From: Candidatus Eiseniibacteriota bacterium
GTDB lineage: Bacteria; Eisenbacteria; RBG-16-71-46
DNA length: 64,000 nt
Direction: 5' to 3'
NCBI GenBank assembly: GCA_038231135.1
Contig: JBBRLX010000012.1
Location: 45,944 to 109,943 of the forward strand
Part shown: piece after piece, positions 1 through 64,000 of the stretch
Layout of the letters: each line of letters begins with the position of its first letter
Numbering within the stretch: position 1 is the first letter of the stretch
Notes under the pieces: generated by a model
Databases searched by the model: none
The model's input: only the letters and a program-made list of their open reading frames with translations
What the model was told of the DNA's origin: nothing
Program-made: the position numbers and the translations under genes

Positions 1-146
1 AAGGACCGGGCTCCAGCCGCCGAAAACAACGAGGAATGATCCCGGCCGGTCGTGACCGCGGGGGAACACCTTGTGTACACTGCCGCCTTAGCGGCCCATG
101 ATAAGGCTCGCGAGCATCGAAGCACGGTGCGTAATCCCGGCTTCCG

Positions 147-3107
147 ATGCGCGCATTCCCCAAGGTCGGGATGTCGGAACCTTCCTACCTCGAACGCTTC
201 TTCGTTCACTCACTTGACGAGTTCGTCGAACTCGCCCCCGAGGTCCGCGCCCAGAGCGTGCGGTCCGTGGTGCCCGACCTAAACTTCTTCCTCGACGAGG
301 ACCGGGCGCTCGGCGACCGCGACGCGCCGCCGCGGACGCGCACACTCGCGCGCTCGCTGTTCGAGGCGCTGGCGAAGGTCGCCACCCCCGACGGCGCCCG
401 CACGCTGCGCGAGCGGGTGATCACCAACGCGCTGCTGCGCTCCGAGGCGGATCGCGACCAGAACGTCTACCTGGGCCGGTTGTTCACTCGCTCGCTCACG
501 CATGCGGTGCCCGACGTGATCCTCCAGCCTATGACGAGCGCCGAGACGGCGGCCGCACTGCGCTGGGCGCGCGAGCACAAGGTGCCGGTGACGCTGCGCG
601 GCGCCGCCACCACCGCCATGGGGGGCGCGGTGCCGAACGACGCCGGGCTGGTGCTCGATCTGTCCCGGCTCGACTCGGTCGAGATCGACGCGGCCGCCGG
701 CGTGTGCGTGCTCGGCGCGGGCGCGCGGCTGCGCACCGTGCACGCGGCGCTCGCGGCGCGTGGGCTGGCGTTACGCGCCTATCCCTCGAATCTCGGCGGC
801 ACGTTCGCCGGCTGGTTCGCCACCGGCGGCATCGGGCTCAACGCGGGGCTCGCGGGCCGGGCGCTCGACAACGTGCGCGCCGCCGACGTGCTGCTGCCGG
901 GCGGGGACCACGTGCGGTTCCACGACGACGGCCGCATCGACGTTCCCGAGGGCAACACGCGTGTCACGGTCACGGCCGAAGACGCGGCGCGCTGGTTCCA
1001 CCGGCGCGGCAGCAAGCCGATGGCGCTCGCCGATCTCGCGGGCAGCGAGGGCGCGCTGGGCGCGATCCTCCACCTGACGGTCCGGATCGAGGCGCGGCCC
1101 GAGATCGCCCCGTTCCTGCTCGCGTTCGAGCGCGAGCAGGACGCCGTGGACGCCGCCGAATGGGTGGCGCGGCTCGAGTTGCCGGCCCGCCCGGCGAACG
1201 TGAAGTTCCTGTCGGGGACGCACGTCCATCATACGCTGCGGGTGTGGGACGACGAGGCGGCGCGGGTGTGGAAGCGGCATCCGGGCACCGGCTCGAACGA
1301 TGCGGCGCTGCCGTGGACCCGCATCGTCGGGCCCGCCGAGATCGGCGCCGTGTGCACGCCGATGACGGCGCATCCCGGCGCGTGCCTGTTCGTCGACTTC
1401 TTCGACCTGCGCGCGGCCCGGGAATTCGCGGCGCGCATCGCGGCATGTCCCGGCGCTCCGACGCTGCTCGAGGACAGCGTGCGGTTCGCGGCCGAGCGGT
1501 TCCGGCCGCAGCAGACCAAGCGCTTCGGTCCCGGCCTGCTGGCGGCGGAGATCTTCCTGCCGGCGCCCGAGGTGAAACGGTTCCTGCCGCGCGCGGCCGC
1601 GCTCGCGCGGCGCGCGGGATCGGCGCTCGATGCCGAGGTGTATTTCCTCGCCGACGGCTCGGCGCTGGTGATCGCGGGCTATCTCACCGATCACCGCAGC
1701 GGCGCGTTCGCGGTCGACCTGATGCTGGCGCCCGCGCTGCTCGACCTGGCGATGACCGACCACCAGGGCCGCCCGTACGTGCTCGGCCGCTGGCAGTCGG
1801 CGTGGTTCGAGAACAAGTTCGGACCCGCGGCCGCCGACCGGCTGCGCGGGTTCAAGCGGGCGCTCGACCCCGATGCGATCCTGAATCGCGGCGTGCTCCT
1901 CGAGCCGCGGCTCCACGGCGTGCTCGGCGCGATCGTGGCGGCGGCGTTCGCGCCCGGCGTCGGCATCGTGCGCCACGTGTTTCAGCTGCCGGCGCTGGCG
2001 TGGATGGCGCGCGGCGCCCGCAGCGTGCTGCGCGGCATGTCGGGGCCGGCGCATGGACACGGCGAGCCGGCGGCGCCCGGCGCCCGGTTCCGCGTCGCCG
2101 CGCCGGAAGCCACGCGCAGTTCGAAGGCCCGGGCGGGCGAATCGCGTGCTGCCGCGGACGAGACGCCGATCATGCTGGCGGTGCCGCCCTCGGCGGTTGC
2201 TGCGGGCGCGGGAACGGCGGGCGGCTCGAGCGGGCACGAGCCGCAGACGGCGTCCCACGGCCACGGCGCCGACCGTGCCGCGGAGTTCGACCACCCGCCG
2301 GTACAACGCCCGGAGGATCGCGCGCTCCATTGTGTCAACTGCGGCGAGTGCAACAGCGTGTGCCCGGTGTTCCAGGACTCGAAAATCCGGCTGCCGCAGA
2401 TGCTCACGCACCTCGGCGAATCGATGCGCGCGGGCGAGAAGTTGGGCGCCACGGGGGGCACGCTGCTCGACCTGTGCATGCGCTGCGGCAACTGCGAGCA
2501 GGTCTGCCAGGCCGGGATTCCGCACCTGCCGCTCTACGACGAGATGCAGCGGTCCGCCGATCGCGTCCATCCCCACGACGACGAGCGCCACACCGTGATC
2601 GTCGCCGCGGTCCGGTCCTCGCCGCACTACCTGCGCGAGTTCCTCGGCGTGCGCCCGGGCGGCTATCAGAAGCGCGCGCCGGTCGCGCTGCCGGGCCTGA
2701 CGCGGTTCGTGGTGCTGCGATCCGAGAACGACGCAGGCCCGGCGGCCACGTGCATCCATTGTGGCGCGTGCGTGCCGGTGTGCCCGACGCACGCCAACCG
2801 CGAGTTCCAGGGTGCGGACGCGCGGTGGATCACGACCGTGCAGAACCGCTGCATCGGCTGCGGCGCCTGCGTGGAAGTGTGCCCCAACAATCATCAGAAT
2901 GGCGGCCAGACCCTGCGGGTGATGGAGGCGCCGACCCCCGACTGGTTCGCCGCGATCGCCGGGTTCCGTGGCGGGCGCGAGGGTGCGGGCGATATCCCCG
3001 GGTCCGGGTCGCCGCCGCGCGCCAGCGCTACATCGATGACACGAACGCCGGAAGCGGATTCGCCGCTCCCGGTGGCAACGCAGGTTCACCGGGCTTCGCG
3101 CGGGTAA
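147..3107 (+). CDS. FAD-binding (PCMH/GlcD-like) oxidoreductase fused to four [4Fe-4S] ferredoxin motifs
   Basis: FAD-oxidase motifs PDVILQP...VPVTLRGAATTAMGGAVP...LVLDLSRL, LAGSEGALG and KRALDPDAILNRG. C-terminal CVNCGECNSVCP, CMRCGNCEQVCQ, CIHCGACVPVCP, CIGCGACVEVCP. Alternative start ATG at 171. Confidence 0.85.
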   Translation: MRAFPKVGMSEPSYLERFFVHSLDEFVELAPEVRAQSVRSVVPDLNFFLDEDRALGDRDAPPRTRTLARSLFEALAKVATPDGARTLRERVITNALLRSEADRDQNVYLGRLFTRSLTHAVPDVILQPMTSAETAAALRWAREHKVPVTLRGAATTAMGGAVPNDAGLVLDLSRLDSVEIDAAAGVCVLGAGARLRTVHAALAARGLALRAYPSNLGGTFAGWFATGGIGLNAGLAGRALDNVRAADVLLPGGDHVRFHDDGRIDVPEGNTRVTVTAEDAARWFHRRGSKPMALADLAGSEGALGAILHLTVRIEARPEIAPFLLAFEREQDAVDAAEWVARLELPARPANVKFLSGTHVHHTLRVWDDEAARVWKRHPGTGSNDAALPWTRIVGPAEIGAVCTPMTAHPGACLFVDFFDLRAAREFAARIAACPGAPTLLEDSVRFAAERFRPQQTKRFGPGLLAAEIFLPAPEVKRFLPRAAALARRAGSALDAEVYFLADGSALVIAGYLTDHRSGAFAVDLMLAPALLDLAMTDHQGRPYVLGRWQSAWFENKFGPAAADRLRGFKRALDPDAILNRGVLLEPRLHGVLGAIVAAAFAPGVGIVRHVFQLPALAWMARGARSVLRGMSGPAHGHGEPAAPGARFRVAAPEATRSSKARAGESRAAADETPIMLAVPPSAVAAGAGTAGGSSGHEPQTASHGHGADRAAEFDHPPVQRPEDRALHCVNCGECNSVCPVFQDSKIRLPQMLTHLGESMRAGEKLGATGGTLLDLCMRCGNCEQVCQAGIPHLPLYDEMQRSADRVHPHDDERHTVIVAAVRSSPHYLREFLGVRPGGYQKRAPVALPGLTRFVVLRSENDAGPAATCIHCGACVPVCPTHANREFQGADARWITTVQNRCIGCGACVEVCPNNHQNGGQTLRVMEAPTPDWFAAIAGFRGGREGAGDIPGSGSPPRASATSMTRTPEADSPLPVATQVHRASRG

Positions 3108-3138
3108 CCGCTCGCGCCGAGGCTCACGTTCCGGAATG

Positions 3139-3162
3139 CCGCGGGGCTTTCGAGCTCCGCGG
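3139..3162 (+). promoter_or_regulatory. 10-bp stem with TTCG tetraloop just upstream of the glutamine synthetase RBS
   Basis: ccgcggggct-ttcg-agctccgcgg (one G-U pair). GGAG RBS at 3172-3175, ATG at 3182. No U-tract. Confidence 0.5.
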
Positions 3163-3181
3163 GGTTCGATTGGAGACCGCA

Positions 3182-5383
3182 ATGACTTCCACGTCGCATC
3201 GCATGCACCGCCTGTCCACGAACCAGCGCCAGCCGCGCGTGTTCGATCCGCCGCGCCAGCCAGATGGCCACCGTTCGCCCGTCAGCGCCTACTTCGGCCG
3301 CCACGTGCTGGACCTGATCAAGCTCAAGGAGCGGCTGCCGCGCGAGGTGTACCAGCAACTGCTCACCACGCTGCGCAACGCCACGCCGCTCACCGCCGAC
3401 GCCGCCGAGACGATCGCGTCGGTGGCGCGCGAATGGGCGACGTCGCACGGCGCCACCCATTTCACGCACTGGTTCCAGCCGATGACGGGGCTCACGGCCG
3501 AGAAGCACGACAGCTTCATCGACCTCAACGTCACGATGTCGGGAGAGTTCAAGGTGCTCGAGCGGTTCTCGGGCGCGCAGCTAACGCAGAGCGAGCCCGA
3601 CGCCAGCTCGTTCCCGTCGGGCGGCATGCGTAGCACGTTCGAGGCGCGCGGCTACACGGCGTGGGACCCCAGCTCGCCGATGTTCCTCGTCGAGAGCGTG
3701 AACGGGCGCACGCTGTGCGTGCCGTCGGTGTTCGTGAGCTATCACGGCGAGAGCCTCGATCACAAGACGCCGCTGCTGCGGGCGCTCGACGCGCTGAGCC
3801 GCACCGCGGTGCCGTTCCTCAAGCTGCTCGGCGACGTCGACGTGCGGTCCGTCAACGCGACGCTGGGCTGCGAGCAGGAGTATTTCCTGATCGACCGCGA
3901 CCAGTACACCACGCGCCCGGACCTCGTGCTGTGCGACCGCACGCTGGTTGGCGCGGCGTCGGCGCGCGGCCAGCAGTTCGAGGACCATTACTTCGGGTCG
4001 ATCCCGCCGCGCGTGCTCGCCTACATGGAGGAGCTGGAGTTCGAGCTGCACCGCCTCGGCATTCCGGTGAAGACGCGCCACAACGAGGTGGCGCCGATGC
4101 AGTTCGAGATGGCGCCGATCTTCGAGGACGCGAATCTAGCGAACGACCACAACGCGCTGTCGATGGACATCGCGCGCAAGGTCGCGCTGCGCCACGACTT
4201 CGTGTGCGTGTTCCACGAGAAGCCGTTCTGGGGCTTGAACGGCAGCGGCAAGCACTGCAACTGGAGCCTCGTGACCGATCGCGGCGAGAACCTGCTCGAT
4301 CCGGGCCGGACGCCGCACCAGAACCTGAGGTTCCTGGCGTTCGTAGCGGTGTGCATCAAGGCCGTGCACGACCACGCGGACGCGATCCGGTTCTCGGTGT
4401 CGGGGCCGAACAACGACCTGCGGCTCGGCGCCAACGAGGCGCCGCCCGCGATCATGAGCGTGTTCGTCGGCGACCTGCTCACGAAGATCATCGAGCGCAT
4501 CATGTCGGGCGCCGCGTCCGGCGACCCCGAGCACTTCGTAATGGAGGTTGGCGTGGCGCGGCTGCCGCAGCTCGCGCGCGACAACACCGACCGCAACCGC
4601 ACCTCGCCGTTCGCGTTCACCGGCAACAAGTTCGAGTTCCGCGCCGTCGGCAGCAGTGCCAACTGCGCGGGCCCGATGACGATGCTGATCGCCGCGGTCG
4701 CGGACGCGATCGCCACCATGACGCCACGGCTCGAGTCCAAGATCAAGGCCGGCACCGCGCGCGACCAGGCCGTGCTCGACCTGCTGCGCGAGGTATTCAA
4801 GGAGACGTCGGCGGTGCGGTTCGAAGGCAATGGCTACAGCGCCGAATGGAAGGACGAGGCGGCCCGCCGCGGGCTGCCGAACCTGACCGACACGCCGGCG
4901 TCGATCGCAGCGCTGGCCGATGACCCCAAACGCACCGCATTCCTGCGCGAGCAGGCGATCTTCACCGAGCGCGAGCTGGCGAGCCGGTTCAGCGTGGCGC
5001 TCGAGCGCTACATCAAGACGGTGATGCTCGAGGCGGAGACGCTGATCGAGATCCTCGGCACGTTCGTGATTCCATCGGCCGAGAAGCAGCTCGCGGTGTC
5101 GGCGAATGCGCTGCGGGACGCCCCAGGCGGCGTGACCGGGCTCGACAAGCGGCTGCGGGCGATCGCGCTCGCGCTCGCCGACGGCCTCGCGGGCGTCGAT
5201 CGGCTGCAGGAGTTGATCGCGGGAGATGGCGGCCACGACGAGGCGGCATTCGCGCGCAAGCTGGCCTCCGAGGTGCGGCCGGCGATGGAGGCGGCGCGCG
5301 CGGCGTGCGACCGGCTCGAGCGGCTTGTCGATCACGACCTGTGGACGATGCCCAAGTACCGGGAGATGCTGTTCGTCCGCTGA
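3182..5383 (+). CDS. glnN: Glutamine synthetase type III (733 aa)
   Basis: GSIII motifs GATHFTHWFQPMTGLTAEKHDSF, EPDASSFPSGGMRSTFEARGYTAWD, TRHNEVAP, HEKPFWGLNGSGKHCNWS, RLGANEAPPAI, DRNRTSPFAFTGNKFEFRAVGSS, C-terminal WTMPKYREMLF. Start set at ATG 3182 after GGAG. Confidence 0.96.
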   Translation: MTSTSHRMHRLSTNQRQPRVFDPPRQPDGHRSPVSAYFGRHVLDLIKLKERLPREVYQQLLTTLRNATPLTADAAETIASVAREWATSHGATHFTHWFQPMTGLTAEKHDSFIDLNVTMSGEFKVLERFSGAQLTQSEPDASSFPSGGMRSTFEARGYTAWDPSSPMFLVESVNGRTLCVPSVFVSYHGESLDHKTPLLRALDALSRTAVPFLKLLGDVDVRSVNATLGCEQEYFLIDRDQYTTRPDLVLCDRTLVGAASARGQQFEDHYFGSIPPRVLAYMEELEFELHRLGIPVKTRHNEVAPMQFEMAPIFEDANLANDHNALSMDIARKVALRHDFVCVFHEKPFWGLNGSGKHCNWSLVTDRGENLLDPGRTPHQNLRFLAFVAVCIKAVHDHADAIRFSVSGPNNDLRLGANEAPPAIMSVFVGDLLTKIIERIMSGAASGDPEHFVMEVGVARLPQLARDNTDRNRTSPFAFTGNKFEFRAVGSSANCAGPMTMLIAAVADAIATMTPRLESKIKAGTARDQAVLDLLREVFKETSAVRFEGNGYSAEWKDEAARRGLPNLTDTPASIAALADDPKRTAFLREQAIFTERELASRFSVALERYIKTVMLEAETLIEILGTFVIPSAEKQLAVSANALRDAPGGVTGLDKRLRAIALALADGLAGVDRLQELIAGDGGHDEAAFARKLASEVRPAMEAARAACDRLERLVDHDLWTMPKYREMLFVR

Positions 5384-5394
5384 CGAGGGCCGCG

Positions 5395-8300
5395 ATGACC
5401 ACCGAATCGCATCACCCGCCGGACGGCCTGCTGTTGGCCTTTGACCGAACCCAGCGCGGAGCCGCGGAGCTCATGCCGCAGCTCGCGCTGTGGGAGGACC
5501 TGCTCGCGCTGGTGGTCGATCCCGACAGCCCGCGCGTGGCGGATCGCGCCCGCAAGCGGGAGTTGCTGTCGTTCCTGCTCGAGCGCGGCGGCATCGACGA
5601 GGCGGCGTTCTGGAACCTGGGACGCGGCCGCCGCGGCCGCATGTTCCTCGCGCGCTGGTCGCGGGTGTCGCGCGAGATCCCGCAACTCGAGCTGACGTCG
5701 TTCGATCTCGACAAGGTGCTGAAGGAACGGCACCGCCACGAGCCGCTCACGGTGGGAGCGGCGTGGCACCACGGCTTCTGGCGTTCGTATTTCTCGCACG
5801 CCGCGATCACGCATCCCGCGAACGACGGGCTGCGCGAGGAGTTCTCGACGGCGTGGGACATCGGCCGCCGCCATCCGGCGGTGATGTTCCGCACCGGAGC
5901 GGGCATCGAATTCCAGCCGCTGCGCTCGATCCGGCTCGCGTTGCCGATGATCGTCGGGCCGTTCCGCCACACGGACGGCATCACGCTCGAGCGCGCCTGG
6001 CTCGAAGCCGTGGCGGGCCCGCAGCCGGCGGACGGGCCTTCGGGCGGGTCGCTGGTGGTCGTCGACGGCATGAGGTTCATGGAGAACGTTGCGGAACTGC
6101 TGCCGCACGCCCGGCATCTGGTCGTGCGCGTTCGCCACGCGCAGCTCGCGGCGATCGATGCGGCGTGGCCGTCGTCGGCTGCGCTGCGCGACCTGCTGGC
6201 GGTGGCGCGCATGATCGAAGTGGTGTGGAGTCCGGGCATCGCCACCGATGTCGCCGCGCTGCGCGAACGCCATCCGGAGCTGCTGGTGTCCGTATTCATG
6301 AAGTACGAGGCGGGCGGGCGGATCGAGGCGGGCCAGGGAACGACGCAGGACTTCTGGCGCGCGCTCGAGGACACGGTGCGCCTCGAATCCGTGGCGATGA
6401 TCCACTACCACGCGGGGCCCGAGAAGTCCTACCGGCTGACGCCTCGCATCGACGCGTATCTCAAGGCGCGATTCCTGCGCGCGCGCGTGCAACTCGTGTC
6501 CGCGGGCGGTGACACCGACACGCAGGCGTCGGCGGCGACGGTGTACGAATCGGTGCTGCTGGGCGCCAACGGCGGCGCGATGACCGACGTGGCGGCGATC
6601 GCGCTCCTGCCGGGGCTGATCGAGGTGTATCACGGTGCCGATCCAGCGCCGGTGCTCGAGGAGCTGAAGTCGCTCCCGAAGCGGGAGCTGCGCGAGCTGG
6701 CGGCGAATTCGCTCGACTGCTGGCAGCACAGCATCCTCGATTTCCTGTCGTGCATGGGCATCGACGACATCCAGAAGACCTCGGGCAACACCATGGCGAT
6801 CACCATGACCGAGGACTGGATCCGCGAGGTGGACGCGCTCGCCACGCCGGCGTTCGGCGCCGTCAATCGCGAGCTGAACGCCGCGCGCATCGCCGCCGAG
6901 CCGGTGCCGGCGGACGTGCGTGAGCGCTACCGCGTGTCGTCGCTGCTGACGGAGCGCGTGGCGGAGCTGCCGCTGGTGGCGGCGGCGAAGATCCTCGCCC
7001 ACGACAACGCGAACTTCCATCTCGAGAACACCAACCGGAACCTGAGCGCCGACTTCCTCGAGGTGATTTACCGCATGGCGGCGGGCGAGCTGCCGACCGC
7101 GGACGAGTTCCTGATCGACAGCGACATGGGCGAGCTGTCGCTCGACTCGGTGGGCGTGCAAGTGTCGCGCGAGTCGATCGCCTGGTCGCTGGCCCGGCTG
7201 GCGCGCGATCCGGCGCTGCTGGACTACGTGTCGCTCGCGGTGCCGCGCGGCTTCATGCGGCCGGGCGCAGTGGCGGCAGGCGCCCGGGTCGAGATCCGCG
7301 CGGCGTCGGACGGCCCGGCGCTGGTGGCGTTCACCGCCGATGCCCGCGGCGGATTCGAGCACCCGCTCGCCGCCGGGCATCCGCTGGATGCCGCGCTCGC
7401 GGGCGATTCACCGCTGTGGCTGGTCGTGCGCGACGCCGCGGGCGCGGAGCGGCGCACCGAGCTGCAGGCGCTGGCGCATGGCGGGCACGGCCTCGGCGTG
7501 GCGCGGGCCTCGCGCGACGGCGCGGTCACGCTGCGGCGTGATCCGCGCGGCGGCGTGGTGATCGCCGGATTCGGGTTCCGCGAGCCGATCTGGCACGGGC
7601 CCGTCGCCCACGCCAGCATCTCGCTGGGGGCCGCGTCGGAGGACTTCCTCACCGCGCGCATCGAGGGCAACGCCGGGCTGGCGATGACGTCGTCCGGCGA
7701 AGGCGGCCCGATCCGCTTCGCCGGCGGCGAGATGGCGTGGGAGAGCATGCAGGCCGCGAGCGGGCACTTTGGCATCCACGCCGCCGACCTCCGGCGCGTG
7801 CGCGACGTCGAGATCAAGATCAACCAGGGCGCCAAGCCCGGCAAGGGCGGCCGGCTGTCGGGCGCCAAGGTCACGTCGACCGTGAGCCGGGCGCGCAACA
7901 TCCCGATCGGCACCGACGCGCTGTCGCCCGATCCCAAGCACGACATCTATTCGATCGAGGACATGCCGGCCGAGGTGTGGCTGTGGCTGCTGTACCACAA
8001 CCATTGCGGCATCAAGATCACCGGCTCCAACTACACGCGGTTCGTGGCCGCGGGCATGTGGTCGAACTTCGTCGTCGACTATCTGCTCGTCGACGCCGGC
8101 CTCGGCGGCTCGGGCAACTACCACGCCGACAGCTCGCACGTCGGCTGGCCCGACATCTTCCGCACGATCCTGCACACCCACCACGCGCTGGTGTCCGAAA
8201 AGGTCGACCTCGACCGCTCGGGCCGGCTCCAGTCGCTGCGCGACTCGAACGGCGCGCCGTTCGGCGCCACGGGCGGCACGCGGCTGCTGGCGTCGGGCGG

Positions 8301-11300
8301 CCTGCGCGGCGAACTCGACATGATCAAGGTGCTGATCGCCGGCGCCGACGCGCTCGTCGAGGCCAGCATCGGCAAGGCGGTGGCGTTCGGCTGCAACCAG
8401 TGCGGTAACTGCCATCTCGACTGCCCGCGGGGCGGCATCACCACCAAGCCCGAGCTGACGGTGCAGAACGACCGCGTGCTGATGCGCCAGCGGTTCCGCA
8501 ACTGGACCGTGCTCAATATGGTGAAGCTGGCGGTGCTGATCGACGCGATGAACCGCGAGAGCGGCGCGCTCGACGAGGCCGGCCAGGTGGCGGTGGCGTC
8601 CATGCTGCTGAGCGACATCCGCCAGCTCCGCGGCCGCACGGATCTGCTCGCGATGCCGGTGCGCCCGCGCCCGGCGGACGGCTCGGTGCACGGGACTGTC
8701 GCCACGCCGTCCGCGATGACCGCGCGCGCCGCCGATGCCTCGGGGGCGCCCGCGATCGTCACGAGCGGGGCGGGCGCGGGGACCCGGCTCGAGCCCGAAC
8801 GCGATTCGTGCCGCGTCGGCTCGCTCGCGGTGTCGGAGCCGGTCACGGTGCACGCGATCTGGGAGTCGGCGCGGCTGTCGTACAACGGCGGCAACAATCG
8901 CGGCGGCGGCATCGATTTCGCCGGGTTCGCGCCGGCCGCGGTGCGCGAGAAGACCTGCGTGATCGTGAACACGATCGGCCCCGACCGCGCCGACACGATG
9001 CGCGAGATGCTGGATCACTTCGCCGGCTGCCGGTTCTTCGACGCCGCGGGCGCGAAGCTGACGCTCGACCAGGTGCGGTCGCGGCTGCCGGAGTTCCGCG
9101 TGCCGGTGCGCGGGCAGTGCGCGGCCGAGGACGGCTGGCGGCTCGCCGACCTGCGCGAGAATCCCGGCGACTTCACCGTGCTGTTCGTGGACCTGCGCGA
9201 TGACGTGCTCGACCGCTACGGCCGCATGCTGCTCGCGAGCGAGCACTGGCTGCAGCGCCTCACGAAGTACGGCGAATTCGCCGCCGAGCCGGCGCCCGAT
9301 CAGCTCGAGGACTTCACCGCCGACGTGCGCGAGGAGTACTTCACGGCGCTCGCCCATCTGCTGGATTCCCGCTACTACCGCACGCACGCGCCCGCCGGCA
9401 GCACGCCGCCCGCCGGCAAGTACGCGGCGAAGCGCCGCGGCTTCGTGGTGTCGATGGGCGAGGACCTGGGCGCGATCAAGATCTCGGGCTGGACGCACAC
9501 GATCCCCGAGTACTTCGACTTCGACCGGTTCTGGGCGGGTTACCCCGGCGCCGCGCCGGACGGCGTGGACATGCGCATCAAGGGCCGTCCGCTAAGGACC
9601 ACCGCGCTGCACGCCCACGTGTGGGGCATGCACCATCGCTACCCCACGAACTCGCCGGCGATCGATGCCGAGGGCCGCGGCAACCCGGCGGGCGCGCATC
9701 CATTCAAGGCGTACAACGTGCTGCTGATGCACAACGGCGAGCAGGTGGCGGTGGATTCGACCGCGCCGTTCCTGATGGAGTACGGCTACGTGCACGCCGA
9801 TCCGACGATGGGCCCGGGCCACGCCGACTATCACGGCGACTCGGTGTACGAACGCAAGGCGCTGACCGACACCGAATACGCGGCGTATCTCGTCGACTTC
9901 ACGCGCCGCGTGCTGGGACTGACCACCGAGGAGGCGAGCCAGATCATCTCGCCGATCACGGGCTTCGATCTCGCGAACATGGATCCGGTACGCCGTACCA
10001 AATTCGAGCTGCTGATGCGCAACTACGTGCAGCTCACGCCGACCGGTCCCTACAAGTTCACGATCGTGGAATCGCGCCGGCATCACGCGCCGTCCGCGAA
10101 TGGCGGCGCCCGCTCGGCGCGGGTGGTGGGATTCCGCGAGAACATGGACATCAAGTTCCTGCGCCCGCACGAGATCGTGGTCAGCACCGACACCGGCAAG
10201 GGCGGCGTGCACGTGGTGGCGAACGGCAGCGAGGCCAAGATCGCCGACAGCATGCTGCGGGCGCTGCACGTGCAGGGCGTGCTGCCGGACGCCGCGCACG
10301 ACCTGCGCTTCAACATGCGCCCCGGCGGCACGCCGGAGCGGCGCGACTACGGCGGCGTGTTCGAGGCGTTCACCGTTCCCGGCAGCGGCCGGCTCGACCT
10401 GAGCAACCGGTTCGGCGAGCCCGTCGAGGTGGCGCGGCGCGGCGCCAAGGTCGATTTCGCGGTGCCGCTCGACCAGGCGGTGGCGCGCGCGAACGGGCCG
10501 TGGAAGCAGCAGATCGACGCGCGCCTGCGGCAGCTCGCCGCGGCCGTCGACCCGCTCGCGGACGCGGCCGGCCGCCGACGGCGGTTCGGGCCCGACGACG
10601 ACCTGCCGGCGCCGGCGTCGGAGTTGCTCGAGAGCCTGCTCGATCACACGCGCTCGGTGACGTTCGAGGACTATCGTTGTTTGGTGGAGCACGCGCTGCC
10701 CGAATGGGCGCGCGGCGGCGCGACGCCCGAGCCGGTGAAGGACGTGCGCACCGCCGTGGCGCTGCGCATCCTCACCGAGCTGCGCAAGCGCGTGAGCCTC
10801 GGCGACCTCGGCGGGAAGTCGCTGTCGAGCATGGAATATCTCACCGACGGCGGTCGCTCCGCCGACGGCAGCCCGGAGGGCGGCGTGTACCGGCTGCTCG
10901 ATCGCGTCACGCCGCTGCACGCGGCGCTCGCGCCGCCGGCGCCGTCCGGACGCTGGGGCCGGCTCACGCTCGGCACCCGCGACGACCTGCTGCCGCCCAC
11001 CGATCCCGAACGCGACGTGCTGGTGATCGACTTCCGCGGCTTCGAGAGCGAATCGTTCCGCATGGACTCGGCGTCGCGCACCGTGAGCGAGGCCGTGCGC
11101 ATGGGCTGGCGGCAGTTCGTGGGCTACGACTTCATCGGCGGGCCGCGCTACATCGGCACCAATCTACCGGCCGCGGACGGGCTTGCGGCGGTGGGCGTGA
11201 CGCTCGAGCTCTACGGCCGCGAGTTCGGCGACTTCATTGGCGCGCTGCTCGAGGGCGCGCGCGTGTTCGTGTACGGCCAGGGCGAGAGCCACGTCGGCAT

Positions 11301-11943
11301 GAAGGCCGATTCGGGCTACCTGTTCGTGCTGCAGGACATGCTCAACACCGGCATGTACGCGGCGCACGGGGGCACGGTGAACGTGTGGGATTCGGGCTCG
11401 CGGTTCGCGGTCGCCGGTCAGAACAAGGTGCTGCTCGCCGACGGCAAGACCCCCGCGCCGGGTTTCAAGTCGATCCATTTCGGATCGCCCAACGAATACG
11501 CGTTCGAGTACCTGATGTCGGGCGGCGATAACTCGTTCCACGTCGTGATGGGACTCCAGAAGCCCGACGCGCGCGGCAACCTGTCGCTCAAGCCGCGGCC
11601 GTATTCCGGAAAGTTCTTCATGTCGGGCGCCGCGGCCGGCCGCGTGTTCGTATTCGACCCGCTCGTGAAGCTCGATCCTGCGCAGTACACGGGCAACGTG
11701 CTGTCGGCGGTCACGCCCGAGGAGTGGGCCCGGGAGATCGGCCCGTTCATTGCGGACGAGGCGGGGCGGCGCGGGCTGCCGATCCGCATCGAGGGGGACG
11801 CGATCCGCATCCGGCTCGACGGCGAGTGGCAGCGCTGGCACCGGGACGAGGCGTTCGCGAAGCTGATCCCGGTCAGGATCGCGAAGGCCGCGCAGCAGCA
11901 GGGCATCGCCCCGCCGGCGCTGACCCAGATCGTCGGGGAATAG
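5395..11943 (+). CDS. gltB: Glutamate synthase-like multidomain protein, permuted order: degenerate FMN barrel + FMN/Fe-S domain + internal class II (Ntn) amidotransferase + GXGXG domain (2182 aa)
   Basis: FMN-domain motifs TSSGEGG, QAASGHFG, EIKINQGAKPGKGG, SPDPKHDIYSIED, LASGGLR and CNQCGNCHLDCP. Amidotransferase motifs ERDSCRVG, HHRYPTNS, AHPF, LMHNGE, TDTE. C-terminal Gly-rich beta-helix (GDFIGA, YAAHGG, EYLMSGG, FMSGAAAG). Confidence 0.85.
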   Translation: MTTESHHPPDGLLLAFDRTQRGAAELMPQLALWEDLLALVVDPDSPRVADRARKRELLSFLLERGGIDEAAFWNLGRGRRGRMFLARWSRVSREIPQLELTSFDLDKVLKERHRHEPLTVGAAWHHGFWRSYFSHAAITHPANDGLREEFSTAWDIGRRHPAVMFRTGAGIEFQPLRSIRLALPMIVGPFRHTDGITLERAWLEAVAGPQPADGPSGGSLVVVDGMRFMENVAELLPHARHLVVRVRHAQLAAIDAAWPSSAALRDLLAVARMIEVVWSPGIATDVAALRERHPELLVSVFMKYEAGGRIEAGQGTTQDFWRALEDTVRLESVAMIHYHAGPEKSYRLTPRIDAYLKARFLRARVQLVSAGGDTDTQASAATVYESVLLGANGGAMTDVAAIALLPGLIEVYHGADPAPVLEELKSLPKRELRELAANSLDCWQHSILDFLSCMGIDDIQKTSGNTMAITMTEDWIREVDALATPAFGAVNRELNAARIAAEPVPADVRERYRVSSLLTERVAELPLVAAAKILAHDNANFHLENTNRNLSADFLEVIYRMAAGELPTADEFLIDSDMGELSLDSVGVQVSRESIAWSLARLARDPALLDYVSLAVPRGFMRPGAVAAGARVEIRAASDGPALVAFTADARGGFEHPLAAGHPLDAALAGDSPLWLVVRDAAGAERRTELQALAHGGHGLGVARASRDGAVTLRRDPRGGVVIAGFGFREPIWHGPVAHASISLGAASEDFLTARIEGNAGLAMTSSGEGGPIRFAGGEMAWESMQAASGHFGIHAADLRRVRDVEIKINQGAKPGKGGRLSGAKVTSTVSRARNIPIGTDALSPDPKHDIYSIEDMPAEVWLWLLYHNHCGIKITGSNYTRFVAAGMWSNFVVDYLLVDAGLGGSGNYHADSSHVGWPDIFRTILHTHHALVSEKVDLDRSGRLQSLRDSNGAPFGATGGTRLLASGGLRGELDMIKVLIAGADALVEASIGKAVAFGCNQCGNCHLDCPRGGITTKPELTVQNDRVLMRQRFRNWTVLNMVKLAVLIDAMNRESGALDEAGQVAVASMLLSDIRQLRGRTDLLAMPVRPRPADGSVHGTVATPSAMTARAADASGAPAIVTSGAGAGTRLEPERDSCRVGSLAVSEPVTVHAIWESARLSYNGGNNRGGGIDFAGFAPAAVREKTCVIVNTIGPDRADTMREMLDHFAGCRFFDAAGAKLTLDQVRSRLPEFRVPVRGQCAAEDGWRLADLRENPGDFTVLFVDLRDDVLDRYGRMLLASEHWLQRLTKYGEFAAEPAPDQLEDFTADVREEYFTALAHLLDSRYYRTHAPAGSTPPAGKYAAKRRGFVVSMGEDLGAIKISGWTHTIPEYFDFDRFWAGYPGAAPDGVDMRIKGRPLRTTALHAHVWGMHHRYPTNSPAIDAEGRGNPAGAHPFKAYNVLLMHNGEQVAVDSTAPFLMEYGYVHADPTMGPGHADYHGDSVYERKALTDTEYAAYLVDFTRRVLGLTTEEASQIISPITGFDLANMDPVRRTKFELLMRNYVQLTPTGPYKFTIVESRRHHAPSANGGARSARVVGFRENMDIKFLRPHEIVVSTDTGKGGVHVVANGSEAKIADSMLRALHVQGVLPDAAHDLRFNMRPGGTPERRDYGGVFEAFTVPGSGRLDLSNRFGEPVEVARRGAKVDFAVPLDQAVARANGPWKQQIDARLRQLAAAVDPLADAAGRRRRFGPDDDLPAPASELLESLLDHTRSVTFEDYRCLVEHALPEWARGGATPEPVKDVRTAVALRILTELRKRVSLGDLGGKSLSSMEYLTDGGRSADGSPEGGVYRLLDRVTPLHAALAPPAPSGRWGRLTLGTRDDLLPPTDPERDVLVIDFRGFESESFRMDSASRTVSEAVRMGWRQFVGYDFIGGPRYIGTNLPAADGLAAVGVTLELYGREFGDFIGALLEGARVFVYGQGESHVGMKADSGYLFVLQDMLNTGMYAAHGGTVNVWDSGSRFAVAGQNKVLLADGKTPAPGFKSIHFGSPNEYAFEYLMSGGDNSFHVVMGLQKPDARGNLSLKPRPYSGKFFMSGAAAGRVFVFDPLVKLDPAQYTGNVLSAVTPEEWAREIGPFIADEAGRRGLPIRIEGDAIRIRLDGEWQRWHRDEAFAKLIPVRIAKAAQQQGIAPPALTQIVGE

Positions 11944-12021
11944 ACCCGGCTCGATTTCGTGGCCGGTCTTGGCTAGGTTCTCCGGGTTGCCCGCCTGCGC
12001 GGGCGGCACCGGAGGCCGACG

Positions 12022-12525
12022 ATGACCGAGATTCCCGCGGACGATCCCACCACCCGGCTGTTCCTGCGTCACGCGCTCGCGACGCTCGCCTACCGCGCCG
12101 GGAAGACCGTGCGCGGGACGCCGGCGGAGTTCGGCGCGTATCGCGCGACGCCGGACGCGCCGTCGTGCGTCGAGATCCTGGCGCACATGGGCGACCTCAT
12201 GGAGTGGGTGCTGCGGATGGTGCAGGGCGAGCCGCGCTGGACCACGGCGACGCCGCTCGCGTGGTCCGGCGAGATCGCGCGGTTCTTCGCCGCGCTCGGC
12301 GCGCTGGACGCGCAGCTCGCGTCGAACGCGCCGATCCGGTTCGAGCCGGCGCGGCTGTTCCAGGGCGGCATCGCGGACGCATTCACCCACACCGGGCAGC
12401 TCGCGATGCTGCGCCGCATGTCGGGGCACAAGATGCCGGGCGAGAACTACGCGCGGGCCGACATCGTGGCCGGGCGCGTAGGGCTCGACCAGATACCGCC
12501 CGAGCCGAAGTACGAGTTCGATTGA
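12022..12525 (+). CDS. DinB/YfiT-like four-helix protein
   Basis: EILAHMGDL and DAFTHTGQLAMLRR His motifs; GGAGG RBS. Confidence 0.7.
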   Translation: MTEIPADDPTTRLFLRHALATLAYRAGKTVRGTPAEFGAYRATPDAPSCVEILAHMGDLMEWVLRMVQGEPRWTTATPLAWSGEIARFFAALGALDAQLASNAPIRFEPARLFQGGIADAFTHTGQLAMLRRMSGHKMPGENYARADIVAGRVGLDQIPPEPKYEFD

Positions 12526-12553
12526 GCCCGCCGAGCCGGGAACTGGAGCACTG

Positions 12554-13276
12554 ATGAGTGCCGGAGATATGCAGGACCGGGTCCAGGCGCTGGACGTGCG
12601 CTTCGCCGTGCCCGCTGCGGGCGACGTGTCGGGCCTGTGGCTGCGGCCGACCACGGCGCACGCGGCATTCGTGTTCGCCCATGGCGCGGGCGCCGGCATG
12701 CGGCACGAATTCATGGAGGACCTGTCGCAGCGGCTGGCATTGCGCGGGGTCGCGACGTTGCGCTACGCGTTTCCCTACAGCGATCGCGGCAGCCGGCGCA
12801 TCGATCCGCAGCCGGTGCTGCTCGCGACCGTGCGGGCCGCCGTAGCCCGGGCCCGCGAGCTGGCGGGAGGTCTGCCGCTGGTGGCGGGCGGCAAGTCGAT
12901 GGGAGGGCGCATGACGACGCTCGCGGCTTCGGCGGCGCCGCTCGACGGCGTGCGAGGCATCGTGCTCACGGGGTTTCCGCTGCACGCGGCCGGCGCGCCG
13001 CCCAATGTGACGCGCGCCCAGCACCTCACGACGGTCGGCGTGCCGATGCTGTTCCTCCAGGGCACCCGCGATTCGCTCGCCGATCTCGAGCTGATGCGCG
13101 GGGTGTGCGACGGCCTCGGCGCACGCGCCACGCTGCACGTGGTGGACGGTGCCGACCATGGCTTCCACGTGCTCAAGCGCTCGGGACGCGACGACGACGC
13201 GGTGCTCGACGAGCTGGCCGATACGATCGACCACTGGGTGCGCGTACTGGCGCCCGTCGCCGGGGAGGCACCGTGA
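12554..13276 (+). CDS. Alpha/beta hydrolase (KANL3/Tex30-like)
   Basis: AHGAGAGM, GGKSMGGR nucleophile elbow, QGTRD, GADHGF catalytic His. Confidence 0.85.
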   Translation: MSAGDMQDRVQALDVRFAVPAAGDVSGLWLRPTTAHAAFVFAHGAGAGMRHEFMEDLSQRLALRGVATLRYAFPYSDRGSRRIDPQPVLLATVRAAVARARELAGGLPLVAGGKSMGGRMTTLAASAAPLDGVRGIVLTGFPLHAAGAPPNVTRAQHLTTVGVPMLFLQGTRDSLADLELMRGVCDGLGARATLHVVDGADHGFHVLKRSGRDDDAVLDELADTIDHWVRVLAPVAGEAP

Positions 13277-13971
13277 TCTTTCGCGTCGGCACCAGCGGGT
13301 TCTCCTATCCCGAGTGGAAGGGCAGCTTCTATCCCGAGAAGATCAAGGCCGCCGACATGCTGGCGTTCTACGCGCAGCGGTTCGACACCGTCGAGATCAA
13401 CGCGTCGTTCTACCGCATGCCGACCGTCGCGACCGTTGAGGCATGGGCGTCGCAGGTGCCGCCGGAGTTCCGGTTCGTGATGAAGGCGTCGCGGCGCATC
13501 ACCCACGACCGACGGTTGAACGAAGTCTCGGACACACTGACGTTCTTCCTCAACGTCGCGCTGGCGCTCGGCGAGCGGCGCGGGCCGCTGCTGTTCCAGC
13601 TCCCGCCCAACTTCAAGCAGGACCTGCCGCGGCTCGAGGCGTTCCTCGCGCTGCTGCCCGCTACCGTGCAGGCCGCGATGGAGTTCCGCCACGCGTCGTG
13701 GTTCGAGGACCCGGTGTTCGACGCGCTGCGCGCCCGCGGCGTGGCCCTGTGCATCGCCGACACCGAGGATGGCGTCGACGCGCCGTTCGTGGCCACGGCG
13801 CCCTGGGGGTATCTGCGGCTGCGCGACGTCGATTATTCGGACGAGCAACTCGCGGCGTTCATCGAACGCGCGCGGTCGCAGAACTGGTCGGAGGCGTTCG
13901 TGTTCTTCAAGCACGAGGATGCGGGCCGTGGGCCGCAGTTCGCGGAGCGGTTTGTGAAGCTGGCGGGGTAG
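13273..13971 (+). CDS. DUF72 family protein
   Basis: VGTSGFSYPEWKGSFYP, VEINASFYRMP, LFQLPPNF, EFRHASW, YLRLR. GTG start overlaps the upstream stop (GTGA). Confidence 0.92.
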   Translation: MIFRVGTSGFSYPEWKGSFYPEKIKAADMLAFYAQRFDTVEINASFYRMPTVATVEAWASQVPPEFRFVMKASRRITHDRRLNEVSDTLTFFLNVALALGERRGPLLFQLPPNFKQDLPRLEAFLALLPATVQAAMEFRHASWFEDPVFDALRARGVALCIADTEDGVDAPFVATAPWGYLRLRDVDYSDEQLAAFIERARSQNWSEAFVFFKHEDAGRGPQFAERFVKLAG

Positions 13972-14172
13972 AGGGGCCGGCGGCGCAAGGGTCCGATTCT
14001 TCGCTGGAGTGGAGCGCCGGTGTTTGTCCGCCCGAATGGCGGGCGTGTATCCTGTTCGTGAAATCGGACACGCTGCAGCGTATGTCGATCGGCTCTTCTA
14101 TCGACGGCAACACGCGCGCCACATCAACAGATCAGGCACCTAATAGCCGTCGCACACTGGAAAGGCTCGACC

Positions 14173-14988
14173 ATGGCTTTCGTTACCCGTCTCTTCAACG
14201 AGCCCTATCCCATTCGCAAGGCATGCCGCATCGCGATACGCAAATTGAATCTGGGCAGCTATGCGTTTCGTTACGGCATTGGCGCGATTGATCGGCCGCA
14301 CTATGCCTATTTGGTCTGGCAGGCCGCTAAAATGGCGGCGGGCCTTGGGCTTCCACGCGTATCTATTCTGGAATTCGGCGTTGCCGGGGGCACGGGATTG
14401 CTTTCGCTGGAGTATCACGCGGAGCAGGTCGAGAAGCTATTCCCCGTCAAGATCGAGATATATGGGTTCGACACTGGGGAAGGATTGCCGCCGCCGGACG
14501 ACTATCGAGACCTGCCCTATCATTGGAAGGCGGGTTTCTTCAAGATGGATGTCCCGGCGCTGCAGGCGAGGCTCAGGCGATCAAAGCTCGTTCTGGGTAA
14601 TGTCGCCGAGACCTTCGGATCGTTCTTCGAAAACTATGCTCCGGCGCCGATCGGCGCCGTTTCACAGGACCTTGATTTCTACTCCTCCACGGTTGCCGCC
14701 TTGAAGCTGTTTGACGCCGACCACAATCGTTTCCTTCCGCGTATTGCGTGTTATTTCGACGACACGGTCGGCAATGATATCGAGTTCTACAATGACTATA
14801 CGGGTGAACGTCTGGCGATTCATGAATTCAACGCAACTCACGCCGACGCGAAGTTCTCCCCGGCATATTATCTACTGGCCGCGCCGAACATGTCGGTCTG
14901 GCATCACCAGATATGGTCGCTGCATTATTTTGACCACCCGCAATACAACACCTTTGTCAGCGACAAGGATCAACAGCTGGCCCTCTAG
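14173..14988 (+). CDS. SAM-dependent methyltransferase-like protein (TylF/MycF/NovP-like), atypical low-GC codon usage
   Basis: ILEFGVAGG, IYGFDTGEGLP, DLDFYSST, YFDD motifs; many A/T-ending codons. Confidence 0.6.
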   Translation: MAFVTRLFNEPYPIRKACRIAIRKLNLGSYAFRYGIGAIDRPHYAYLVWQAAKMAAGLGLPRVSILEFGVAGGTGLLSLEYHAEQVEKLFPVKIEIYGFDTGEGLPPPDDYRDLPYHWKAGFFKMDVPALQARLRRSKLVLGNVAETFGSFFENYAPAPIGAVSQDLDFYSSTVAALKLFDADHNRFLPRIACYFDDTVGNDIEFYNDYTGERLAIHEFNATHADAKFSPAYYLLAAPNMSVWHHQIWSLHYFDHPQYNTFVSDKDQQLAL

Positions 14989-15023
14989 CGCAACAGCGGC
15001 TGCGGGAGTGGGCGCCCCGGCGC

Positions 15024-15818
15024 TCAAGGCTTCTGCGCCGCTCCGCCCGGTCGAAATATCTGCGCCGCCTCCGCCGCGCCCATGTCCTCCGCGGCATAAT
15101 ACGCCGCCGCCGCCTCGCGCATGCCGGCGCGGGTGTAGGCGTCGGCCCGCGGATGTTCGATGACGTCCCAGATCACCGCGGCCACCTCCTCGACGGGCTG
15201 GGCCGAGGGGAATGCGCGCGAATCGGGGCCGCCGCCGAGCGCGTTCACGCCGAACTCGGTCGCGACGACGCCCGGCGACACTGTCGACACGTGAATGTTC
15301 GGGAACTCCTCCCGCAATTCCATGCGCAGGCTCGCGGTCAGTGCGTTGAGCGCGTGCTTGGCGGCGCTGTAGGCCGAGCGTGGTGGGAACAGCGGAATGC
15401 GGCCCAGCATCGAGGAGATATTGATGATGTGGCCGTGGCCGCGCTCCTTGAAGTGCGGCAGCACCGCCTGCATGCCGTAGAGCGCCGACTTCACGTTGAC
15501 GAGCATCATCTCGTCGAAGTCGCGATCAGTGAGCTGGGACACGGCCCGGGTGATGCCGCGGCCCGCGTTATTCACCCACACGTCCACATGGCCGAACCGC
15601 GATCGGGCGGCATTCAGCACGTGTTCGACGTCGGCGCGAACCGTGACGTCGGCCACCACCGCCAGCGCCTCGGCGCCACAGCGCGCCGCCGCCTCCTGCA
15701 GCTCGGGTTCGCGCCGTGCCGCGAGCACGACCTGGGCGCCGTGTGCCGCGGCGAGGCGGGCAAACGCCGCACCGATGCCGCTGCTGGCGCCGGTGATCAC
15801 CACCACTCGCTCGCTCAT
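15024..15818 (-). CDS. SDR family oxidoreductase
   Basis: ITGASSGIG, NNAG, INISS, YSAAK catalytic motif. Confidence 0.93.
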   Translation of the reverse strand: MSERVVVITGASSGIGAAFARLAAAHGAQVVLAARREPELQEAAARCGAEALAVVADVTVRADVEHVLNAARSRFGHVDVWVNNAGRGITRAVSQLTDRDFDEMMLVNVKSALYGMQAVLPHFKERGHGHIINISSMLGRIPLFPPRSAYSAAKHALNALTASLRMELREEFPNIHVSTVSPGVVATEFGVNALGGGPDSRAFPSAQPVEEVAAVIWDVIEHPRADAYTRAGMREAAAAYYAAEDMGAAEAAQIFRPGGAAQKP

Positions 15819-15907
15819 GAGCGGAGACTAACGTATCGCCTGCGGCGCCGCGACAGGATTGCGGTATGGTCGCCTGTGGAACGTCCCGGGAATCGACGGA
15901 GGAGCCA

Positions 15908-17035
15908 ATGATTCGAGCGGCCATGCGCGGACTGCTGCTGCTGTGCCTCGTGTCGCATGCGGGATTCGCCGTCTCCACAAGCCACGCCGCGAAGCTCCCG
16001 CCCCCGCCGGCCCGCGGCGCCCAACGGGGCACCGCGGCGCGGGAGGGCGATTTCGTCATTCCCAACTTCCGATTCGACTCGGGCGAGTCGCTGCCCGAGC
16101 TGCGTGTGCATTACCTAACGCTCGGGCAGCCGGCCCGCGACGCGCGCAACAGGATCACGAACGCCGTGCTGATCCTGCATGGCACCGGCGGCACCGGGCG
16201 GCAGTTCATGTCGCCGCTGTTCGCGAACGTGCTGTATGGCGAGGGGGCGCTGCTCGACACCACGCGCTACTACGTCATCCTGCCCGACGGCATCGGGCAC
16301 GGCCGCTCGAGCAAGCCGAGCGACGGGCTGCGCGCAAAATTCCCGCATTACAACTACGACGACATGGTCGCCGCGCAATACCGGCTCGTCACCGAGTATC
16401 TCGGCGTCCGACATCTGCGACTGGTGATGGGCACATCGATGGGTGGCATGCAGACGTGGGTGTGGGGCGAATCGCATCCGGACGCCATGGACGCTCTGAT
16501 GCCGCTCGCGTGCCAGCCGGTGCGAATCGCCGGCCGCAACCGGCTGTGGCGCGAGATGGTGAAGGACGCGATTCGCAGCGATCCCGCCTGGCAGGGCGGG
16601 GACTACACGGCGGAGCCCATGGACGGTCTGCGCGCCGCCGCCGATCTGCTCATCATCGCGGGCAGCGCGCCGCTGCGGATGCAGAAGGCGCTGGCGAACG
16701 CCGACAGCGTCGGGATCTGGCTCACGAACACGCTGGCCACCCGGTTGACGACGTACGACGCGAACGACCTGATCTATCAGGTCGACGCGTCCCGCGACTA
16801 CGACCCGTCGCCGAAGCTCGAGTCGATCACGGCGCCGGTGATGTTCGTGAACTCCGCGGACGATTTCATCAACCCGCCCGAGCTCGGCAACGCCGAGCGC
16901 GAGATCCAGCGCGTGAAGCACGGGAAGTTCGTGCTGATCCCGATCGGTGAGAATACGCGGGGTCACGGCACCCACACCGCGGCCGCGGTGTGGAGCAATT
17001 ATCTGGATGAATTGCTGAAGGAATCCACGCACTGA
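15908..17035 (+). CDS. Secreted alpha/beta hydrolase, homoserine O-acetyltransferase-like fold
   Basis: Signal peptide; NAVLILHGTGG, DGIGHGRSSKPSDG, GTSMGG, GHGTH; GGAG RBS before ATG 15908. Confidence 0.85.
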   Translation: MIRAAMRGLLLLCLVSHAGFAVSTSHAAKLPPPPARGAQRGTAAREGDFVIPNFRFDSGESLPELRVHYLTLGQPARDARNRITNAVLILHGTGGTGRQFMSPLFANVLYGEGALLDTTRYYVILPDGIGHGRSSKPSDGLRAKFPHYNYDDMVAAQYRLVTEYLGVRHLRLVMGTSMGGMQTWVWGESHPDAMDALMPLACQPVRIAGRNRLWREMVKDAIRSDPAWQGGDYTAEPMDGLRAAADLLIIAGSAPLRMQKALANADSVGIWLTNTLATRLTTYDANDLIYQVDASRDYDPSPKLESITAPVMFVNSADDFINPPELGNAEREIQRVKHGKFVLIPIGENTRGHGTHTAAAVWSNYLDELLKESTH

Positions 17036-17095
17036 CAGGCATGACCGCGCGGAGTCTGCGCGGAATCGGATGACGCGATGACACAGGAGGCCGAC

Positions 17096-17659
17096 GTGCC
17101 GATGACGGTGGCGGACGCCCAGCGCGAAGTGCGGACGGTGTATCTCGGAGGCTTTCCCGGTCAGATCGTTTCGGGGCTGCTGTGGCTGGGATCGGCCGCG
17201 CTCGGCACGTGGAGTTCGCCGCGTCAGGCGATCCTGCTGCTCGTGATCGGTGGTGTGTTCATCTTTCCGCTCACGATGCTGATGCTCCGGCTGATGGGCC
17301 GCCGGGCCACGCTGAGTTCCGGCAATCCGCTCAACGGGCTCGCCATGCAGGTCGCGTTCACGGTGCCCATGAGCCTGCCGCTGGTCGGCGCCGCCACGCT
17401 GCACCATCTTACGTGGTTCTACCCGGCGCTCATGATCGTGGTGGGCGCCCATTACCTGCCGTTCATGTTCCTCTACGGCATGTGGACGTTCGCTCCGCTG
17501 TGCGCCCTGCTGGTGGCCGGTGGGTTCGTCATCGGCACGTCCGCCCAGCCGTTCACGCTGGGAGGCTGGGTCACCGGCGCGCTGCTGCTGGTGTTTGCCG
17601 TGCTTGGCCTGGTGCTGGCGCGGCGGGAGGACACTCCGGTTCGGGCACCCGCACGTTGA
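17096..17659 (+). CDS. Multi-pass membrane protein of unknown function
   Basis: About 6 hydrophobic segments; FYPALMIVVGAHYLPFMFLYG motif; AGGAGG RBS before GTG 17096 (ORF open from 17078). Confidence 0.75.
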   Translation: MPMTVADAQREVRTVYLGGFPGQIVSGLLWLGSAALGTWSSPRQAILLLVIGGVFIFPLTMLMLRLMGRRATLSSGNPLNGLAMQVAFTVPMSLPLVGAATLHHLTWFYPALMIVVGAHYLPFMFLYGMWTFAPLCALLVAGGFVIGTSAQPFTLGGWVTGALLLVFAVLGLVLARREDTPVRAPAR

Positions 17660-17857
17660 GCGTTCGGCATCGACCGATGTCGAAACTCCCGGTCAATGTA
17701 CCTTCTGCAGAGACGGGGATTGGAGATTCAGGAACGGAATCTCCCGTTTCAAAGGGGTTTCGGGTCGCGAGTCGAATCGTCCTTCTAGCACGATACTTGC
17801 GAGATCGAAGTGCCCAACGGACCCTTCCAGATCCCCCCGACGCGGAGAACGTTTGTC

Positions 17858-18280
17858 ATGATGAGACTCAAGAAGTGGCATGGCCTGCTCGTGGTGGTTG
17901 TCAGTCTCGCGGTGTTCGGTTGTGCCGCGGGCACCATGCAGATGGGCAGCAACTCGGAGATTCCCGGCGCCGCCGGGGCCGCGAAGCTGCACCGCACCAA
18001 GAACGGCAATACCCAGATCACGCTGAGCGTGAAGCACCTCGCGCCGCCCGACAAGGTTACGACCGGGACTTCGGTGTACGTCGTGTGGGTGCAGGGTCTC
18101 GAGTCCGGCGCCCAGGCACAGAACATGGGTGCCCTGCGGGTGAACGACAACCTGACCGGCACCATGGAGGCCGTGACACCCCTCCACGGCTTCGAGCTGT
18201 TCCTCACCGCGGAGGCGGCGCAGACCGTCACCTATCCGTCCGGCAATCATCTGCTGCCTCTGCACTACTCGGGGTCGTGA
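17858..18280 (+). CDS. Putative lipoprotein
   Basis: MMRLKKW + hydrophobic core + lipobox VFG-C; beta-rich mature part (YVVWVQ, QNMGAL, FELFLTAE). Confidence 0.7.
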   Translation: MMRLKKWHGLLVVVVSLAVFGCAAGTMQMGSNSEIPGAAGAAKLHRTKNGNTQITLSVKHLAPPDKVTTGTSVYVVWVQGLESGAQAQNMGALRVNDNLTGTMEAVTPLHGFELFLTAEAAQTVTYPSGNHLLPLHYSGS

Positions 18281-18408
18281 GGCAGGCCGCACGTCGGGTC
18301 GTTCCGCGTTTCATCTCGATCCCCTTGCCTGAGCGCACCGGCGAGGGGATCGTTTCTTGAAGTCGCGACGTCGCCAGCAGTGTCCCATTCTGAAACGACC
18401 GGCCCAGC

Positions 18409-21144
18409 CTACTCCGCTGCCCGCGCCGCCAACCGCTTGAGCGCCTCGTCCATCCGGATCCCCTCGCCGAGGACGGCGGTCAGGGGATCGTCCATTCCGG
18501 CGAAGCGCTCGAGCACGGTGCGGATATTGAATCGCGCGGGCACGAGCCCCGGTGCGACCTCGTCCCACAGCAGCGGGCACGACACGGTCGCCCCGGGCAG
18601 CGCGCGCACGCAGAACGGCGACACGATCGACTGGCCGTGGCCGTTCTGGCCGAAGTCGACGTACACCTTGCCGCCGCGGCCCTGGATGTGGCGCACGATG
18701 GTCGAGATCTTCGGCAGCCGCTGCACCACCAGTGTGGCGATCAGCTTCGCGAACGCGCGTGAGTGCTCGTAGGAGTACCTGGCGCCGAGCGGGATCAGGA
18801 TGTGCAGGCCGCTCGCGCCCGATGTCTTCGGATGCCCCGGGATCTCGAGTTCGTCGAGGATGCCCTTGAGCGTGCGTGCCACCTCGATCACGTCCGCGAA
18901 CGGCGCGCCCTTGGGGTCGAGATCCAGGATCGACCAGTCGGGCCGATCGATCGCGCCGAGCCGCGAACTCCACATGTGAATCGGGATCGTGCCCAGGTTC
19001 GCGAGATAGCGCAGCGTGTCGGTGTCGTTCACGATGAAGAACCGGTTCGAGACGCTGCCGTCGCTCGATGGCACCATCTCGGTATGCACCCAGTCGGGCG
19101 TGAACACCGGCGCGTCCTTCTGGTAGAACGACTTCCCGGTGATGCCGTCGGGATAGCGCGTGAGGAACACCGGCCGGTCGCGCAGGTAGGTGAGGATGCG
19201 CGGCGCGATCGCCTCGTAGTAGCCGATCAGGTCGGACTTGGTATAGCCGTCGGCGGGCCAGAAGACCTTCTTCGGATTCGTGATCGGGACCCGCTCGGTG
19301 TGCGCCGGGCGCTCGCGGACCTTCGGCGCGGGAACCGCGGTATCAGCGTCGCCATCGTATGTGGCGTCCGTGGATCCGGCGCCGGACGTGGGGTCCGCGA
19401 CCGCCGCGTCCTCGCGCACCACGTCCTCGGGCTTGCGATCGTCGCGCAGCCCCATGAACGTCGGATGCCGCAGCCCGCCCTCGTGAGTCCACTCCGTATA
19501 GCGCACCTCGCACACCAGCCGCGGCTCGACCCAGTGATGTCCTTTGCCCTTGGGCGAGCGCCTCGCGAACGGCGATGCGTCGCGCGCCAGCGGCTCGAGC
19601 CGCTGCCAGAGCGCCTCGATGCCGCGCGCGTCGAAACCGGTGCCGACGGCGGTGACATACACGAGCTGGCGGACGGGCGCGGTTTCATACACACCCACGT
19701 GCAGCGCGCCGAACCGGCCGCGCGAACCCTGCGGGTCGGTCCAGCCGCCGATCACGAATTCCTGGCGGCGCTGGCACTTGAGCTTGATCCAGTCGCGGGA
19801 CCGCGCGCTCACGTACGGGCTCGCCGCCCGCTTCGCGACGATGCCCTCGAGCCGCATGGCGTCCGCCGCCGCGAAGAACTTGAGACCGTGCTTCGCGACG
19901 TGATCGCCATAGCGCACCGTGCCCAGCGTCGGCAGGATCGCGCGCAGGCAGTCCTTGCGATCCGTCAGCGCCAGCCGGCGCAGGTCGTGCCCGAACAGCG
20001 ACACGCAGTCGAAGAACATCGCCACCACCGGCGACGCGGCGCGCGCGCGCGCGATGTCGTGCTGATTCACAAGGTGCATGCGGTGCTGCAGCTGCTGGAA
20101 GCTGGGCTGGCCGGTCGCGTCGGGCGCCACGATCTCGCCGTCGAGCACGAACGCGTCGTACGGCAGGCCCTTCAGCGCCTCGACGACCTCCGGGTAGCGG
20201 CCCGTCACGTCGGTGCCGCTGCGCGCGAACAGCGTCACACGGGCCCCGGCGCGTTCGGCGATCACGCGCACGCCGTCGTACTTGATCTCGAAGATCCAGC
20301 CGTCGCGGTCGAACGGTTCCGTTTCGAGCGTGGCCAGCATTGGCGACAGCTTCTTCACGTCGATCGCCGCCACCGGCGCGCCGAGCGCCTCGACCCGTGT
20401 ACGGACCTTCGCCACGTGGCCGGGCAGATCCGCCATCTCCTCCACGGTGACCCCGGTCACCACCGATTGCGGATAGCGGTCGACCAGCTCCACGTCCGAC
20501 GCGCCCGCGCCGGCCTTCTTGAGCAACAGCCACTCCTTGTCCTTATTGCCCATGCGGACGAGCGTCCAGCGGCCGCGCAGCTTGGTGCCGAACAGCTCCA
20601 GCTCGAGCTTGCCGCGTTGATATTGTTCGAGCAGTGGCTCGGGTTTGAACGACCGGTACCAGCCGCGATCCCAGATGATCACGCTGCCCGCTCCGTAATT
20701 GCCGGCGGGGATCGTGCCTTCGAAGCTGCCGTATTCCAGTGGATGGTCCTCGACGTGCACCGCGAGGCGTTTCTCCTCGACATGGGTCGACGGCCCCTTC
20801 GGCACCGCCCAGCTCTTGAGCGTGCCATCGAGCTCGAGCCGCAGGTCGTAGTGGAGGTGCGTGGCGGCGTGCTTGTGGACGAGGAACGTCAGCCGTCCGG
20901 CGTGGCGCTGGCCGGGAGCGGCGGCGGATTCGCCGCCGAACGGCTCGGGAGTGCTGCCGGGATCGCGCTTGAGCCGGTACGCTTCGAGGTTGGAAGTCAC
21001 TGTGGAATCGTCAACTGATTCCACTGGCGGTTTGGCCCGTTTCGCCGGCGCGCGCTTGCCGGCCGCCGGAACACGATCCGGCACCGGTCCTGCCCCCGGC
21101 CGGGCTTTGGGTTCGGTGTCCGCCTTCGGTTTGCGTGCGCCCAT
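18409..21144 (-). CDS. ligD: NHEJ DNA ligase D (phosphoesterase-ligase-polymerase order)
   Basis: PE domain HAATHLHYDLRLELDGTLKSWAVPKGPS; ligase FEIKYDGVR, LDGEIV, LEGIVAKR, DWIKLK; POL domain RYPDGI, LDLDP, KTSGASGLHI. GGAG RBS before ATG 21144. Confidence 0.96.
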   Translation of the reverse strand: MGARKPKADTEPKARPGAGPVPDRVPAAGKRAPAKRAKPPVESVDDSTVTSNLEAYRLKRDPGSTPEPFGGESAAAPGQRHAGRLTFLVHKHAATHLHYDLRLELDGTLKSWAVPKGPSTHVEEKRLAVHVEDHPLEYGSFEGTIPAGNYGAGSVIIWDRGWYRSFKPEPLLEQYQRGKLELELFGTKLRGRWTLVRMGNKDKEWLLLKKAGAGASDVELVDRYPQSVVTGVTVEEMADLPGHVAKVRTRVEALGAPVAAIDVKKLSPMLATLETEPFDRDGWIFEIKYDGVRVIAERAGARVTLFARSGTDVTGRYPEVVEALKGLPYDAFVLDGEIVAPDATGQPSFQQLQHRMHLVNQHDIARARAASPVVAMFFDCVSLFGHDLRRLALTDRKDCLRAILPTLGTVRYGDHVAKHGLKFFAAADAMRLEGIVAKRAASPYVSARSRDWIKLKCQRRQEFVIGGWTDPQGSRGRFGALHVGVYETAPVRQLVYVTAVGTGFDARGIEALWQRLEPLARDASPFARRSPKGKGHHWVEPRLVCEVRYTEWTHEGGLRHPTFMGLRDDRKPEDVVREDAAVADPTSGAGSTDATYDGDADTAVPAPKVRERPAHTERVPITNPKKVFWPADGYTKSDLIGYYEAIAPRILTYLRDRPVFLTRYPDGITGKSFYQKDAPVFTPDWVHTEMVPSSDGSVSNRFFIVNDTDTLRYLANLGTIPIHMWSSRLGAIDRPDWSILDLDPKGAPFADVIEVARTLKGILDELEIPGHPKTSGASGLHILIPLGARYSYEHSRAFAKLIATLVVQRLPKISTIVRHIQGRGGKVYVDFGQNGHGQSIVSPFCVRALPGATVSCPLLWDEVAPGLVPARFNIRTVLERFAGMDDPLTAVLGEGIRMDEALKRLAARAAE

Positions 21145-21269
21145 GGTGCTCCCTGACAACGGGGTGACGGCCCCGGCCCGCAACACGTTTCGCGCCATAG
21201 GCTAGCACGCGGCGGGCGTGGGGCGTGTGATAGGCTCATGCCTCGTTCGGCCACCTGGAGGATTCACCA

Positions 21270-22142
21270 ATGCCGCCTCATTCCATGGGCTCGGGCACGA
21301 TCTCGTTCGGGCTCGTATCGATTCCGGTGCGCATGTATACGGCCGCCAGCGGCACCGGCGTGTCGTTCAACCTGCTCCACGAGAAGTGCGGCAGCCGGAT
21401 CAAGCAGCAGCAAACCTGCCCGGTGTGCAACGAGGTCGTCGATCGCACCCATCTGGTCAAGGGCTTCGAATTCGCCAAGGACCAGTACGTGCGGTTCACG
21501 GAGGAAGAGCTGAAGCAGCTCGAGCAGGAGAACTCGAAGCTGATCGAGATCGAGGAATTCGTCCCGCTCGACAAGGTCGATCCGATCTACTTCGAGAAGA
21601 CCTATTACCTGGGCCCGGACAGCGGTGGCGAGAAGCCGTACCGCCTGCTCACCGACGCCATGAGCAAGACGAATCGCGTCGCGCTCGCGAAGTTCGTGAT
21701 GCGCGGCAAGGAGAACCTGGTGCTGATCCGCGCGGCGCAGGGCGGCCTGATGCTGCACGGCATGTATTTCGCCGACGAGGTGCGCGACTTCAGCGAGGTC
21801 GACAAGGGTGAATCGGCCAAGCTCAAGGCCGGCGAGCTGGAGCTGGCGGAACGGCTGATCAAGGAACTCGCGAACGACAAGTTCCAGCCCGAGAAGTATC
21901 ATGACGAGTATCGCGGGAAGGTGCTCGAGGTCGTGAACATGAAGGTCGAGGGCAAGGAGATCACCACCGCCGCGCCGCAGTCCGAGCGCGCGCAGGTGAT
22001 CGACCTGATGGACGCGCTGAAGCAAAGTCTCGAGGAACGCGGCGCGAGCGACAAGGGCACGAAACCCGCGCGCAAGCCGGCCGCCAAGGCCACGCGCGTG
22101 GTGGAAGCGGCGCCGAAGAAGAAGACCGCATCGAAGCGGTGA
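21270..22142 (+). CDS. ku: NHEJ Ku protein
   Basis: GTISFGLVSIPVRMY, VKGFEF, IDLMDALKQSL, basic C-tail; H-x2-C...C-x2-C bridge; GGAGG RBS. Confidence 0.96.
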   Translation: MPPHSMGSGTISFGLVSIPVRMYTAASGTGVSFNLLHEKCGSRIKQQQTCPVCNEVVDRTHLVKGFEFAKDQYVRFTEEELKQLEQENSKLIEIEEFVPLDKVDPIYFEKTYYLGPDSGGEKPYRLLTDAMSKTNRVALAKFVMRGKENLVLIRAAQGGLMLHGMYFADEVRDFSEVDKGESAKLKAGELELAERLIKELANDKFQPEKYHDEYRGKVLEVVNMKVEGKEITTAAPQSERAQVIDLMDALKQSLEERGASDKGTKPARKPAAKATRVVEAAPKKKTASKR

Positions 22143-22185
22143 TCGCAGGATGACACCCGCGAGCGCCGGCAAGGGAAGCAGGACC

Positions 22186-22920
22186 ATGGACGGAGACATC
22201 ACCAGCCGCCGCGCGGCCCGCAGGGTCGCGAACCGGCAGGCACGGGAACAGGCGGAGCGGGACGCGCGCCAGATGACGCTCGATTTCGCCGCGCCCGACG
22301 GCGCCGGGTTCCAGGACGACGCGGCCGGGATCGAAGTCGCGCGGCCGGCACGCGGCGCCAATGTGCTCGATGGCACCGGCGTGTTCGCGCGCGCTGCTGA
22401 AGAGCGCGCCCGGGCCGCCACGGCGCGCGCCCGGACGCACGGCGAGCCGGCCGGCGCGGCTGCGGTCGGCCGCCCGACCCCGGAGCTGCCCGACACCGGC
22501 ACCGCCGACCAGTGGTTCGAGATCGCCTGCGAGCTCGAAGCCGAATCGCCGGTCGAGGCGCGCCGCGCGTATCACCGGGCGCTCGAGCTGTTCCCGAAGA
22601 TGGCGGAGGCGCACATCAACCTCGGCCGCTCGTACCACGAGGCGAAGCAGTGGGACGAGGCGGAGGCGCATTACCGCACGGCTGCCGAATGCGATCCCGA
22701 AGATCCCATCGTGTGGTTCAACCTCGGCGTGCTGCTCGAAGACCGCGGCCGCTCGCACGAGGCGATCATCGCCTATCGCCACGCGATCCAGCGCGACTTA
22801 GGCTACGGCGATGCCCACTACAATCTCGGGCTGCTGCTCGACACGCTGGGCCGGCGCTCCGAAGCGATCACGCACCTGATGCGCGCCCGCGAGATCACCG
22901 GGAGCGACGCCCAGGGCTGA
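22186..22920 (+). CDS. Tetratricopeptide repeat protein
   Basis: TPR units AEAHINLGRSYH, VWFNLGVLLED, DAHYNLGLLLD; directly downstream of ku. Alternative start 22150. Confidence 0.85.
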   Translation: MDGDITSRRAARRVANRQAREQAERDARQMTLDFAAPDGAGFQDDAAGIEVARPARGANVLDGTGVFARAAEERARAATARARTHGEPAGAAAVGRPTPELPDTGTADQWFEIACELEAESPVEARRAYHRALELFPKMAEAHINLGRSYHEAKQWDEAEAHYRTAAECDPEDPIVWFNLGVLLEDRGRSHEAIIAYRHAIQRDLGYGDAHYNLGLLLDTLGRRSEAITHLMRAREITGSDAQG

Positions 22921-23003
22921 CCGGGGCGTCCGCCGCACCCTCCACTGAGTGGTGACCTCTCAGGGCGTTCGAGGCGTTGGAGGAGGGGTCAGTGCGATGT
23001 CGT

Positions 23004-24491
23004 CTATTCGGGTCTCAGTAGGAGAGATGGCGCCGACCCCTCCCCCCTGACCGCCGCCTTCGCGATGCCGCGCAGCATGCCGTCGAAGATCAGGCGGTGG
23101 AACGGGTAAACCAGGTACCAATAGAGCAATCCCCAGACACCGAGCGGGTCGAACATGGCCGTCTGGCGGATGGTGGCGCCGCCCGGGCGCGGGGACACTT
23201 CGAACTCGAGCCACGCGCGCCCCGGCAGCCGCATCTCCGCGCTCAGCCGCAGCAGGCGGCCCGGTTCATACGCCTCCACCCGCCAGAAATCCACCGCGAC
23301 ACCGGGCCGCAGGCGCGCGGCGCCCGGGTGGCCGCGCCGCATTCCCACGCCGCCGATCAGCAGGTCGGCGAAACCGCGCAATTGCCAGAGCGCGTTCCAC
23401 GCATACCATCCGCGGCGCCCGCCGATTGCCGCGATGGGTGCGAATGCCCGCTCGGGCGGCACGTTGATGTCGATCGATCGCGCGTCGAGCAGGCGATTCC
23501 CGAGCCGCACACCCGCCCAGTTCCGACGTGCGCTCGACGACGACACCGAGTCGTACCAGCTCGTCAGCGCGAACTCGCGATGTTCATTTCGCAGCGCGGC
23601 GGCGATTGCCTCGCGCATTCCCATGGGCCGTACCGGGAATTCGCGCCGCGCGGCGTCGTCCCGGACGATGCTTGGCGAGGTCATGCTGTCGATCAGCCGG
23701 CGGCCGGTGCGGGCATAGAGGGGCGTCACGAGGCCGAGCCACAGGCTCGACAGCCGCGGCGTCAGAAACGGCACCGCGATCATCAGGCGGCGCAGGCCGC
23801 GCTGGCGGGCGTATTCGAGCATCAACTCGCGGTACGATACGACGTCGGCGCCGCCTATCTCGAACACCCGGCTGGCGGTGAGCGGCAGATCGAGCGCCGC
23901 GAGCAGGTACTGGACGAGGTCGCCGATCGCAATCGGCTGCGCCTGCACGCGCACCCAGCGCGGCGTGATCATCGCGGGCAGCCGTTCGACCAGCGCGCGG
24001 ATCATCTCGAACGACAAGCTGCCCGATCCGATCACGATCGAGGCGCGCAACTCGATCGTCGGCACCCCCGAGCGCTGCAGGATGGCACCCACCTCGCGTC
24101 GGCTGCGCAGGTGAGGGGACAGCGCAACGTCGTTTCCGCCGAGGCCGCCGAGGTAGATGATGCGTTTCACGCCCGCGGCGACGGCGGCGCTCGCGAAGTT
24201 CTCTGCGCCCCGCTGCTCTTCGGCCTCGAAGTCGGCGCTCGAACCCAGCGCGTGGATCAGGTAGTACGCGGTATCCACGCCGGTGAAGGCACGCTTCAGC
24301 GACTCGAAATCGAGCACGTCGCCGGGCACGACTTCGACGCCGACGCCCTCGACATTCGGGACGAATGCGGGATTGCGAGCCAGGCAACGTACCCGCAGTC
24401 CGCGCGCGACCAGTGCCGGCAGCAGCCGGCCGCCGATGTAGCCCGTGGCGCCCGTGAGGAGCGCGACGCGCGTCGCGGCCGGAGTGCTCAC
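23004..24491 (-). CDS. Atypical SDR/NAD(P)-binding protein with C-terminal DUF2867 (YbjT-like)
   Basis: LTGATGYIGGRL, AYYLIH, SPHLRSR, QPIAIGD; C-terminal DFWRVEA, AEMRLPGRAWLEF, GLLYWY. Confidence 0.88.
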   Translation of the reverse strand: MSTPAATRVALLTGATGYIGGRLLPALVARGLRVRCLARNPAFVPNVEGVGVEVVPGDVLDFESLKRAFTGVDTAYYLIHALGSSADFEAEEQRGAENFASAAVAAGVKRIIYLGGLGGNDVALSPHLRSRREVGAILQRSGVPTIELRASIVIGSGSLSFEMIRALVERLPAMITPRWVRVQAQPIAIGDLVQYLLAALDLPLTASRVFEIGGADVVSYRELMLEYARQRGLRRLMIAVPFLTPRLSSLWLGLVTPLYARTGRRLIDSMTSPSIVRDDAARREFPVRPMGMREAIAAALRNEHREFALTSWYDSVSSSSARRNWAGVRLGNRLLDARSIDINVPPERAFAPIAAIGGRRGWYAWNALWQLRGFADLLIGGVGMRRGHPGAARLRPGVAVDFWRVEAYEPGRLLRLSAEMRLPGRAWLEFEVSPRPGGATIRQTAMFDPLGVWGLLYWYLVYPFHRLIFDGMLRGIAKAAVRGEGSAPSLLLRPE

Positions 24492-24721
24492 AAACGCCCC
24501 GGGCGGGGTCGAATCGAGCGTCGAGGGGTCGGCATCAGTGAAGTCCTGAAAGGAGAGTGAAACAGGAGGGTGCCCAGCGGTCCCTGCTTTGGATGATTCG
24601 AACCCGCGACAGGATCACTCCGGCTCGTCTCGTGATGGGCACGTTGGGTAGGCTAAGACATCGCGACGCCCGGAATCTCCGCGGCGCCGCCGCAGCAATC
24701 CCGCTCCCGGGGAGTCGTTCC

Positions 24722-25333
24722 ATGCCGATCCGCACCAAGACGCCGCCGGCGCCGAAAGCCGATCGCCGCGTTCGCTGCAGCTGGGCGCGCCCCACGAATC
24801 CGCTCTACGTCGCCTACCACGACACCGAATGGGGCGTGCCGTCGCGCGACGATCGCCATCTGTTCGAGATGTTGATCCTGGAAGGCGCGCAGGCGGGTTT
24901 GAGCTGGGAGACCATTCTCAATCGGCGCGAGTCGTACCGGCGCGCGTTCGCGGGCTTCGACCCACGGAAGGTGGCGAAGTTCGACGCGGCGAAGCGGCGG
25001 GCGCTGCTCGCCGATGCCGGCATCATCCGCAACCGGCTCAAGATCGACGCCGCGATCGGCAACGCCCAGGCGTTCCTCGAGGTTCAGCGGGAACATGGCA
25101 GCTTCGCGAATTGGCTGTGGGAATTCGTGGACGGCAAGCCGCTCCGCAACCGCCCGAAGGTTCTGCGCGACGTCCGACCCGAGACCGACGTATCGCGCGA
25201 GGTCTGCAAGCAGCTTCGCAAGCGCGGCTTCCGGTTCGTGGGACCGACGATCATCTACGCCTACATGCAGGCCGTGGGGCTGGTGAACGACCACGTGGTC
25301 GGCTGTTTCCGCGAGCGCCAGGTCGGGCGCTGA
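24722..25333 (+). CDS. tag: DNA-3-methyladenine glycosylase I
   Basis: [55 protein letters not shown]. Confidence 0.95.
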
Positions 25334-25391
25334 CCGGGGTGACCGGCGGCGGGCTGCCTTCGGCCTGCCGTTACGGTACGATGCCACCACC

Positions 25392-26120
25392 ATGACCGCA
25401 CCCACTCCGCACATATCGGCTCAGCCCGGCGACTTCGCCGAGGCCGTATTGATGCCCGGCGACCCGTTGCGCGCCGAGCACATCGCGAACAAGTTCCTGA
25501 CCAAGCCCAGGCGTGTCACCGACGTCCGCAACATGTACGGCTACACCGGCGAGTTCCGCGGCAAGCGGGTATCGGTGATGGCGCACGGCATGGGCATCCC
25601 GTCGTGCTCGATCTACGCGACCGAACTGATCAAGGAGTACGGCGTCAAGACCTTGATCCGTGTCGGCAGTTGTGGCGCGCTCGCCGACGACGTGAAGCTG
25701 GGCGACGTGATCATCGCGCTCGGCGGCTCGACCGACTCCAAGGTCAACCGGATCCGGTTCATGGATCACGATTTTGCGGCGATCGCGGATTTCGATCTGG
25801 TCGCAGCGTCCGTGAAGGCCGCGGCCACCCACGGCACCCGGGTGCGCGTCGGCAACGTGTTTTCGTCGGATCTGTTCTACACGCCGCAGGAGGGCATCTT
25901 CGACAAGCTCGAAGCGATGGGCGTGCTGGCCGTGGAGATGGAGATCGCCGGGTTGTACGGCCTGGCCGCGGAGTTCGCGTCAAAGTACCACTGCCGCGCG
26001 CTTGGCATCCTCACCGTGTCCGACCACATCCGCCGCCACGAGAGCCTGTCCGCGGAACAACGCCGCAGCGGGTTCGACGCGATGGCGGAGATCGCACTGG
26101 AGACCGCGATCGCGGTGTGA
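25392..26120 (+). CDS. deoD: Purine-nucleoside phosphorylase (hexameric type)
   Basis: [49 protein letters not shown]. Confidence 0.96.
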
Positions 26121-26162
26121 TCTTTGCGGTGCACCGCATCCGACCCGAGCAGCCAGGCAGGC

Positions 26163-26555
26163 ATGATTCGCACCAAGTCCGTGAAGTCGCCCATCGAGCC
26201 GGCCAGGGACGGACTGCGAGTGCTCGCCACCCGCTTCCGCGGGCGCGGATTGCCCAATTCGAGATTCGATGTATGGATGCCGAACCTGGGCCCGAGCGAG
26301 GATCTCCTGCGCAGTGTCCTCGACGGCGATGTGAGCTGGGCCGAGTTTCGGCGCCGCTATTCCCGCGAGCTGTTCGAGTCCGGCTCGATCGACGAGCGCA
26401 ACGCCACGATCAAGAACCACGGCCAGAAGTTCACGCTGCGGCTGCTGCAGGAACTGGCCGCGCGCGGCCCGGTGACGCTGCTGTGTCACTGCGACGAGGA
26501 CGAGCAGCACTGCCATAGGCACGTGCTGAAGGCGATTCTGGAGCGGAACGTGTAG
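26163..26555 (+). CDS. DUF488 family protein
   Basis: DGLRVLATR..RG, LGPSEDL, WAEFRRRY, VTLLC...HCHR. Confidence 0.8.
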   Translation: MIRTKSVKSPIEPARDGLRVLATRFRGRGLPNSRFDVWMPNLGPSEDLLRSVLDGDVSWAEFRRRYSRELFESGSIDERNATIKNHGQKFTLRLLQELAARGPVTLLCHCDEDEQHCHRHVLKAILERNV

Positions 26556-26576
26556 CTGATACGCGGCCGACCCCAC

Positions 26577-28154
26577 TCACTCCGCCCCGGCGATCGCCTC
26601 CAGAAACGCATCGCCATATCGCTCCAGCTTGACCGGCCCCACGCCCGAGATCTGCGCCATGTCATTGCGCGACTTCGGCGCGTGCGCGGCCATCGCGCGC
26701 AGCACGGTGTCGCTGAACACGATGTACGCGGGAACGCCTTCGGCGTCGGCCAGGCGCTTGCGCACCACGCGCAGCCGCTCGAACAGCTCGGGGTTCTCGA
26801 TCGCCATGTCGCGGCCGGCGCGCAGGCGCGGTCCGCCCGAGGCTTCGTGGGCGCCCACGTGCGCGACCAGGTCGGCGATCGTGGTGCCGCGGCACACGTC
26901 GCAGGAGCCGCCGCACGCCTCGATCTCCTCGTCGAAGCACCGCACCAGGCCCTGGTGCCGGCAGCCCCCGCGGTCGACCAGGCGGAACATGTCGACGGTC
27001 TTCTTCTTGGTCTCCTCGCGCACCTCGAAGTCGTCGATGTCGCGCAGGAACGCCTCGTAGCCGATCACGTCGGCCCACGAGTAGAGCAGTACGCAGTCGC
27101 TGTCGAGTCCGTCGCGGCCGGCGCGGCCGATCTCCTGGTACCAGGCCTCCACGCTCTTCGGCATGTCGCGATGGATCACGAACCGCACGTTGCTCTTGTC
27201 GATGCCCATGCCGAACGCGACGGTGGCGACGATCACGTCGACCTCGTCGCGCGCGAACGCGTCCTGGCTGCGGGTGCGCTCGGCATCGGGCAGGCCGGCG
27301 TGATAGGGCGCGGCCTTCACGCCGCGCTCGCCGAGGAACGTGGTGAGCGAATCCACGGCGCGGCGGCTCATGCAGTAGACGATGCCGCTCTCGCCCTTGT
27401 GCGTCCGGATGATGCCGAGGATGTCGCGCCGCGAATCGCGCTTGGCGGCGCCCTCGCCGCCCTTGCGGTGGGCGGTGATGTGCAGGTTGGGGCGGTAGAA
27501 CGAGCCTTTGAAGCCGTCGGGCTTCTGCATACCGAGCTGGCGGATGATGTCACCGACCACGCGGCGCGTGGCGGTGGCGGTTAACGCCAGCACCGGAATG
27601 TGGCCGCACTCGGACTTGAGGCCCTGGAGCCGCCGGTACGCGGGCCGGAAGTCGTGCCCCCAATGGCTGATGCAATGTGCTTCGTCCACCACCACGAGGC
27701 TGGGCCGGCAGTCGGCGATGATCGAGCGCAGCGAGCCCTCGAGGCCTTCGGGCGCCACGTACAGCAGCTCGATCTCGCCGCGGCGCAACGCGGCGAGCCG
27801 GCGCTTGCGCTCCTCGAAATCGATCGACGAGTTGAGCACCGTGGCCTTGAACCCGAGCCGCGTGAGCCCGTCGACCTGGTCCTTCATCAACGAGATCAAT
27901 GGCGAGATCACGAGCACCGGGCCCGACATCAGCTTGGCCGGGATCTGGAACGTGAGTGACTTGCCGGCGCCCGTGGGCATCACGCCGATGCAGTCGCGGC
28001 CCGCGAGCACGGCATCGATGATCCGGCGCTGTCCGGGGCGGAACTCCGGGTAGCCGAACACGGACTCGAGCACCTGCTGGGGGTCATCGAACTTGCGGTC
28101 GGCGAGGCTCGCGAACAGCGGCGTGTCGTTCAGCGCGGACAACGGTCCCTCCAT
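26577..28154 (-). CDS. recQ: RecQ family ATP-dependent DNA helicase (compact; Zn site + HRDC)
   Basis: MPTGAGKS, VDEAHCISHWGHDFRP, LTATAT, ATVAFGMGIDKSNVR, QEIGRAGRDG, CRH...CGGSCDVC, HRDC (VPAYIVFSD, GVGPVKLERYG). Confidence 0.95.
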   Translation of the reverse strand: MEGPLSALNDTPLFASLADRKFDDPQQVLESVFGYPEFRPGQRRIIDAVLAGRDCIGVMPTGAGKSLTFQIPAKLMSGPVLVISPLISLMKDQVDGLTRLGFKATVLNSSIDFEERKRRLAALRRGEIELLYVAPEGLEGSLRSIIADCRPSLVVVDEAHCISHWGHDFRPAYRRLQGLKSECGHIPVLALTATATRRVVGDIIRQLGMQKPDGFKGSFYRPNLHITAHRKGGEGAAKRDSRRDILGIIRTHKGESGIVYCMSRRAVDSLTTFLGERGVKAAPYHAGLPDAERTRSQDAFARDEVDVIVATVAFGMGIDKSNVRFVIHRDMPKSVEAWYQEIGRAGRDGLDSDCVLLYSWADVIGYEAFLRDIDDFEVREETKKKTVDMFRLVDRGGCRHQGLVRCFDEEIEACGGSCDVCRGTTIADLVAHVGAHEASGGPRLRAGRDMAIENPELFERLRVVRKRLADAEGVPAYIVFSDTVLRAMAAHAPKSRNDMAQISGVGPVKLERYGDAFLEAIAGAE

Positions 28155-28174
28155 GGACGGGGCGGCAAAGGAAG

Positions 28175-28203
28175 TGGCCCGCGCGAGGAGCTCGCACGGG
28201 CCA
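28175..28203 (-). terminator. Putative intrinsic terminator downstream of the metallopeptidase gene
   Basis: Minus-strand hairpin tggcccgtgcgag-ctc-ctcgcgcgggcca followed by cttcctttg. Confidence 0.45.
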
Positions 28204-28231
28204 TCATCCTATCGCAGCGGGCGGGCCGCGC

Positions 28232-31162
28232 CTACCTCACGATCGTAATCTTCCGCGCCAGCTCCCGGGCGCCGTTCGACAGCCGCACGAAGTACGGCCC
28301 CGCGGCCACGCGGTGGCCGCCGTCATCGAGGCCGTTCCACTGGATCGCATGCAATCCGGCTTCGAGCGCGCCATCCGCGAGCGTTCGCACGGAACGGCCC
28401 GACAGGTCGTAGACGCGCAGCGCCACGCGACCCGGGGCGGGCAGCGTAAAGCGCAGTGTCGTGCGGCCGAACGCGGGGTTCGGCATCGGGGCCGAGAACT
28501 CCAGCCCGGCAGCCGCATTCCCGTCGCCGACAGCCAGCGTCGCCGGGAAGTGCAGCAGCCGGAAGTCGTCGATGCCGGCCTCGACCAGCGAGCCGCCGGC
28601 CGAGTCCTGCGCCACGAACCGCATCTTCATGTTCGCGGTGGGCGTGACGTAGTCGTCGATGAAGAACAGGATGCGCTGCCACGAGCTCGCCGACTCGAGC
28701 GTGTTCTCGACCACCACCCAGCTCGCGCCGCCGTTGTTCGAGATGTACGTGCGCCAGTAGTCGGCGTTGGGTTCGCCACCGAGGGCGTTCGTGTACCAGC
28801 GGTAGTACTCGAGCATGGGGTGCTGACCGGCGGTGGCGTCGAACGTGTTCGTGGTCAGCGTCGTCCTTCCGCCGTCGACGTCGTTGGCCCCCGCGTCATC
28901 GCCCACGGTGCCGATGCCGGTGACCCAGCAGAAGATTCCCGGCGCGGGGGTGTGATCGTCCTCTGGAGCGCACTGCACGCCACCCACGTTCGTTCCGTTG
29001 GGGTTCCCGCGCTCCCAGGTCCCGGTGACCGCATTGTCGCCGGGCGCTCCCACCGTCCAGTGTGGATCGGCGTCCATGTCCTGCAGGAACACGGTCGATG
29101 CCGGTCCGGCCAGGAACGTGTACACCGCCCGCGTCGGCGCCACGGCGGGATCGGTCGTGCCGGCGCCGTAGGTATCCTTCGCCGAGATCCAGTAGTGGAC
29201 GATGCCGAACTGGAGAAACGGGATCTGCGCGCGGAACTCGTTCGGATTGCCGGTCGGAGTCATCGTGAGGGTCGTGTAGCCGCCGTTGTTGATCGAGTAG
29301 TGCAGCGTCGGTGAATTCGGATCGAGCGTGCCCACGGGGCCCGAATACTGGAACGTTGCGACCACTGGATATGGGGACGTCCCGTTCTGGTCCGCGAGCG
29401 GGGTGTGCGTGATGTGGATGAAGAAGCCGGTGCCGATGCCGTGCGCGTTGAACGCCGCGACGATCTGCGAGAAGTGTGGCGTGCCGTTGCCGAGGTTCGC
29501 ATCGTTGTCGTCCACGACCAGCGTCTCTACAAAATAGTCGCTGAACGCGACGCCGTCGTCGGGGTCGTCGGGCTTGCCGTACTTGGCGAAGTGTTCGAGG
29601 TGCGTCGCGAGCGTTATGCCGATCGACTGGCGCAGGTCCCAGAACGCGCCGCCGATGATGAGGCCGGTGGCGTGCGGGTCGCCGCTCTCGTTGTCGGGCC
29701 AGCGGGCGGTGTTGACGAGGTGGCGCAGCGTGGTGCCGGGGCCGAAGAATCCCTTGCCGATGTTGGGGTCGTCCTGCAAGAACGCCGCATTCACGTCGGC
29801 CATGCCCTCGTGGAGGGCGGCGTTCAGCATGCCGTTCGGCGAGCCCGCGGCCACGTACATGTTGTCGTTGATGCCGTGCCCGTACTCGTGATAGATCACG
29901 TCGGCGATGGTGCCGGTGTTCACGCAGCCGGCGCCGGCACGAAAGAAGTTGACGCCGACGCCGTCCCAGAACGCGTTGCAGGTGGAGTTCACGTTGACCC
30001 GCGTGGGCACCGCGTAGTCCATGCCGGTAAATGTGGGGTCCACGCCCTTGATGAACGCGTGCACGCGGTTCACGTGGTAGTAGGCGTCCCGCTCGGCGTC
30101 GTTGGCCTTCGTTCCGTCCCATAGCAGGTTGACGTTGTTCTGGAAATTCGACGCCGAGGTGGAGATGACACCCGGCGGCGGCAGGTCGTCGTTGATGTCG
30201 CAGTAGGTGCCGACCAGGCTGTCGGTCACGATCACGACGCCGGTGGCGGCCGCGGAATAGTTGCCCACGGAATCGGTGACGGCGATATTGGGCCCCACGA
30301 ACACCTTGAGATTCGGCAGATTGACCGTCTCGAGCAGATCGGTGGGCGTGATCGGATGGATCGTCGCCGTGACTTTTCCCGAGATGTTGTGGCGCACGCG
30401 ATCCTGCCGCCACAGCACCTCGCCGGTGTTGGCGTCGACGAGCGTCCACCAGTTGCCGGGCGGATCCTGCACGAGGACGTGCTCCTCGTAGACCAGCCTG
30501 TATTCGGCGGCGCCTTCGCTGCCGTCATTCCAAGGCAGGATCCACGTGCCGCCGTCCTCGACCTTATCCCGGCCGTCGACGAAATCGAGGCCGGTGTGCG
30601 CCGCTTCGCGCGCGGCCGCCCGCACCAGCGCGGGGGTGGTGCGCACCGCGGTGGCCGGCGAATGCCGGTCGGCGCCGAACATCATGAGGCGGCCGTTCGT
30701 GCCGACGCGGAACTCCCAATCCGAGAACAGCACCGGCACACCGTTCAGTGTCTGGCGATACCGCGCGTACCACACGTGGCCGTGCTGCCCGACGTTCACC
30801 GCCGCGAGTTCCGGCGCGCCGAACAGGTCCGGATTCCCGCGCACGAACGCCCGCACCGCGCGATCCACAGAATTCGAGTCGTTGGCTGCGCCGGGCAGCG
30901 GGATCGATGGCCCGAATGCGCGATGCGGCGATGCCGTACGCCCGTTCCAGTTTGCGATCCAGTCACCGTGCTGCGAGCGAAAGCTCTGCCACGCCGGCGA
31001 CGCATCGAGCAACGCCTGGCGTGCTCCGCCGATCGCCACGGGATGGACGGCCGCCGGCATCACTTCGCCGCGCGGCACCCGATCGGACAGCGTCGCCGCT
31101 CCGGCCGGAACCGCGATCAACGCGAATGCACACAGCGAGGCCAGGCGCATGAATCGGTGCAC
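28232..31162 (-). CDS. Secreted M4/M36-like zinc metallopeptidase with propeptide, beta-sandwich region and C-terminal FlgD-Ig domain
   Basis: Signal peptide; FTP/PepSY-like propeptide (YRQTLNGVPV, LVDANTGEVL); CNAFWDG, IYHEYGH, ALHEGMAD; C-terminal PNP...VYDLSGRSVRTL...WNG...GPYFVRL. GGAGG RBS. Confidence 0.88.
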   Translation of the reverse strand: MHRFMRLASLCAFALIAVPAGAATLSDRVPRGEVMPAAVHPVAIGGARQALLDASPAWQSFRSQHGDWIANWNGRTASPHRAFGPSIPLPGAANDSNSVDRAVRAFVRGNPDLFGAPELAAVNVGQHGHVWYARYRQTLNGVPVLFSDWEFRVGTNGRLMMFGADRHSPATAVRTTPALVRAAAREAAHTGLDFVDGRDKVEDGGTWILPWNDGSEGAAEYRLVYEEHVLVQDPPGNWWTLVDANTGEVLWRQDRVRHNISGKVTATIHPITPTDLLETVNLPNLKVFVGPNIAVTDSVGNYSAAATGVVIVTDSLVGTYCDINDDLPPPGVISTSASNFQNNVNLLWDGTKANDAERDAYYHVNRVHAFIKGVDPTFTGMDYAVPTRVNVNSTCNAFWDGVGVNFFRAGAGCVNTGTIADVIYHEYGHGINDNMYVAAGSPNGMLNAALHEGMADVNAAFLQDDPNIGKGFFGPGTTLRHLVNTARWPDNESGDPHATGLIIGGAFWDLRQSIGITLATHLEHFAKYGKPDDPDDGVAFSDYFVETLVVDDNDANLGNGTPHFSQIVAAFNAHGIGTGFFIHITHTPLADQNGTSPYPVVATFQYSGPVGTLDPNSPTLHYSINNGGYTTLTMTPTGNPNEFRAQIPFLQFGIVHYWISAKDTYGAGTTDPAVAPTRAVYTFLAGPASTVFLQDMDADPHWTVGAPGDNAVTGTWERGNPNGTNVGGVQCAPEDDHTPAPGIFCWVTGIGTVGDDAGANDVDGGRTTLTTNTFDATAGQHPMLEYYRWYTNALGGEPNADYWRTYISNNGGASWVVVENTLESASSWQRILFFIDDYVTPTANMKMRFVAQDSAGGSLVEAGIDDFRLLHFPATLAVGDGNAAAGLEFSAPMPNPAFGRTTLRFTLPAPGRVALRVYDLSGRSVRTLADGALEAGLHAIQWNGLDDGGHRVAAGPYFVRLSNGARELARKITIVR

Positions 31163-31316
31163 GGGAATCCTCCATGAACTGGAATCGGCGGCGGCGGGTT
31201 GCCGCTGCGGATTCGACGCGGCGGATTATCACGCGGGTACGCAGGGGGGCGCCCGGAGACGGCTGCGTACACAAGTGTGACAGAGGAGGATGGCAGCCTC
31301 AACCGTTACCTCTGCG

Positions 31317-31748
31317 TCAGGCCTTGTTGGCGGTTTTGCGGCCCCAGGCGTGGGCGTCGACGAACGCCTGCACCCGTGCCCGAACCTCATCGCGAATGCG
31401 GCGAACAGTGGCCAGCTCCTGCTCGTGAGGGTCCTGGATCGGCCAGTCGTCGCGCTGGGCGCCCGGCACCACCGGGCACGATTCACCGCAACCCATCGTG
31501 ATGATCCATGCCGCGCGATAGGCGATCTCGTCGGTCAGGATGCGCGGCCGCTCGCGCGTGAGATCGAAGCCGATCTCCTTCATCGCCGCCACGACTTCGG
31601 GGTGCACTTTCGATCCGGGGTCGGTGCCGGCGCTCACGGCATAGGCGAGCGACGGGTCGGCCACGCGGTTGAAGAACGCCCCCGCCATGGGGGAGCGCCC
31701 ACTATTGCGGATGCAGGCGAACACGACTTTGACGGGTCCCATAGGCAT
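31317..31748 (-). CDS. arsC: Arsenate reductase / LMW-PTP family protein
   Basis: FACIRNSGRSPMA P-loop, SAGT, ITMGCGESCP, DWPIQDP. Confidence 0.88.
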   Translation of the reverse strand: MPMGPVKVVFACIRNSGRSPMAGAFFNRVADPSLAYAVSAGTDPGSKVHPEVVAAMKEIGFDLTRERPRILTDEIAYRAAWIITMGCGESCPVVPGAQRDDWPIQDPHEQELATVRRIRDEVRARVQAFVDAHAWGRKTANKA

Positions 31749-31776
31749 GTGGAAAACCTACCAGTATGCTGCTCGA

Positions 31777-32697
31777 ATGACCATGCCCGCGGATCACGTG
31801 ATGTTCGTGGTGCTGGCGATCGTGGGCCCGGTGTGGGCCGCGACCGTCGGCTACCGGCGGCTCACCGGCGCCGCGCCGGCCGACGCGCCGCGGGTGCGTC
31901 GGTCGGTGTACCGCGCCGCGATCCTGCTGCAATGGACCCTCACCGCCGCGGTGGCGGCGTTGTGGCTCGTGACGGGCAGGCCGTGGGCATCGCTGGGGCT
32001 CGTGCCGCGGCCCACGTGGGGACTGTTCGGGGTCGCGCTGGGTACGGCGTTCGTGATCGTGTTCGTCGCGCGCCAGCGCGGGCAGGTGCTCGACGACGAC
32101 GACGCGCTGGCCGAGGTGCGCGAGCGCATGCGGCACGTGGAGCCCATGCTGCCGCGCACGACGAGCGAGATGCGCACGTTCGCCCGGCTCGCCATCACTG
32201 CGGGCATCTGCGAAGAGGTGCTCTACCGCGGATTCATGATCTTCTACCTCGCCCAGTTCACCGGCGTGATCACCGCCGCCGTCATCGCCTCGGTGCTGTT
32301 CGGCGTCGGGCATGCCTACCAGGGCTGGCGTGGCGTGCTGCTCACCGGCATGGTCGGGGGGTTCCTGTCCGCGGTGTACCTGGTGTCGGGCTCGCTGTTC
32401 GTGCCCATGGTGCTGCACGCGCTGATGGACCTGCATTCCGGGCAACTGGCGCACGTGGCCCTGGTGCGCGAAGCCGAGCTGCAGGCGGAATGGGAACACG
32501 AGTGGCAGGAGCGACAGCGCGCGATGGAGCTGGAGCGGGCGCAAGCACAGGAGCTCGAGCATGCGGATGACGCAGGCTGGCAGGGGCGTCTGGATTCGGA
32601 TCCGCAGCACGCTCCACTCACGGAACCGCGCCCGGCCGATGACACTGACACTGACCGCGGGCTCGATCGCGCCGCCGAAGGAGGGCCGTCCACGTGA
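31777..32697 (+). CDS. CPBP (Abi/CAAX) family intramembrane metalloprotease with acidic C-terminal tail
   Basis: AGICEEVLYRG, FGVGHAYQG, HALMD motifs; several TM segments. Confidence 0.9.
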   Translation: MTMPADHVMFVVLAIVGPVWAATVGYRRLTGAAPADAPRVRRSVYRAAILLQWTLTAAVAALWLVTGRPWASLGLVPRPTWGLFGVALGTAFVIVFVARQRGQVLDDDDALAEVRERMRHVEPMLPRTTSEMRTFARLAITAGICEEVLYRGFMIFYLAQFTGVITAAVIASVLFGVGHAYQGWRGVLLTGMVGGFLSAVYLVSGSLFVPMVLHALMDLHSGQLAHVALVREAELQAEWEHEWQERQRAMELERAQAQELEHADDAGWQGRLDSDPQHAPLTEPRPADDTDTDRGLDRAAEGGPST

Positions 32698-33833
32698 GCC
32701 GCACCTACGACGTCGCCGTGCTCGGGTTGGGCGCGATGGGCAGCGCCGCGCTGTGCCACCTCGCGCGCGCGGGCCTGTCGGTGGTGGGGCTCGAGCAATT
32801 CGTGAGCCCCCACGCGCAGGGCTCGTCGCACGGCGGCAGTCGCATCATTCGCGAGGCCTACTTCGAGGATCCCCGTTATGTGCCGCTGGTGCATCGCGCC
32901 TACGAGGAATGGGACCGCCTCGAGCGCGACACCGGGCAGCAGCTGCGACGGACGACAGGCGGAGTGATGATCGGGCCGGAGGCGGGCGTGCTGGTCGCGG
33001 GGGCGCTGGCCAGCGCGCGCACCCACGGTCTCCAGTACGAGCTGCTCGGCGCGGCGGAGTTGCAGCGCCGGTTTCCGGCGTTCCACCCGGCGGACGACAT
33101 GGTGGGAGTGTGGGAGCCGCGCGCCGGCGTGCTGTTCCCCGAGCGCTGCATCACGACGCACCTCGAACTGGCCACGCGCGCGGGCGCCGCGGTGCGGTCG
33201 CTCGAGACCGTCCGGTCATGGCGCGCGCGCTCGGGCGCGGTCGAGATCTCGACCGCGCGCGGCACCGTGCGCGCCGGCCAGCTCGTGCTCGCGTGTGGCG
33301 CTTGGATGCCGGGGTTTCTCGATGGCGCCGAGCTGCCGCTCGCGGTCGAGCGCGTGGTGCAGGCGTGGTTCGAGCCGGTGTCGCCCGAAGCGCTCGTGCC
33401 CGAGCGCTGTCCGGTCACGATCTGGGAATACGCCCCCGGCCGGTTCTACTACGCATTCCCGCTGCTCGACGGCGCGGTGAAGGCGGCGCTGCACCATCAG
33501 GGCACGCCTGCCGACCCGGAGCGCGTGCGGAGCGAACCTGAGCCGGCGGAGCTCGAGCGCATCCGCGAGCCGCTGCGGCGCCACATGCCCGACGCCGACG
33601 GACCGCTGCGCGAGGCGCGCGTCTGCCTCTACACGAACACGCCCGACGAGCACTTCGTGATCGATCGCCATCCCGCGCACAATCAGGTGCTGATCGTGAG
33701 CGCCTGCTCGGGCCACGGCTTCAAATTCTCGAGCGCGATCGGCGCGATCGTGACGGAATTGGTGCGGGATGGGACGACGTCGGCGGATCTGGCGATGTTC
33801 GGGGCGGGGCGGTTTTTGAAGCCCGTTCCTTAA
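32694..33833 (+). CDS. solA: N-methyl-L-tryptophan / monomeric sarcosine oxidase family flavoprotein
   Basis: VLGLGAMGS, GSSHGGSRIIR, CLYTNTPDEHFVID, ACSGHGFKF. Confidence 0.9.
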   Translation: MSRTYDVAVLGLGAMGSAALCHLARAGLSVVGLEQFVSPHAQGSSHGGSRIIREAYFEDPRYVPLVHRAYEEWDRLERDTGQQLRRTTGGVMIGPEAGVLVAGALASARTHGLQYELLGAAELQRRFPAFHPADDMVGVWEPRAGVLFPERCITTHLELATRAGAAVRSLETVRSWRARSGAVEISTARGTVRAGQLVLACGAWMPGFLDGAELPLAVERVVQAWFEPVSPEALVPERCPVTIWEYAPGRFYYAFPLLDGAVKAALHHQGTPADPERVRSEPEPAELERIREPLRRHMPDADGPLREARVCLYTNTPDEHFVIDRHPAHNQVLIVSACSGHGFKFSSAIGAIVTELVRDGTTSADLAMFGAGRFLKPVP

Positions 33834-35218
33834 GGCCGCGATTCCCCGTTCCCTGCCGCGACCTCACTCCCCAGCCACCGCGCCACGATCTTGTCGCGCC
33901 GCTCCTCGAGGATCTTCACCAGGTATTCGACCGCGCGGGGATCGGAGTAGTCTCCGGCCTCGACGGCGGCGCGGATCAGCTCGTCGGTGAATCCGGCGAC
34001 GATGCGGGCGCCCCACTTCACGTCGGCGTCGGTGCGCGCGTCGAACGCCGGGTTGGGAATGAACGGCCGCCAGCTCTGCGGGCGAAACGTATCGGCTTCG
34101 AAGTAGCCGACGCTGGGCAGGTTTGGGTCGACGCCGTGTTCCCAGCGGTATGGCGGCAGCGCGAGCGTCCCGAGCGATCGCGTGACCGTGCCGTAGTCCA
34201 CGAGGTACTCGTGGCCGTTGCGCGGCGTCTGCGACACCACCGACGCCGACCCGAGGCAGCCGTTGAAGTCGATCAGATGGTGCCGCACGAACGAGCGGCC
34301 GCCGTCGGTGACGTACATGTCGATCGTGTTGCGGGCGCTGCAATCGGTGTGCTGTGTCCAGGAATTGATCGTCCACAATCCGCGGATCTCACGGCGCAGT
34401 TCGTGCGGGATCCGGTCCTCGACATCGTCCTTGCGGCGGCCTTCGTAATGCCATTCGCCGAGCGGTTTGCCCTTGAGGAACCGGCTGGCGACCACGCGAT
34501 ACGCACTGTCCGCGGCAACCGGCACATCGCGCAGCAGGTCGTCGAGGAACGCCTTCGTGATCGGATACTTCTTCCCGGCGATGTCGTAGGTGGCGCCAGC
34601 GCCGACCACCAAATCGTCGCGGCGGAACCGGGCGATGGTGTTGTCGGGCACGTTGTAACCGGCGGCCCAATACAACTTGGACACGACGACGTCGGCCGAG
34701 GTCGTGAGTTCCGGCGATGCGGGCGGGTCGAACTTGATCGCGAACCGCACGCCGTTCGCGTCCTTGATCTGGAATCCCTTCGAGACGCCTTCCGTCTTCG
34801 CTCGTACCACCGACCACTTCCCCGGCGCGGGGCCGGTGCCGGGGCCGGCGCCGGTGAGCATGTCGTGGACGGTCACCGTGCGGTAGCCGACGCGCGGCTG
34901 CCACCAGGTGCTCGGCAGGCGCACGCGGCCCTGCTCGTCCACGTTCGCGGCCTCGCGGCGTCCGACGCCCAGCTTGCGCACCAGCAGCGCCGGGTCGAGC
35001 GCGCGCGTCGCCGGCCGTACGAAGCTCTGATGAATCGCGTCGTAATAGTAGGAGATGCTGGTTGCGCGCGGCATGGGGATGGTGTCGGGCGGAGCGCCGT
35101 CGGCATGTGACGCCGGCGCGACGACCAGCGCCGACAACACGGCCGCGAACGCGCACGACGTGCGCACGGGCGCGCAGCCAGGCGCCCGCCCGGCCGAACG
35201 CGCGAAACCGCGCGTCAT
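33830..35218 (-). CDS. Exported protein with atypical protein-kinase-like motifs
   Basis: N-terminal hydrophobic signal ending ASHA; KTEGVSKGF...FAIKFD, ELTTSAD, HTDCSARN, LIDFNGCLG. ATG overlaps the upstream OMP stop. Confidence 0.6.
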   Translation of the reverse strand: MTRGFARSAGRAPGCAPVRTSCAFAAVLSALVVAPASHADGAPPDTIPMPRATSISYYYDAIHQSFVRPATRALDPALLVRKLGVGRREAANVDEQGRVRLPSTWWQPRVGYRTVTVHDMLTGAGPGTGPAPGKWSVVRAKTEGVSKGFQIKDANGVRFAIKFDPPASPELTTSADVVVSKLYWAAGYNVPDNTIARFRRDDLVVGAGATYDIAGKKYPITKAFLDDLLRDVPVAADSAYRVVASRFLKGKPLGEWHYEGRRKDDVEDRIPHELRREIRGLWTINSWTQHTDCSARNTIDMYVTDGGRSFVRHHLIDFNGCLGSASVVSQTPRNGHEYLVDYGTVTRSLGTLALPPYRWEHGVDPNLPSVGYFEADTFRPQSWRPFIPNPAFDARTDADVKWGARIVAGFTDELIRAAVEAGDYSDPRAVEYLVKILEERRDKIVARWLGSEVAAGNGESRP

Positions 35219-36606
35219 TCCACACCTCCGAGCGAGAACCGGATGCGGACGGACTCGGGGCCAGCGTCGACACCCGCCATGGCGATCACCTGGTGGAGGT
35301 CGCGCAATCGAATCGCGAGGCCACACGAGTGCCGCAAGTCCGTCACGCGCGCGGCCGCAAATCGCGGGAACACAGTGCCCGTCTCCGCGTGCAGATCACC
35401 TTCCAGATGGAGCCCGAGCGGAAAGATGTAACTGAGCTTCGCGGCGGCCTTGTCGAGGTCGCGGAAGCGTCCGGGTTCCCAGCCCGCGAGGCCGGCGCTG
35501 CCGCCGAGGCTCGCGAGATCGGCGATCAGGAACCGGCCGCCGCCCTGGTCTGGACGCTGATCCGTCGCATCGACCGCGAGCCGCAGCGAGCGCGGATCGT
35601 GTCCGAACGAGGCGCCCACCTCGGCTGCGGCGTTGAAGCGGGTGAACGACCTCGCATCGGGATGGCCGTCGGAGAACGCGAACGCAGCGCGCGCGCGATC
35701 GAACCGCTCGGCGCTCGCCGATGCGCGCCAGCCGTGCGACCAGTGGGGCTGGCCGCCGCGCGAGTCGCGAGTGAGCGAGCCGCCATAGATGAAATGCTCG
35801 ACCGGCCGCCCGAGGTTCGCGGCGTCGGCGGGGTACAGCACGTCGAACGACGGCCGGCGCGGGTCACGCCCGGTAGCCAGCACGGCCTCGCGCGAACCGA
35901 CCCACAGCAATGCATTGGCGCGCGAACGTTCCGGCCCGCGTATGACCACGGGACTCGACGCGGTGGCGCCGGACGGTGTCGGTTCGGGCAGTCTCCGCCA
36001 CGGTATCGAAACCGTGAGCCGCACGGATTGCAGCCGTTCCGCGAACGCCGCCGCGCCCGCCTTGGGCGCCGACATTCCGACGCCGTAGTAGAGGTCGCGA
36101 GCGCGCCATTCAGAACTCCAGTTCCCGCGCCACGGGCCGAACGTCACCGACATGCGCTCACGATTGTAGTGATTCGTACTGCCGCTCACGTCCGCAAGGA
36201 CATGCCCGCGCGTGAACGGGGGTGACCACAGCACCGCGCCGCCGAATCCGGTGCGGTCGCCCAGCGATGCTGGGGTGACCGCGAACTGGACGCGGCGTTG
36301 GAACGCGAAGGCTTCCTTCACCCGGATGTCCAGACGATCCTGCTCCACGTGCAGCAGGCCGAGATCGGCCGCGCGGCCCAGCGCCGACAGCGGCAGAGAA
36401 ACGATGCGCCCCGGAAAGCGCAGCACGGATTCCCATCGCTCGGCGGCCGGCACCGCGGCGGGAGGGTTCCAGGGCCGCTCGGTGCTGGCACGCAGGTCGG
36501 TCCCCACGTACGTCGAATCGACGGATCCCGACAACGCCGGGGTCGCGATGCACGCCACCATCGACAGCAGCAGCGTGAGTCCGAGGAGCGGCACATGGAC
36601 GCGCAT
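35215..36606 (-). CDS. Outer-membrane beta-barrel protein (Omp85/BamA-TamA-like barrel)
   Basis: Signal peptide; alternating beta-strand pattern; LGGSAGLAGWEPGRFRD (variant of the LRGF loop-6 motif); ends SVRIRFSLGGVE. Confidence 0.6.
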   Translation of the reverse strand: MRVHVPLLGLTLLLSMVACIATPALSGSVDSTYVGTDLRASTERPWNPPAAVPAAERWESVLRFPGRIVSLPLSALGRAADLGLLHVEQDRLDIRVKEAFAFQRRVQFAVTPASLGDRTGFGGAVLWSPPFTRGHVLADVSGSTNHYNRERMSVTFGPWRGNWSSEWRARDLYYGVGMSAPKAGAAAFAERLQSVRLTVSIPWRRLPEPTPSGATASSPVVIRGPERSRANALLWVGSREAVLATGRDPRRPSFDVLYPADAANLGRPVEHFIYGGSLTRDSRGGQPHWSHGWRASASAERFDRARAAFAFSDGHPDARSFTRFNAAAEVGASFGHDPRSLRLAVDATDQRPDQGGGRFLIADLASLGGSAGLAGWEPGRFRDLDKAAAKLSYIFPLGLHLEGDLHAETGTVFPRFAAARVTDLRHSCGLAIRLRDLHQVIAMAGVDAGPESVRIRFSLGGVE

Positions 36607-36685
36607 GAGGAATGCGGAATATGAACCATTCCCCCGCCAAGTCAACGTCCTTGGACGGCCGCGCCCGCCGGGCTACCCTTTGGGC

Positions 36686-39403
36686 ATGATCGCCCGTCTG
36701 GCACGCCTGCTAAAGCTCGAACCCGAGGAAACCCGGCTTGCGCTGGCGTTCGGGGCGGTGCTGTTCGTGCTCACGGCGTCCTACACGCTCGTCAAGACCG
36801 CGCGCGACGCGCTGTTCCTGGCCCACATGCCCGCGAACCGGCTGCCCTACGTCTATCTGGCCGTGGGCGTGCTCACGACGATCGCGGCCGTGGCGTATGC
36901 CCGCGTCACTCGCGGTCGCCGTGCGCTGCAGGCGCTCGAATGGGCGACCTGGTTCTCGGCCGCGGTCCTCGGCTGGTTCGCCTGGGGCATTCGCGGCGGG
37001 GCACACGTCACGGTGGTGGCGTTCTACCTGTGGGTCAACATCTATGGACTTATCTTGTTTTCGCAGTTCTGGCTGTACGCGAATGCAGCGTCCGATCCGC
37101 GGGAAGCGAAGCGCACGTTCGGCATGATCGGCACCGGGGGCATCATCGGCGGACTGGTGGGCGGCATCGTCGCTCCCGTGCTCGTCGGTCCGGGTGGCCT
37201 CCACTCGCTCGTGCTGCTGGCCGCGGTGTTGCTGCTGCTGGCGGCGGCGGCGTTGCGGTTCGCGTCGGAACGCCGCCGCTCGGCGATGCCTCAGGAGCCG
37301 CTGCCGGTCGACGACGCGGCCGGACCGTTCCGGAGTCGCTACGTGCGGTGGCTCGCGCTCGGGGCATTGTGTTCGGTGCTGGTGGGCACGCTGCTCGACT
37401 ACCAGTTCAAGGTCGAGCTCCAGCACCGCAACCCCTCGCCGAAGACGATCGCGTCGATGTTCGGATTGTTCTACACGTTCACGAATCTCGCCGCGATCGC
37501 CGTGCAGTTGTTCGTGTCGCGCTGGTCATTGCGCCGCCTCGGCGCCGGCTGGTCGGCGGGTCTGCTGCCCGCGGGGCTCACGGTGGGTGCGGCTGCCATG
37601 GCATTCGTCCCCGGGTTCGGCGCCGTGGTCGGAGCGCGGACCTGGGATCAGGTGCTGCGCATCTCGATCAACAAGCCCGCGAACGAGCTGCTGTTCTTCC
37701 CGCTGCCGGCCGGCGTGCGGCGCCGCGCCAAGGCGTGGATCGAATCGGGTCTCGAGCGGCTCGGCGACGCGTTCGCCGGCATCGTGATCCTCGCCACCGG
37801 CATGATGTTCGGATCGTCGGTGCGGGTGGTCGCGACGCTGATGCTGCTGCTGATCCTGGTGTGGGCGGTGGCGTGGATTCGCATCCGCCGCGGCTATGTG
37901 CGCGAGCTGGGACGCAACCTGCGGCGCCTGAATCTCGACCCGCGCGGCAGCCGGATCTCGCTGCGCGAATCCCACGTGCTCGAGGAGATGGCGCGGCTGG
38001 TCGACAGCCCTCACGAACGAATCGTGCTGCATGGCATCGAGCTGCTCGAGGAGTCCGCTCCGGAGCAACTGCGCGAGCGGGTGCCCGAGCTGCTGGATCA
38101 TCCGGTGGCCGCCGTGCGCGCGCGTGCGCTGCGCGCGATCGGGGCGAACGCCACGCCGGAGGTCGCGCTGCGCGTCGCGGCGATGCTCCACGATCCGGAT
38201 CCCGAGGTGCGCATGGCGGCGCTGCGGGTGCAATGCATGGTGGGTGGCGCGCCGTCGCTCGACACGGCGGAGGCGTTCCTCGGGTCCGACGACCCGCACC
38301 TGCGGCGCAGTGCGCTCGAGTGCATGGTCGAGGCGCGCGGCGCGGTGGAGGAGGACCGCGTCCGGCGCGTCATCGAACGCCGGCTCGACGGGGCGGACAC
38401 GGCCGACCGTGTGGCGATCGCCGAGGCGCTGGGCCGCCGCGAGCCGCCGACCCGCCTGCATGAGCTGCTGCCCCCGCTGGCGGACGATGCCGAGCTCACG
38501 GTGCGCAATGCCGCGATGGTGAGTGCCGGGCGCGCGGGATTGCGCATACTGGTGCCGCGGATGATCGCGTCACTGACCCAGCGCCACAGCCGCACGCCGG
38601 CGCGCACCGCGCTGGCGTCGTTTGGCGACCGCATCACGGGGACGCTCGGCGACTATCTCGCCGATCCGAGCTCGGATCTGGCGTTGCGCCGCGAACTGCC
38701 CCGCGTGCTCGGCGACATCGCGACTCCCGATGCCGTGATCGCGCTGATGCGCTACCGCGAGCGCGACGACGTGCGACTGTCGTACCGGGTGCTCAAGGCG
38801 ATGAACAAGATCCGCGCCCGCACCCGACAGGCGCGATTCCCGCGCGATCTGGTGAGCGCGGATCTCGAGCACGACGTGCGGAACTTCCTGTTCGCGTTCG
38901 TCCACTACCGCAGCTGTCCGATCGGCAACGTGCGGAGCGCCGAGCGCCTGCTGTGCATCGCTCTCAACGAGCGCATGGACCAGGCGCTCAATCGCATCTT
39001 CCGCCGCCTCGCGCTGATCTACCCGGCGGACGAGACCTACGCCGGCTACCGTGGCATCGTGTCCGACAACCCGCGACTGCGCGGCAACGCGCTCGAATAC
39101 ATCGAGAACGTGCTATCGGCGGAACACGCGGCACTGGTGCTGCCGCTGGTCGATGACTCCGGTGACGCGGGCCGGCTGCGGTTCGCGGATTCGCGATTCG
39201 GCATTCGGTTCGCCGGCTATCTGGAATCGCTGGGGGCGATCCTCGACCACGACGACGCCTGGCTCGCCATCTGCGCCCTGTACGTCGCCGGCTCGCAACG
39301 CGAGGGTTCGCTGCTGGACCACGTGGAACGGCAGACCGCATCGAACCACCCGCATGTCCGCGCAACCGCGCTGTGGGCGCAGGCGGCACTGGTGACGGCA
39401 TGA
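36686..39403 (+). CDS. NTT/TLC (ATP:ADP antiporter-like) MFS transporter fused to HEAT repeats
   Basis: YTLVKTARDALFL, FYLWVNI, SQFW.YAN...REAKR.FG.IG.GG, LLDYQFK, RISINKPANELLFFP; HEAT units (LLDHPVAAVRARAL, LHDPDPEVRMAAL). Confidence 0.85.
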   Translation: MIARLARLLKLEPEETRLALAFGAVLFVLTASYTLVKTARDALFLAHMPANRLPYVYLAVGVLTTIAAVAYARVTRGRRALQALEWATWFSAAVLGWFAWGIRGGAHVTVVAFYLWVNIYGLILFSQFWLYANAASDPREAKRTFGMIGTGGIIGGLVGGIVAPVLVGPGGLHSLVLLAAVLLLLAAAALRFASERRRSAMPQEPLPVDDAAGPFRSRYVRWLALGALCSVLVGTLLDYQFKVELQHRNPSPKTIASMFGLFYTFTNLAAIAVQLFVSRWSLRRLGAGWSAGLLPAGLTVGAAAMAFVPGFGAVVGARTWDQVLRISINKPANELLFFPLPAGVRRRAKAWIESGLERLGDAFAGIVILATGMMFGSSVRVVATLMLLLILVWAVAWIRIRRGYVRELGRNLRRLNLDPRGSRISLRESHVLEEMARLVDSPHERIVLHGIELLEESAPEQLRERVPELLDHPVAAVRARALRAIGANATPEVALRVAAMLHDPDPEVRMAALRVQCMVGGAPSLDTAEAFLGSDDPHLRRSALECMVEARGAVEEDRVRRVIERRLDGADTADRVAIAEALGRREPPTRLHELLPPLADDAELTVRNAAMVSAGRAGLRILVPRMIASLTQRHSRTPARTALASFGDRITGTLGDYLADPSSDLALRRELPRVLGDIATPDAVIALMRYRERDDVRLSYRVLKAMNKIRARTRQARFPRDLVSADLEHDVRNFLFAFVHYRSCPIGNVRSAERLLCIALNERMDQALNRIFRRLALIYPADETYAGYRGIVSDNPRLRGNALEYIENVLSAEHAALVLPLVDDSGDAGRLRFADSRFGIRFAGYLESLGAILDHDDAWLAICALYVAGSQREGSLLDHVERQTASNHPHVRATALWAQAALVTA

Positions 39404-40077
39404 TCGAAGACACTCTGACCCTGGTCGAGAAGACCGCGTTCCTCAAGAGCGTGCCGGTGCTGGCGTCGATCCCCACCGAGCCGCTCGCGGAGCTGGCGAG
39501 CCGCGCTCGTGAGATCTCGCTGGAACCGGGCGAGGTTGCGTTCCACGCCGGCGACGCGAATACCGGCTCGTACCTGATCATGGACGGGCTGCTGCAGTTG
39601 AAGCGCGGTGATGCCGTGGTCCGCGTGTTACGAAGCGGCATGGCGTTCGGCGAGCTGTGGCGTTCCGATCGCGAACCGCACCAATATCAGTTGATCGCGA
39701 TCGAGACCTCGCACGCGCTCAACTTCACCAGCGACGACGTGTTCGAGGCCATGAACGAGTACCCCGAGTTCGGCGTGGCGATGGTGCAGGCATTCGCCCT
39801 GCGCATTCACGAAGTGACGAGCCGCGTCCTGGACCTCGAGAGCGTCATCGCGCGATTGACCGAGGAGCTGGTGCGCCACGGCATCGAGCTGCCCGAGCTG
39901 CCGGCGTCGTTGATCGAGCCCATCACGCCGGGCGAGCAGTTGCTCGGAGGCACGTCGGCGCCGTGGCCCGGGTTGCCGACGGCTGCGGCAACGAAGGCTT
40001 CGGCCGGCGGGGCACCCGCCGCCGGACCCGTCGCGCCCGCGCCGTCCGGCACGCCCGGTACCGAACCCACTTCGTGA
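39400..40077 (+). CDS. Cyclic nucleotide-binding domain protein
   Basis: LTLVEKTAFLKSVPVLASIP, FHAGD, YLIMDG, GMAFGEL; ATGA overlap with the NTT-HEAT gene. Confidence 0.85.
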   Translation: MIEDTLTLVEKTAFLKSVPVLASIPTEPLAELASRAREISLEPGEVAFHAGDANTGSYLIMDGLLQLKRGDAVVRVLRSGMAFGELWRSDREPHQYQLIAIETSHALNFTSDDVFEAMNEYPEFGVAMVQAFALRIHEVTSRVLDLESVIARLTEELVRHGIELPELPASLIEPITPGEQLLGGTSAPWPGLPTAAATKASAGGAPAAGPVAPAPSGTPGTEPTS

Positions 40078-41480
40078 CCAAGCCGGACCCGGCGGCCGGA
40101 CCGGAGGTTCCCGTGCCGGGCGTGGTCGTCCGCCCGATCGGGCCGGAGTTGCTGCGGCTCGCGCTGCCGGTGCTCGCCTCGCAGCTACTGCGCGTCGGGT
40201 ATCAATGGGTGGACGCGCTGTGGGTCAAGGGCCTCGGCGTCGATGCCACCGCCGCCGTGACCACGTCCGTGTTCGTGATGTGGTCGGTCTATTCGCTGCA
40301 CGACGTGATCGGCCTCGGCGTGTCGCCGTTCGTGAGCCAGCTGCTGGGCGCCGGGGATCGGGACCGCGCGGGCGTCGCCGCGTTCAAAGGCGTGCGCGCG
40401 TCGGCGCTGCTCGGGCTCATCGGGACGTTCGCCGGCCTGTTCCTGGCGCGCCCGATCTATCACCTGATGCACGCCGATCCCGGCGTGGTCGATCAGGGCG
40501 GCCGGTACCTGTCGGTCGTGCTGTCGGCGGCGCCGCTGCCGATGATCGGCCTCACCTGCGAGGTGATCATGCGCGCCGCGGGCGACACGCGCACGCCGTT
40601 GATGATCGACCTGTTCGCGATCGGCCTCAACGCCGCGCTCGACCCGTTCCTGATCTACGGCTGGGGCCCGTTCCCGCGCATGGGCGTCGCCGGCGCCGCG
40701 TGGGCCACCGTGATCGCCCAGGCGGTGATGGTGGCGTGCTACCTGACCGTCGCGGCGCGCGGGCATCGCGCGTTCCCGTTCCGGCGCCGGGCGGCGGGGC
40801 CGCCGGTGCGCGTCGCGAGCATGGCGAAGGTCGGGTTCCCCGGGGCGATGATCGGGTTCCTGTTCTCCGTGGTGTACATCGCGTTTGCGCGGGCAGCCGG
40901 AGCGTTCGGTCCGGCCGCACTGGCCGTGGTCGGAGTGGCCAATCGCATCGAGGCGCTGCATTTCGTGAACTCGGTGGCGCTCGGCGGCGCGGGCGCGACG
41001 CTGGTCGGCCAGAACCTCGGCGCCCGCCGCCCCGATCGCGCGGTGCAGACGATCATGACCGCGAATCTGTGGAACCTGTGGATCTCGCTCGCGCTCATGA
41101 CCGCATTTCTGACGTGGCCCGAGATGTTCCTGCACCTGTTCTCGCGCGATCCCGGCGTGATCGCGCTCGGCGTCCCGTATCTGAGGGTGCTGGCGCTGTG
41201 CCTGCCGTTCGTGGGACTCGAGATCGTCACCGCGGAGTGCATCATCGGCTCCGGCCACACCGTCGCGATGTCGGTGATCTTCACCAGCGTCTCGATCCTG
41301 CGAATTCCGCTGGCGTTCCTCGTGCCGGGGTGGACCGGCACCGGGGTCGTGGGGATCGCGTGGCTGATCGTGGTGAGCGCCATTTTGCGCTCGAGCCTGA
41401 TCGTCGGCTGGGCTGCGCGCGGCACTTGGAAAGGCGGGCTGGCGAAGGAGCTGGGGAGTGGGGTGGATGTGACCGGCTGA
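40074..41480 (+). CDS. MATE family efflux transporter
   Basis: LLRLALP, VSQLLGAG, RAAGDTRTPL, NAALDPFLIYG, GVAGAAWAT, VGQNLGA; GTGA overlap. Confidence 0.92.
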   Translation: MTKPDPAAGPEVPVPGVVVRPIGPELLRLALPVLASQLLRVGYQWVDALWVKGLGVDATAAVTTSVFVMWSVYSLHDVIGLGVSPFVSQLLGAGDRDRAGVAAFKGVRASALLGLIGTFAGLFLARPIYHLMHADPGVVDQGGRYLSVVLSAAPLPMIGLTCEVIMRAAGDTRTPLMIDLFAIGLNAALDPFLIYGWGPFPRMGVAGAAWATVIAQAVMVACYLTVAARGHRAFPFRRRAAGPPVRVASMAKVGFPGAMIGFLFSVVYIAFARAAGAFGPAALAVVGVANRIEALHFVNSVALGGAGATLVGQNLGARRPDRAVQTIMTANLWNLWISLALMTAFLTWPEMFLHLFSRDPGVIALGVPYLRVLALCLPFVGLEIVTAECIIGSGHTVAMSVIFTSVSILRIPLAFLVPGWTGTGVVGIAWLIVVSAILRSSLIVGWAARGTWKGGLAKELGSGVDVTG

Positions 41481-41515
41481 CGTCGGTGCCAGACGCGCGC
41501 CGGCGGCCGCCCCGT

Positions 41516-43804
41516 CTACTCCGCCGCCATCACGCGCCGCTCGAGGCTCCGGAACCGTTCGTCGCCGCGAAGCGGGTCGAGGCGCGGGTGCACGCGGACC
41601 CACACCAGCGCGCGATCGCGCTCGCGGAACGCGCGTTCCAGCCACTCGATTGCCTGGTCGTTGTCTCCGAGACCCAGCAGGATCGCCGCGATCGCGTAAG
41701 CCGACACGAACCGGCGCGACGACTCGGCCTGCAGGTGCTCGAGGACGCGGCGCGCCTCGGCCGTGCGTCCGGCGCGGGCCAGCGTGTAGCCGATGCCGAC
41801 CGACGCCAGCGGGTTCGCGCCGCTGATCAGCCGCGCGCGCTCGAACGCCTCCAGCGCCTCGTCGTACTGGCCCGCCTGCGACAGCACCCGGCCCACATCG
41901 TTGATCGCCTGATAGAACGCGGGATCGATCTCGATCGTGTGGCGCAGCACTGCCAGCGCCTCGTCGTAGCGTCGCGCGAAGAAGTACGAGTCGCCGAGCG
42001 TAGTACCCATGATCGGGGCCTGAGGGTCCATCTCGTAGGCGCGACGCGCCTCGTCGATGCCGCGGTCGAACTCGCCGAGCGCGGACAGCAGCTCTGCGTA
42101 CCATTGGTGCGCGGTGGGATAGCCGGGCTGGAGTGCCAGCGCCTTGTCGTACGACTTCCGCGCCGCCTTCCAGTCCCAGTCGTAGAACATCTGCAGGGAT
42201 CCGAGCGATGTGTGGGCCTCACCGAGCTCGGGGTCGAGCTCCAGTGCACGCGCAAGGGCCGCCTTCGATTTCGCCGCGGCCTCGTGCGGCAGCATCGCGT
42301 TCATGTCGCCGAGCAGGTTGTAGGAATCCGCGATGCCCACGTACGGCTGCGGATAGTCGGGGTCGATCGCGATCGCCTGCTCGAACTGCGCGATGCCGCG
42401 GCGCATCTCGGTCTCGGTGCGGCGATTCCAATGGAACCGGCCCCGCAGATAGGCCTCGTACGCGCGCGGGTCGATCACCCGCGGCCCCCGCAGCCGAGAT
42501 TCCTCGCGGGGCGTGAGCTGCACACTCACTTCCTTTGCCACGCTGCACGCTGCCTCCGCCTGCAGCTCGAGCACGCCAGCCGTGGTGCCTTCGTACTGCT
42601 GTGCCCACAGCAGCCGGTCCGCGACCGCGTCGATGAGCTGGACGCTGATGCGCACGTTGTCCGCCGAGCGCTGGACGGAGCCTTCGATCACGCCCTGCAC
42701 TCCCAGCTCGCGCGCGATGTCCCGCACCGGCAGCGCCGTGTCCTTGTAGCGCATCGCCGTGGTACGCGAGATCACGCGCAGCGCTCCGATGCCGGCGAGG
42801 CTCGCGATCAGCGCCTCGGTCATGCCGTCGGCGAAGAACTCCTGCGCAGGATCGCCCGACAGGTTGACGAGCGGGAGCACGGCGAGCGATGTGATGGCGG
42901 CGCGTGCGCCCGGCACTGCCCCGGCCTCGTGGCGCGGCGGCACGGCGCTGCCGCCGCTGGTCGCGCGGGGCGCCCCGGCCATCTTGTCTTCGTTCCGCAG
43001 CTCCTCGGCGAGCTCCCTCGCGCTCGCGTGACGCTGCGCCGGATCCTTCGCGAGCGCACACAACACGGTCGAGGCGAACGCCTCGGACAATTCCTGGTGG
43101 GACTTTCGCGGCGACACCGGCGGCCGGTTGGCGATCGCATAGAGCAGCGCGGCCACGGTGTCGCCGGAATAGGGCCGGCCTCCGGTCGCGAGCTCGTAGA
43201 GGATCAGGCCAAGCGCATGGAGGTCCGCGGCCGGCCCTATGTCGCCGCCCGCGATCTGTTCCGGCGCCATGTACGCCAGCGTGCCCACCAAGGCGAGCGG
43301 CGCGGTCGCCGAGCGGGTCGCGTCGAAGTCGGCCGTGGTGACGCGGGCGAGCCCGAAGTCGAGCACCTTGGCGCGACCGTCGGGCGTCACGACCACGTTT
43401 CCCGGTTTCAAGTCGCGATGCACGACGCCGTGCGCGTGGGCGGCAGCGAGCGCGTCGGCGATCTGGGCGCCCAGCTCGCGAACGCGCGCTTCGGACAGCG
43501 GTCCGGCGGCGGCGACCGTCGCCAGCGTGTCCCCCGGCACGTACTCCATGACCATGAAGTCGGCGCCGTTCTCGTGATCGAACTCGTACACCGTCGCGAT
43601 GCCGGGATGATTGAGCCGCGACAGCGCGAGCGCCTCGGTCCGGAACCGGCCGCGGGTGGCCGCGTTCACGAGTGCGTCGGCATTGAGCATCTTGATCGCC
43701 ACCTCGCGCTCGAGCCGCTCGTCCCGGGCCAGGTACACCACCCCCATGCCTCCCGCGCCGAGGCGCCGCAGGACGCGATAGTGCGAGATCACCGTGTCGA
43801 TCAT
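41516..43804 (-). CDS. Ser/Thr protein kinase with TolB-like domain and TPR repeats
   Basis: LGAGGMGVVY, VAIK, HRDLKPGN, DFGLA, GTLAYMAPEQ; SLAVLPLVNLSGD..FFADGMTE; C-terminal TPRs. Confidence 0.95.
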   Translation of the reverse strand: MIDTVISHYRVLRRLGAGGMGVVYLARDERLEREVAIKMLNADALVNAATRGRFRTEALALSRLNHPGIATVYEFDHENGADFMVMEYVPGDTLATVAAAGPLSEARVRELGAQIADALAAAHAHGVVHRDLKPGNVVVTPDGRAKVLDFGLARVTTADFDATRSATAPLALVGTLAYMAPEQIAGGDIGPAADLHALGLILYELATGGRPYSGDTVAALLYAIANRPPVSPRKSHQELSEAFASTVLCALAKDPAQRHASARELAEELRNEDKMAGAPRATSGGSAVPPRHEAGAVPGARAAITSLAVLPLVNLSGDPAQEFFADGMTEALIASLAGIGALRVISRTTAMRYKDTALPVRDIARELGVQGVIEGSVQRSADNVRISVQLIDAVADRLLWAQQYEGTTAGVLELQAEAACSVAKEVSVQLTPREESRLRGPRVIDPRAYEAYLRGRFHWNRRTETEMRRGIAQFEQAIAIDPDYPQPYVGIADSYNLLGDMNAMLPHEAAAKSKAALARALELDPELGEAHTSLGSLQMFYDWDWKAARKSYDKALALQPGYPTAHQWYAELLSALGEFDRGIDEARRAYEMDPQAPIMGTTLGDSYFFARRYDEALAVLRHTIEIDPAFYQAINDVGRVLSQAGQYDEALEAFERARLISGANPLASVGIGYTLARAGRTAEARRVLEHLQAESSRRFVSAYAIAAILLGLGDNDQAIEWLERAFRERDRALVWVRVHPRLDPLRGDERFRSLERRVMAAE

Positions 43805-43871
43805 GGAGTGCAGGTTATCACCGCGGCGGCCCCGCTTCACGACGCGCGGCTTTGAGCGTAATCTCCCGCTC

Positions 43872-45071
43872 ATGGCCAAGTCCTACATCATCATCGGCGG
43901 CGGCAATGCCGCGGCTTCCGCAATCGAAGGCATTCGCGAGCACGATACCGACGGCTCGATCCTGTTGGTGTCGCGCGAGAACCATCTGCCGTACGAGCGT
44001 CCGCCGCTGTCCAAGGAGTTGTGGTTCGGCAAGAAGACGCTCGACGCGATCTCGCTGCACGACGAGGCGTGGTATCGCGAGCGCAGCGTCGAGGTCGCGC
44101 TGCGGCGCGAGGTCGTCGAAATCGATCCGGCACAGCATGCGGTGTGGGACGATCGCGGTGATCGCCACGACTACGACGCGTTGCTGATGGCCACGGGAAG
44201 CCGGCCGCGGCTGATGGGCGGAGCGGGAGTCGGAGTGGAAGGCATCCACTACTACCGGTCGCTCGAAGACTATCTGGTGCTCAGGGACCGGCTGCGCACG
44301 GTGCAGCACGTGCTGGTGGTGGGCGGCGGGTTCATCACGATCGAGATTGCCGCGGCCCTGCGCCACAACGGAGTCGAGGTCACGTTCGTCTACCCGCACG
44401 AGTATCCGCTGCAGCGCGTGCTGCCGCGCGAGCTCGGGCTGCACGTCGCCGAGTACTACCGGGAGAAGGGCATCGAGACACTGTCGGGCGACGCCATCAC
44501 CGGATTCGAGAATCGTCAGGGGCTGATCGAGGCGCAGACGCGCGGCGGGAATACGATCACCACCCAGCTCGTGCTCGTCGGCATCGGCGTGGAGCCGTCG
44601 GTCGAGCTGGCCGAGGCGTGCGGCCTCGAGGTCGGCAACGGCATCGAGGTCGACGAATTCGCGCGCACCTCGGACGCGAGCATCTGGGCCGCCGGCGACG
44701 TGGCCGGGTTCCCGTACCTGGCACTCGGCGAACGCACGCGCATCGAGCACTGGGACCACGCGGAGCATCATGGGCGTGCGGCCGGGGCCAACATGGCCGG
44801 CGCGAACAAGCCGTACGACCACCTGCCGTTCTTCTGGTCGGACTTCTTCGACATGGGCTGGGAGGCGGTCGGCGACACCGATTCGAGCCTCGAGATGGAC
44901 GTGATCTGGAACGAGCCGTTCAAGGAAGGCATGCTGTTCTACCTGCGCGAGGACGTCATCCGCGGGGTACTGATGTGGAACATGTGGGAGAAGGTCGAGT
45001 GGGCGCGCGACCGGATTCGCGAGGCCCGGCCCAGCACTCATGCCGAACGCGAAGCCTGGGTGCACGGCTGA
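43872..45071 (+). CDS. NAD(P)/FAD-dependent oxidoreductase (ferredoxin reductase / AIF-like)
   Basis: IIGGGNAA, PYERPPLSK, ATGSRPR, VVGGGFI, WAAGDVA, RIEHWDHA, PFFWSD. Confidence 0.92.
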   Translation: MAKSYIIIGGGNAAASAIEGIREHDTDGSILLVSRENHLPYERPPLSKELWFGKKTLDAISLHDEAWYRERSVEVALRREVVEIDPAQHAVWDDRGDRHDYDALLMATGSRPRLMGGAGVGVEGIHYYRSLEDYLVLRDRLRTVQHVLVVGGGFITIEIAAALRHNGVEVTFVYPHEYPLQRVLPRELGLHVAEYYREKGIETLSGDAITGFENRQGLIEAQTRGGNTITTQLVLVGIGVEPSVELAEACGLEVGNGIEVDEFARTSDASIWAAGDVAGFPYLALGERTRIEHWDHAEHHGRAAGANMAGANKPYDHLPFFWSDFFDMGWEAVGDTDSSLEMDVIWNEPFKEGMLFYLREDVIRGVLMWNMWEKVEWARDRIREARPSTHAEREAWVHG

Positions 45072-45093
45072 CGCGCGGAATGCGAGGTTCGTC

Positions 45094-45453
45094 GTGAGAC
45101 ACGTGTTGATTCTGACGCTGCTGATGGTGCTCGTTCCCGGCCCTGCGCCGGCGGGCGAGACGTTCGCGTGCAACCTCAGGGCGCTGACGCCCCGGGAGCG
45201 CGCCCGGCATGAAGAGCTGTCACGCATCCTGCTCGGAGCCGTACGAGAGCAGCAGGAGTTGCCGAACGGGTACGCGTTCCGCGTCGATCCGGGCCAGCTC
45301 GTGACTGCGGCGCGGTGGGTGTCGTTCGAGCGCCGCTGTTGCCCGTTCTTTTCGTTCGCGCTGGAACAGACCCGGGACGAGGGACCGCTGTGGGTGAAGG
45401 TCACGGGCCCGGCCGGCGTGAAACCGTTCATCCGCGCGGAATTCGGGATCTGA
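45094..45453 (+). CDS. Small exported/hypothetical protein with FAC and ERRCCPFF motifs
   Basis: GAGG RBS + GTG; signal-like N-terminus; ELPNGYAFR, ERRCCPFFSF (vicinal Cys). Confidence 0.65.
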   Translation: MRHVLILTLLMVLVPGPAPAGETFACNLRALTPRERARHEELSRILLGAVREQQELPNGYAFRVDPGQLVTAARWVSFERRCCPFFSFALEQTRDEGPLWVKVTGPAGVKPFIRAEFGI

Positions 45454-45454
45454 C

Positions 45455-45870
45455 GCGATTCTTACCCGCGTTCCAGTTCTCGCCGCCCGAGTCGCCACGG
45501 TGCTGTTGTTCGCCGCCACGGCCGCGTTCGCCAGCACGACATGACGTCGATGACTGCCCCCGCGCACCCGATGAAGTTCGCCGGCCTTGGCCCGCATCAC
45601 CGCGCGATCACCACTGCGTCGGAGCCGGCGCAGGGCTGGTTCGACCAGGGCCTGCGGCTGGTCTATGCGTTCAATCACGATGAAGCGCAGGCGCATCCGC
45701 AGGGCATGTATCAGATGTACGTGGCGCACAACCATCAGTTCCTGTGGGCGACGGCGATGATGCAGGGGCGCAGCGCCGAGGCAATCTCCGCCGCCCAGGC
45801 CGCCGTCGAGCCGCTGTCGCTCGACCTGCTGGGAATGATCCCGGGCATGGACATGGTGCGCCGACGTGAA
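45455..45870 (+). pseudogene. Remnant of a secreted TPR-family protein (frameshift, probable internal deletion, truncation)
   Basis: FDQGLRLVYAFNHDEA joined directly to Y..Y.AHNHQFL...MQGRSAEAI; the signal-peptide-like stretch is in another frame; no N-terminal start or proper C-terminus. Confidence 0.6.
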
Positions 45871-45888
45871 ACTGACAGCCACCGACTA

Positions 45889-47322
45889 CTAGCTGCCGCT
45901 CATGCCGCCGCCGGCCGTGGCGCCCTGCGTCGCGCCGGTTGCGGCACTCGCGGCCGCAAGCCGCCGCAGCGTGTCGCCCGCCTTGAGCCGCAGCCACGCG
46001 ACCTGCGTGACGTTGCCGAGCGTGCTCGCCGCGATGCCGACGTAGAGGCCGATCCAGCGCTGCGACACCACGCCGAGCAGCAGCACGGCGAACACCGTGG
46101 CGAGGTAGACAACCATCGATTCCGTGATCCCGCGGGTCCGGCGGCCGTGGACGATGGCGCCCTGGTAGAGACTCATCAGCGCGCTGAGGCCGGGCAGCGG
46201 CACCGCGAACCACAGTCCGATCGACGCCAGCACGACGAGCGTCGCCGGCAGCGCCGATACCGTGCCGAACCACACGTGTCCCAGCGGCGTCGCGGCCACG
46301 GCGAGCAACAGCGCCGAGGTCGTCGCCGCGAGGGCGAACGCGAACCTGGCGAGCGCGGGGCGGGCGCCAGGGCGTTCGAGCAGCGCCACCACCACCTCGT
46401 TGAACGCGAACCCCCCGCTGCGCACCGTGAACACGATGCCGTTGAGCACGGGCCACACCGCCAGCGATTCGATGGCGCGCGGCATGCGGCTCATCGCGCC
46501 CGAGGTGAGCGGCATCGCGAGGAACATGCACATCGGCGTGATCGCGAGCGGCACGTAGAACCTCAGGAATCGCGCGAAGGTGAGCGGCTCGTCCGCGACG
46601 CCCCGGGCCGGCAGCTCGTGGCGCACCACCGGGCGCACGGCGAGCCCGGCGAACACCGCCTCGGCCATCACGCCGCACGTTACGGCGAGCGTGCCGACGA
46701 CGATGCCGGGAATCGTGCGCACGGCGATGCCCGCGCCGAGCACCACCAGGTTGGCGGCGAGCCGGACGCCGGTGCCGATGCCCACCATCCGCGAGCGGCC
46801 GAAGCGGATCAGCACGCCCTGTTGAAATCTGCGATACGCGATCGACAGCGTCCACGGCAGCATGATGCGCAGCCCCAGCCGCGCCGGCTCCAGCACCTGG
46901 GGCGGTGGCGCGATCAGGCGACCGACGACCAGATCGTAGAGCGGAGTGAACGCGAGCAGCGCGTGGATCACGGTGGTGGCGCCGGCGGCGAGGAACATGA
47001 ACCGGCGCACGAGGCGGTACGATTCGCGATCTCGCGACAGCGCGGTGGACGTCATGAGCAGCATGATGATCGGCGATTCGAGCAGCAGCGCGAGCGGGAA
47101 CACCACGCCCCCGTAAGCTGCGAGGCTCACGGTCGGCTGCGCGAGGCGCGCCATGATGGCGCTGACCGCCGGTAGCTCGAGGCCCATCAGCAGCCAGCTC
47201 GCGGCGAGCGGCCACCACGTCGCGACCACGGTGCGCTGCGTGACGGGTGCGGACGAGCCGGCGTGAGTCGACTCGCGGGCGGGCTGCGGAGCGGGCGCCG
47301 GCGGGCTTTCTCTGCGGCTCAC
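45889..47322 (-). CDS. MOP-superfamily (MATE/ANKH-like) membrane transporter
   Basis: About 12 TM segments in two similar halves (WWPLAASW / FYVPLAIT; RRFQQGVLI / LYQGAIV); GTG overlaps the DUF423 stop. Confidence 0.7.
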   Translation of the reverse strand: MSRRESPPAPAPQPARESTHAGSSAPVTQRTVVATWWPLAASWLLMGLELPAVSAIMARLAQPTVSLAAYGGVVFPLALLLESPIIMLLMTSTALSRDRESYRLVRRFMFLAAGATTVIHALLAFTPLYDLVVGRLIAPPPQVLEPARLGLRIMLPWTLSIAYRRFQQGVLIRFGRSRMVGIGTGVRLAANLVVLGAGIAVRTIPGIVVGTLAVTCGVMAEAVFAGLAVRPVVRHELPARGVADEPLTFARFLRFYVPLAITPMCMFLAMPLTSGAMSRMPRAIESLAVWPVLNGIVFTVRSGGFAFNEVVVALLERPGARPALARFAFALAATTSALLLAVAATPLGHVWFGTVSALPATLVVLASIGLWFAVPLPGLSALMSLYQGAIVHGRRTRGITESMVVYLATVFAVLLLGVVSQRWIGLYVGIAASTLGNVTQVAWLRLKAGDTLRRLAAASAATGATQGATAGGGMSGS

Positions 47323-47693
47323 GGCGCCGTGCGCCGGGCGCCGATCGCGAACGCGATCCACCCCGCGAGCAACGCGAGCCCGCCGACCGGCGTGACGGCG
47401 CCCCACGCCGGCGTGCCCGTGATCGCGAGGATGTAGAGGCTGCCCGAGAACACCACGATGCCCACTACGAACGCGGTGCCGGCGAACGCGAGCGCCGCGC
47501 TAGGCTCCCGCTCCCCGCGGCGCGTGAGGCCGAGTCCGATCAGTGCCAGCGAGTGGTACATCTGGTAGCGCACGGCGGTCTCGAACGTCTGGGACAGCGC
47601 CGGATCGAGCCGGCCGCGCAGGAAGTGCGCGCCGAACGCGCCGAGCAGCACGCCGAGGAACGCGAACACGGCGCCGATGCGAATCGGGTTCAT
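47319..47693 (-). CDS. DUF423 family membrane protein
   Basis: LGAFGAH, FETAVRYQMYH, FSGSLY, GAVTPVGG. Confidence 0.93.
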   Translation of the reverse strand: MNPIRIGAVFAFLGVLLGAFGAHFLRGRLDPALSQTFETAVRYQMYHSLALIGLGLTRRGEREPSAALAFAGTAFVVGIVVFSGSLYILAITGTPAWGAVTPVGGLALLAGWIAFAIGARRTAP

Positions 47694-47727
47694 CGTGGGT
47701 GTCCATTAGAAAGCGAGCACGTCGTCA

Positions 47728-48018
47728 TCAGGTCCGCTCCACCTCATCGAGGATCCGTGCCTGCACGCCCTGGGCGCTGCCGAATCCGAGCCCGCCGCCG
47801 ACGCGGTCCCACATCTGCCTCAGCATCGGTAGAAATCGATCGGCCTGTTCGCGTGTCGCGAATTCCAGATTCACGATAACGAGGTCGGGATCGTCGGCCG
47901 CCCGATAGATCGCATGGCGCATCACGCCATGCTTCGCGCGCCCAAGCGGGTCGTTGTCGAACGCCTGCTTCCAAGCCTGGAAATCCTTGATTGGATGCTG
48001 AATGACGATCATTGCCAT
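47728..48018 (-). CDS. Small dimeric alpha+beta barrel (ABM-like) hypothetical protein
   Basis: AGGAGG RBS; HPIKDFQAWKQAFD, IYRAADDP. Confidence 0.7.
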   Translation of the reverse strand: MAMIVIQHPIKDFQAWKQAFDNDPLGRAKHGVMRHAIYRAADDPDLVIVNLEFATREQADRFLPMLRQMWDRVGGGLGFGSAQGVQARILDEVERT

Positions 48019-48223
48019 GTTAAGCCTCCTGAAGCGTTGCGTGCCGGGAGTCAAGACGACACGATTGCTCAGGCTACTGCACGGGACAGCCTGCTCCAAC
48101 CAGTTGTAAGAGAGCACCTGCTGCTTGCGTTCGAACGGCGAAGTGACCCAATGCATGCGAATAGTTCGTGGAGTGCCGACAACATCGGAGGATGCGATGC
48201 TAAGCTTCTACAGAAGATGACAC

Positions 48224-48742
48224 ATGGCTCGCCCCGGGTTGAATCTGACGGGGCCGCCCGCATGGACCGACATCCATCCCACGAACGACCCCGGCTCGAG
48301 CACGGAGAGCTTTGCTGAAGCGTACGACCCGCGCCGGGACCGCATGATCCTGTTCGGATTCGCCTCCTGCGGCACGCACGACAATTGCGACCCGTTCACC
48401 AATCTTACGTACATGCTGACGTGGGAAACGCCTGTGACTGCCATCGCGCCGGCGATCGAGACGCGCATCGGGAGTGCAATCACGTTTGCTGCCGAATCCC
48501 GCCCGCGGTCGTCATGTGATCGAGTTCCGAATCGCGCCGAGCGACGCGGGGCGCTCGATGGAAGTGTTCGCCGTCGGCGGCCGCAGGGTGTGGGGACGGA
48601 CGATCACCGCGGGGCCCGGAGTCCAGCGTCTGGTGTGGGACGGCCGTGGAACGGGCGGTCGCCGGGCGCTCCCGGAGTCTATTTCGCGCGGCTCGTCACG
48701 GCCCGCGGTACGGCAACCACGCGATTCGTGCGCATCGACTGA
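48224..48742 (+). pseudogene. 3' remnant of a secreted Kelch/beta-propeller protein with frameshifted FlgD-Ig domain
   Basis: AYDPRRDRMILFG in frame A; LPNPAR...VFAVGGRRV...WDGR in the +1 frame; PGVYFARL back in frame A. Confidence 0.6.
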
Positions 48743-48760
48743 TGCGCACGGCCCGGCCGG

Positions 48761-49663
48761 TCAGCTCACGTCGCGCCGCCCCTGCGGGTCGAGCGCGTCG
48801 CGCAGGCCGTCACCCAGGAAGTTGAAGCACAACAGCGTCGTCGACAGCGCGAGGCCGGGGAAGATCACCAGCCACGGGAACAAAGCGAGCAGTCGCGCGC
48901 CGTCCGACACCAGTGTGCCCCACGACGCTGCAGGCGGCTGGACGCCGAGCCCCAGGAACGACAGGAACGCCTCCTGCAGAATCACCGCGGGCACCGTGAG
49001 CGTGGTATAGACGATCACCGGGCCCAGCGTGTTCGGCACGATGTGCTGGAAGATGATGCGCCGGTCGCTGGCGCCCAGCGCGCGCGCGGCTTCGACGAAC
49101 GTCTGGTTCTTGAGCGACAGCACCTGCCCGCGGACGATGCGTGCCATGGTGAGCCACTGCACGAGCCCCAGCGCCACGAACAGCATGATCAGGCTGCGGC
49201 TGAAGAACACCAGCAGCAGGATCACGAGGAAGATGTACGGCAGCGAGTACAAAATATCGACAAACCGCATCATCGCCTCGTCGATGCGCCCGCCGCGGTA
49301 GCCGGCGATCGCACCGTACGCCACGCCGATCAGCAGGCTCACCAGTGTTCCCACCACGCCGACCAGCAGCGAGATGCGGCCGCCGTGGATCGTGCGTGAG
49401 AACATGTCGCGGCCGAGTTCGTCGGTGCCGAACCAGTGCGCGGCCGCCGGCGGCGTGGCGCTGAGCTTGAGGTCCTGCGCGGTCGGATCCTGAAGTCCCG
49501 GCAGCCACGGCGCGGTGATCGACAACGACGCCATGACCACGAGCAACACGGCGCCCACGAGTGATGCGCGGTTGCGCCGCAGCCGCCGCCAGGCGTCCGA
49601 CCACAACCCCGACGCGCGTTCGGGCAGCACGGCGACCGGCGCGGGGGCGAGCGCGGCACTCAC
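48761..49663 (-). CDS. oppC: Oligopeptide ABC transporter permease
   Basis: WSDAWRRLRRN, HWFGTDELGRD, EAARALGA, QEAFLSFLGLG, NFLGDGLRDALDP. Confidence 0.93.
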   Translation of the reverse strand: MSAALAPAPVAVLPERASGLWSDAWRRLRRNRASLVGAVLLVVMASLSITAPWLPGLQDPTAQDLKLSATPPAAAHWFGTDELGRDMFSRTIHGGRISLLVGVVGTLVSLLIGVAYGAIAGYRGGRIDEAMMRFVDILYSLPYIFLVILLLVFFSRSLIMLFVALGLVQWLTMARIVRGQVLSLKNQTFVEAARALGASDRRIIFQHIVPNTLGPVIVYTTLTVPAVILQEAFLSFLGLGVQPPAASWGTLVSDGARLLALFPWLVIFPGLALSTTLLCFNFLGDGLRDALDPQGRRDVS

Positions 49664-50577
49664 GCCAGCTCCACTCGCGGGTCGAGCCAGGTGTACGCCA
49701 GGTCGACGAGCAGGTTCAGCGTCATGAGAAAGGCCGCATAGAACAGCACGACCCCCATCACCAGCGTGTAGTCGCGGTTGAACGCGCCGTTCACCAGGTG
49801 GCGGCCGAGTCCGGGGATCGCGAAGATCGTCTCGACCACGATCGAGCCCATGATCACCCGCGCCGCCGCCGGCCCGAGATACGACACCACCGGCAGGATG
49901 CCCAGCTTGAGCGCGTGCTTGAAGATCACCACGCGGTCCGACAGCCCCTTGGCGAACGCGGTGCGAATGAAGTCCTGGCGCAGCACCTCGAGCATGCCGG
50001 CGCGCGTGAGCCGCGCGATGTAGGCGACGTAGGCGGTCGACAGCGTGAGCACCGGCAGCACGCGGCTGGCGGGGCTCTGCCACAGCGCCGGCGGCAGCAG
50101 GTACAGGCTGAGCGACAGTGACAGCACCAGCACCGGTCCCAGCACGAAGTTCGGGATCGACACGCCGGCGAGTGCCGCGGTCATGGCGGCGAAATCGAGG
50201 CCGGTGTTCTGTTTCAGCGCCGCGAACATGCCGATCGGCACGCCGATCACGATCGACAGCAGCAGCGCCCACGCGCCGAGTTCGAGCGAGACCGGGAACG
50301 CCTCGAAGATGATCTCGCGCACCGTGCGCGACGGATACTTGTAGGACGGTCCGAAATCGAGCTGCACGGCGTTGCGCAGGTAGTTCAGGTATTGGACCCC
50401 GAGCGGCTTGTCGAGACCGTACTGCTTGCGAAGCTGCTCGACCGCGGCCTTGGGAATGTCCTTCTCGGCCTGGAACGGCCCGCCCGGGGCCAGGCGAATC
50501 ATGAAGAACGTGAGCGTGGCAATCGCGAGCAGCGTGGGGATGAACAGCAGCAGGCGCCGCAGGATGAACGTGAACAT
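49660..50577 (-). CDS. oppB: Oligopeptide ABC transporter permease
   Basis: LAPGGPF, YGLDKPL..QY, DFGPSYKY, FIRTAFAKGL, VETIFAIPGLG, DPRV. Confidence 0.94.
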   Translation of the reverse strand: MFTFILRRLLLFIPTLLAIATLTFFMIRLAPGGPFQAEKDIPKAAVEQLRKQYGLDKPLGVQYLNYLRNAVQLDFGPSYKYPSRTVREIIFEAFPVSLELGAWALLLSIVIGVPIGMFAALKQNTGLDFAAMTAALAGVSIPNFVLGPVLVLSLSLSLYLLPPALWQSPASRVLPVLTLSTAYVAYIARLTRAGMLEVLRQDFIRTAFAKGLSDRVVIFKHALKLGILPVVSYLGPAAARVIMGSIVVETIFAIPGLGRHLVNGAFNRDYTLVMGVVLFYAAFLMTLNLLVDLAYTWLDPRVELA

Positions 50578-52277
50578 CAGCGGATACCGCTGCCCGCGTC
50601 GGCGACCGGCGCCGGATGCCGACGCCAGTCGTGATCAATCCACACGTACTTGAGGGGATGCGTGTCGAGTGCCGTGGGATAGAGCCCGTGCACGTAGGGT
50701 TTGACCAGCTCGGAGGAGGAGTACTGATAGATCGGAATCGTCGGCGACTGATCCAGCAGCAGCGCCTCGGCGTCATGCAGCATTGCCATCCGCTTCGGAA
50801 CGTCGACTTCGCGGGCGGCGGCGTGGATCAGTTCGTCGTAGCGCGGGCTGCTCCAGCCCGTGCGGTTGTTGCCGTCGCCCGTGATCATCATCGCCATGAA
50901 CGTGTTGGGATCGAGGTAGTCGCCGATCCACGACCGGCGCGCCACGTCGTACTGCAGGCTGGTGCAGGCCTGGAGATAGGAGCCCCATTCCTGGTTCGAC
51001 AGCTCCACCTGGATGCCCAGCTCGTGCTTCCACATCGACTGGATCGCCTCGGCGATGCGGCGATGATCCTCGCTGGTGTTGAACAGGATCGAGATCTTCC
51101 GGAATCCCCTGCCGCCCGGGTAACCGGCCTTCGCGAGACATTCACGCGCGTACTTGGGATCGAAGCCGACGGGGTCGGGCGCCGTGTAGCCGGGGTAACC
51201 CGACGGCACGTAGCGGCCCCACGGCTCGCGGCTCCGCTTGAGCAGGTCGCGCGCGATGGACTCGCGGTCAACCGACCACGCCAGCGCGCGACGCACCCAC
51301 ACGTTGTCGAGCGGCGGGCGCGTCACGTTGATGCTGTAGAAGTAGGTGCCCTGGTAGGCCCCGGCGCGGAAGTCGGCGAACTGCCGCATGTACGGGATGA
51401 ACTGCGACGGAATGTTGCCGCTGGTGTTCCAGTCGATCACACCTGCCTTGTAGAGGTTGGTGCACGTGTTCACATCCTCGACCGACAGCGCCACGATCCG
51501 GTCGAGCTTCACGTTCGCAGCATCCCAGTAGCGCGGATTGCGCCCGAACTCGAACCGATCGCTCTGGCGCCAGTGTTTCAGCAGGAATGGGCCGTTCGAC
51601 ACCACGTTCGCCGGCAGCGTCCAGCGCTGGCCGAACTTCTCGATGACGTGCCGCGGCACCGGCACGAACGTGTAGTACTGGGTGAGGAACAGGAAGTAGG
51701 CGGTGGGCGAGTGGAGACGCACGACGAACGTGCTGTCGTCCGGCGCCCCGAGCCCCAGCTGGGACACGTCGTGCAGCGAATCCTTGCTGAACGCCTCGGC
51801 GCCGTTGATGGGGTAGAACATCCCGGCATTCTTGGCCGCGGTCGCCGGCGTGACCACCCGGATCCACGACCACAGGAAGTCGCGCGCCGTGAGCGGCGTG
51901 CCATCACTCCACTGGAGGCCCGGCCGCAGGTGGAACGTGTAGGTGAGGCCGTCCGCGCTCATCTCCCAGCGGTACGCCTGTCCCGGTCTGGGCTCGAGAG
52001 TTCGGGGATCGGGCGTGGTCAGGCCCTCGAACATGATGCGCGCGACGCGGCCGTCGGGCTGGCCGGACATCTTCGCGGGATCCGTGGTCTCGGGCTCGGC
52101 GCCGTTCGTGAACGTGAGCACCTGCCCCGCGGGCGGCGAGGTGTCGCCGAAGTAATTCGTGGCGACGGTGGCCGCCGCGGCGCCGGCCGCCGGATGGGAC
52201 GCGGGGGCGCACGCGCCGGAGGTGAATCCCAGCGCGGCGAGTGCGGCAACGGAGACGATGCGGAGGCGCGAGTCCAT
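50577..52277 (-). CDS. oppA: Oligopeptide ABC transporter substrate-binding lipoprotein
   Basis: Lipobox SGA-C; NGAEPETTDP, FEGL, WSDGTPLTARDF, VSNGPF, WIGDYLDP. Confidence 0.93.
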   Translation of the reverse strand: MDSRLRIVSVAALAALGFTSGACAPASHPAAGAAAATVATNYFGDTSPPAGQVLTFTNGAEPETTDPAKMSGQPDGRVARIMFEGLTTPDPRTLEPRPGQAYRWEMSADGLTYTFHLRPGLQWSDGTPLTARDFLWSWIRVVTPATAAKNAGMFYPINGAEAFSKDSLHDVSQLGLGAPDDSTFVVRLHSPTAYFLFLTQYYTFVPVPRHVIEKFGQRWTLPANVVSNGPFLLKHWRQSDRFEFGRNPRYWDAANVKLDRIVALSVEDVNTCTNLYKAGVIDWNTSGNIPSQFIPYMRQFADFRAGAYQGTYFYSINVTRPPLDNVWVRRALAWSVDRESIARDLLKRSREPWGRYVPSGYPGYTAPDPVGFDPKYARECLAKAGYPGGRGFRKISILFNTSEDHRRIAEAIQSMWKHELGIQVELSNQEWGSYLQACTSLQYDVARRSWIGDYLDPNTFMAMMITGDGNNRTGWSSPRYDELIHAAAREVDVPKRMAMLHDAEALLLDQSPTIPIYQYSSSELVKPYVHGLYPTALDTHPLKYVWIDHDWRRHPAPVADAGSGIR

Positions 52278-52398
52278 TCGGGCGCAGTATAACAGCGCCA
52301 CCCGGCGCCGGAGGAAGTCGGCGGCGGGCAGACAGCCGCGATCCTGCGGGCGAACGTCCAATGCCGCGCCGGATCGCGCATCTGCTCGCTCGATCACG

Positions 52399-53169
52399 TC
52401 ATCGATAGAGCGCTTTGATGGCTCCCCAGGTATGTGGTCGGGCTGCGGTGGGTCGATCGTCGAAGCACGTCAAACCGCCGGGACCGGGTTGACCGAACGG
52501 ATCGGAGATCGCAATGAATCCACTCTGCCAGATCGCGTCGGCCCTCTGCAGCGGTTGTTCCAGAATCGGATCATTCCCCGCGGTCTGCTGGACCAATTGG
52601 ATGTTCTCGAGGATCCCGCAGACCGTCCGGTCACAGCCCGTGCAGGAGCCTGCACCGGTCGTCTTCGATCGAGCCAACCTTATCCGGAATCCGTAGTACT
52701 CGGTCGAGGGATCCAGGGCGATGGGTTCGGGAAGCGCAACGAAGATTCGCATGCCGAATGCATTCGGCGATGCCCCGGCCATGGTCACAAATCCTCCCTG
52801 GCCCGCACCACTGAATGGATCCGCGCAGGTGAACGGTCCGCCCGTGAAGTCGAAGTCGGTCGTCAGGGCGTTCGTGCCGCGACAACTCGTGCTGCCGTAC
52901 TGCCACCAATTCGGCAGGAGCGAGTCGGCAGCGATCCAGCTGACTCTCGCCTCGAGCCCGACGAACTGGTCGATGCCCGCGGGCGGGACGAATGACCCGA
53001 ACAACTCGTAGGGGGGACCGGTATTGGTGTTGCACGCGACGATGAGATCCTCGGGAGCCGTCGCACCACAATCGTTCCAGCCGAGATTGATCCCGGCGGC
53101 GAATGTGCTGGAGGCGAGTGTCGTGGCGACGGCGACGAGGATCAGCGGGGTAGCAAGGCGACCATGCAT
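52399..53169 (-). CDS. Secreted Cys-rich hypothetical protein with C-terminal TWGAIKALYR motif
   Basis: Signal peptide ending TFA; INLGWNDCG, LPNWWQY..SCR, CTGC; terminal HTWGAIKALYR*. Confidence 0.8.
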   Translation of the reverse strand: MHGRLATPLILVAVATTLASSTFAAGINLGWNDCGATAPEDLIVACNTNTGPPYELFGSFVPPAGIDQFVGLEARVSWIAADSLLPNWWQYGSTSCRGTNALTTDFDFTGGPFTCADPFSGAGQGGFVTMAGASPNAFGMRIFVALPEPIALDPSTEYYGFRIRLARSKTTGAGSCTGCDRTVCGILENIQLVQQTAGNDPILEQPLQRADAIWQSGFIAISDPFGQPGPGGLTCFDDRPTAARPHTWGAIKALYR

Positions 53170-53296
53170 GGGCCCTCCGCGGTGTGGCGCGCTTCGGTCG
53201 CAGGGGTTTGCGCCGATGGCGCTGACATTAAGGGTGTCACACCGAATGGAGCCCCGGCCAATGGATTGTGGACGCGTCTGGGCCCCGGCCGAGGCG

Positions 53297-53833
53297 CTAC
53301 TTTCGCACGTACTCCAGCGCCGCAAGTTCCTTCCAGTCGTCGCCGGTGTGCTCCGCCACAGCCCACCGGTAAACGTCTGGCTTGAGCCGGGTTACGTCGA
53401 CACGCAGGTCCGCCACCTTGCCCTCGAAATCCGGTCCGCGGAAGGTCATCCGCGTGCGGTCGCCGTCGACGGTCACGGGACCCTGGATGATCGCGTTCGC
53501 CGCGTCCATATACCACATCGCAAGCGACGCCTGGGCCGGGTCCCAGAAGAACTGCCCATCGTAGGTCTTCCTCTCGCCCGTCTCCGATATGAAATGCGTA
53601 TTGAAGCGAAGGAAACTGCCATTGTCCGACCACATGTAACGCGTTTCGATCCGTTGCATACCCGGTCCCAGTCTGCTGGCATCGGCGGTCCAAACACCAT
53701 CTGCGAGCCAGGCCAGCGCCGAGATCGGCTTTCGGGGAGCGGGGTGCGCGGTCGAGTCTGCGGGTGCCCCGGAGGCGCCCGACGCGAAGAGAACGATCGA
53801 TGCTGCGGCATACACGACAAGCCAGCGCTTCAT
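53297..53833 (-). CDS. Secreted hypothetical protein (calycin/beta-barrel-like)
   Basis: AGGAG RBS; signal peptide; LAWLADGVW motif followed by a beta-rich body. Confidence 0.7.
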   Translation of the reverse strand: MKRWLVVYAAASIVLFASGASGAPADSTAHPAPRKPISALAWLADGVWTADASRLGPGMQRIETRYMWSDNGSFLRFNTHFISETGERKTYDGQFFWDPAQASLAMWYMDAANAIIQGPVTVDGDRTRMTFRGPDFEGKVADLRVDVTRLKPDVYRWAVAEHTGDDWKELAALEYVRK

Positions 53834-53861
53834 GCGAACTCCTGAGTGTCCGCCGAGAGCC

Positions 53862-54101
53862 TCAGCGGGGTTGGGGAACCGCTCGCGCGCCGGCGAGCAG
53901 GCGAAAGTAATTGCGTAGCTGTGCGACCGACGCGTCAAAGGGCGCCAGGCTGCGATGGGCTCGTGCATGCATGACGCCGCCCTCCATCACCGTGAGCACG
54001 AACTGGGACAGGGCCCTGCGGTCGAGGTCCGGCGGCAGCCGCCCGGTCGCATCGCCGAGCCGGAAGTGACCCGGGCATGGGCGAGGATGTTGGCGACGGC
54101 G
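53862..54101 (-). pseudogene. C-terminal remnant of a TetR/AcrR family regulator
   Basis: My translation: RLPPDLDRRALSQFVLTVMEGGVMHARAHRSLAPFDASVAQLRNYFRLL. No HTH and no start codon upstream of this segment; it abuts the S10 peptidase stop. Confidence 0.55.
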
Positions 54102-55607
54102 CTATGCCGGAACCGCCCCGCCAATGAACCCCGCGAGATCCTGCTTGAGCCGCACCAGCGACGGCTCGTGGATGTACATCATGTGCCCGGCCTCGTAGTA
54201 CGCCTTCGATAGATTGGGCCTGAGCGTCTCGTCCAGCGACAGGTGGTCGAACGAGTACTCGGTCGCGAAGTACGGCGTCGCCAGATCGTAGTAGCCACTG
54301 GCGACGAACACCTTGAGAAACGGGTTGATCGTCATCGCCTTGCGGAGTTTTTCGATCACCTCGACGAATCGGTTCTCGTGCTCGTCGAACTTCCACGCCA
54401 TGTTGGTCTTGAGGCTCAGGATCTCGTACGGCAGGTCGCTCTCGTACCCCAGCTCGCCGCGGATGTAGTCGTTGAAGGCCGCGGTATAGGGGCCGATGAT
54501 GTTGGTGAAGCTCGGGTCGTTCTCCAGCCGCTCGCCGACATCATCGCGCTCGATGCCCTGGAAGCGGCTGTCGAGACGGCCCACGGTCCGGCTCCGGTCG
54601 CGCAGCAGCTCGCGCGTGAAGCGCATGATTTCGATGCGCAGGTTCGCACGCTTCACATAGTCCACAGTCAGGCCGGTGTAGCGCGCCACGCGTTCGGCGA
54701 TCTTCGCGCTGGCGTCGGCGGGGAGGCTCGCGCCTCGCAGCAGCGCGCTCGCGTAGTCGCCAATGGCGAACGCCTCGACCTCCTTCAGCGTCGCGCGCAG
54801 GTCCTTCTGCAGCTCGGGCGCGAGCCGGCGGTGATACCACGCGGTCGCGGTGTAGCTCGGCAGGTAGAGGATGTACGGCAGGTCGTTGGTGTTGCAGAAG
54901 TCGAGCGTCTGGAAATCGAGCACCGACGACACCAGCATGATGCCGTTGAGGTACATGCCGTGGCGCTCCTGCAGGTAGCTCGACAGGCCGGCCGCTCGCG
55001 TGGTGCCGTAGCTCTCGCCGATCAGAAACTTGGGCGACAGCCAGCGGCGGTAGCGCGTGGTGTAGAGCCGGATGAAATCGCCGACCGACTCGATGTCCTT
55101 CTTGAACGCGTGGAAGTCCTTCGCCTTCTGGCCGGTCACGGCGCGGCTGTAGCCGGTGCTGACGGGGTCGATGAACACGAGGTCGGTGCGATCGAGCAGT
55201 GACTGCGGGTTGTCGGCGAGCGTGTAGGGCGGCTGCGTCAGATTGCCGACCTCGTCCATCACCACGCGCCGCGGTCCGAGCACGCCGAGGTGCAGCCACA
55301 CCGACGACGATCCGGGGCCGCCGTTGAACGAGAACGTCAGCGGACGCCGAGCTGCGTCGGTCGAGTCGGTGCGCGTGTAGGCGACGAAGAACACCGTGGC
55401 GCGCGGCTGCTCGCCCTGCGCCTCTCCTTCCTGCTCGCCCGTCTTCTCCGTCTCCTCCTTGAGCACGATCGTGCCCGTGGTGACGGCGTAGTCGATCTTC
55501 GTGCCGTCGATGGTGACGGAATGATGCGACACCACGAGCTGGTCCGACGGGACGGGCGGCGCCGGCGACGGTGGCGGCGTGGCGGATTCCTCGGTCTTCT
55601 GGGTCAT
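54102..55607 (-). CDS. S10 family serine carboxypeptidase
   Basis: FNGGPGSSSVWLH, FIDPVSTGYS, GESYG, GYYDLATP, YEAGHMMY. Confidence 0.93.
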   Translation of the reverse strand: MTQKTEESATPPPSPAPPVPSDQLVVSHHSVTIDGTKIDYAVTTGTIVLKEETEKTGEQEGEAQGEQPRATVFFVAYTRTDSTDAARRPLTFSFNGGPGSSSVWLHLGVLGPRRVVMDEVGNLTQPPYTLADNPQSLLDRTDLVFIDPVSTGYSRAVTGQKAKDFHAFKKDIESVGDFIRLYTTRYRRWLSPKFLIGESYGTTRAAGLSSYLQERHGMYLNGIMLVSSVLDFQTLDFCNTNDLPYILYLPSYTATAWYHRRLAPELQKDLRATLKEVEAFAIGDYASALLRGASLPADASAKIAERVARYTGLTVDYVKRANLRIEIMRFTRELLRDRSRTVGRLDSRFQGIERDDVGERLENDPSFTNIIGPYTAAFNDYIRGELGYESDLPYEILSLKTNMAWKFDEHENRFVEVIEKLRKAMTINPFLKVFVASGYYDLATPYFATEYSFDHLSLDETLRPNLSKAYYEAGHMMYIHEPSLVRLKQDLAGFIGGAVPA

Positions 55608-55653
55608 GACGCTCCGTTTGCGGGCCGCGGCCAGCGGAGGGAATCTGCAACCA

Positions 55654-57474
55654 ATGAACGGGAAACCGCGGAGTCTAGGTCATGCGCCGGGCGAGTTCCA
55701 CGTGCTCGTGGCCGGGCTCATCGCCCTGGCTGTGTCCCGCGCGGCACTGACCTTCGTCCCGTCGATGTGGGCGTGGTCGCTCAACCTGCACCGGTTCCTG
55801 CCGCCGCTCTTCGCATGGCTGCCGTGGGCGCTCACGATCGTGGTGCTGCTGCCGCCGGTCGCGCGCCGCGTCGCGCCACTCGCCGGGCGCGTCGGCACCT
55901 GGACCTCGCGCTCGCGCCTCGCACCGTTCGTGTGGGCCGCTCTGGCGATGGCGATCGTCCTGCTGCTGCCCGACCATACCGAATCGACGGGCGACTTCAT
56001 CCTGCGCCGGCGCGCCGTCGAAGAGGGCCGCCTGCCGTCGCTGGTGTTTCCGCAGGCGCTACCGCTCGATGCCTGGCTGCACTACACGCTGCCCCGCTGG
56101 CTGTTCGTTCATCGGGGCATCGCGGCGAGTGTCACGGCGCGGGCGTGGGGCGCGTTCGACGCGGCGCTGCTCGCGCTGTGTGCCGTCGAGTTCGCGCGGG
56201 CGCTGGACGTCACGGGCGGCGCGGCGCTCGCGGCGGTGGGCGTGGTGCTGTTCGGCGGGCCCCTGGCGTTGTTCACGGGCTATGGCAAGGGGCTCGCGGA
56301 GCTCACCGTGCTGGTGGCCGCCGTGGGGGCATTCTCCACCCGCGTCGTTCGCCAGGGCTCGGGATACCTCGGGCTGTGCGTCGCGGTCGCCCTGGCGATT
56401 GCGATTCATCGGGCGGGGTTCCTGCTCGCCGCCGGCCTGATCGCCTACCCCCTCGCGATTCGGCGGCATGGGCGGCCCGCGTGGCGCTCGCTCGCTCCTT
56501 TGCTACTGCCGGTCCTGACGGGCGTGCTCGTGCTCGGGAAGGCCTACGAGATCTTCACCACCTTCGACGCCACCCACCACTTCACCTCGGGCGGCGGGCT
56601 CGTGCGCTGGACCGAGCTGGCGAATGCGCTCGTCCTCGTGTCTCCGCTGGCCCTGCTCGTGCCGGTGCTGCTGATCGCGTCTGGCAGGTCGCTGCCGCGG
56701 CGACTCGAAATCGTCCCCACCGCCGCGGTCGCCGTGCTGCTGCTCGTGACCTCTGCGGCGATCGTTCCGCAGCAGGGCATCGTGCGCGACTGGGACGTGT
56801 TCGCGCCGGCGGGGATGGGCCTGTCGTTGCTGGTGGCCTGGCTCCTTTACGAACGGCTCGGCGCCGATCCTGAATCGTTGCCGGCGGGCCGCCCGGTCGA
56901 GCGTGGGCGGTCCGCGCGGCAGCCGGCGCGCGCGACGCCGGGGGCGGCGGCATCACCGGGCGCCCGCTCCGGTGGGCTCGCGCTCGCGGTCGTCCTCGCT
57001 GCCGCCGTGCCATCGATTCAATGGCTCGTCCACCTGAACGACGTGAACCGCGGCCTCCAGCGCGTCGCCGCCGTGCTCGCCGAGCCGCCGCCGCGCTCCG
57101 AGGTCGAACGCGCGCGCTTGTGGGACTACGTCGGCATCCGCAGCGCCTGGCTCGACGACTGGCCGCGCGCGACCGACGCATTCGCGCAATCGGCGGCGCT
57201 GCTGCCGACGCCGCGCGTGCTCGACCAATGGGCGCGGGCGGAGGTTCATCGCGGTGACTGGGGCCGGGCGGCCGAGATCTACGGGCAGATGATCGCGCGC
57301 GATTCCACCAGCCTCGTCGCGTGGCGCAACTACACGGCGGTCGTCACGCGCATGAAGGATCGTGTCCGCTCGCGGGACGCGGCGGAGCACATCCTGCGGC
57401 TCGCGCCGGGTGACGCGGAGGCGCGTTCCATCCTCGAGTATCTCGATCACACGGCGCCGCCGCCGCGCCGGTAG
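55654..57474 (+). CDS. Multi-pass membrane protein with C-terminal TPR-like region
   Basis: More than 10 hydrophobic segments, loop motifs TGDF and RDWDVF, C-terminal helical repeats. Confidence 0.65.
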   Translation: MNGKPRSLGHAPGEFHVLVAGLIALAVSRAALTFVPSMWAWSLNLHRFLPPLFAWLPWALTIVVLLPPVARRVAPLAGRVGTWTSRSRLAPFVWAALAMAIVLLLPDHTESTGDFILRRRAVEEGRLPSLVFPQALPLDAWLHYTLPRWLFVHRGIAASVTARAWGAFDAALLALCAVEFARALDVTGGAALAAVGVVLFGGPLALFTGYGKGLAELTVLVAAVGAFSTRVVRQGSGYLGLCVAVALAIAIHRAGFLLAAGLIAYPLAIRRHGRPAWRSLAPLLLPVLTGVLVLGKAYEIFTTFDATHHFTSGGGLVRWTELANALVLVSPLALLVPVLLIASGRSLPRRLEIVPTAAVAVLLLVTSAAIVPQQGIVRDWDVFAPAGMGLSLLVAWLLYERLGADPESLPAGRPVERGRSARQPARATPGAAASPGARSGGLALAVVLAAAVPSIQWLVHLNDVNRGLQRVAAVLAEPPPRSEVERARLWDYVGIRSAWLDDWPRATDAFAQSAALLPTPRVLDQWARAEVHRGDWGRAAEIYGQMIARDSTSLVAWRNYTAVVTRMKDRVRSRDAAEHILRLAPGDAEARSILEYLDHTAPPPRR

Positions 57475-57568
57475 GCCGCGCGGCGCGCTGACGACGACCG
57501 TGGCGCGGCGGGCGATGGGTGCGCCCCGTTTTCCGGCTGGCGTTGCGCCACGTAGAATGCCCGGCGCC

Positions 57569-60175
57569 ATGACTCCCATCCCAAGCACGCCCGTTCGCCG
57601 CCGCTTCGTGTTCGCCGTCCTGCTGCTCGCCCTCGCCGTCTCCGGTGTCGTCGCCCTCGACGCGGCGCCGTCCGGACCACCACCGCTCGCCGGCTCGACC
57701 GGCACCGAGGTCCGTCCGCGCGACCCGCAGGCATCGGGCGCGCTCGAGCTGTCGATCCACAAGCTGCGCGTGCTCGGCAGCGCGCTCTACATTGCGGCGC
57801 ATCCTGACGACGAGAACACGGCGCTGCTCACCTATCTCTCGAACGGCCGGCTGGCGCGGGCGGGCTACCTGTCGCTCACGCGCGGCGACGGCGGCCAGAA
57901 TCTGCTTGGCACCGAGATCGGCGAGCAATTGGGCGTGATCCGCACGCAGGAACTCCTGGCGGCGCGGCGCATCGACGGGGCCGAGCAGTACTTCTCCCGC
58001 GCGCTCGACTTCGGATTCTCGAAGGGCCCCGAAGAGACGATGCAGATCTGGGGCAGGGACGCGATCCTGTCGGATGTCGTGTGGGTGGTCCGCAACTTCC
58101 GGCCCGACGTGATCGTCACGCGGTTCGCGACCGACGGCAGCGGCGGACACGGGCACCACACGGCGTCGGCGCTGCTGGCGGAAGAGGCGTTCCACGCCGC
58201 CGCCGACTCCACGCGCTTCCCCGAGCAGCTCGCGTTCGTGAGTCCGTGGCAGGCGAAGCGGATCGTGTGGAACGTGACCCGGTTCGATCCGTCGAAGCCC
58301 GAGCCCAAAGGCCCGCAGTACGTGACCACCGATCTCGGTGGCTACAACCCGCTGCTCGGCCGCGCCTACACCGAGATCGCGGGGGAGAGCCGCAGCCAGC
58401 ACAAGAGCCAGGGGTTCGGCGCCGCCGAGCGGCGCGGACCGGCGCCGAACGTCTTCGAGTATCGCGCGGGGGATTCGGCGCATGTGGAGATCTTCGACGG
58501 CGTGAACACCACGTGGTCGCGCCTGCCGGGCGGCGGCAAGGTGGACCTGCTGCTCGCGCAGGCCGAGAAGGAGTTCCGCCCCGACGCGCCGGAGCGCGTG
58601 ATCCCTCTGCTGTTGCGCGCCCGCGCCGCGATGCGCGCGCTTGGCGACGACCCGTGGGTGGCGCTCAAGCGCCGCAACCTCGAGGAAGTGGTGCGCTCGT
58701 GTGCGGGACTGTGGCTCGAGGCGATCGCCACGTCGCCGTCCGCGTCGCCGGGCGGCAGTGTGACCGTGAATTTCGCGGCGCTCGGTCGCAGCTCGTACGC
58801 ACTGAGCCTCGACCGCATCGAGCTGCCGAACGGAGCGACCGCGACCTGGACGGGCGCACGCGCGATGGGCGACTCCGCCGCCGGCGGCGCGACCGCGACG
58901 CACGTACTGCCGCCGAACCGGCCTGTCACCGCCACGGCCACGATTCCGCTGCCGGCGGATTTCGAGCTGACGCAGCCCTACTGGCTGCGCAGCCCCGCCA
59001 GCAAGGGGCGGTTCGACGTGCGCGATCCGCAGCTCATCGGACGCGCCGAGAATCCGCCCGCGCTCACCGCGCGCTTCGTGATGCGCGCCGGCGAGGAGGA
59101 GCTGACCTACGAGCGGCCGATCGTCTATCGCTGGACCGATCCTGTGCTGGGCGAGCGCTATCGCCCGTTCGAAGTGGCGCCGGCCGCCACGCTCAAGCTG
59201 GATCATGCGGTGTACGTGTTCCCGACCCGCGACCCGCGCGAGGTGCGCGTCACCGTGCAGGCGGCCGACGCGGCGATGTCGGGCACCGTGCGGCTCGCGC
59301 TGCCGGCGGGCTGGAAGGCCACGCCCGACGCGGCGCCGGTCGACGTGGCGAAGGCTGCCGAACGCACGGTGACGTTCCGGGTGACGCCGCCCGGCGCGGC
59401 GTCACCGACCGCGCCGTCGCTCGCCGCGAGCTTCACGGCCGGCGGCCAGCGCTTCGACCGCCGGCTGGTGCGCATCGATTATCCGCACATTCCCATTCAG
59501 ACGCTTTACCCGCCCGCCCAGGCGAAGCTGGTGCGCACGGACGCCGAGGTGCTGTCGCACGAGGTCGGCTATGTGATGGGTTCCGGCGATCAGGGGCCCG
59601 ACGCGCTGGCACAGCTCGGCTGCCACGTGACGCCGCTGGGTGATGATGACGTGGAGCGGCTCGACCTCGCGAAGTTCGACGCGATCGTGATCGGGGTGCG
59701 CGCCTACAACACGCGCCCCCGGCTGCGCGTGCTGCAGCCGCGGCTGCTCGACTACGTGAATGCCGGCGGCACGCTGGTGGTGCAGTACCAGACCCCGGAG
59801 GACGCGCTCAACGACAAATTGGGGCCCTATCCGTTCAGCGTGTCCCGCGACCGCGTGACGGTGGAGGAGGCGCCGGTGCGATTCGTCACCCCGAACCACT
59901 CGCTGCTGACCCGTCCCAACAAGATCACCGCAGCGGACTTCAACGACTGGGTGCAGGAGCGCGGGCTGTCGTTCGCGAATCCCTACGATCCAAAGTATCA
60001 AACGGTGCTGTCGAGCAACGACCCCGGCGAGCCGGCGCGCGATGGCGGGCTGCTGTATGCGGCGTACGGCAAGGGCGCTTACATCTACACCGGCTACGCG
60101 TGGTTCCGTCAGTTGCCGGCCGGCGTGCCGGGAGCGTACCGGCTGTTCGCAAATCTCGTGAGCGCGGGGCGCTGA
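57569..60175 (+). CDS. Secreted PIG-L family deacetylase with NEW3-like and C-terminal GATase1-like domains
   Basis: Signal peptide; AAHPDDEN, TRGDGGQN, RTQELLAARR, GHGHH, SRSQHKSQG; C-terminal GYVMGSGD, WVQERG, WFRQLPAGVPGAYRLFAN. Confidence 0.9.
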   Translation: MTPIPSTPVRRRFVFAVLLLALAVSGVVALDAAPSGPPPLAGSTGTEVRPRDPQASGALELSIHKLRVLGSALYIAAHPDDENTALLTYLSNGRLARAGYLSLTRGDGGQNLLGTEIGEQLGVIRTQELLAARRIDGAEQYFSRALDFGFSKGPEETMQIWGRDAILSDVVWVVRNFRPDVIVTRFATDGSGGHGHHTASALLAEEAFHAAADSTRFPEQLAFVSPWQAKRIVWNVTRFDPSKPEPKGPQYVTTDLGGYNPLLGRAYTEIAGESRSQHKSQGFGAAERRGPAPNVFEYRAGDSAHVEIFDGVNTTWSRLPGGGKVDLLLAQAEKEFRPDAPERVIPLLLRARAAMRALGDDPWVALKRRNLEEVVRSCAGLWLEAIATSPSASPGGSVTVNFAALGRSSYALSLDRIELPNGATATWTGARAMGDSAAGGATATHVLPPNRPVTATATIPLPADFELTQPYWLRSPASKGRFDVRDPQLIGRAENPPALTARFVMRAGEEELTYERPIVYRWTDPVLGERYRPFEVAPAATLKLDHAVYVFPTRDPREVRVTVQAADAAMSGTVRLALPAGWKATPDAAPVDVAKAAERTVTFRVTPPGAASPTAPSLAASFTAGGQRFDRRLVRIDYPHIPIQTLYPPAQAKLVRTDAEVLSHEVGYVMGSGDQGPDALAQLGCHVTPLGDDDVERLDLAKFDAIVIGVRAYNTRPRLRVLQPRLLDYVNAGGTLVVQYQTPEDALNDKLGPYPFSVSRDRVTVEEAPVRFVTPNHSLLTRPNKITAADFNDWVQERGLSFANPYDPKYQTVLSSNDPGEPARDGGLLYAAYGKGAYIYTGYAWFRQLPAGVPGAYRLFANLVSAGR

Positions 60176-60179
60176 CGCC

Positions 60180-60377
60180 GTGACCGGACCCCGGACGCCG
60201 CAGCCGCCCTCGGGCGCCGCGCGCCCGGAGCTTGCATCCGAGCTCGAGTCGCTCGACTTCGAGGCGGAGGAGCCGCCGCCCGTGCTCGGCAGCTGGCGCC
60301 GCCTCTACGCGCTCGTGCTCGCATGGCTCGCGGTGCTGATCGCGCTGCTATGGGCGCTGACGAAGGCGTTCGCATGA
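60180..60377 (+). CDS. Small single-pass membrane protein (SSS-associated)
   Basis: PPVLGSWRRLYALVLAWL...LTKAFA; directly upstream of the SSS gene. Confidence 0.75.
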   Translation: MTGPRTPQPPSGAARPELASELESLDFEAEEPPPVLGSWRRLYALVLAWLAVLIALLWALTKAFA

Positions 60378-60405
60378 TCGCGCGCCGGAACGCCGCCGGC
60401 GCCGC

Positions 60406-62190
60406 ATGAGCACGCTCGACTGGGCGCTGCTGTTCGCGGCCATGGCGTTCTTCACGCTCTACGGCCTGTGGCGCGGCCGCGGCAGCCGCAACCTCGACGG
60501 CTACCTGCTCGCCGATCGCAACCTGCCGTGGACGAACGTGGCGTTCGCGATCATGGCGACGCAGGCGAGCGCGATCACGTTCCTGTCGACGCCCGGCCAG
60601 GCCTATACCGACGGCATGCGGTTCGTGCAGTTCTATTTCGGCCTGCCGATCGCAATGGTGGTGCTGGCGGCGACCGCGGTGCCGATCTACCGCCGGCTGC
60701 ACGTGTTCACCGCCTACGAGTATCTGGAGGAGCGGTTCGACTCCAAGACCCGCTCGCTTGCGGCGCTGCTGTTCCTCATCCAGCGCGGGCTCGCGGCCGG
60801 GCTCGGCATCCACGCGCCGTCGATCATCCTGTCCGTGCTGCTCGGCTGGAACCTGCACCTCACGCACTTCCTGATCGGCGGGCTGGTCGTGACCTATACC
60901 GCCACCGGCGGCACCAAGGCCGTGAATCACACGCAGTACGTGCAGATGCTGCTGATGATGACCGGCCTGGGGCTCGCGGTCGTGCTGGTGATGTCGCGGC
61001 TGCCGCACGGCGTGTCGTTCCGCGAGGCGCTCGACGTAGCGGGGGCGCTCGGGCGCCTGCGCGCGATCGATCCGTCGATCAACCCCGAGAACCGCTACAC
61101 GCTGTGGTCGGGGCTGATCGGCGGCTGCTTCCTCGCGCTGTCCTACTTCGGCACCGACCAGTCGCAGGTGGGGCGCTACCTCGGCGGTCAGTCCGTGGCG
61201 CAGAGCCGGATCGGCCTCGTGTTCAACGGGCTCGCCAAGGTCCCGATGCAGTGCCTGATCCTGTTCGTCGGCGTGATGGTGTTCGTGTTCTACCAGTTCA
61301 CCGCACCCCCGGTGTTCTTCAATCCGGTCGAACTGGAGATGGCGCGACACGGCTCGCATGCCGCCGAGTTCGCCGCGGTCGAGGCGGAGCACGTGCGCGT
61401 GTTCGAGGCGCGGCGCGACCGCGCGCGCGAGTTGGTGGCGGCGGAGCGCGCTCACGATGCGACGCGCACGCATGCCGCGGCCGCCGGCCTGGCGCAGGCG
61501 CAGCAGCGCTTCACCGACACGCGCGCGAAGGCCGTCGACCTGATCGCGAAGACCGATTCGGGAGCGCAGACCAGCGACACCAACTACATCTTCCTGAGCT
61601 TCGTGCTGAAGCAATTCCCGATCGGTCTGGTCGGCGTGATGCTGGCCGCGATCTTCGCCGCTTCGATGTCGTCGACCTCGGCCGAGATGAATGCGCTCGC
61701 CTCGACCACGCTGATCGATGTGTGGCGGCGCCTGCCGTTCGCGCGGGGCGGCGGCGACGTGATCCCGCGCGCCGCCGCCGCGGGCGACACGGAAGCGATC
61801 GCGTCCCGTTCGCACGCCGGCGGCCACCACGAAGTCGTCGTCGGCCGTATCGCGACCGTGTTCTGGGGGCTGTTCGCCGTGATGTTCGCCGAGTTCGCCA
61901 CCCGGATCGGCTCGCTGATCGAGGCGGTGAACATCCTGGGCTCGCTGTTCTACGGCACGATTCTCGGGATCTTCCTCACCGGGTTCTATCTCAAGCGCGT
62001 CGGCGGCACCGCCGTGTTCACGGCTGCGCTGCTTGCGGAGGCCGCTGTGATCGCCTGCTTCAAGCTCACGAAGATCTCGTTCCTCTGGTACAACGTCGTC
62101 GGCTGCCTGCTCGTGGTGGGAATCGCGCTCGCGATCAGCGCGGTGCGGCCGGGCCGGCGTCGCGAACCTTCGTACCAAAGGGGTGCCTAG
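60406..62190 (+). CDS. Sodium:solute symporter family transporter
   Basis: ATQASAITFLSTPGQAY, TAYEYLEERF, SYFGTDQSQVGRYL, AASMSSTSAEMNALA. Confidence 0.93.
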   Translation: MSTLDWALLFAAMAFFTLYGLWRGRGSRNLDGYLLADRNLPWTNVAFAIMATQASAITFLSTPGQAYTDGMRFVQFYFGLPIAMVVLAATAVPIYRRLHVFTAYEYLEERFDSKTRSLAALLFLIQRGLAAGLGIHAPSIILSVLLGWNLHLTHFLIGGLVVTYTATGGTKAVNHTQYVQMLLMMTGLGLAVVLVMSRLPHGVSFREALDVAGALGRLRAIDPSINPENRYTLWSGLIGGCFLALSYFGTDQSQVGRYLGGQSVAQSRIGLVFNGLAKVPMQCLILFVGVMVFVFYQFTAPPVFFNPVELEMARHGSHAAEFAAVEAEHVRVFEARRDRARELVAAERAHDATRTHAAAAGLAQAQQRFTDTRAKAVDLIAKTDSGAQTSDTNYIFLSFVLKQFPIGLVGVMLAAIFAASMSSTSAEMNALASTTLIDVWRRLPFARGGGDVIPRAAAAGDTEAIASRSHAGGHHEVVVGRIATVFWGLFAVMFAEFATRIGSLIEAVNILGSLFYGTILGIFLTGFYLKRVGGTAVFTAALLAEAAVIACFKLTKISFLWYNVVGCLLVVGIALAISAVRPGRRREPSYQRGA

Positions 62191-63525
62191 ATGACCGGGA
62201 CATCCGAAGCCCGCGAGTTCGCCGCGCGGCACGTCGTCACGCCGGAGGGTGACGGCCCCGCGGTCGTGAGCGTGGTCGATGGCCGGATCGAATCCGTGAC
62301 CCCGGCCACCGAGCCGGGCGCACTGGCGGACGAGATCGGCGATGTTTGGCTGCTGCCGGGGCTCGTCGACACGCACGTGCACATCAACGATCCCGGCCGC
62401 TCCGAGTGGGAGGGCTTCGATTCCGCGACGCGGGCCGCCGCGGCGGGCGGTGTGACCACGCTCGTCGACATGCCGCTCAACAGCATCCCCGCGACGACGA
62501 CGGCCGCCGCGCTGCGCGCCAAGCGCGATGCCGCGGACGGCAGGCTGCGTGTGGATGTCGCGTTCTGGGGAGGCGTCGTGCCGGGGAATGCAGGCGAGCT
62601 GCCCGCACTGGCCGCGGAGGGGGTGCGCGGCTTCAAGTGCTTCCTGGTGCCGTCCGGCGTCGATGAGTTCGGCGGCGTGTCCGAGGCCGACCTGCACCAG
62701 GCGATGCCGGTGATCGCGGCGCTCGGGCTGCCGCTGCTCGTGCACGCCGAGCTGCCGGGGCCGATCGCGGCGGCGCTGCCGCCGATTGCGGGCGCCGATC
62801 CGCGGCGCTACGCGACCTGGCTCGCCAGCCGGCCGCGGGCGGCGGAGGTCGAGGCGGTGCGGCTTGTGATCCGGCTCGCCGAACGCCATCGCTGCGCCGT
62901 CCACATCGTGCACGTTGCGACCGGTGACGTGCTGGACGACCTGCGCGCGGCGCGCGACCGTGGCGTGCCCATTACCGCCGAGACCTGTCCGCACTACCTG
63001 ACGTTCGCGGCCGAGGACATTTCCGACGGCGCGACCCAGTTCAAGTGCGCGCCGCCGATCCGCGAGCGCGCCGAGCGCGAACGGCTGTGGGAGGGACTGC
63101 GCGACGGCACGCTCGACATGATCGCCACCGATCACTCACCGTGCCCGCCGCCGCTGAAGCGCCTCGACACCGGCGATTTCATGGCGGCATGGGGCGGCGT
63201 CGCATCGCTCGAGGCCAGCCTGGCCGCGGTCTGGAGCGGAGCCCGCACGCGGGGGTTCTCGCCACGGGACATCGTCCTCTGGCTCGCCGCGGCACCGGCG
63301 CGCCTGGCGGGGCTCGAAGCGCACAAGGGCGCGATCGCTCCCGGACGCGACGCGGATCTGGTGGCGTGGGATCCAGATGCGAACTGGGTGGTCGACGCCG
63401 GCCGCCTGCAGCAGCGCCACAAGCTGACGCCCTATGACGGATGCGAGTTGGCGGGACGGATCGTCGCGGTGTTCCTGCGCGGGGAGGAGCTGGATCCGGA
63501 GCGGCCGGCGGGGCGGATGGTGTGA
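62191..63525 (+). CDS. allB: Allantoinase
   Basis: PGLVDTHVHINDPGRSEWEGF, DMPLNSIP, GFKCFLVPSG, HAE, HIVH, ETCPHYL, FKCAPPIR, TDHSP. Confidence 0.9.
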   Translation: MTGTSEAREFAARHVVTPEGDGPAVVSVVDGRIESVTPATEPGALADEIGDVWLLPGLVDTHVHINDPGRSEWEGFDSATRAAAAGGVTTLVDMPLNSIPATTTAAALRAKRDAADGRLRVDVAFWGGVVPGNAGELPALAAEGVRGFKCFLVPSGVDEFGGVSEADLHQAMPVIAALGLPLLVHAELPGPIAAALPPIAGADPRRYATWLASRPRAAEVEAVRLVIRLAERHRCAVHIVHVATGDVLDDLRAARDRGVPITAETCPHYLTFAAEDISDGATQFKCAPPIRERAERERLWEGLRDGTLDMIATDHSPCPPPLKRLDTGDFMAAWGGVASLEASLAAVWSGARTRGFSPRDIVLWLAAAPARLAGLEAHKGAIAPGRDADLVAWDPDANWVVDAGRLQQRHKLTPYDGCELAGRIVAVFLRGEELDPERPAGRMV

Positions 63526-64000
63526 TTTCTGTGACTCGCATCGCGCATCACTTGCTCACTCGCGCATTAACCGCAAATCGGGTGATTTGGCCCAGAGTCG
63601 GCAGCAGCTATCTAGGCCATGCCAATTCCTGCGGTATGTTGTTTGTTAGCGCGAGATTAGCTCGACGAATGGTATCATGATGCGCGGGAAAGACTGGGGA
63701 AGGCATAAGTCGATTGCTCGACTCCTCTCGTGCATCCCGGAAAATGGACAACCAACTCCCGCGGCTTTCACGGATGAAGCGTCGCATAAGCACAACGCGC
63801 TGAGGCGACTTATGACTCGTCGGATCGTCCATTTCCTGCTCCTCATCGCGCTCGCGTCCCTAGCCCCAGAACCAGCGCGATTTCATAGCTGAGGCGAAAG
63901 AAAAAGCTCGAAAGGCCCGTCCAGAGCGGTTAAGAAGGTGGTGTTCGACGCCAGCTTCAATCGCCAAGGAGGGCCTTTCAAGTGAGCTCAGCTATACAGA

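Follow-up and report, generated by a model that had tools for sequence, protein, structure and literature searches.

Glutamate synthase is a main entry point of ammonia into cells. The window analysed here, a 64,000-nt stretch of DNA from a Candidatus Eiseniibacteriota bacterium, opens with a locus that raises the question of how such an enzyme is supplied with electrons when its usual reductase is missing from the neighbourhood. Three co-oriented open reading frames (ORFs) lie at the window start on the + strand, with intergenic gaps of 74 and 11 nt and GC3 values of 0.91–0.94. A sequence-only reading had described them as an operon of an FAD/4x[4Fe-4S] protein, a type III glutamine synthetase (GSIII) and a permuted GltB, with the first serving as redox partner in place of GltD. 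The ORF coordinates (Table 1) bear out this arrangement, and domain, motif, profile and fold searches support all three identities. The 733-aa protein has GSIII_N (E 1e-67), Gln-synt_C and Gln-synt_C-ter domains over Pfam cut-offs, the same GSIII_N and catalytic domains as GlnN with no notable difference, and is a variable neighbour of the other two. The source genome is 93% complete, and the nearest named relatives are Candidatus Eisenbacteria MAGs at 75–76% identity. A promoter and terminator scan at the locus returned nothing exceeding chance, and the viral contigs searched gave no match.

Table 1 Features of the locus (window coordinates)
Feature	Position	Strand	Details and basis
FAD/Fe-S subunit	147-3107	+	986 aa; domain matches, motifs, structure model pLDDT 89.6
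FAD-binding + cap domain	333-1910	+	residues 63-588; structural alignment to 8jdp, family profile
Four CxxCxxCxxxC motifs	2322-2891	+	Cys729-Cys912; starts at residues 729, 777, 869, 902
Type III glutamine synthetase (GlnN type)	3182-5383	+	733 aa; Pfam domains; optional insert between core genes
Rearranged glutamate-synthase-like catalytic protein	5395-11943	+	2182 aa
Degenerate duplicate of synthase barrel	5692-6834	+	about residues 100-480; alignment
FMN/2-oxoglutarate synthase barrel	7597-8658	+	residues 735-1088; PF01645, alignment to 1ea0
Variable linker	8659-8808	+	low confidence in model; ends in E-R/H-D-S just before predicted cleavage site
Class II (Ntn) glutamine amidotransferase domain	8809-10443	+	starts Cys1139 (8809-8811); profile, fold, structural alignment
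GXGXG beta-helix domain	11002-11913	+	profile matches and structural alignment

The 2182-aa catalytic protein has a single Pfam match, to Glu_synthase (PF01645; residues 735–1039, 149 bits), and this is the one strong PF01645 match in the whole genome. Its amidotransferase and GXGXG parts are missed by Pfam and were recovered by profile and fold searches, which gives the order degenerate barrel, FMN barrel, internal amidotransferase and GXGXG beta-helix. With one of four domains seen by Pfam and an NCBIfam score far under its cut-off (PRK11750, 80 versus 1047), the protein is overlooked by routine annotation. The first barrel lacks the GEGG, GAKPG, SIED and cluster motifs and aligns colinearly with both the active barrel and the separate barrel proteins of split relatives. 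The GltB central domain (PF04898) gave no match in the protein, and judging from these alignments the degenerate duplicate likely acts as a stand-in for it. The FMN barrel carries GEGG, QGAKPG and YSIED together with a CxxCxxCxxxC cluster motif (Cys1000–1010), and in the 1ea0 alignment Glu855 falls on Glu978 of A. brasilense GltB, a residue with a gating role. The catalytic motifs are kept in 118–120 of 120 homologues.

These FMN motifs and the Glu978 equivalent are shared with GltB/GltD (A. brasilense 1ea0, 6s6s; B. subtilis 7mfm) and Fd-GltS (Synechocystis 1ofe), which also have a truncated second barrel and place a class II amidotransferase and a beta-helix relative to each other as here. 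The amidotransferase–central–FMN–GXGXG order of GltB and Fd-GltS, in contrast, is not matched: here the nucleophile Cys is found deep in the chain, at residue 1139, and four Cys make up the FMN-domain cluster motif. The barrel also diverges, in its PRK11750 score and in reading SGHFG and GGSG where GltB has SGRFG and GGTG. Such divergence would suit an amidotransferase/FMN core that uses another amine or acceptor, like N-methylglutamate synthase (MgsABC), as would the coexistence of canonical GltB (PF04898) in five of the 26 carrier genomes reached through other loci (it was not found in the other 21). We nevertheless regard a change of substrate as very improbable, given that the glutamine-site motifs, GAKPG, Arg834 and the SIED positions are kept. 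The neighbouring synthetases are moreover GlnN-type or GlnA (GlnA over cut-off) rather than GmaS, the GSIII ORF reaching 42 bits against a cut-off of 469.6 for the GmaS model TIGR03105, and no methylamine or one-carbon family was recognised among recurrent neighbours, as judged from sequence starts.

Past the FMN barrel, a linker of 19–99 aa (in the 117 of 120 homologues that were measurable) leads to the DSCR motif at Cys1139, found in 119 of 120 homologues, and to HHRYPTN, HNGE and TDTE, found in all 120. In an AlphaFold model of residues 1076–2182 (pLDDT 86, with the linker at low confidence), the first strand begins at the Cys. Structural alignment places model residue 64, which is Cys1139, on residue 1 of 1ofe, 1ea0, PurF and GlmS. 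The alignment to 1ofe (Z 23.9, rmsd 3.3, 593 residues) spans both amidotransferase and beta-helix; about 600 residues over these two domains superpose at 3.3–3.6 Å, and Foldseek concurs. The beta-helix, with profile matches to GltB 1202–1359 and to FwdC, packs in the model against the amidotransferase domain in the same relative position as in GltB. The start of the amidotransferase reads C-R-V and N-G-G-N-N-R where relatives have C-G-V and N-R-G, a divergence that counts against the mechanism proposed below.

Class II amidotransferases require a free N-terminal Cys, and cleavage at 1138/1139 is therefore predicted; the superposition of Cys1139 on Cys1 of solved glutamate synthases suggests that this would be self-cleavage. 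On the alignments and the model, the 2182-aa enzyme probably must cut itself in two, between Ser1138 and Cys1139, to function. Cys1 marks the glutaminase site of glutamate synthase in a review (PMC8097209). The internal Ntn cysteine, with the self-cleavage it implies, was absent from the sequence-only reading.

The 986-aa protein joins VAO/PCMH-type FAD and cap domains to two 2x[4Fe-4S] domains, the first a helical dicluster domain and the second ferredoxin-like. It matches FAD_binding_4 (E 1e-26) and, weakly, FAD-oxidase_C, and each of its four cluster motifs is present in 120 of 120 homologues. Its fold, cap domain included, is that of the D-2-hydroxyacid dehydrogenases (mouse LDHD, 8jd series; A. 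woodii LctD, 7qh2; GlcD; D2HGDH), with structural matches at Z 26–28. Mouse D-lactate dehydrogenase is the best structural match (8jdp, Z 28.0, rmsd 2.7, 435 residues aligned), and the profile match to LctD has an E of 7e-53. Unlike these enzymes, the FAD subunit has no CCG domain and no metal/His site, and appears wired to a synthase.

The mouse LDHD study reports Arg347, His398, His405, Glu442 and His443 as each essential, with His398, His405 and Glu442 as metal ligands and His443 as the base (PMC10589216). We compared these positions using a profile of 28 split, fused and window-type sequences that are 21–62% identical to the window protein. Arg451 aligns with the carboxylate-binding Arg347 (lweERffP on LWAARHNAW). 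In the window protein GRPYVLG (Pro543, Tyr544) takes the place of GEHGIG, the metal/base motif. The profile likewise pairs GrPYgiG with GEHGIG and is hydrophobic at the position of the second His, and the GEH motif occurs in none of 120 close homologues of the FAD subunit. Equivalents of His405, Glu442 and His443 are absent and His398 is replaced in the window protein, whereas all 28 sequences keep the FAD-binding segments, and also Arg451, Glu468, Tyr544 and Trp549, without variation.

Because the metal/His site is lost, lactate or glycolate oxidation by known chemistry is unlikely, and we rejected LDHD chemistry as a candidate; the 2-hydroxyacid oxidation considered in the sequence-only reading is not supported for the known mechanism. 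From conserved residues and the model, binding of FAD and of an anionic ligand has probably been retained, without metal-dependent 2-hydroxyacid chemistry. The subunit has the LDHD/LctD fold but is not a member of those dehydrogenases. Look-alikes in the ESM Atlas are stand-alone FAD proteins of 458–490 aa from Bacillota, Thermoplasmatota and Thorarchaeota (score 0.93–0.95); compared by score alone, they suggest that there may be more distant relatives without the linkage. When shorter FAD homologues were sought, most matches were fragments at contig ends or generic dehydrogenases with weak scores.

Gene neighbourhoods tie this flavoprotein to the synthase. The FAD gene lies upstream of the synthase gene in 48 of 60 GTDB loci, which are all 48 that reach the synthase 5′ end; in the remaining 12 the sequence is cut by contig ends. 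GSIII is inserted between the two genes in only four of the 48, so the three genes do not form a conserved operon. The conserved unit is two genes, encoding the FAD/4xFe-S protein and the 2182-aa synthase-like protein, and the three-gene form is the exception. In one genome (G123) GSIII adjoins the unit divergently, and no other metabolic neighbour recurs widely around the GTDB loci.

The catalytic chain has 737 homologues in Eisenbacteria, Thermoleophilia, Planctomycetota and other groups, beside split and fused relatives. Of 151 genomes searched in the phylum, 32 matched the amidotransferase query and 27 the FAD cap query. A synthase match accompanies the FAD match in 26 of these 27, through the amidotransferase in 25 and through PF01645 in G029, while G113 fell outside the check. 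Eight distant matches in the phylum are split forms, ordered as FAD gene, ferredoxin-headed degenerate barrel, FMN barrel and amidotransferase–GXGXG with EGGCGV. The ferredoxin domain that heads the degenerate-barrel protein in these relatives corresponds to the last two cluster motifs of the window's FAD/Fe-S protein. The FAD gene is adjacent in four of the eight split-type loci and no FAD match was found in the other four, so the synthase can exist without the FAD module. These four loci and the canonical GltB that coexists in five of 26 carriers are observations that count against the mechanism proposed below.

The archaeal split glutamate synthase, with genes named GltB1–3, is alike in its modular genes and in a ferredoxin-headed FMN barrel, seen here in the split relatives. 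It differs in that here one chain joins the amidotransferase, its Cys preceded by a leader, to GXGXG, and in the duplicated degenerate barrel and the dedicated PCMH-type FAD subunit. The review describes the archaeal type as separate amidotransferase, FMN and GXGXG ORFs (PMC8097209).

Fusions extend the linkage. A search of 50%-identity representatives recovered single chains of 2526–3016 aa bearing all modules, and in P0311, P0336 and P0366 a single ORF extends from the FAD motif past the internal Cys. A metagenome scan with an alignment of distant FAD homologues was evaluated on the best 80 of 207 confirmed stretches, in which the homologues share 25–41% identity with a split-type query. There is some redundancy among the loci, and since the scan motif came from already linked proteins, linked loci are favoured among the matches. 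Among these 80, synthase parts lie downstream of the FAD homologue in all 63 loci with at least 1 kb of downstream sequence, and in 34 of the 80 a single fused ORF continues past the internal Cys. Of the 50 loci with at least 1.5 kb of upstream sequence, 33 carry type I glnA there, and a P-II gene occurs in six loci. Unlinked homologues would speak against a redox partnership; every informative locus is linked (48 of 48 in GTDB and 63 of 63 among the best 80 of 207 metagenome stretches). This linkage, with the fusions, agrees with the earlier proposal, and the FAD/Fe-S flavoprotein likely replaces the usual electron-supplying subunit of glutamate synthase.

The remaining redox genes were searched for other partners. 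No gltD lies in the window, as previously noted; among the 19 other window ORFs scanned, the sole NAD(P)H flavoprotein is AIF-like (43794–45068). The genome holds a single GltD-like (PF14691) gene (C13:63272–64510), which scores under all GltD cut-offs and lies near a dihydropyrimidinase gene, with an ORF that is PreA-like by its sequence 21 kb off on the same contig. For its PreT-like context we set this distant gene aside as an improbable partner, though it may act in trans; PF14691 genes also occur in 19 of 19 relatives without the synthase. A six-frame scan of the genome for multi-cluster proteins found no stand-alone ferredoxin among five reading frames with at least two CxxCxxCxxxC motifs. 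The reported lack of a stand-alone ferredoxin in the window thus stands for the multi-cluster type.

The absence of a 2x[4Fe-4S] ferredoxin bears on whether the FAD domain is catalytic at all. It could instead be regulatory, with the Fe-S chain gathering electrons from free ferredoxin or flavodoxin, which would make the enzyme a ferredoxin-type synthase with a wire; the lost metal ligands and base and the four split-type loci without an FAD match are consistent with this. We consider it unlikely, since such a ferredoxin is missing from the six-frame scan and the FAD segments and four conserved residues stay invariant across sequences as little as 21% identical. The preferred arrangement, with the FAD domain as electron entry, would follow the FAD-to-Fe-S-to-FMN chain of GltB/GltD by analogy (PMC8097209). 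The partner here is a VAO/PCMH flavoprotein with four clusters, whereas GltD is adrenodoxin-reductase-like. By this analogy the enzyme would resemble GltB/GltD in its working, but its domain order sets it apart from that group, and it is not partnered by GltD.

The direction of the reaction was considered in light of glutamine synthetase (GS) distribution, surveyed in 52 of the 151 genomes (the 32 matches and the first 20 listed non-matches). Within the window's family, GS was found in six of 22 carriers (80–100% complete) versus 19 of 19 non-carriers, all of them devoid of any synthase domain. The 16 same-family carriers in which no GS was found count against an assimilatory role. This nearly complementary pattern, and the derivation of the FAD domain from a dehydrogenase/oxidase fold, would fit a mainly oxidative complex in which glutamate is oxidised at FMN and electrons leave over the Fe-S chain and then FAD to reach an acceptor. 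In its boldest form, channelled ammonia would yield glutamine without ATP in GS-less genomes. However, a GS-family gene is present in 23 of the 26 carriers found by way of other loci, most of which do not belong to the window's family, and 33 of 50 distant loci among the best 80 of 207 have glnA upstream. Glutamine hydrolysis drives the known glutamate synthase reaction toward glutamate, which likewise favours glutamate formation, and the GS gap may be a single inherited loss in related, incomplete genomes. An oxidative role is thus improbable. The enzyme as a general GS replacement was rejected, the complementary pattern being confined to one family. The gap may go back to one loss among relatives that live on peptides and for which the enzyme serves to use up the glutamine they import. 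Two ELFV-family (glutamate-type) dehydrogenase matches in the genome mean that the synthase-like enzyme need not be its glutamate source.

We consider it fairly probable that the locus encodes a glutamate synthase matured by internal cleavage and fed with electrons through FAD and four-plus-one clusters, with GSIII completing a GS/GOGAT operon. The 2182-aa chain would cleave itself at Ser1138/Cys1139, freeing the nucleophile, and both pieces, with expected sizes of about 124 and 115 kDa, would stay associated. Glutamine would be hydrolysed and its ammonia channelled to 2-oxoglutarate at the FMN barrel, with Glu855 as the putative gate. The FAD would draw two electrons from a donor, which is most likely an anionic substrate of low potential that Arg451 binds in a metal-free site, and pass them over the four clusters and the Cys1000–1010 cluster to FMN. 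GSIII, inserted at this locus, would supply the glutamine and so complete the GS/GOGAT cycle. The FMN potential of canonical GltS is −240 to −270 mV (PMC8097209), a value that speaks for a donor of low potential, and NAD(P)H may also serve; with a donor close to −190 mV the potentials would have to be shifted. More tentatively, and with some doubt, a metal-free flavin of the LDH fold may oxidise a carboxylate and feed five Fe-S clusters leading to the self-cleaving synthase, allowing nitrogen assimilation without NAD(P)H or free ferredoxin.

Our literature search, in which subscription journals were thinly covered, found no published description of the family. The glutamate synthase forms given in the review are the NADPH/GltD, NADH and ferredoxin forms only (PMC8097209). 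If the proposed mechanism is true, the family would add a different electron-input module for glutamate synthase beside these, together with a flavoprotein subfamily and an amidotransferase activated by cleavage deep within its chain.

Glutamine synthetase (GS) was present, and a glutamate synthase domain absent, in all 19 tested non-carriers of family f1 (genomes within G002-G068), whereas most carriers of the rearranged synthase lack GS. At L035, a locus at which roughly 1.5 kb separates the FAD gene from the synthase gene, no GS match was found within this insert.

The PreA-like and PreT-like genes of the window's own genome, the latter its only GltD-like gene, are not adjacent but lie 21 kb apart on one contig, and pntAB-like transhydrogenase genes and a dihydropyrimidinase gene are found near preT. 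Within the window, the AIF-like flavoprotein gene shows no linkage to the FAD/synthase operon, and the divergent LigD and Ku genes are an ordinary non-homologous end-joining pair. The 271-aa ORF, with its lower GC3 and no Pfam match at 1e-8, was possibly acquired.

Coordinates of the loci and genes discussed
Location	Positions	Feature	Details
Window	14173-14988	271-aa ORF	GC3 0.67 versus about 0.9
Window	18412-22139	LigD and Ku	LigD: ligase, phosphoesterase, polymerase domains
Window	43794-45068	AIF-like NAD(P)H flavoprotein	Pyr_redox_2, AIF_C domains
L035	7942-9437	Insert	
L074 (G123:C112)	138-10908	Split-type operon	FAD, double barrel, amidotransferase-GXGXG
G000:C13	40620-41990	PreA-like gene	
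G000:C13	63272-64510	PreT-like gene	

Among the distant split-type synthase loci, L072, L073, L075 and L078 gave no FAD gene hit, and in the first three the N terminus of the barrel protein is an altered ferredoxin-like segment. The split-type operon of L074 is adjoined, in divergent orientation, by a GSIII gene resembling that of the window, an arrangement that constitutes a second link of GSIII with the rearranged synthase family.

Follow-up and report, generated by a model that had tools for sequence, protein, structure and literature searches.

A putative periplasmic ATP-supply module that couples an NTT-HEAT carrier to an exported atypical kinase and a POTRA-less Omp85-type barrel

On balance, the locus described here probably encodes a system in which an NTT-family carrier exports ATP and feeds a periplasmic kinase docked on an outer-membrane barrel; ATP as the cargo and export as the direction are what we infer. 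Two divergent gene pairs were found in the window, the whole stretch of 64,000 nucleotides that was analysed. On the minus strand, the gene of a POTRA-less Omp85-type barrel (36606-35215, 463 aa, signal peptide) is followed by that of KIN-A, an exported protein of atypical kinase fold (35218-33830, 462 aa, N-terminal signal-like segment), with an ATGA overlap at 35215-35218. On the plus strand, the gene of NTT-HEAT, an NTT/TLC-family MFS carrier with HEAT repeats (36686-39403, 905 aa), overlaps by ATGA (39400-39403) with a stand-alone gene for a cNMP-binding fold (39400-40077, 225 aa, no signal peptide). The barrel and NTT-HEAT genes are separated by a 79 bp spacer (36607-36685). When the coordinates were rechecked, the four genes, the spacer and both overlaps were all present as the sequence-only reading had stated. 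A scan of the spacer called one sigma-70-like site on the minus strand (36645-36618), versus 0.0 expected in shuffles. By eye, a weaker -35/-10 pair that the scan did not call was seen on the plus strand (36651-36679), ending six bases upstream of the NTT-HEAT start.

The structure of KIN-A was predicted with a pLDDT of 92. In comparisons with this predicted structure the best fold match was CtkA (Z 13.7, rmsd 4.1, 226 aligned), followed by Fam20 (Z 13.1, rmsd 4.2, 256 aligned), PI4KII (Z 12.8, rmsd 4.6, 244 aligned) and CotH (Z 12.2, rmsd 4.3, 231 aligned), and the next unrelated tier was reached at Z 7.4. The catalytic residues K141, K162, D292, N297 and D317 are intact; the beta3 Lys, catalytic Asp and Mg-binding Asn/Asp (K162, D292, N297, D317) were assigned from motif order and are conserved in a 132-sequence alignment (98%, 97%, 95% and 99%, respectively). 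K162 was replaced in 35 of 144 scorable copies, in which K141 and D-N-D were retained. Judged by its model, KIN-A is an atypical kinase of the Fam20C/CtkA/PI4KII/CotH/HipA fold, for which phosphotransfer is predicted. It shares the fold and the catalytic residue set with Fam20C/Fam20B, CotH, CtkA, PI4KII and HipA and is predicted to be exported, as Fam20 and CotH are. It differs from them by its low identity (7-12%), the absence of a Pfam match and a basic motif of its own (D268, H272, R276 and R279, invariant in the family), as well as by its predicted setting in the bacterial periplasm with an Omp85 barrel as partner. A hydropathy heuristic detected signal-like N-termini in 112 of the 119 close homologs and in 120 of the 126 distant ones, compared to 5 of 126 internal control windows. 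Neither KIN-A nor the barrel matched any Pfam or NCBIfam family; for KIN-A no Pfam family was obtained at E 0.1 and the Fam20C family proper (PF06702) was not matched, while 2 of 12 distant members weakly matched HipA_2. The nearest named Atlas cluster (0.84) is a lead only, and searches of solved-structure sequences with the single sequence and the profile returned only chance matches to designed repeat proteins.

The predicted barrel structure (pLDDT 82) matched the TamA/BamA barrels (E 3e-11), and the protein scored 0.98 to Omp85 clusters of the Atlas; the Pfam Omp85 profile did not match it. In the model, POTRA is absent and the part ahead of the barrel is just a disordered segment with two helices, which classifies the protein as a POTRA-less ('noNterm') Omp85 type rather than a BamA/TamA insertase. 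The barrel adjoins the kinase in 77 of 80 distant GTDB loci, in 18 of the 19 regions from relatives and in 18 of the 20 loci from a third phylum. Complex prediction for the barrel and KIN-A gave a score of 0.68 compared to 0.00 for the best control, with a contact agreement between runs of at least 71% and a partner pLDDT of at least 87; of 157 solved complexes, 116 score at or above the mark applied, as do 2 of 215 mismatched pairs. The predicted KIN-A interface consists of the N-terminal region and two short turns of the barrel, which we take to be periplasmic in Omp85 topology. KIN-A is thus predicted to dock at the periplasmic face of the barrel, and the proposal of a kinase docked on the barrel, made earlier from sequence, gains support at the level of complex prediction. 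Long forms of the barrel gave 17 matches, all of BamA/TamB type, and no long fused form of KIN-A was found among 7999 candidates, which is weak evidence. Three putative barrel-KIN-A fusions (L049, L050, L119) were discarded: their junctions read as wrong-frame sequence, the mark of frameshift artefacts.

Pfam assigned TLC, MFS_1 and HEAT to NTT-HEAT and cNMP_binding to its neighbor. The carrier part comprises about residues 1-415 and is followed by cytoplasmic HEAT repeats. NTT-HEAT passes the Pfam TLC cut-off (38.7 versus 21), and its family profile matches the solved NTT1 carriers 9j3n (E 6.5e-43) and 9j3j (E 1.4e-35), the profile family of the canonical ATP/ADP translocases (plastid and chlamydial NTT1), with which it shares the TM1 basic pair, W129 and D238/K242. 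In contrast to these it stays below the TIGR00769 cut-off (35.3 versus 387.2 bits), its host is free-living and the direction proposed is export. Moreover K155, E245 and K527 of plant NTT1, shown in PMC3306366 to matter for ATP handling, align with Y57, N118 and D361 (with an offset of 84 in the numbering, deduced from spacings of 90 and 282); as all three are replaced, the canonical ATP/ADP+Pi site is not retained. By architecture, with HEAT C-terminal of the NTT part and the cNMP-fold gene directly after, the pair is assigned to the NTT-HEAT(+cNBD) clade described by Major, Embley and Williams (2017; PMC5381601). No function was given there; ATP uptake or intercellular exchange was suggested, and kinase, barrel and phosphatase neighbors are unmentioned.

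The cNMP-fold protein ends in a low-complexity tail. In CNB domains that bind cAMP or cGMP the phosphate-binding cassette follows the consensus Gly-Glu ... Arg. The cassette of the window's protein has Gly-Glu and a His instead of Arg and so departs from this consensus, and among 51 aligned cNMP domains from NTT-HEAT loci Gly-Glu was kept in 10 and Arg in 23. With the cassette degenerate both here and family-wide, the suggested regulation by a cyclic nucleotide is doubtful.

A second, co-oriented copy of the locus with two additional genes is present in the same genome, and the four-gene layout was found again in relatives and other phyla, which puts the linkage far above chance. Recurrence of NTT-HEAT beside kinase and OMP genes had been named as one of the tests of the sequence-only reading, and it was passed strongly, in several phyla. 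An exported phosphatase and a single-domain NTT, both missing from that reading, usually complete the module. MATE and CAAX protease genes are further recurrent neighbors among close relatives. Among 121 genomes of the own phylum, 59 carry KIN-A and NTT, 7 KIN-A only, 8 NTT only and 47 neither, so that NTT accompanies KIN-A in 59 of 66 genomes; it lies within 6 kb of 59 of the 84 KIN-A matches. The third phylum (71 genomes) gave 17 with both, none with KIN-A only, 2 with NTT only and 52 with neither. Because the genomes are related, no weight is placed on Fisher tests, which disregard kinship. For Acidobacteriota, NTT was present in 24 of 29 KIN-A genomes at a base rate of 64/151, and 18 of these 64 NTT-bearing genomes have none of the enzymes considered here. 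Outside the own phylum linkage is weak, with a carrier within 10 kb of 9 of 45 KIN-A and 20 of 103 KIN-B genes (KIN-A-NTT linkage in 3 of 20 third-phylum loci). The plasmids searched yielded neither KIN-A nor NTT-HEAT. In genomes without NTT, 9 of 11 scorable KIN-A copies have lost catalytic residues; six of the nine belong to one family, corresponding to about four independent losses. The two intact exceptions are the near-complete Acidobacteriota genomes G222 and G279, in which NTT was absent by family profile and by TIGR00769.

Two further exported kinases, likewise missing from the sequence-only reading, follow the same carrier. NTT was present in 38 of 38 KIN-B genomes (32 of 32 after removal of six seed genomes), in 15 of the 31 KIN-B loci from metagenomes that span at least 7 kb, and in 10 of 10 KIN-C genomes; exported phosphatases often adjoin both kinases. 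Profile comparison of KIN-A with KIN-B gave a probability of 0.6% with the alignment limited to the catalytic stretch, and KIN-C scored at most 12 bits against either, so we regard the three as distinct families that presumably share one fold. Neither KIN-B nor KIN-C was found in the window's own genome, nor KIN-C in the viral contigs searched. KIN-C is fused N-terminally to an Omp85 barrel, in three Bacteroidota plasmid proteins together with a phosphatase; a search limited to these plasmids found no NTT. In the Bacteroidota 'Metallo-Omp85' proteins checked, the kinase-like domain sits between a PF00149 phosphoesterase and the barrel. Heinz and Lithgow (2014; PMC4104836) relate the noNterm and Metallo barrels to each other. 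The POTRA-less barrel is shared with both types and with Leptospira paralogs (PMC11358297), and the word 'kinase' does not occur in these two texts. A literature search, with subscription journals and preprint supplements outside its coverage, found no description of the module.

It is unlikely that the carrier, though functionally tied to KIN-A, moves a cargo other than ATP (another nucleotide, NAD or the phosphorylated product), with an external donor such as polyphosphate for the kinase. The three replaced NTT1 residues would fit this, as would an NAD carrier and one protein moving no nucleotide among characterised NTTs (PMC5381601), a single-domain NTT subgroup adjoining TAT-exported NAD-binding enzymes, and, among 80 loci, the presence of PPK2 in nine and of PiT together with DUF47 in six. 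However, the PPK2 found lacks a signal peptide, KIN-A retains the full Mg-ATP motif set, with losses mainly where NTT is absent, and the fact that three families of kinases have this carrier in common with an ATP-grasp enzyme is better explained by a shared cofactor than by a shared product. Recurrent phosphatases, PiT, DUF47 and PPK2 could likewise indicate the reverse direction, in which phosphorylated compounds would enter through the barrel, enzymes of the periplasm would produce or release nucleotides, and NTT would take up ATP, as in parasites and plastids, to scavenge energy or phosphate. All characterised ATP/ADP NTTs import ATP (PMC5381601), and an exported PPDK-like enzyme, accompanied by NTT in 7 of 9 genomes, adjoins NTT-HEAT in G319, G320 and G141. 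The genomes concerned are, at 2 to 8 Mb, unlike those of reduced parasites. An energised cell would also have to import ATP uphill, and to our knowledge no protein-kinase-fold enzyme generates ATP; we therefore regard this direction as quite improbable.

Whether N-terminal enzymes of Omp85 proteins are translocated was left undecided by Heinz and Lithgow (PMC4104836), and the barrel might be a secretion pore of PlpD or two-partner type for an effector kinase that is exposed outside or enters other cells and uses their ATP, with a separate though related job for NTT. The closest fold match of KIN-A, the secreted Helicobacter kinase CtkA, and the two genomes with intact kinase in which NTT was not found point this way. 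There is little chance of it, since the barrel has no POTRA domain for substrate engagement, the predicted interface is on the side presumed periplasmic, 40 of 126 distant KIN-A homologs carry a lipobox-like motif, no immunity-type gene recurs among the neighbors, and the dependence on NTT would be left unexplained. A true pair of barrel and kinase, linked to NTT-HEAT and the cNMP gene merely by inherited gene order, would suit the opposite strands in the window, the recurrence of MATE and CAAX protease genes and the minority of linked loci outside the own phylum. Yet the genes stay together in divergent, co-oriented and reshuffled arrangements across three phyla, co-occurrence persists in unlinked genomes (17/17, 38/38), and catalytic decay follows NTT loss, which makes this very improbable.

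In the favored reading of ATP export to a docked kinase, inner-membrane NTT-HEAT would send ATP into the periplasm, return ADP and supply KIN-A. ATP export is downhill in an energised free-living cell, and it is on such general bioenergetics that the proposed direction rests. The carrier may be gated by its HEAT arm together with the protein of cNMP fold, perhaps with a ligand other than cAMP, and the exported phosphatases usual in the module could reverse the phosphorylation. KIN-A would most likely phosphorylate a target that is offered by the barrel on the inner side of the outer membrane; this may be an envelope protein or lipoprotein or, with the same probability, a lipid or lipid-linked glycan, and less probably an incoming small solute. 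Fam20C is supplied by an ER/Golgi ATP carrier, an arrangement that the proposed NTT-fed KIN-A resembles. The textbook periplasm is ATP-free, and envelope machines are currently explained around this view. If the favored reading is true, the periplasm would resemble the ER/Golgi lumen in being supplied with ATP, and the Gram-negative envelope would have an extra source of energy and a further, reversible level of modification. It would also give a function to the NTT-HEAT clade, which is widespread, and to the noNterm/Metallo Omp85 proteins, and roles to three orphan groups (free-living NTT-HEAT, POTRA-less/Metallo Omp85 and bacterial Fam20-like kinases), and could hint at the origin of parasite ATP carriers. 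The chances seem evenly balanced that many diderms export ATP through NTT carriers for use in the periplasm by an exported ATP-grasp enzyme and no fewer than three families of exported kinases, with matching exported phosphatases, and that two of the kinases have an Omp85 barrel of their own, as docking partner or within the same protein. The fused form is carried by cultured Bacteroidota.

The exported kinase, outer-membrane barrel and nucleotide carrier encoded in the window form an envelope module that is real and conserved, with a strong genomic case and a putative chemistry. The four genes proposed by the sequence-only reading were confirmed in place: on the minus strand an exported kinase of a family termed KIN-A (gene 1, 33830-35218) and the barrel (gene 2, 35215-36606), and on the plus strand a nucleotide carrier of the NTT family fused to HEAT repeats (NTT-HEAT; gene 3, 36686-39403) and a cNMP-fold protein (gene 4, 39400-40077). 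The 79-bp spacer shared by the two pairs (36607-36685) and the two ATGA overlaps (35215-35218 and 39400-39403) were likewise as described. Within the spacer, a single sigma-70-like site was called, on the minus strand (0.0 expected in shuffles). A Pfam scan of the four genes assigned TLC, MFS_1 and HEAT to gene 3 and cNMP_binding to gene 4, and named no family for genes 1 and 2. Judging by the barrel's nearest Atlas cluster and by a named homolog at 58%, the host probably belongs to the Eisenbacteria. The flanking genes are an FAD oxidase gene of the DAO family (32694-33833, plus strand), its stop overlapping that of the kinase gene, and a gene for a MATE transporter (40074-41480, plus strand) that overlaps the stop of the cNMP gene; both recur beside the module only in a few close relatives. 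Two minus-strand genes were named by eye: the one at 28232-31162 encodes an exported metallopeptidase-like protein that carries a sorting-type domain at its C-terminus, and the one at 41516-43879 a Ser/Thr kinase of the cytoplasm that includes TolB-like and TPR regions.

A second, fuller copy lies in the same genome (G000:C6:106698-118747, equal to L030:4699-16748), where barrel, kinase, exported metallophosphoesterase, single-domain NTT, NTT-HEAT and the cNMP-fold gene share one strand. Another metallophosphoesterase gene and a TonB-C-like gene precede it on that strand. Linkage, which the sequence-only reading had proposed to check by co-occurrence and synteny, recurs: of 19 regions from relatives, 8 show the divergent layout, and in most of these the kinase is followed downstream by phosphatase and single NTT; the ordered run barrel-kinase-phosphatase-NTT-HEAT-cNMP is also present in a third phylum (L174). 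Among 80 distant KIN-A loci, many of which end at contig edges, NTT was found in 14, metallophosphoesterase in 11, PPK2 in 9, PiT with DUF47 in 6 and PAP2 in 3.

Co-occurrence was counted in genomes picked irrespective of their genes, related genomes among them not being independent. In the host's own phylum (n=121), 59 genomes hold KIN-A and NTT, 7 KIN-A only, 8 NTT only and 47 neither; NTT lies within 6 kb of at least 59 of 84 KIN-A matches, a lower bound, since 26 NTT rows fell outside the listing and 7 second fragments of split genes had been removed. The corresponding counts in the third phylum (n=71; sample centre labelled Calditrichaceae) are 17, 0, 2 and 52. Strong KIN-A hits occur in 29 of 151 Acidobacteriota genomes (9 more, whose weak hits were to other kinases, were excluded), 24 of them with NTT, against a base rate of 64/151; only 9 of 45 KIN-A genes there lie within 10 kb of NTT.

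NTT is missing from 12 KIN-A genomes, in 10 of which a repeat search at E 0.001 still found none. Catalytic residues are lost in 9 of the 11 scorable KIN-A from these genomes (six from one family, plus G166, G182 and G260); the two intact ones, in genomes G222 and G279, are genuine counter-examples. Of 144 scorable KIN-A genes, 11 have a broken D-N-D triad: these nine and two paralogs from NTT genomes that also hold an NTT-linked KIN-A copy (intact residues checked in G120 only). One family (L273-L281), in which genes resembling polyprenyl and undecaprenyl diphosphate synthases lie divergently upstream, retains barrel and pseudokinase, which suggests a non-catalytic role for the pair.

With 2427 representatives at E <= 0.001, KIN-A is a large family, as yet unnamed. 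In a 132-sequence alignment K141, K162, D292, N297 and D317 are conserved in 93-99% of rows, and D268-H272-R276-R279 forms an invariant motif peculiar to the family. The predicted model (pLDDT 92) matched CtkA, Fam20, PI4KII, CotH and HipA with Z 13.7 to 9.6, the next tier falling to 7.4; the top Foldseek match was Fam20C. By a hydropathy heuristic, a signal-like start was present in 112/119 close and 120/126 distant homologs, compared with 5/126 internal windows. A lipobox-like motif occurs in 40 of the 126 distant homologs, and a PAP2 phosphatase domain in 6 of the 119 closest, among the matches listed. A Vicinamibacterales-rich subgroup (L050-L129) has Glu, Ser or Thr for the beta3 lysine and keeps K141 and D-N-D; possibly the other lysine is used instead.

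The predicted fold of gene 2 is a TamA/BamA-type barrel without POTRA domains. It adjoins KIN-A in 77/80 GTDB loci, mostly Acidobacteriota, in 18/19 regions of relatives and in 18/20 loci of the third phylum. Docking of the kinase on the barrel, as put forward from the sequence, is supported by complex prediction (score 0.68, best of three controls 0.00); the score mark was attained by 116/157 solved complexes and 2/215 mismatched pairs, counts that are approximate because our own alignments served as input. At least 71% of contacts agreed between runs, with partner pLDDT of at least 87, and a sequence search of solved structures returned no similar complex. On the barrel, the predicted contacts fall in its N-terminal region and in two short turns, 335-339 and 393-405, which are periplasmic in Omp85 topology. 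Kinase contacts include 331-339, directly after D317, and the kinase may therefore turn its substrate side towards the barrel.

The NTT-HEAT family profile matches solved NTT1 carriers. K155, E245 and K527, required for binding or exchange in plant NTT1 according to PMC3306366, align with Y57, N118 and D361 of the window carrier, so that ATP as cargo is inferred from the partner enzymes instead of the binding site. Regulation of the carrier by cyclic nucleotides, also proposed earlier, appears doubtful since the cassette of the cNMP-fold partner is degenerate. We somewhat favor a reading in which ATP exported by NTT would feed the barrel-docked kinase, which would phosphorylate an envelope substrate; the exported phosphatase would undo this, and ADP and phosphate would return through NTT and PiT, respectively. 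A different cargo or phosphate donor, to be weighed with the changed carrier residues on one side and the partner enzymes on the other, is unlikely. Transport in the reverse direction, for scavenging, we regard as less likely again. That the kinase is a secreted effector is slightly less probable still, and inherited gene order is very improbable.

The module apparently is undescribed so far: literature searches at the level of listings found no description. In the portions available, PMC5381601 describes NTT-HEAT with cNBD without function or barrel, kinase or phosphatase neighbours, PMC4104836 and PMC11358297 describe noNterm and Metallo Omp85 with 'kinase' nowhere mentioned, and PMC7948968 and PMC13595192 add nothing on the module.

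Other exported enzymes accompany NTT. A further family of exported kinases, KIN-B (~250 aa, matching PI3/4-kinase and HipA_2 weakly), was found in 6 of 40 NTT loci selected for no KIN-A nearby; it is accompanied there by a second type of exported phosphatase, the two being fused in 3. All 38 of the 151 Acidobacteriota genomes with KIN-B hold NTT (32/32 without the six seed genomes, 8 linked), as do 24 of 80 metagenome KIN-B loci and 15 of 31 of at least 7 kb. One locus (L202) combines phosphatase-KIN-B, barrel, KIN-A and NTT-HEAT in a single run, and in another (G183:C23:41371-48877, L141) five tandem KIN-B genes adjoin NTT-HEAT. KIN-C, a third family discovered beside NTT and PAP2, occurs in 10/151 Acidobacteriota genomes, all ten with NTT, and is fused N-terminally to an Omp85 barrel; plasmid proteins of Fulvitalea, Hymenobacter and Persicobacter are phosphatase-kinase-barrel chains of ~1200 aa with KIN-C. 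Neighbours of the Fulvitalea fusion (L313:4742-12508) are genes for an HD-Pycsar-effector and for an adenylate/guanylate cyclase. One NTT genome without KIN-A (G043) has two KIN-C, and neither KIN-B nor KIN-C was found in four further NTT-only genomes tested. Both NTT-only genomes of the third phylum encode a signal-peptide PPDK-like protein beside NTT-HEAT, and 7 of 9 Acidobacteriota genomes with this protein hold NTT. Such ATP-grasp proteins (~970 aa; L293, L294, L149, L325-L328) have exported beta-lactamase-fold proteins on either side and stand beside NTT-HEAT in three genomes. KIN-A, KIN-B, KIN-C and the PPDK-like protein are all absent from 18 of 64 Acidobacteriota NTT genomes, 13 of which have single-domain NTTs only, judged by frame length.

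In genomes without KIN-A, a single-domain NTT subgroup lies beside an NAD-dependent epimerase-like protein (L150-L152, L303, L304, L309, L310), with a TAT signal in 3 of 4 scanned, and may supply NAD(P) to a periplasmic enzyme. A further conserved block joins single-domain NTT with undecaprenyl diphosphate synthase-like, myo-inositol-1-phosphate synthase and MATE/ANKH-like genes (L134-L137, L140, L143).
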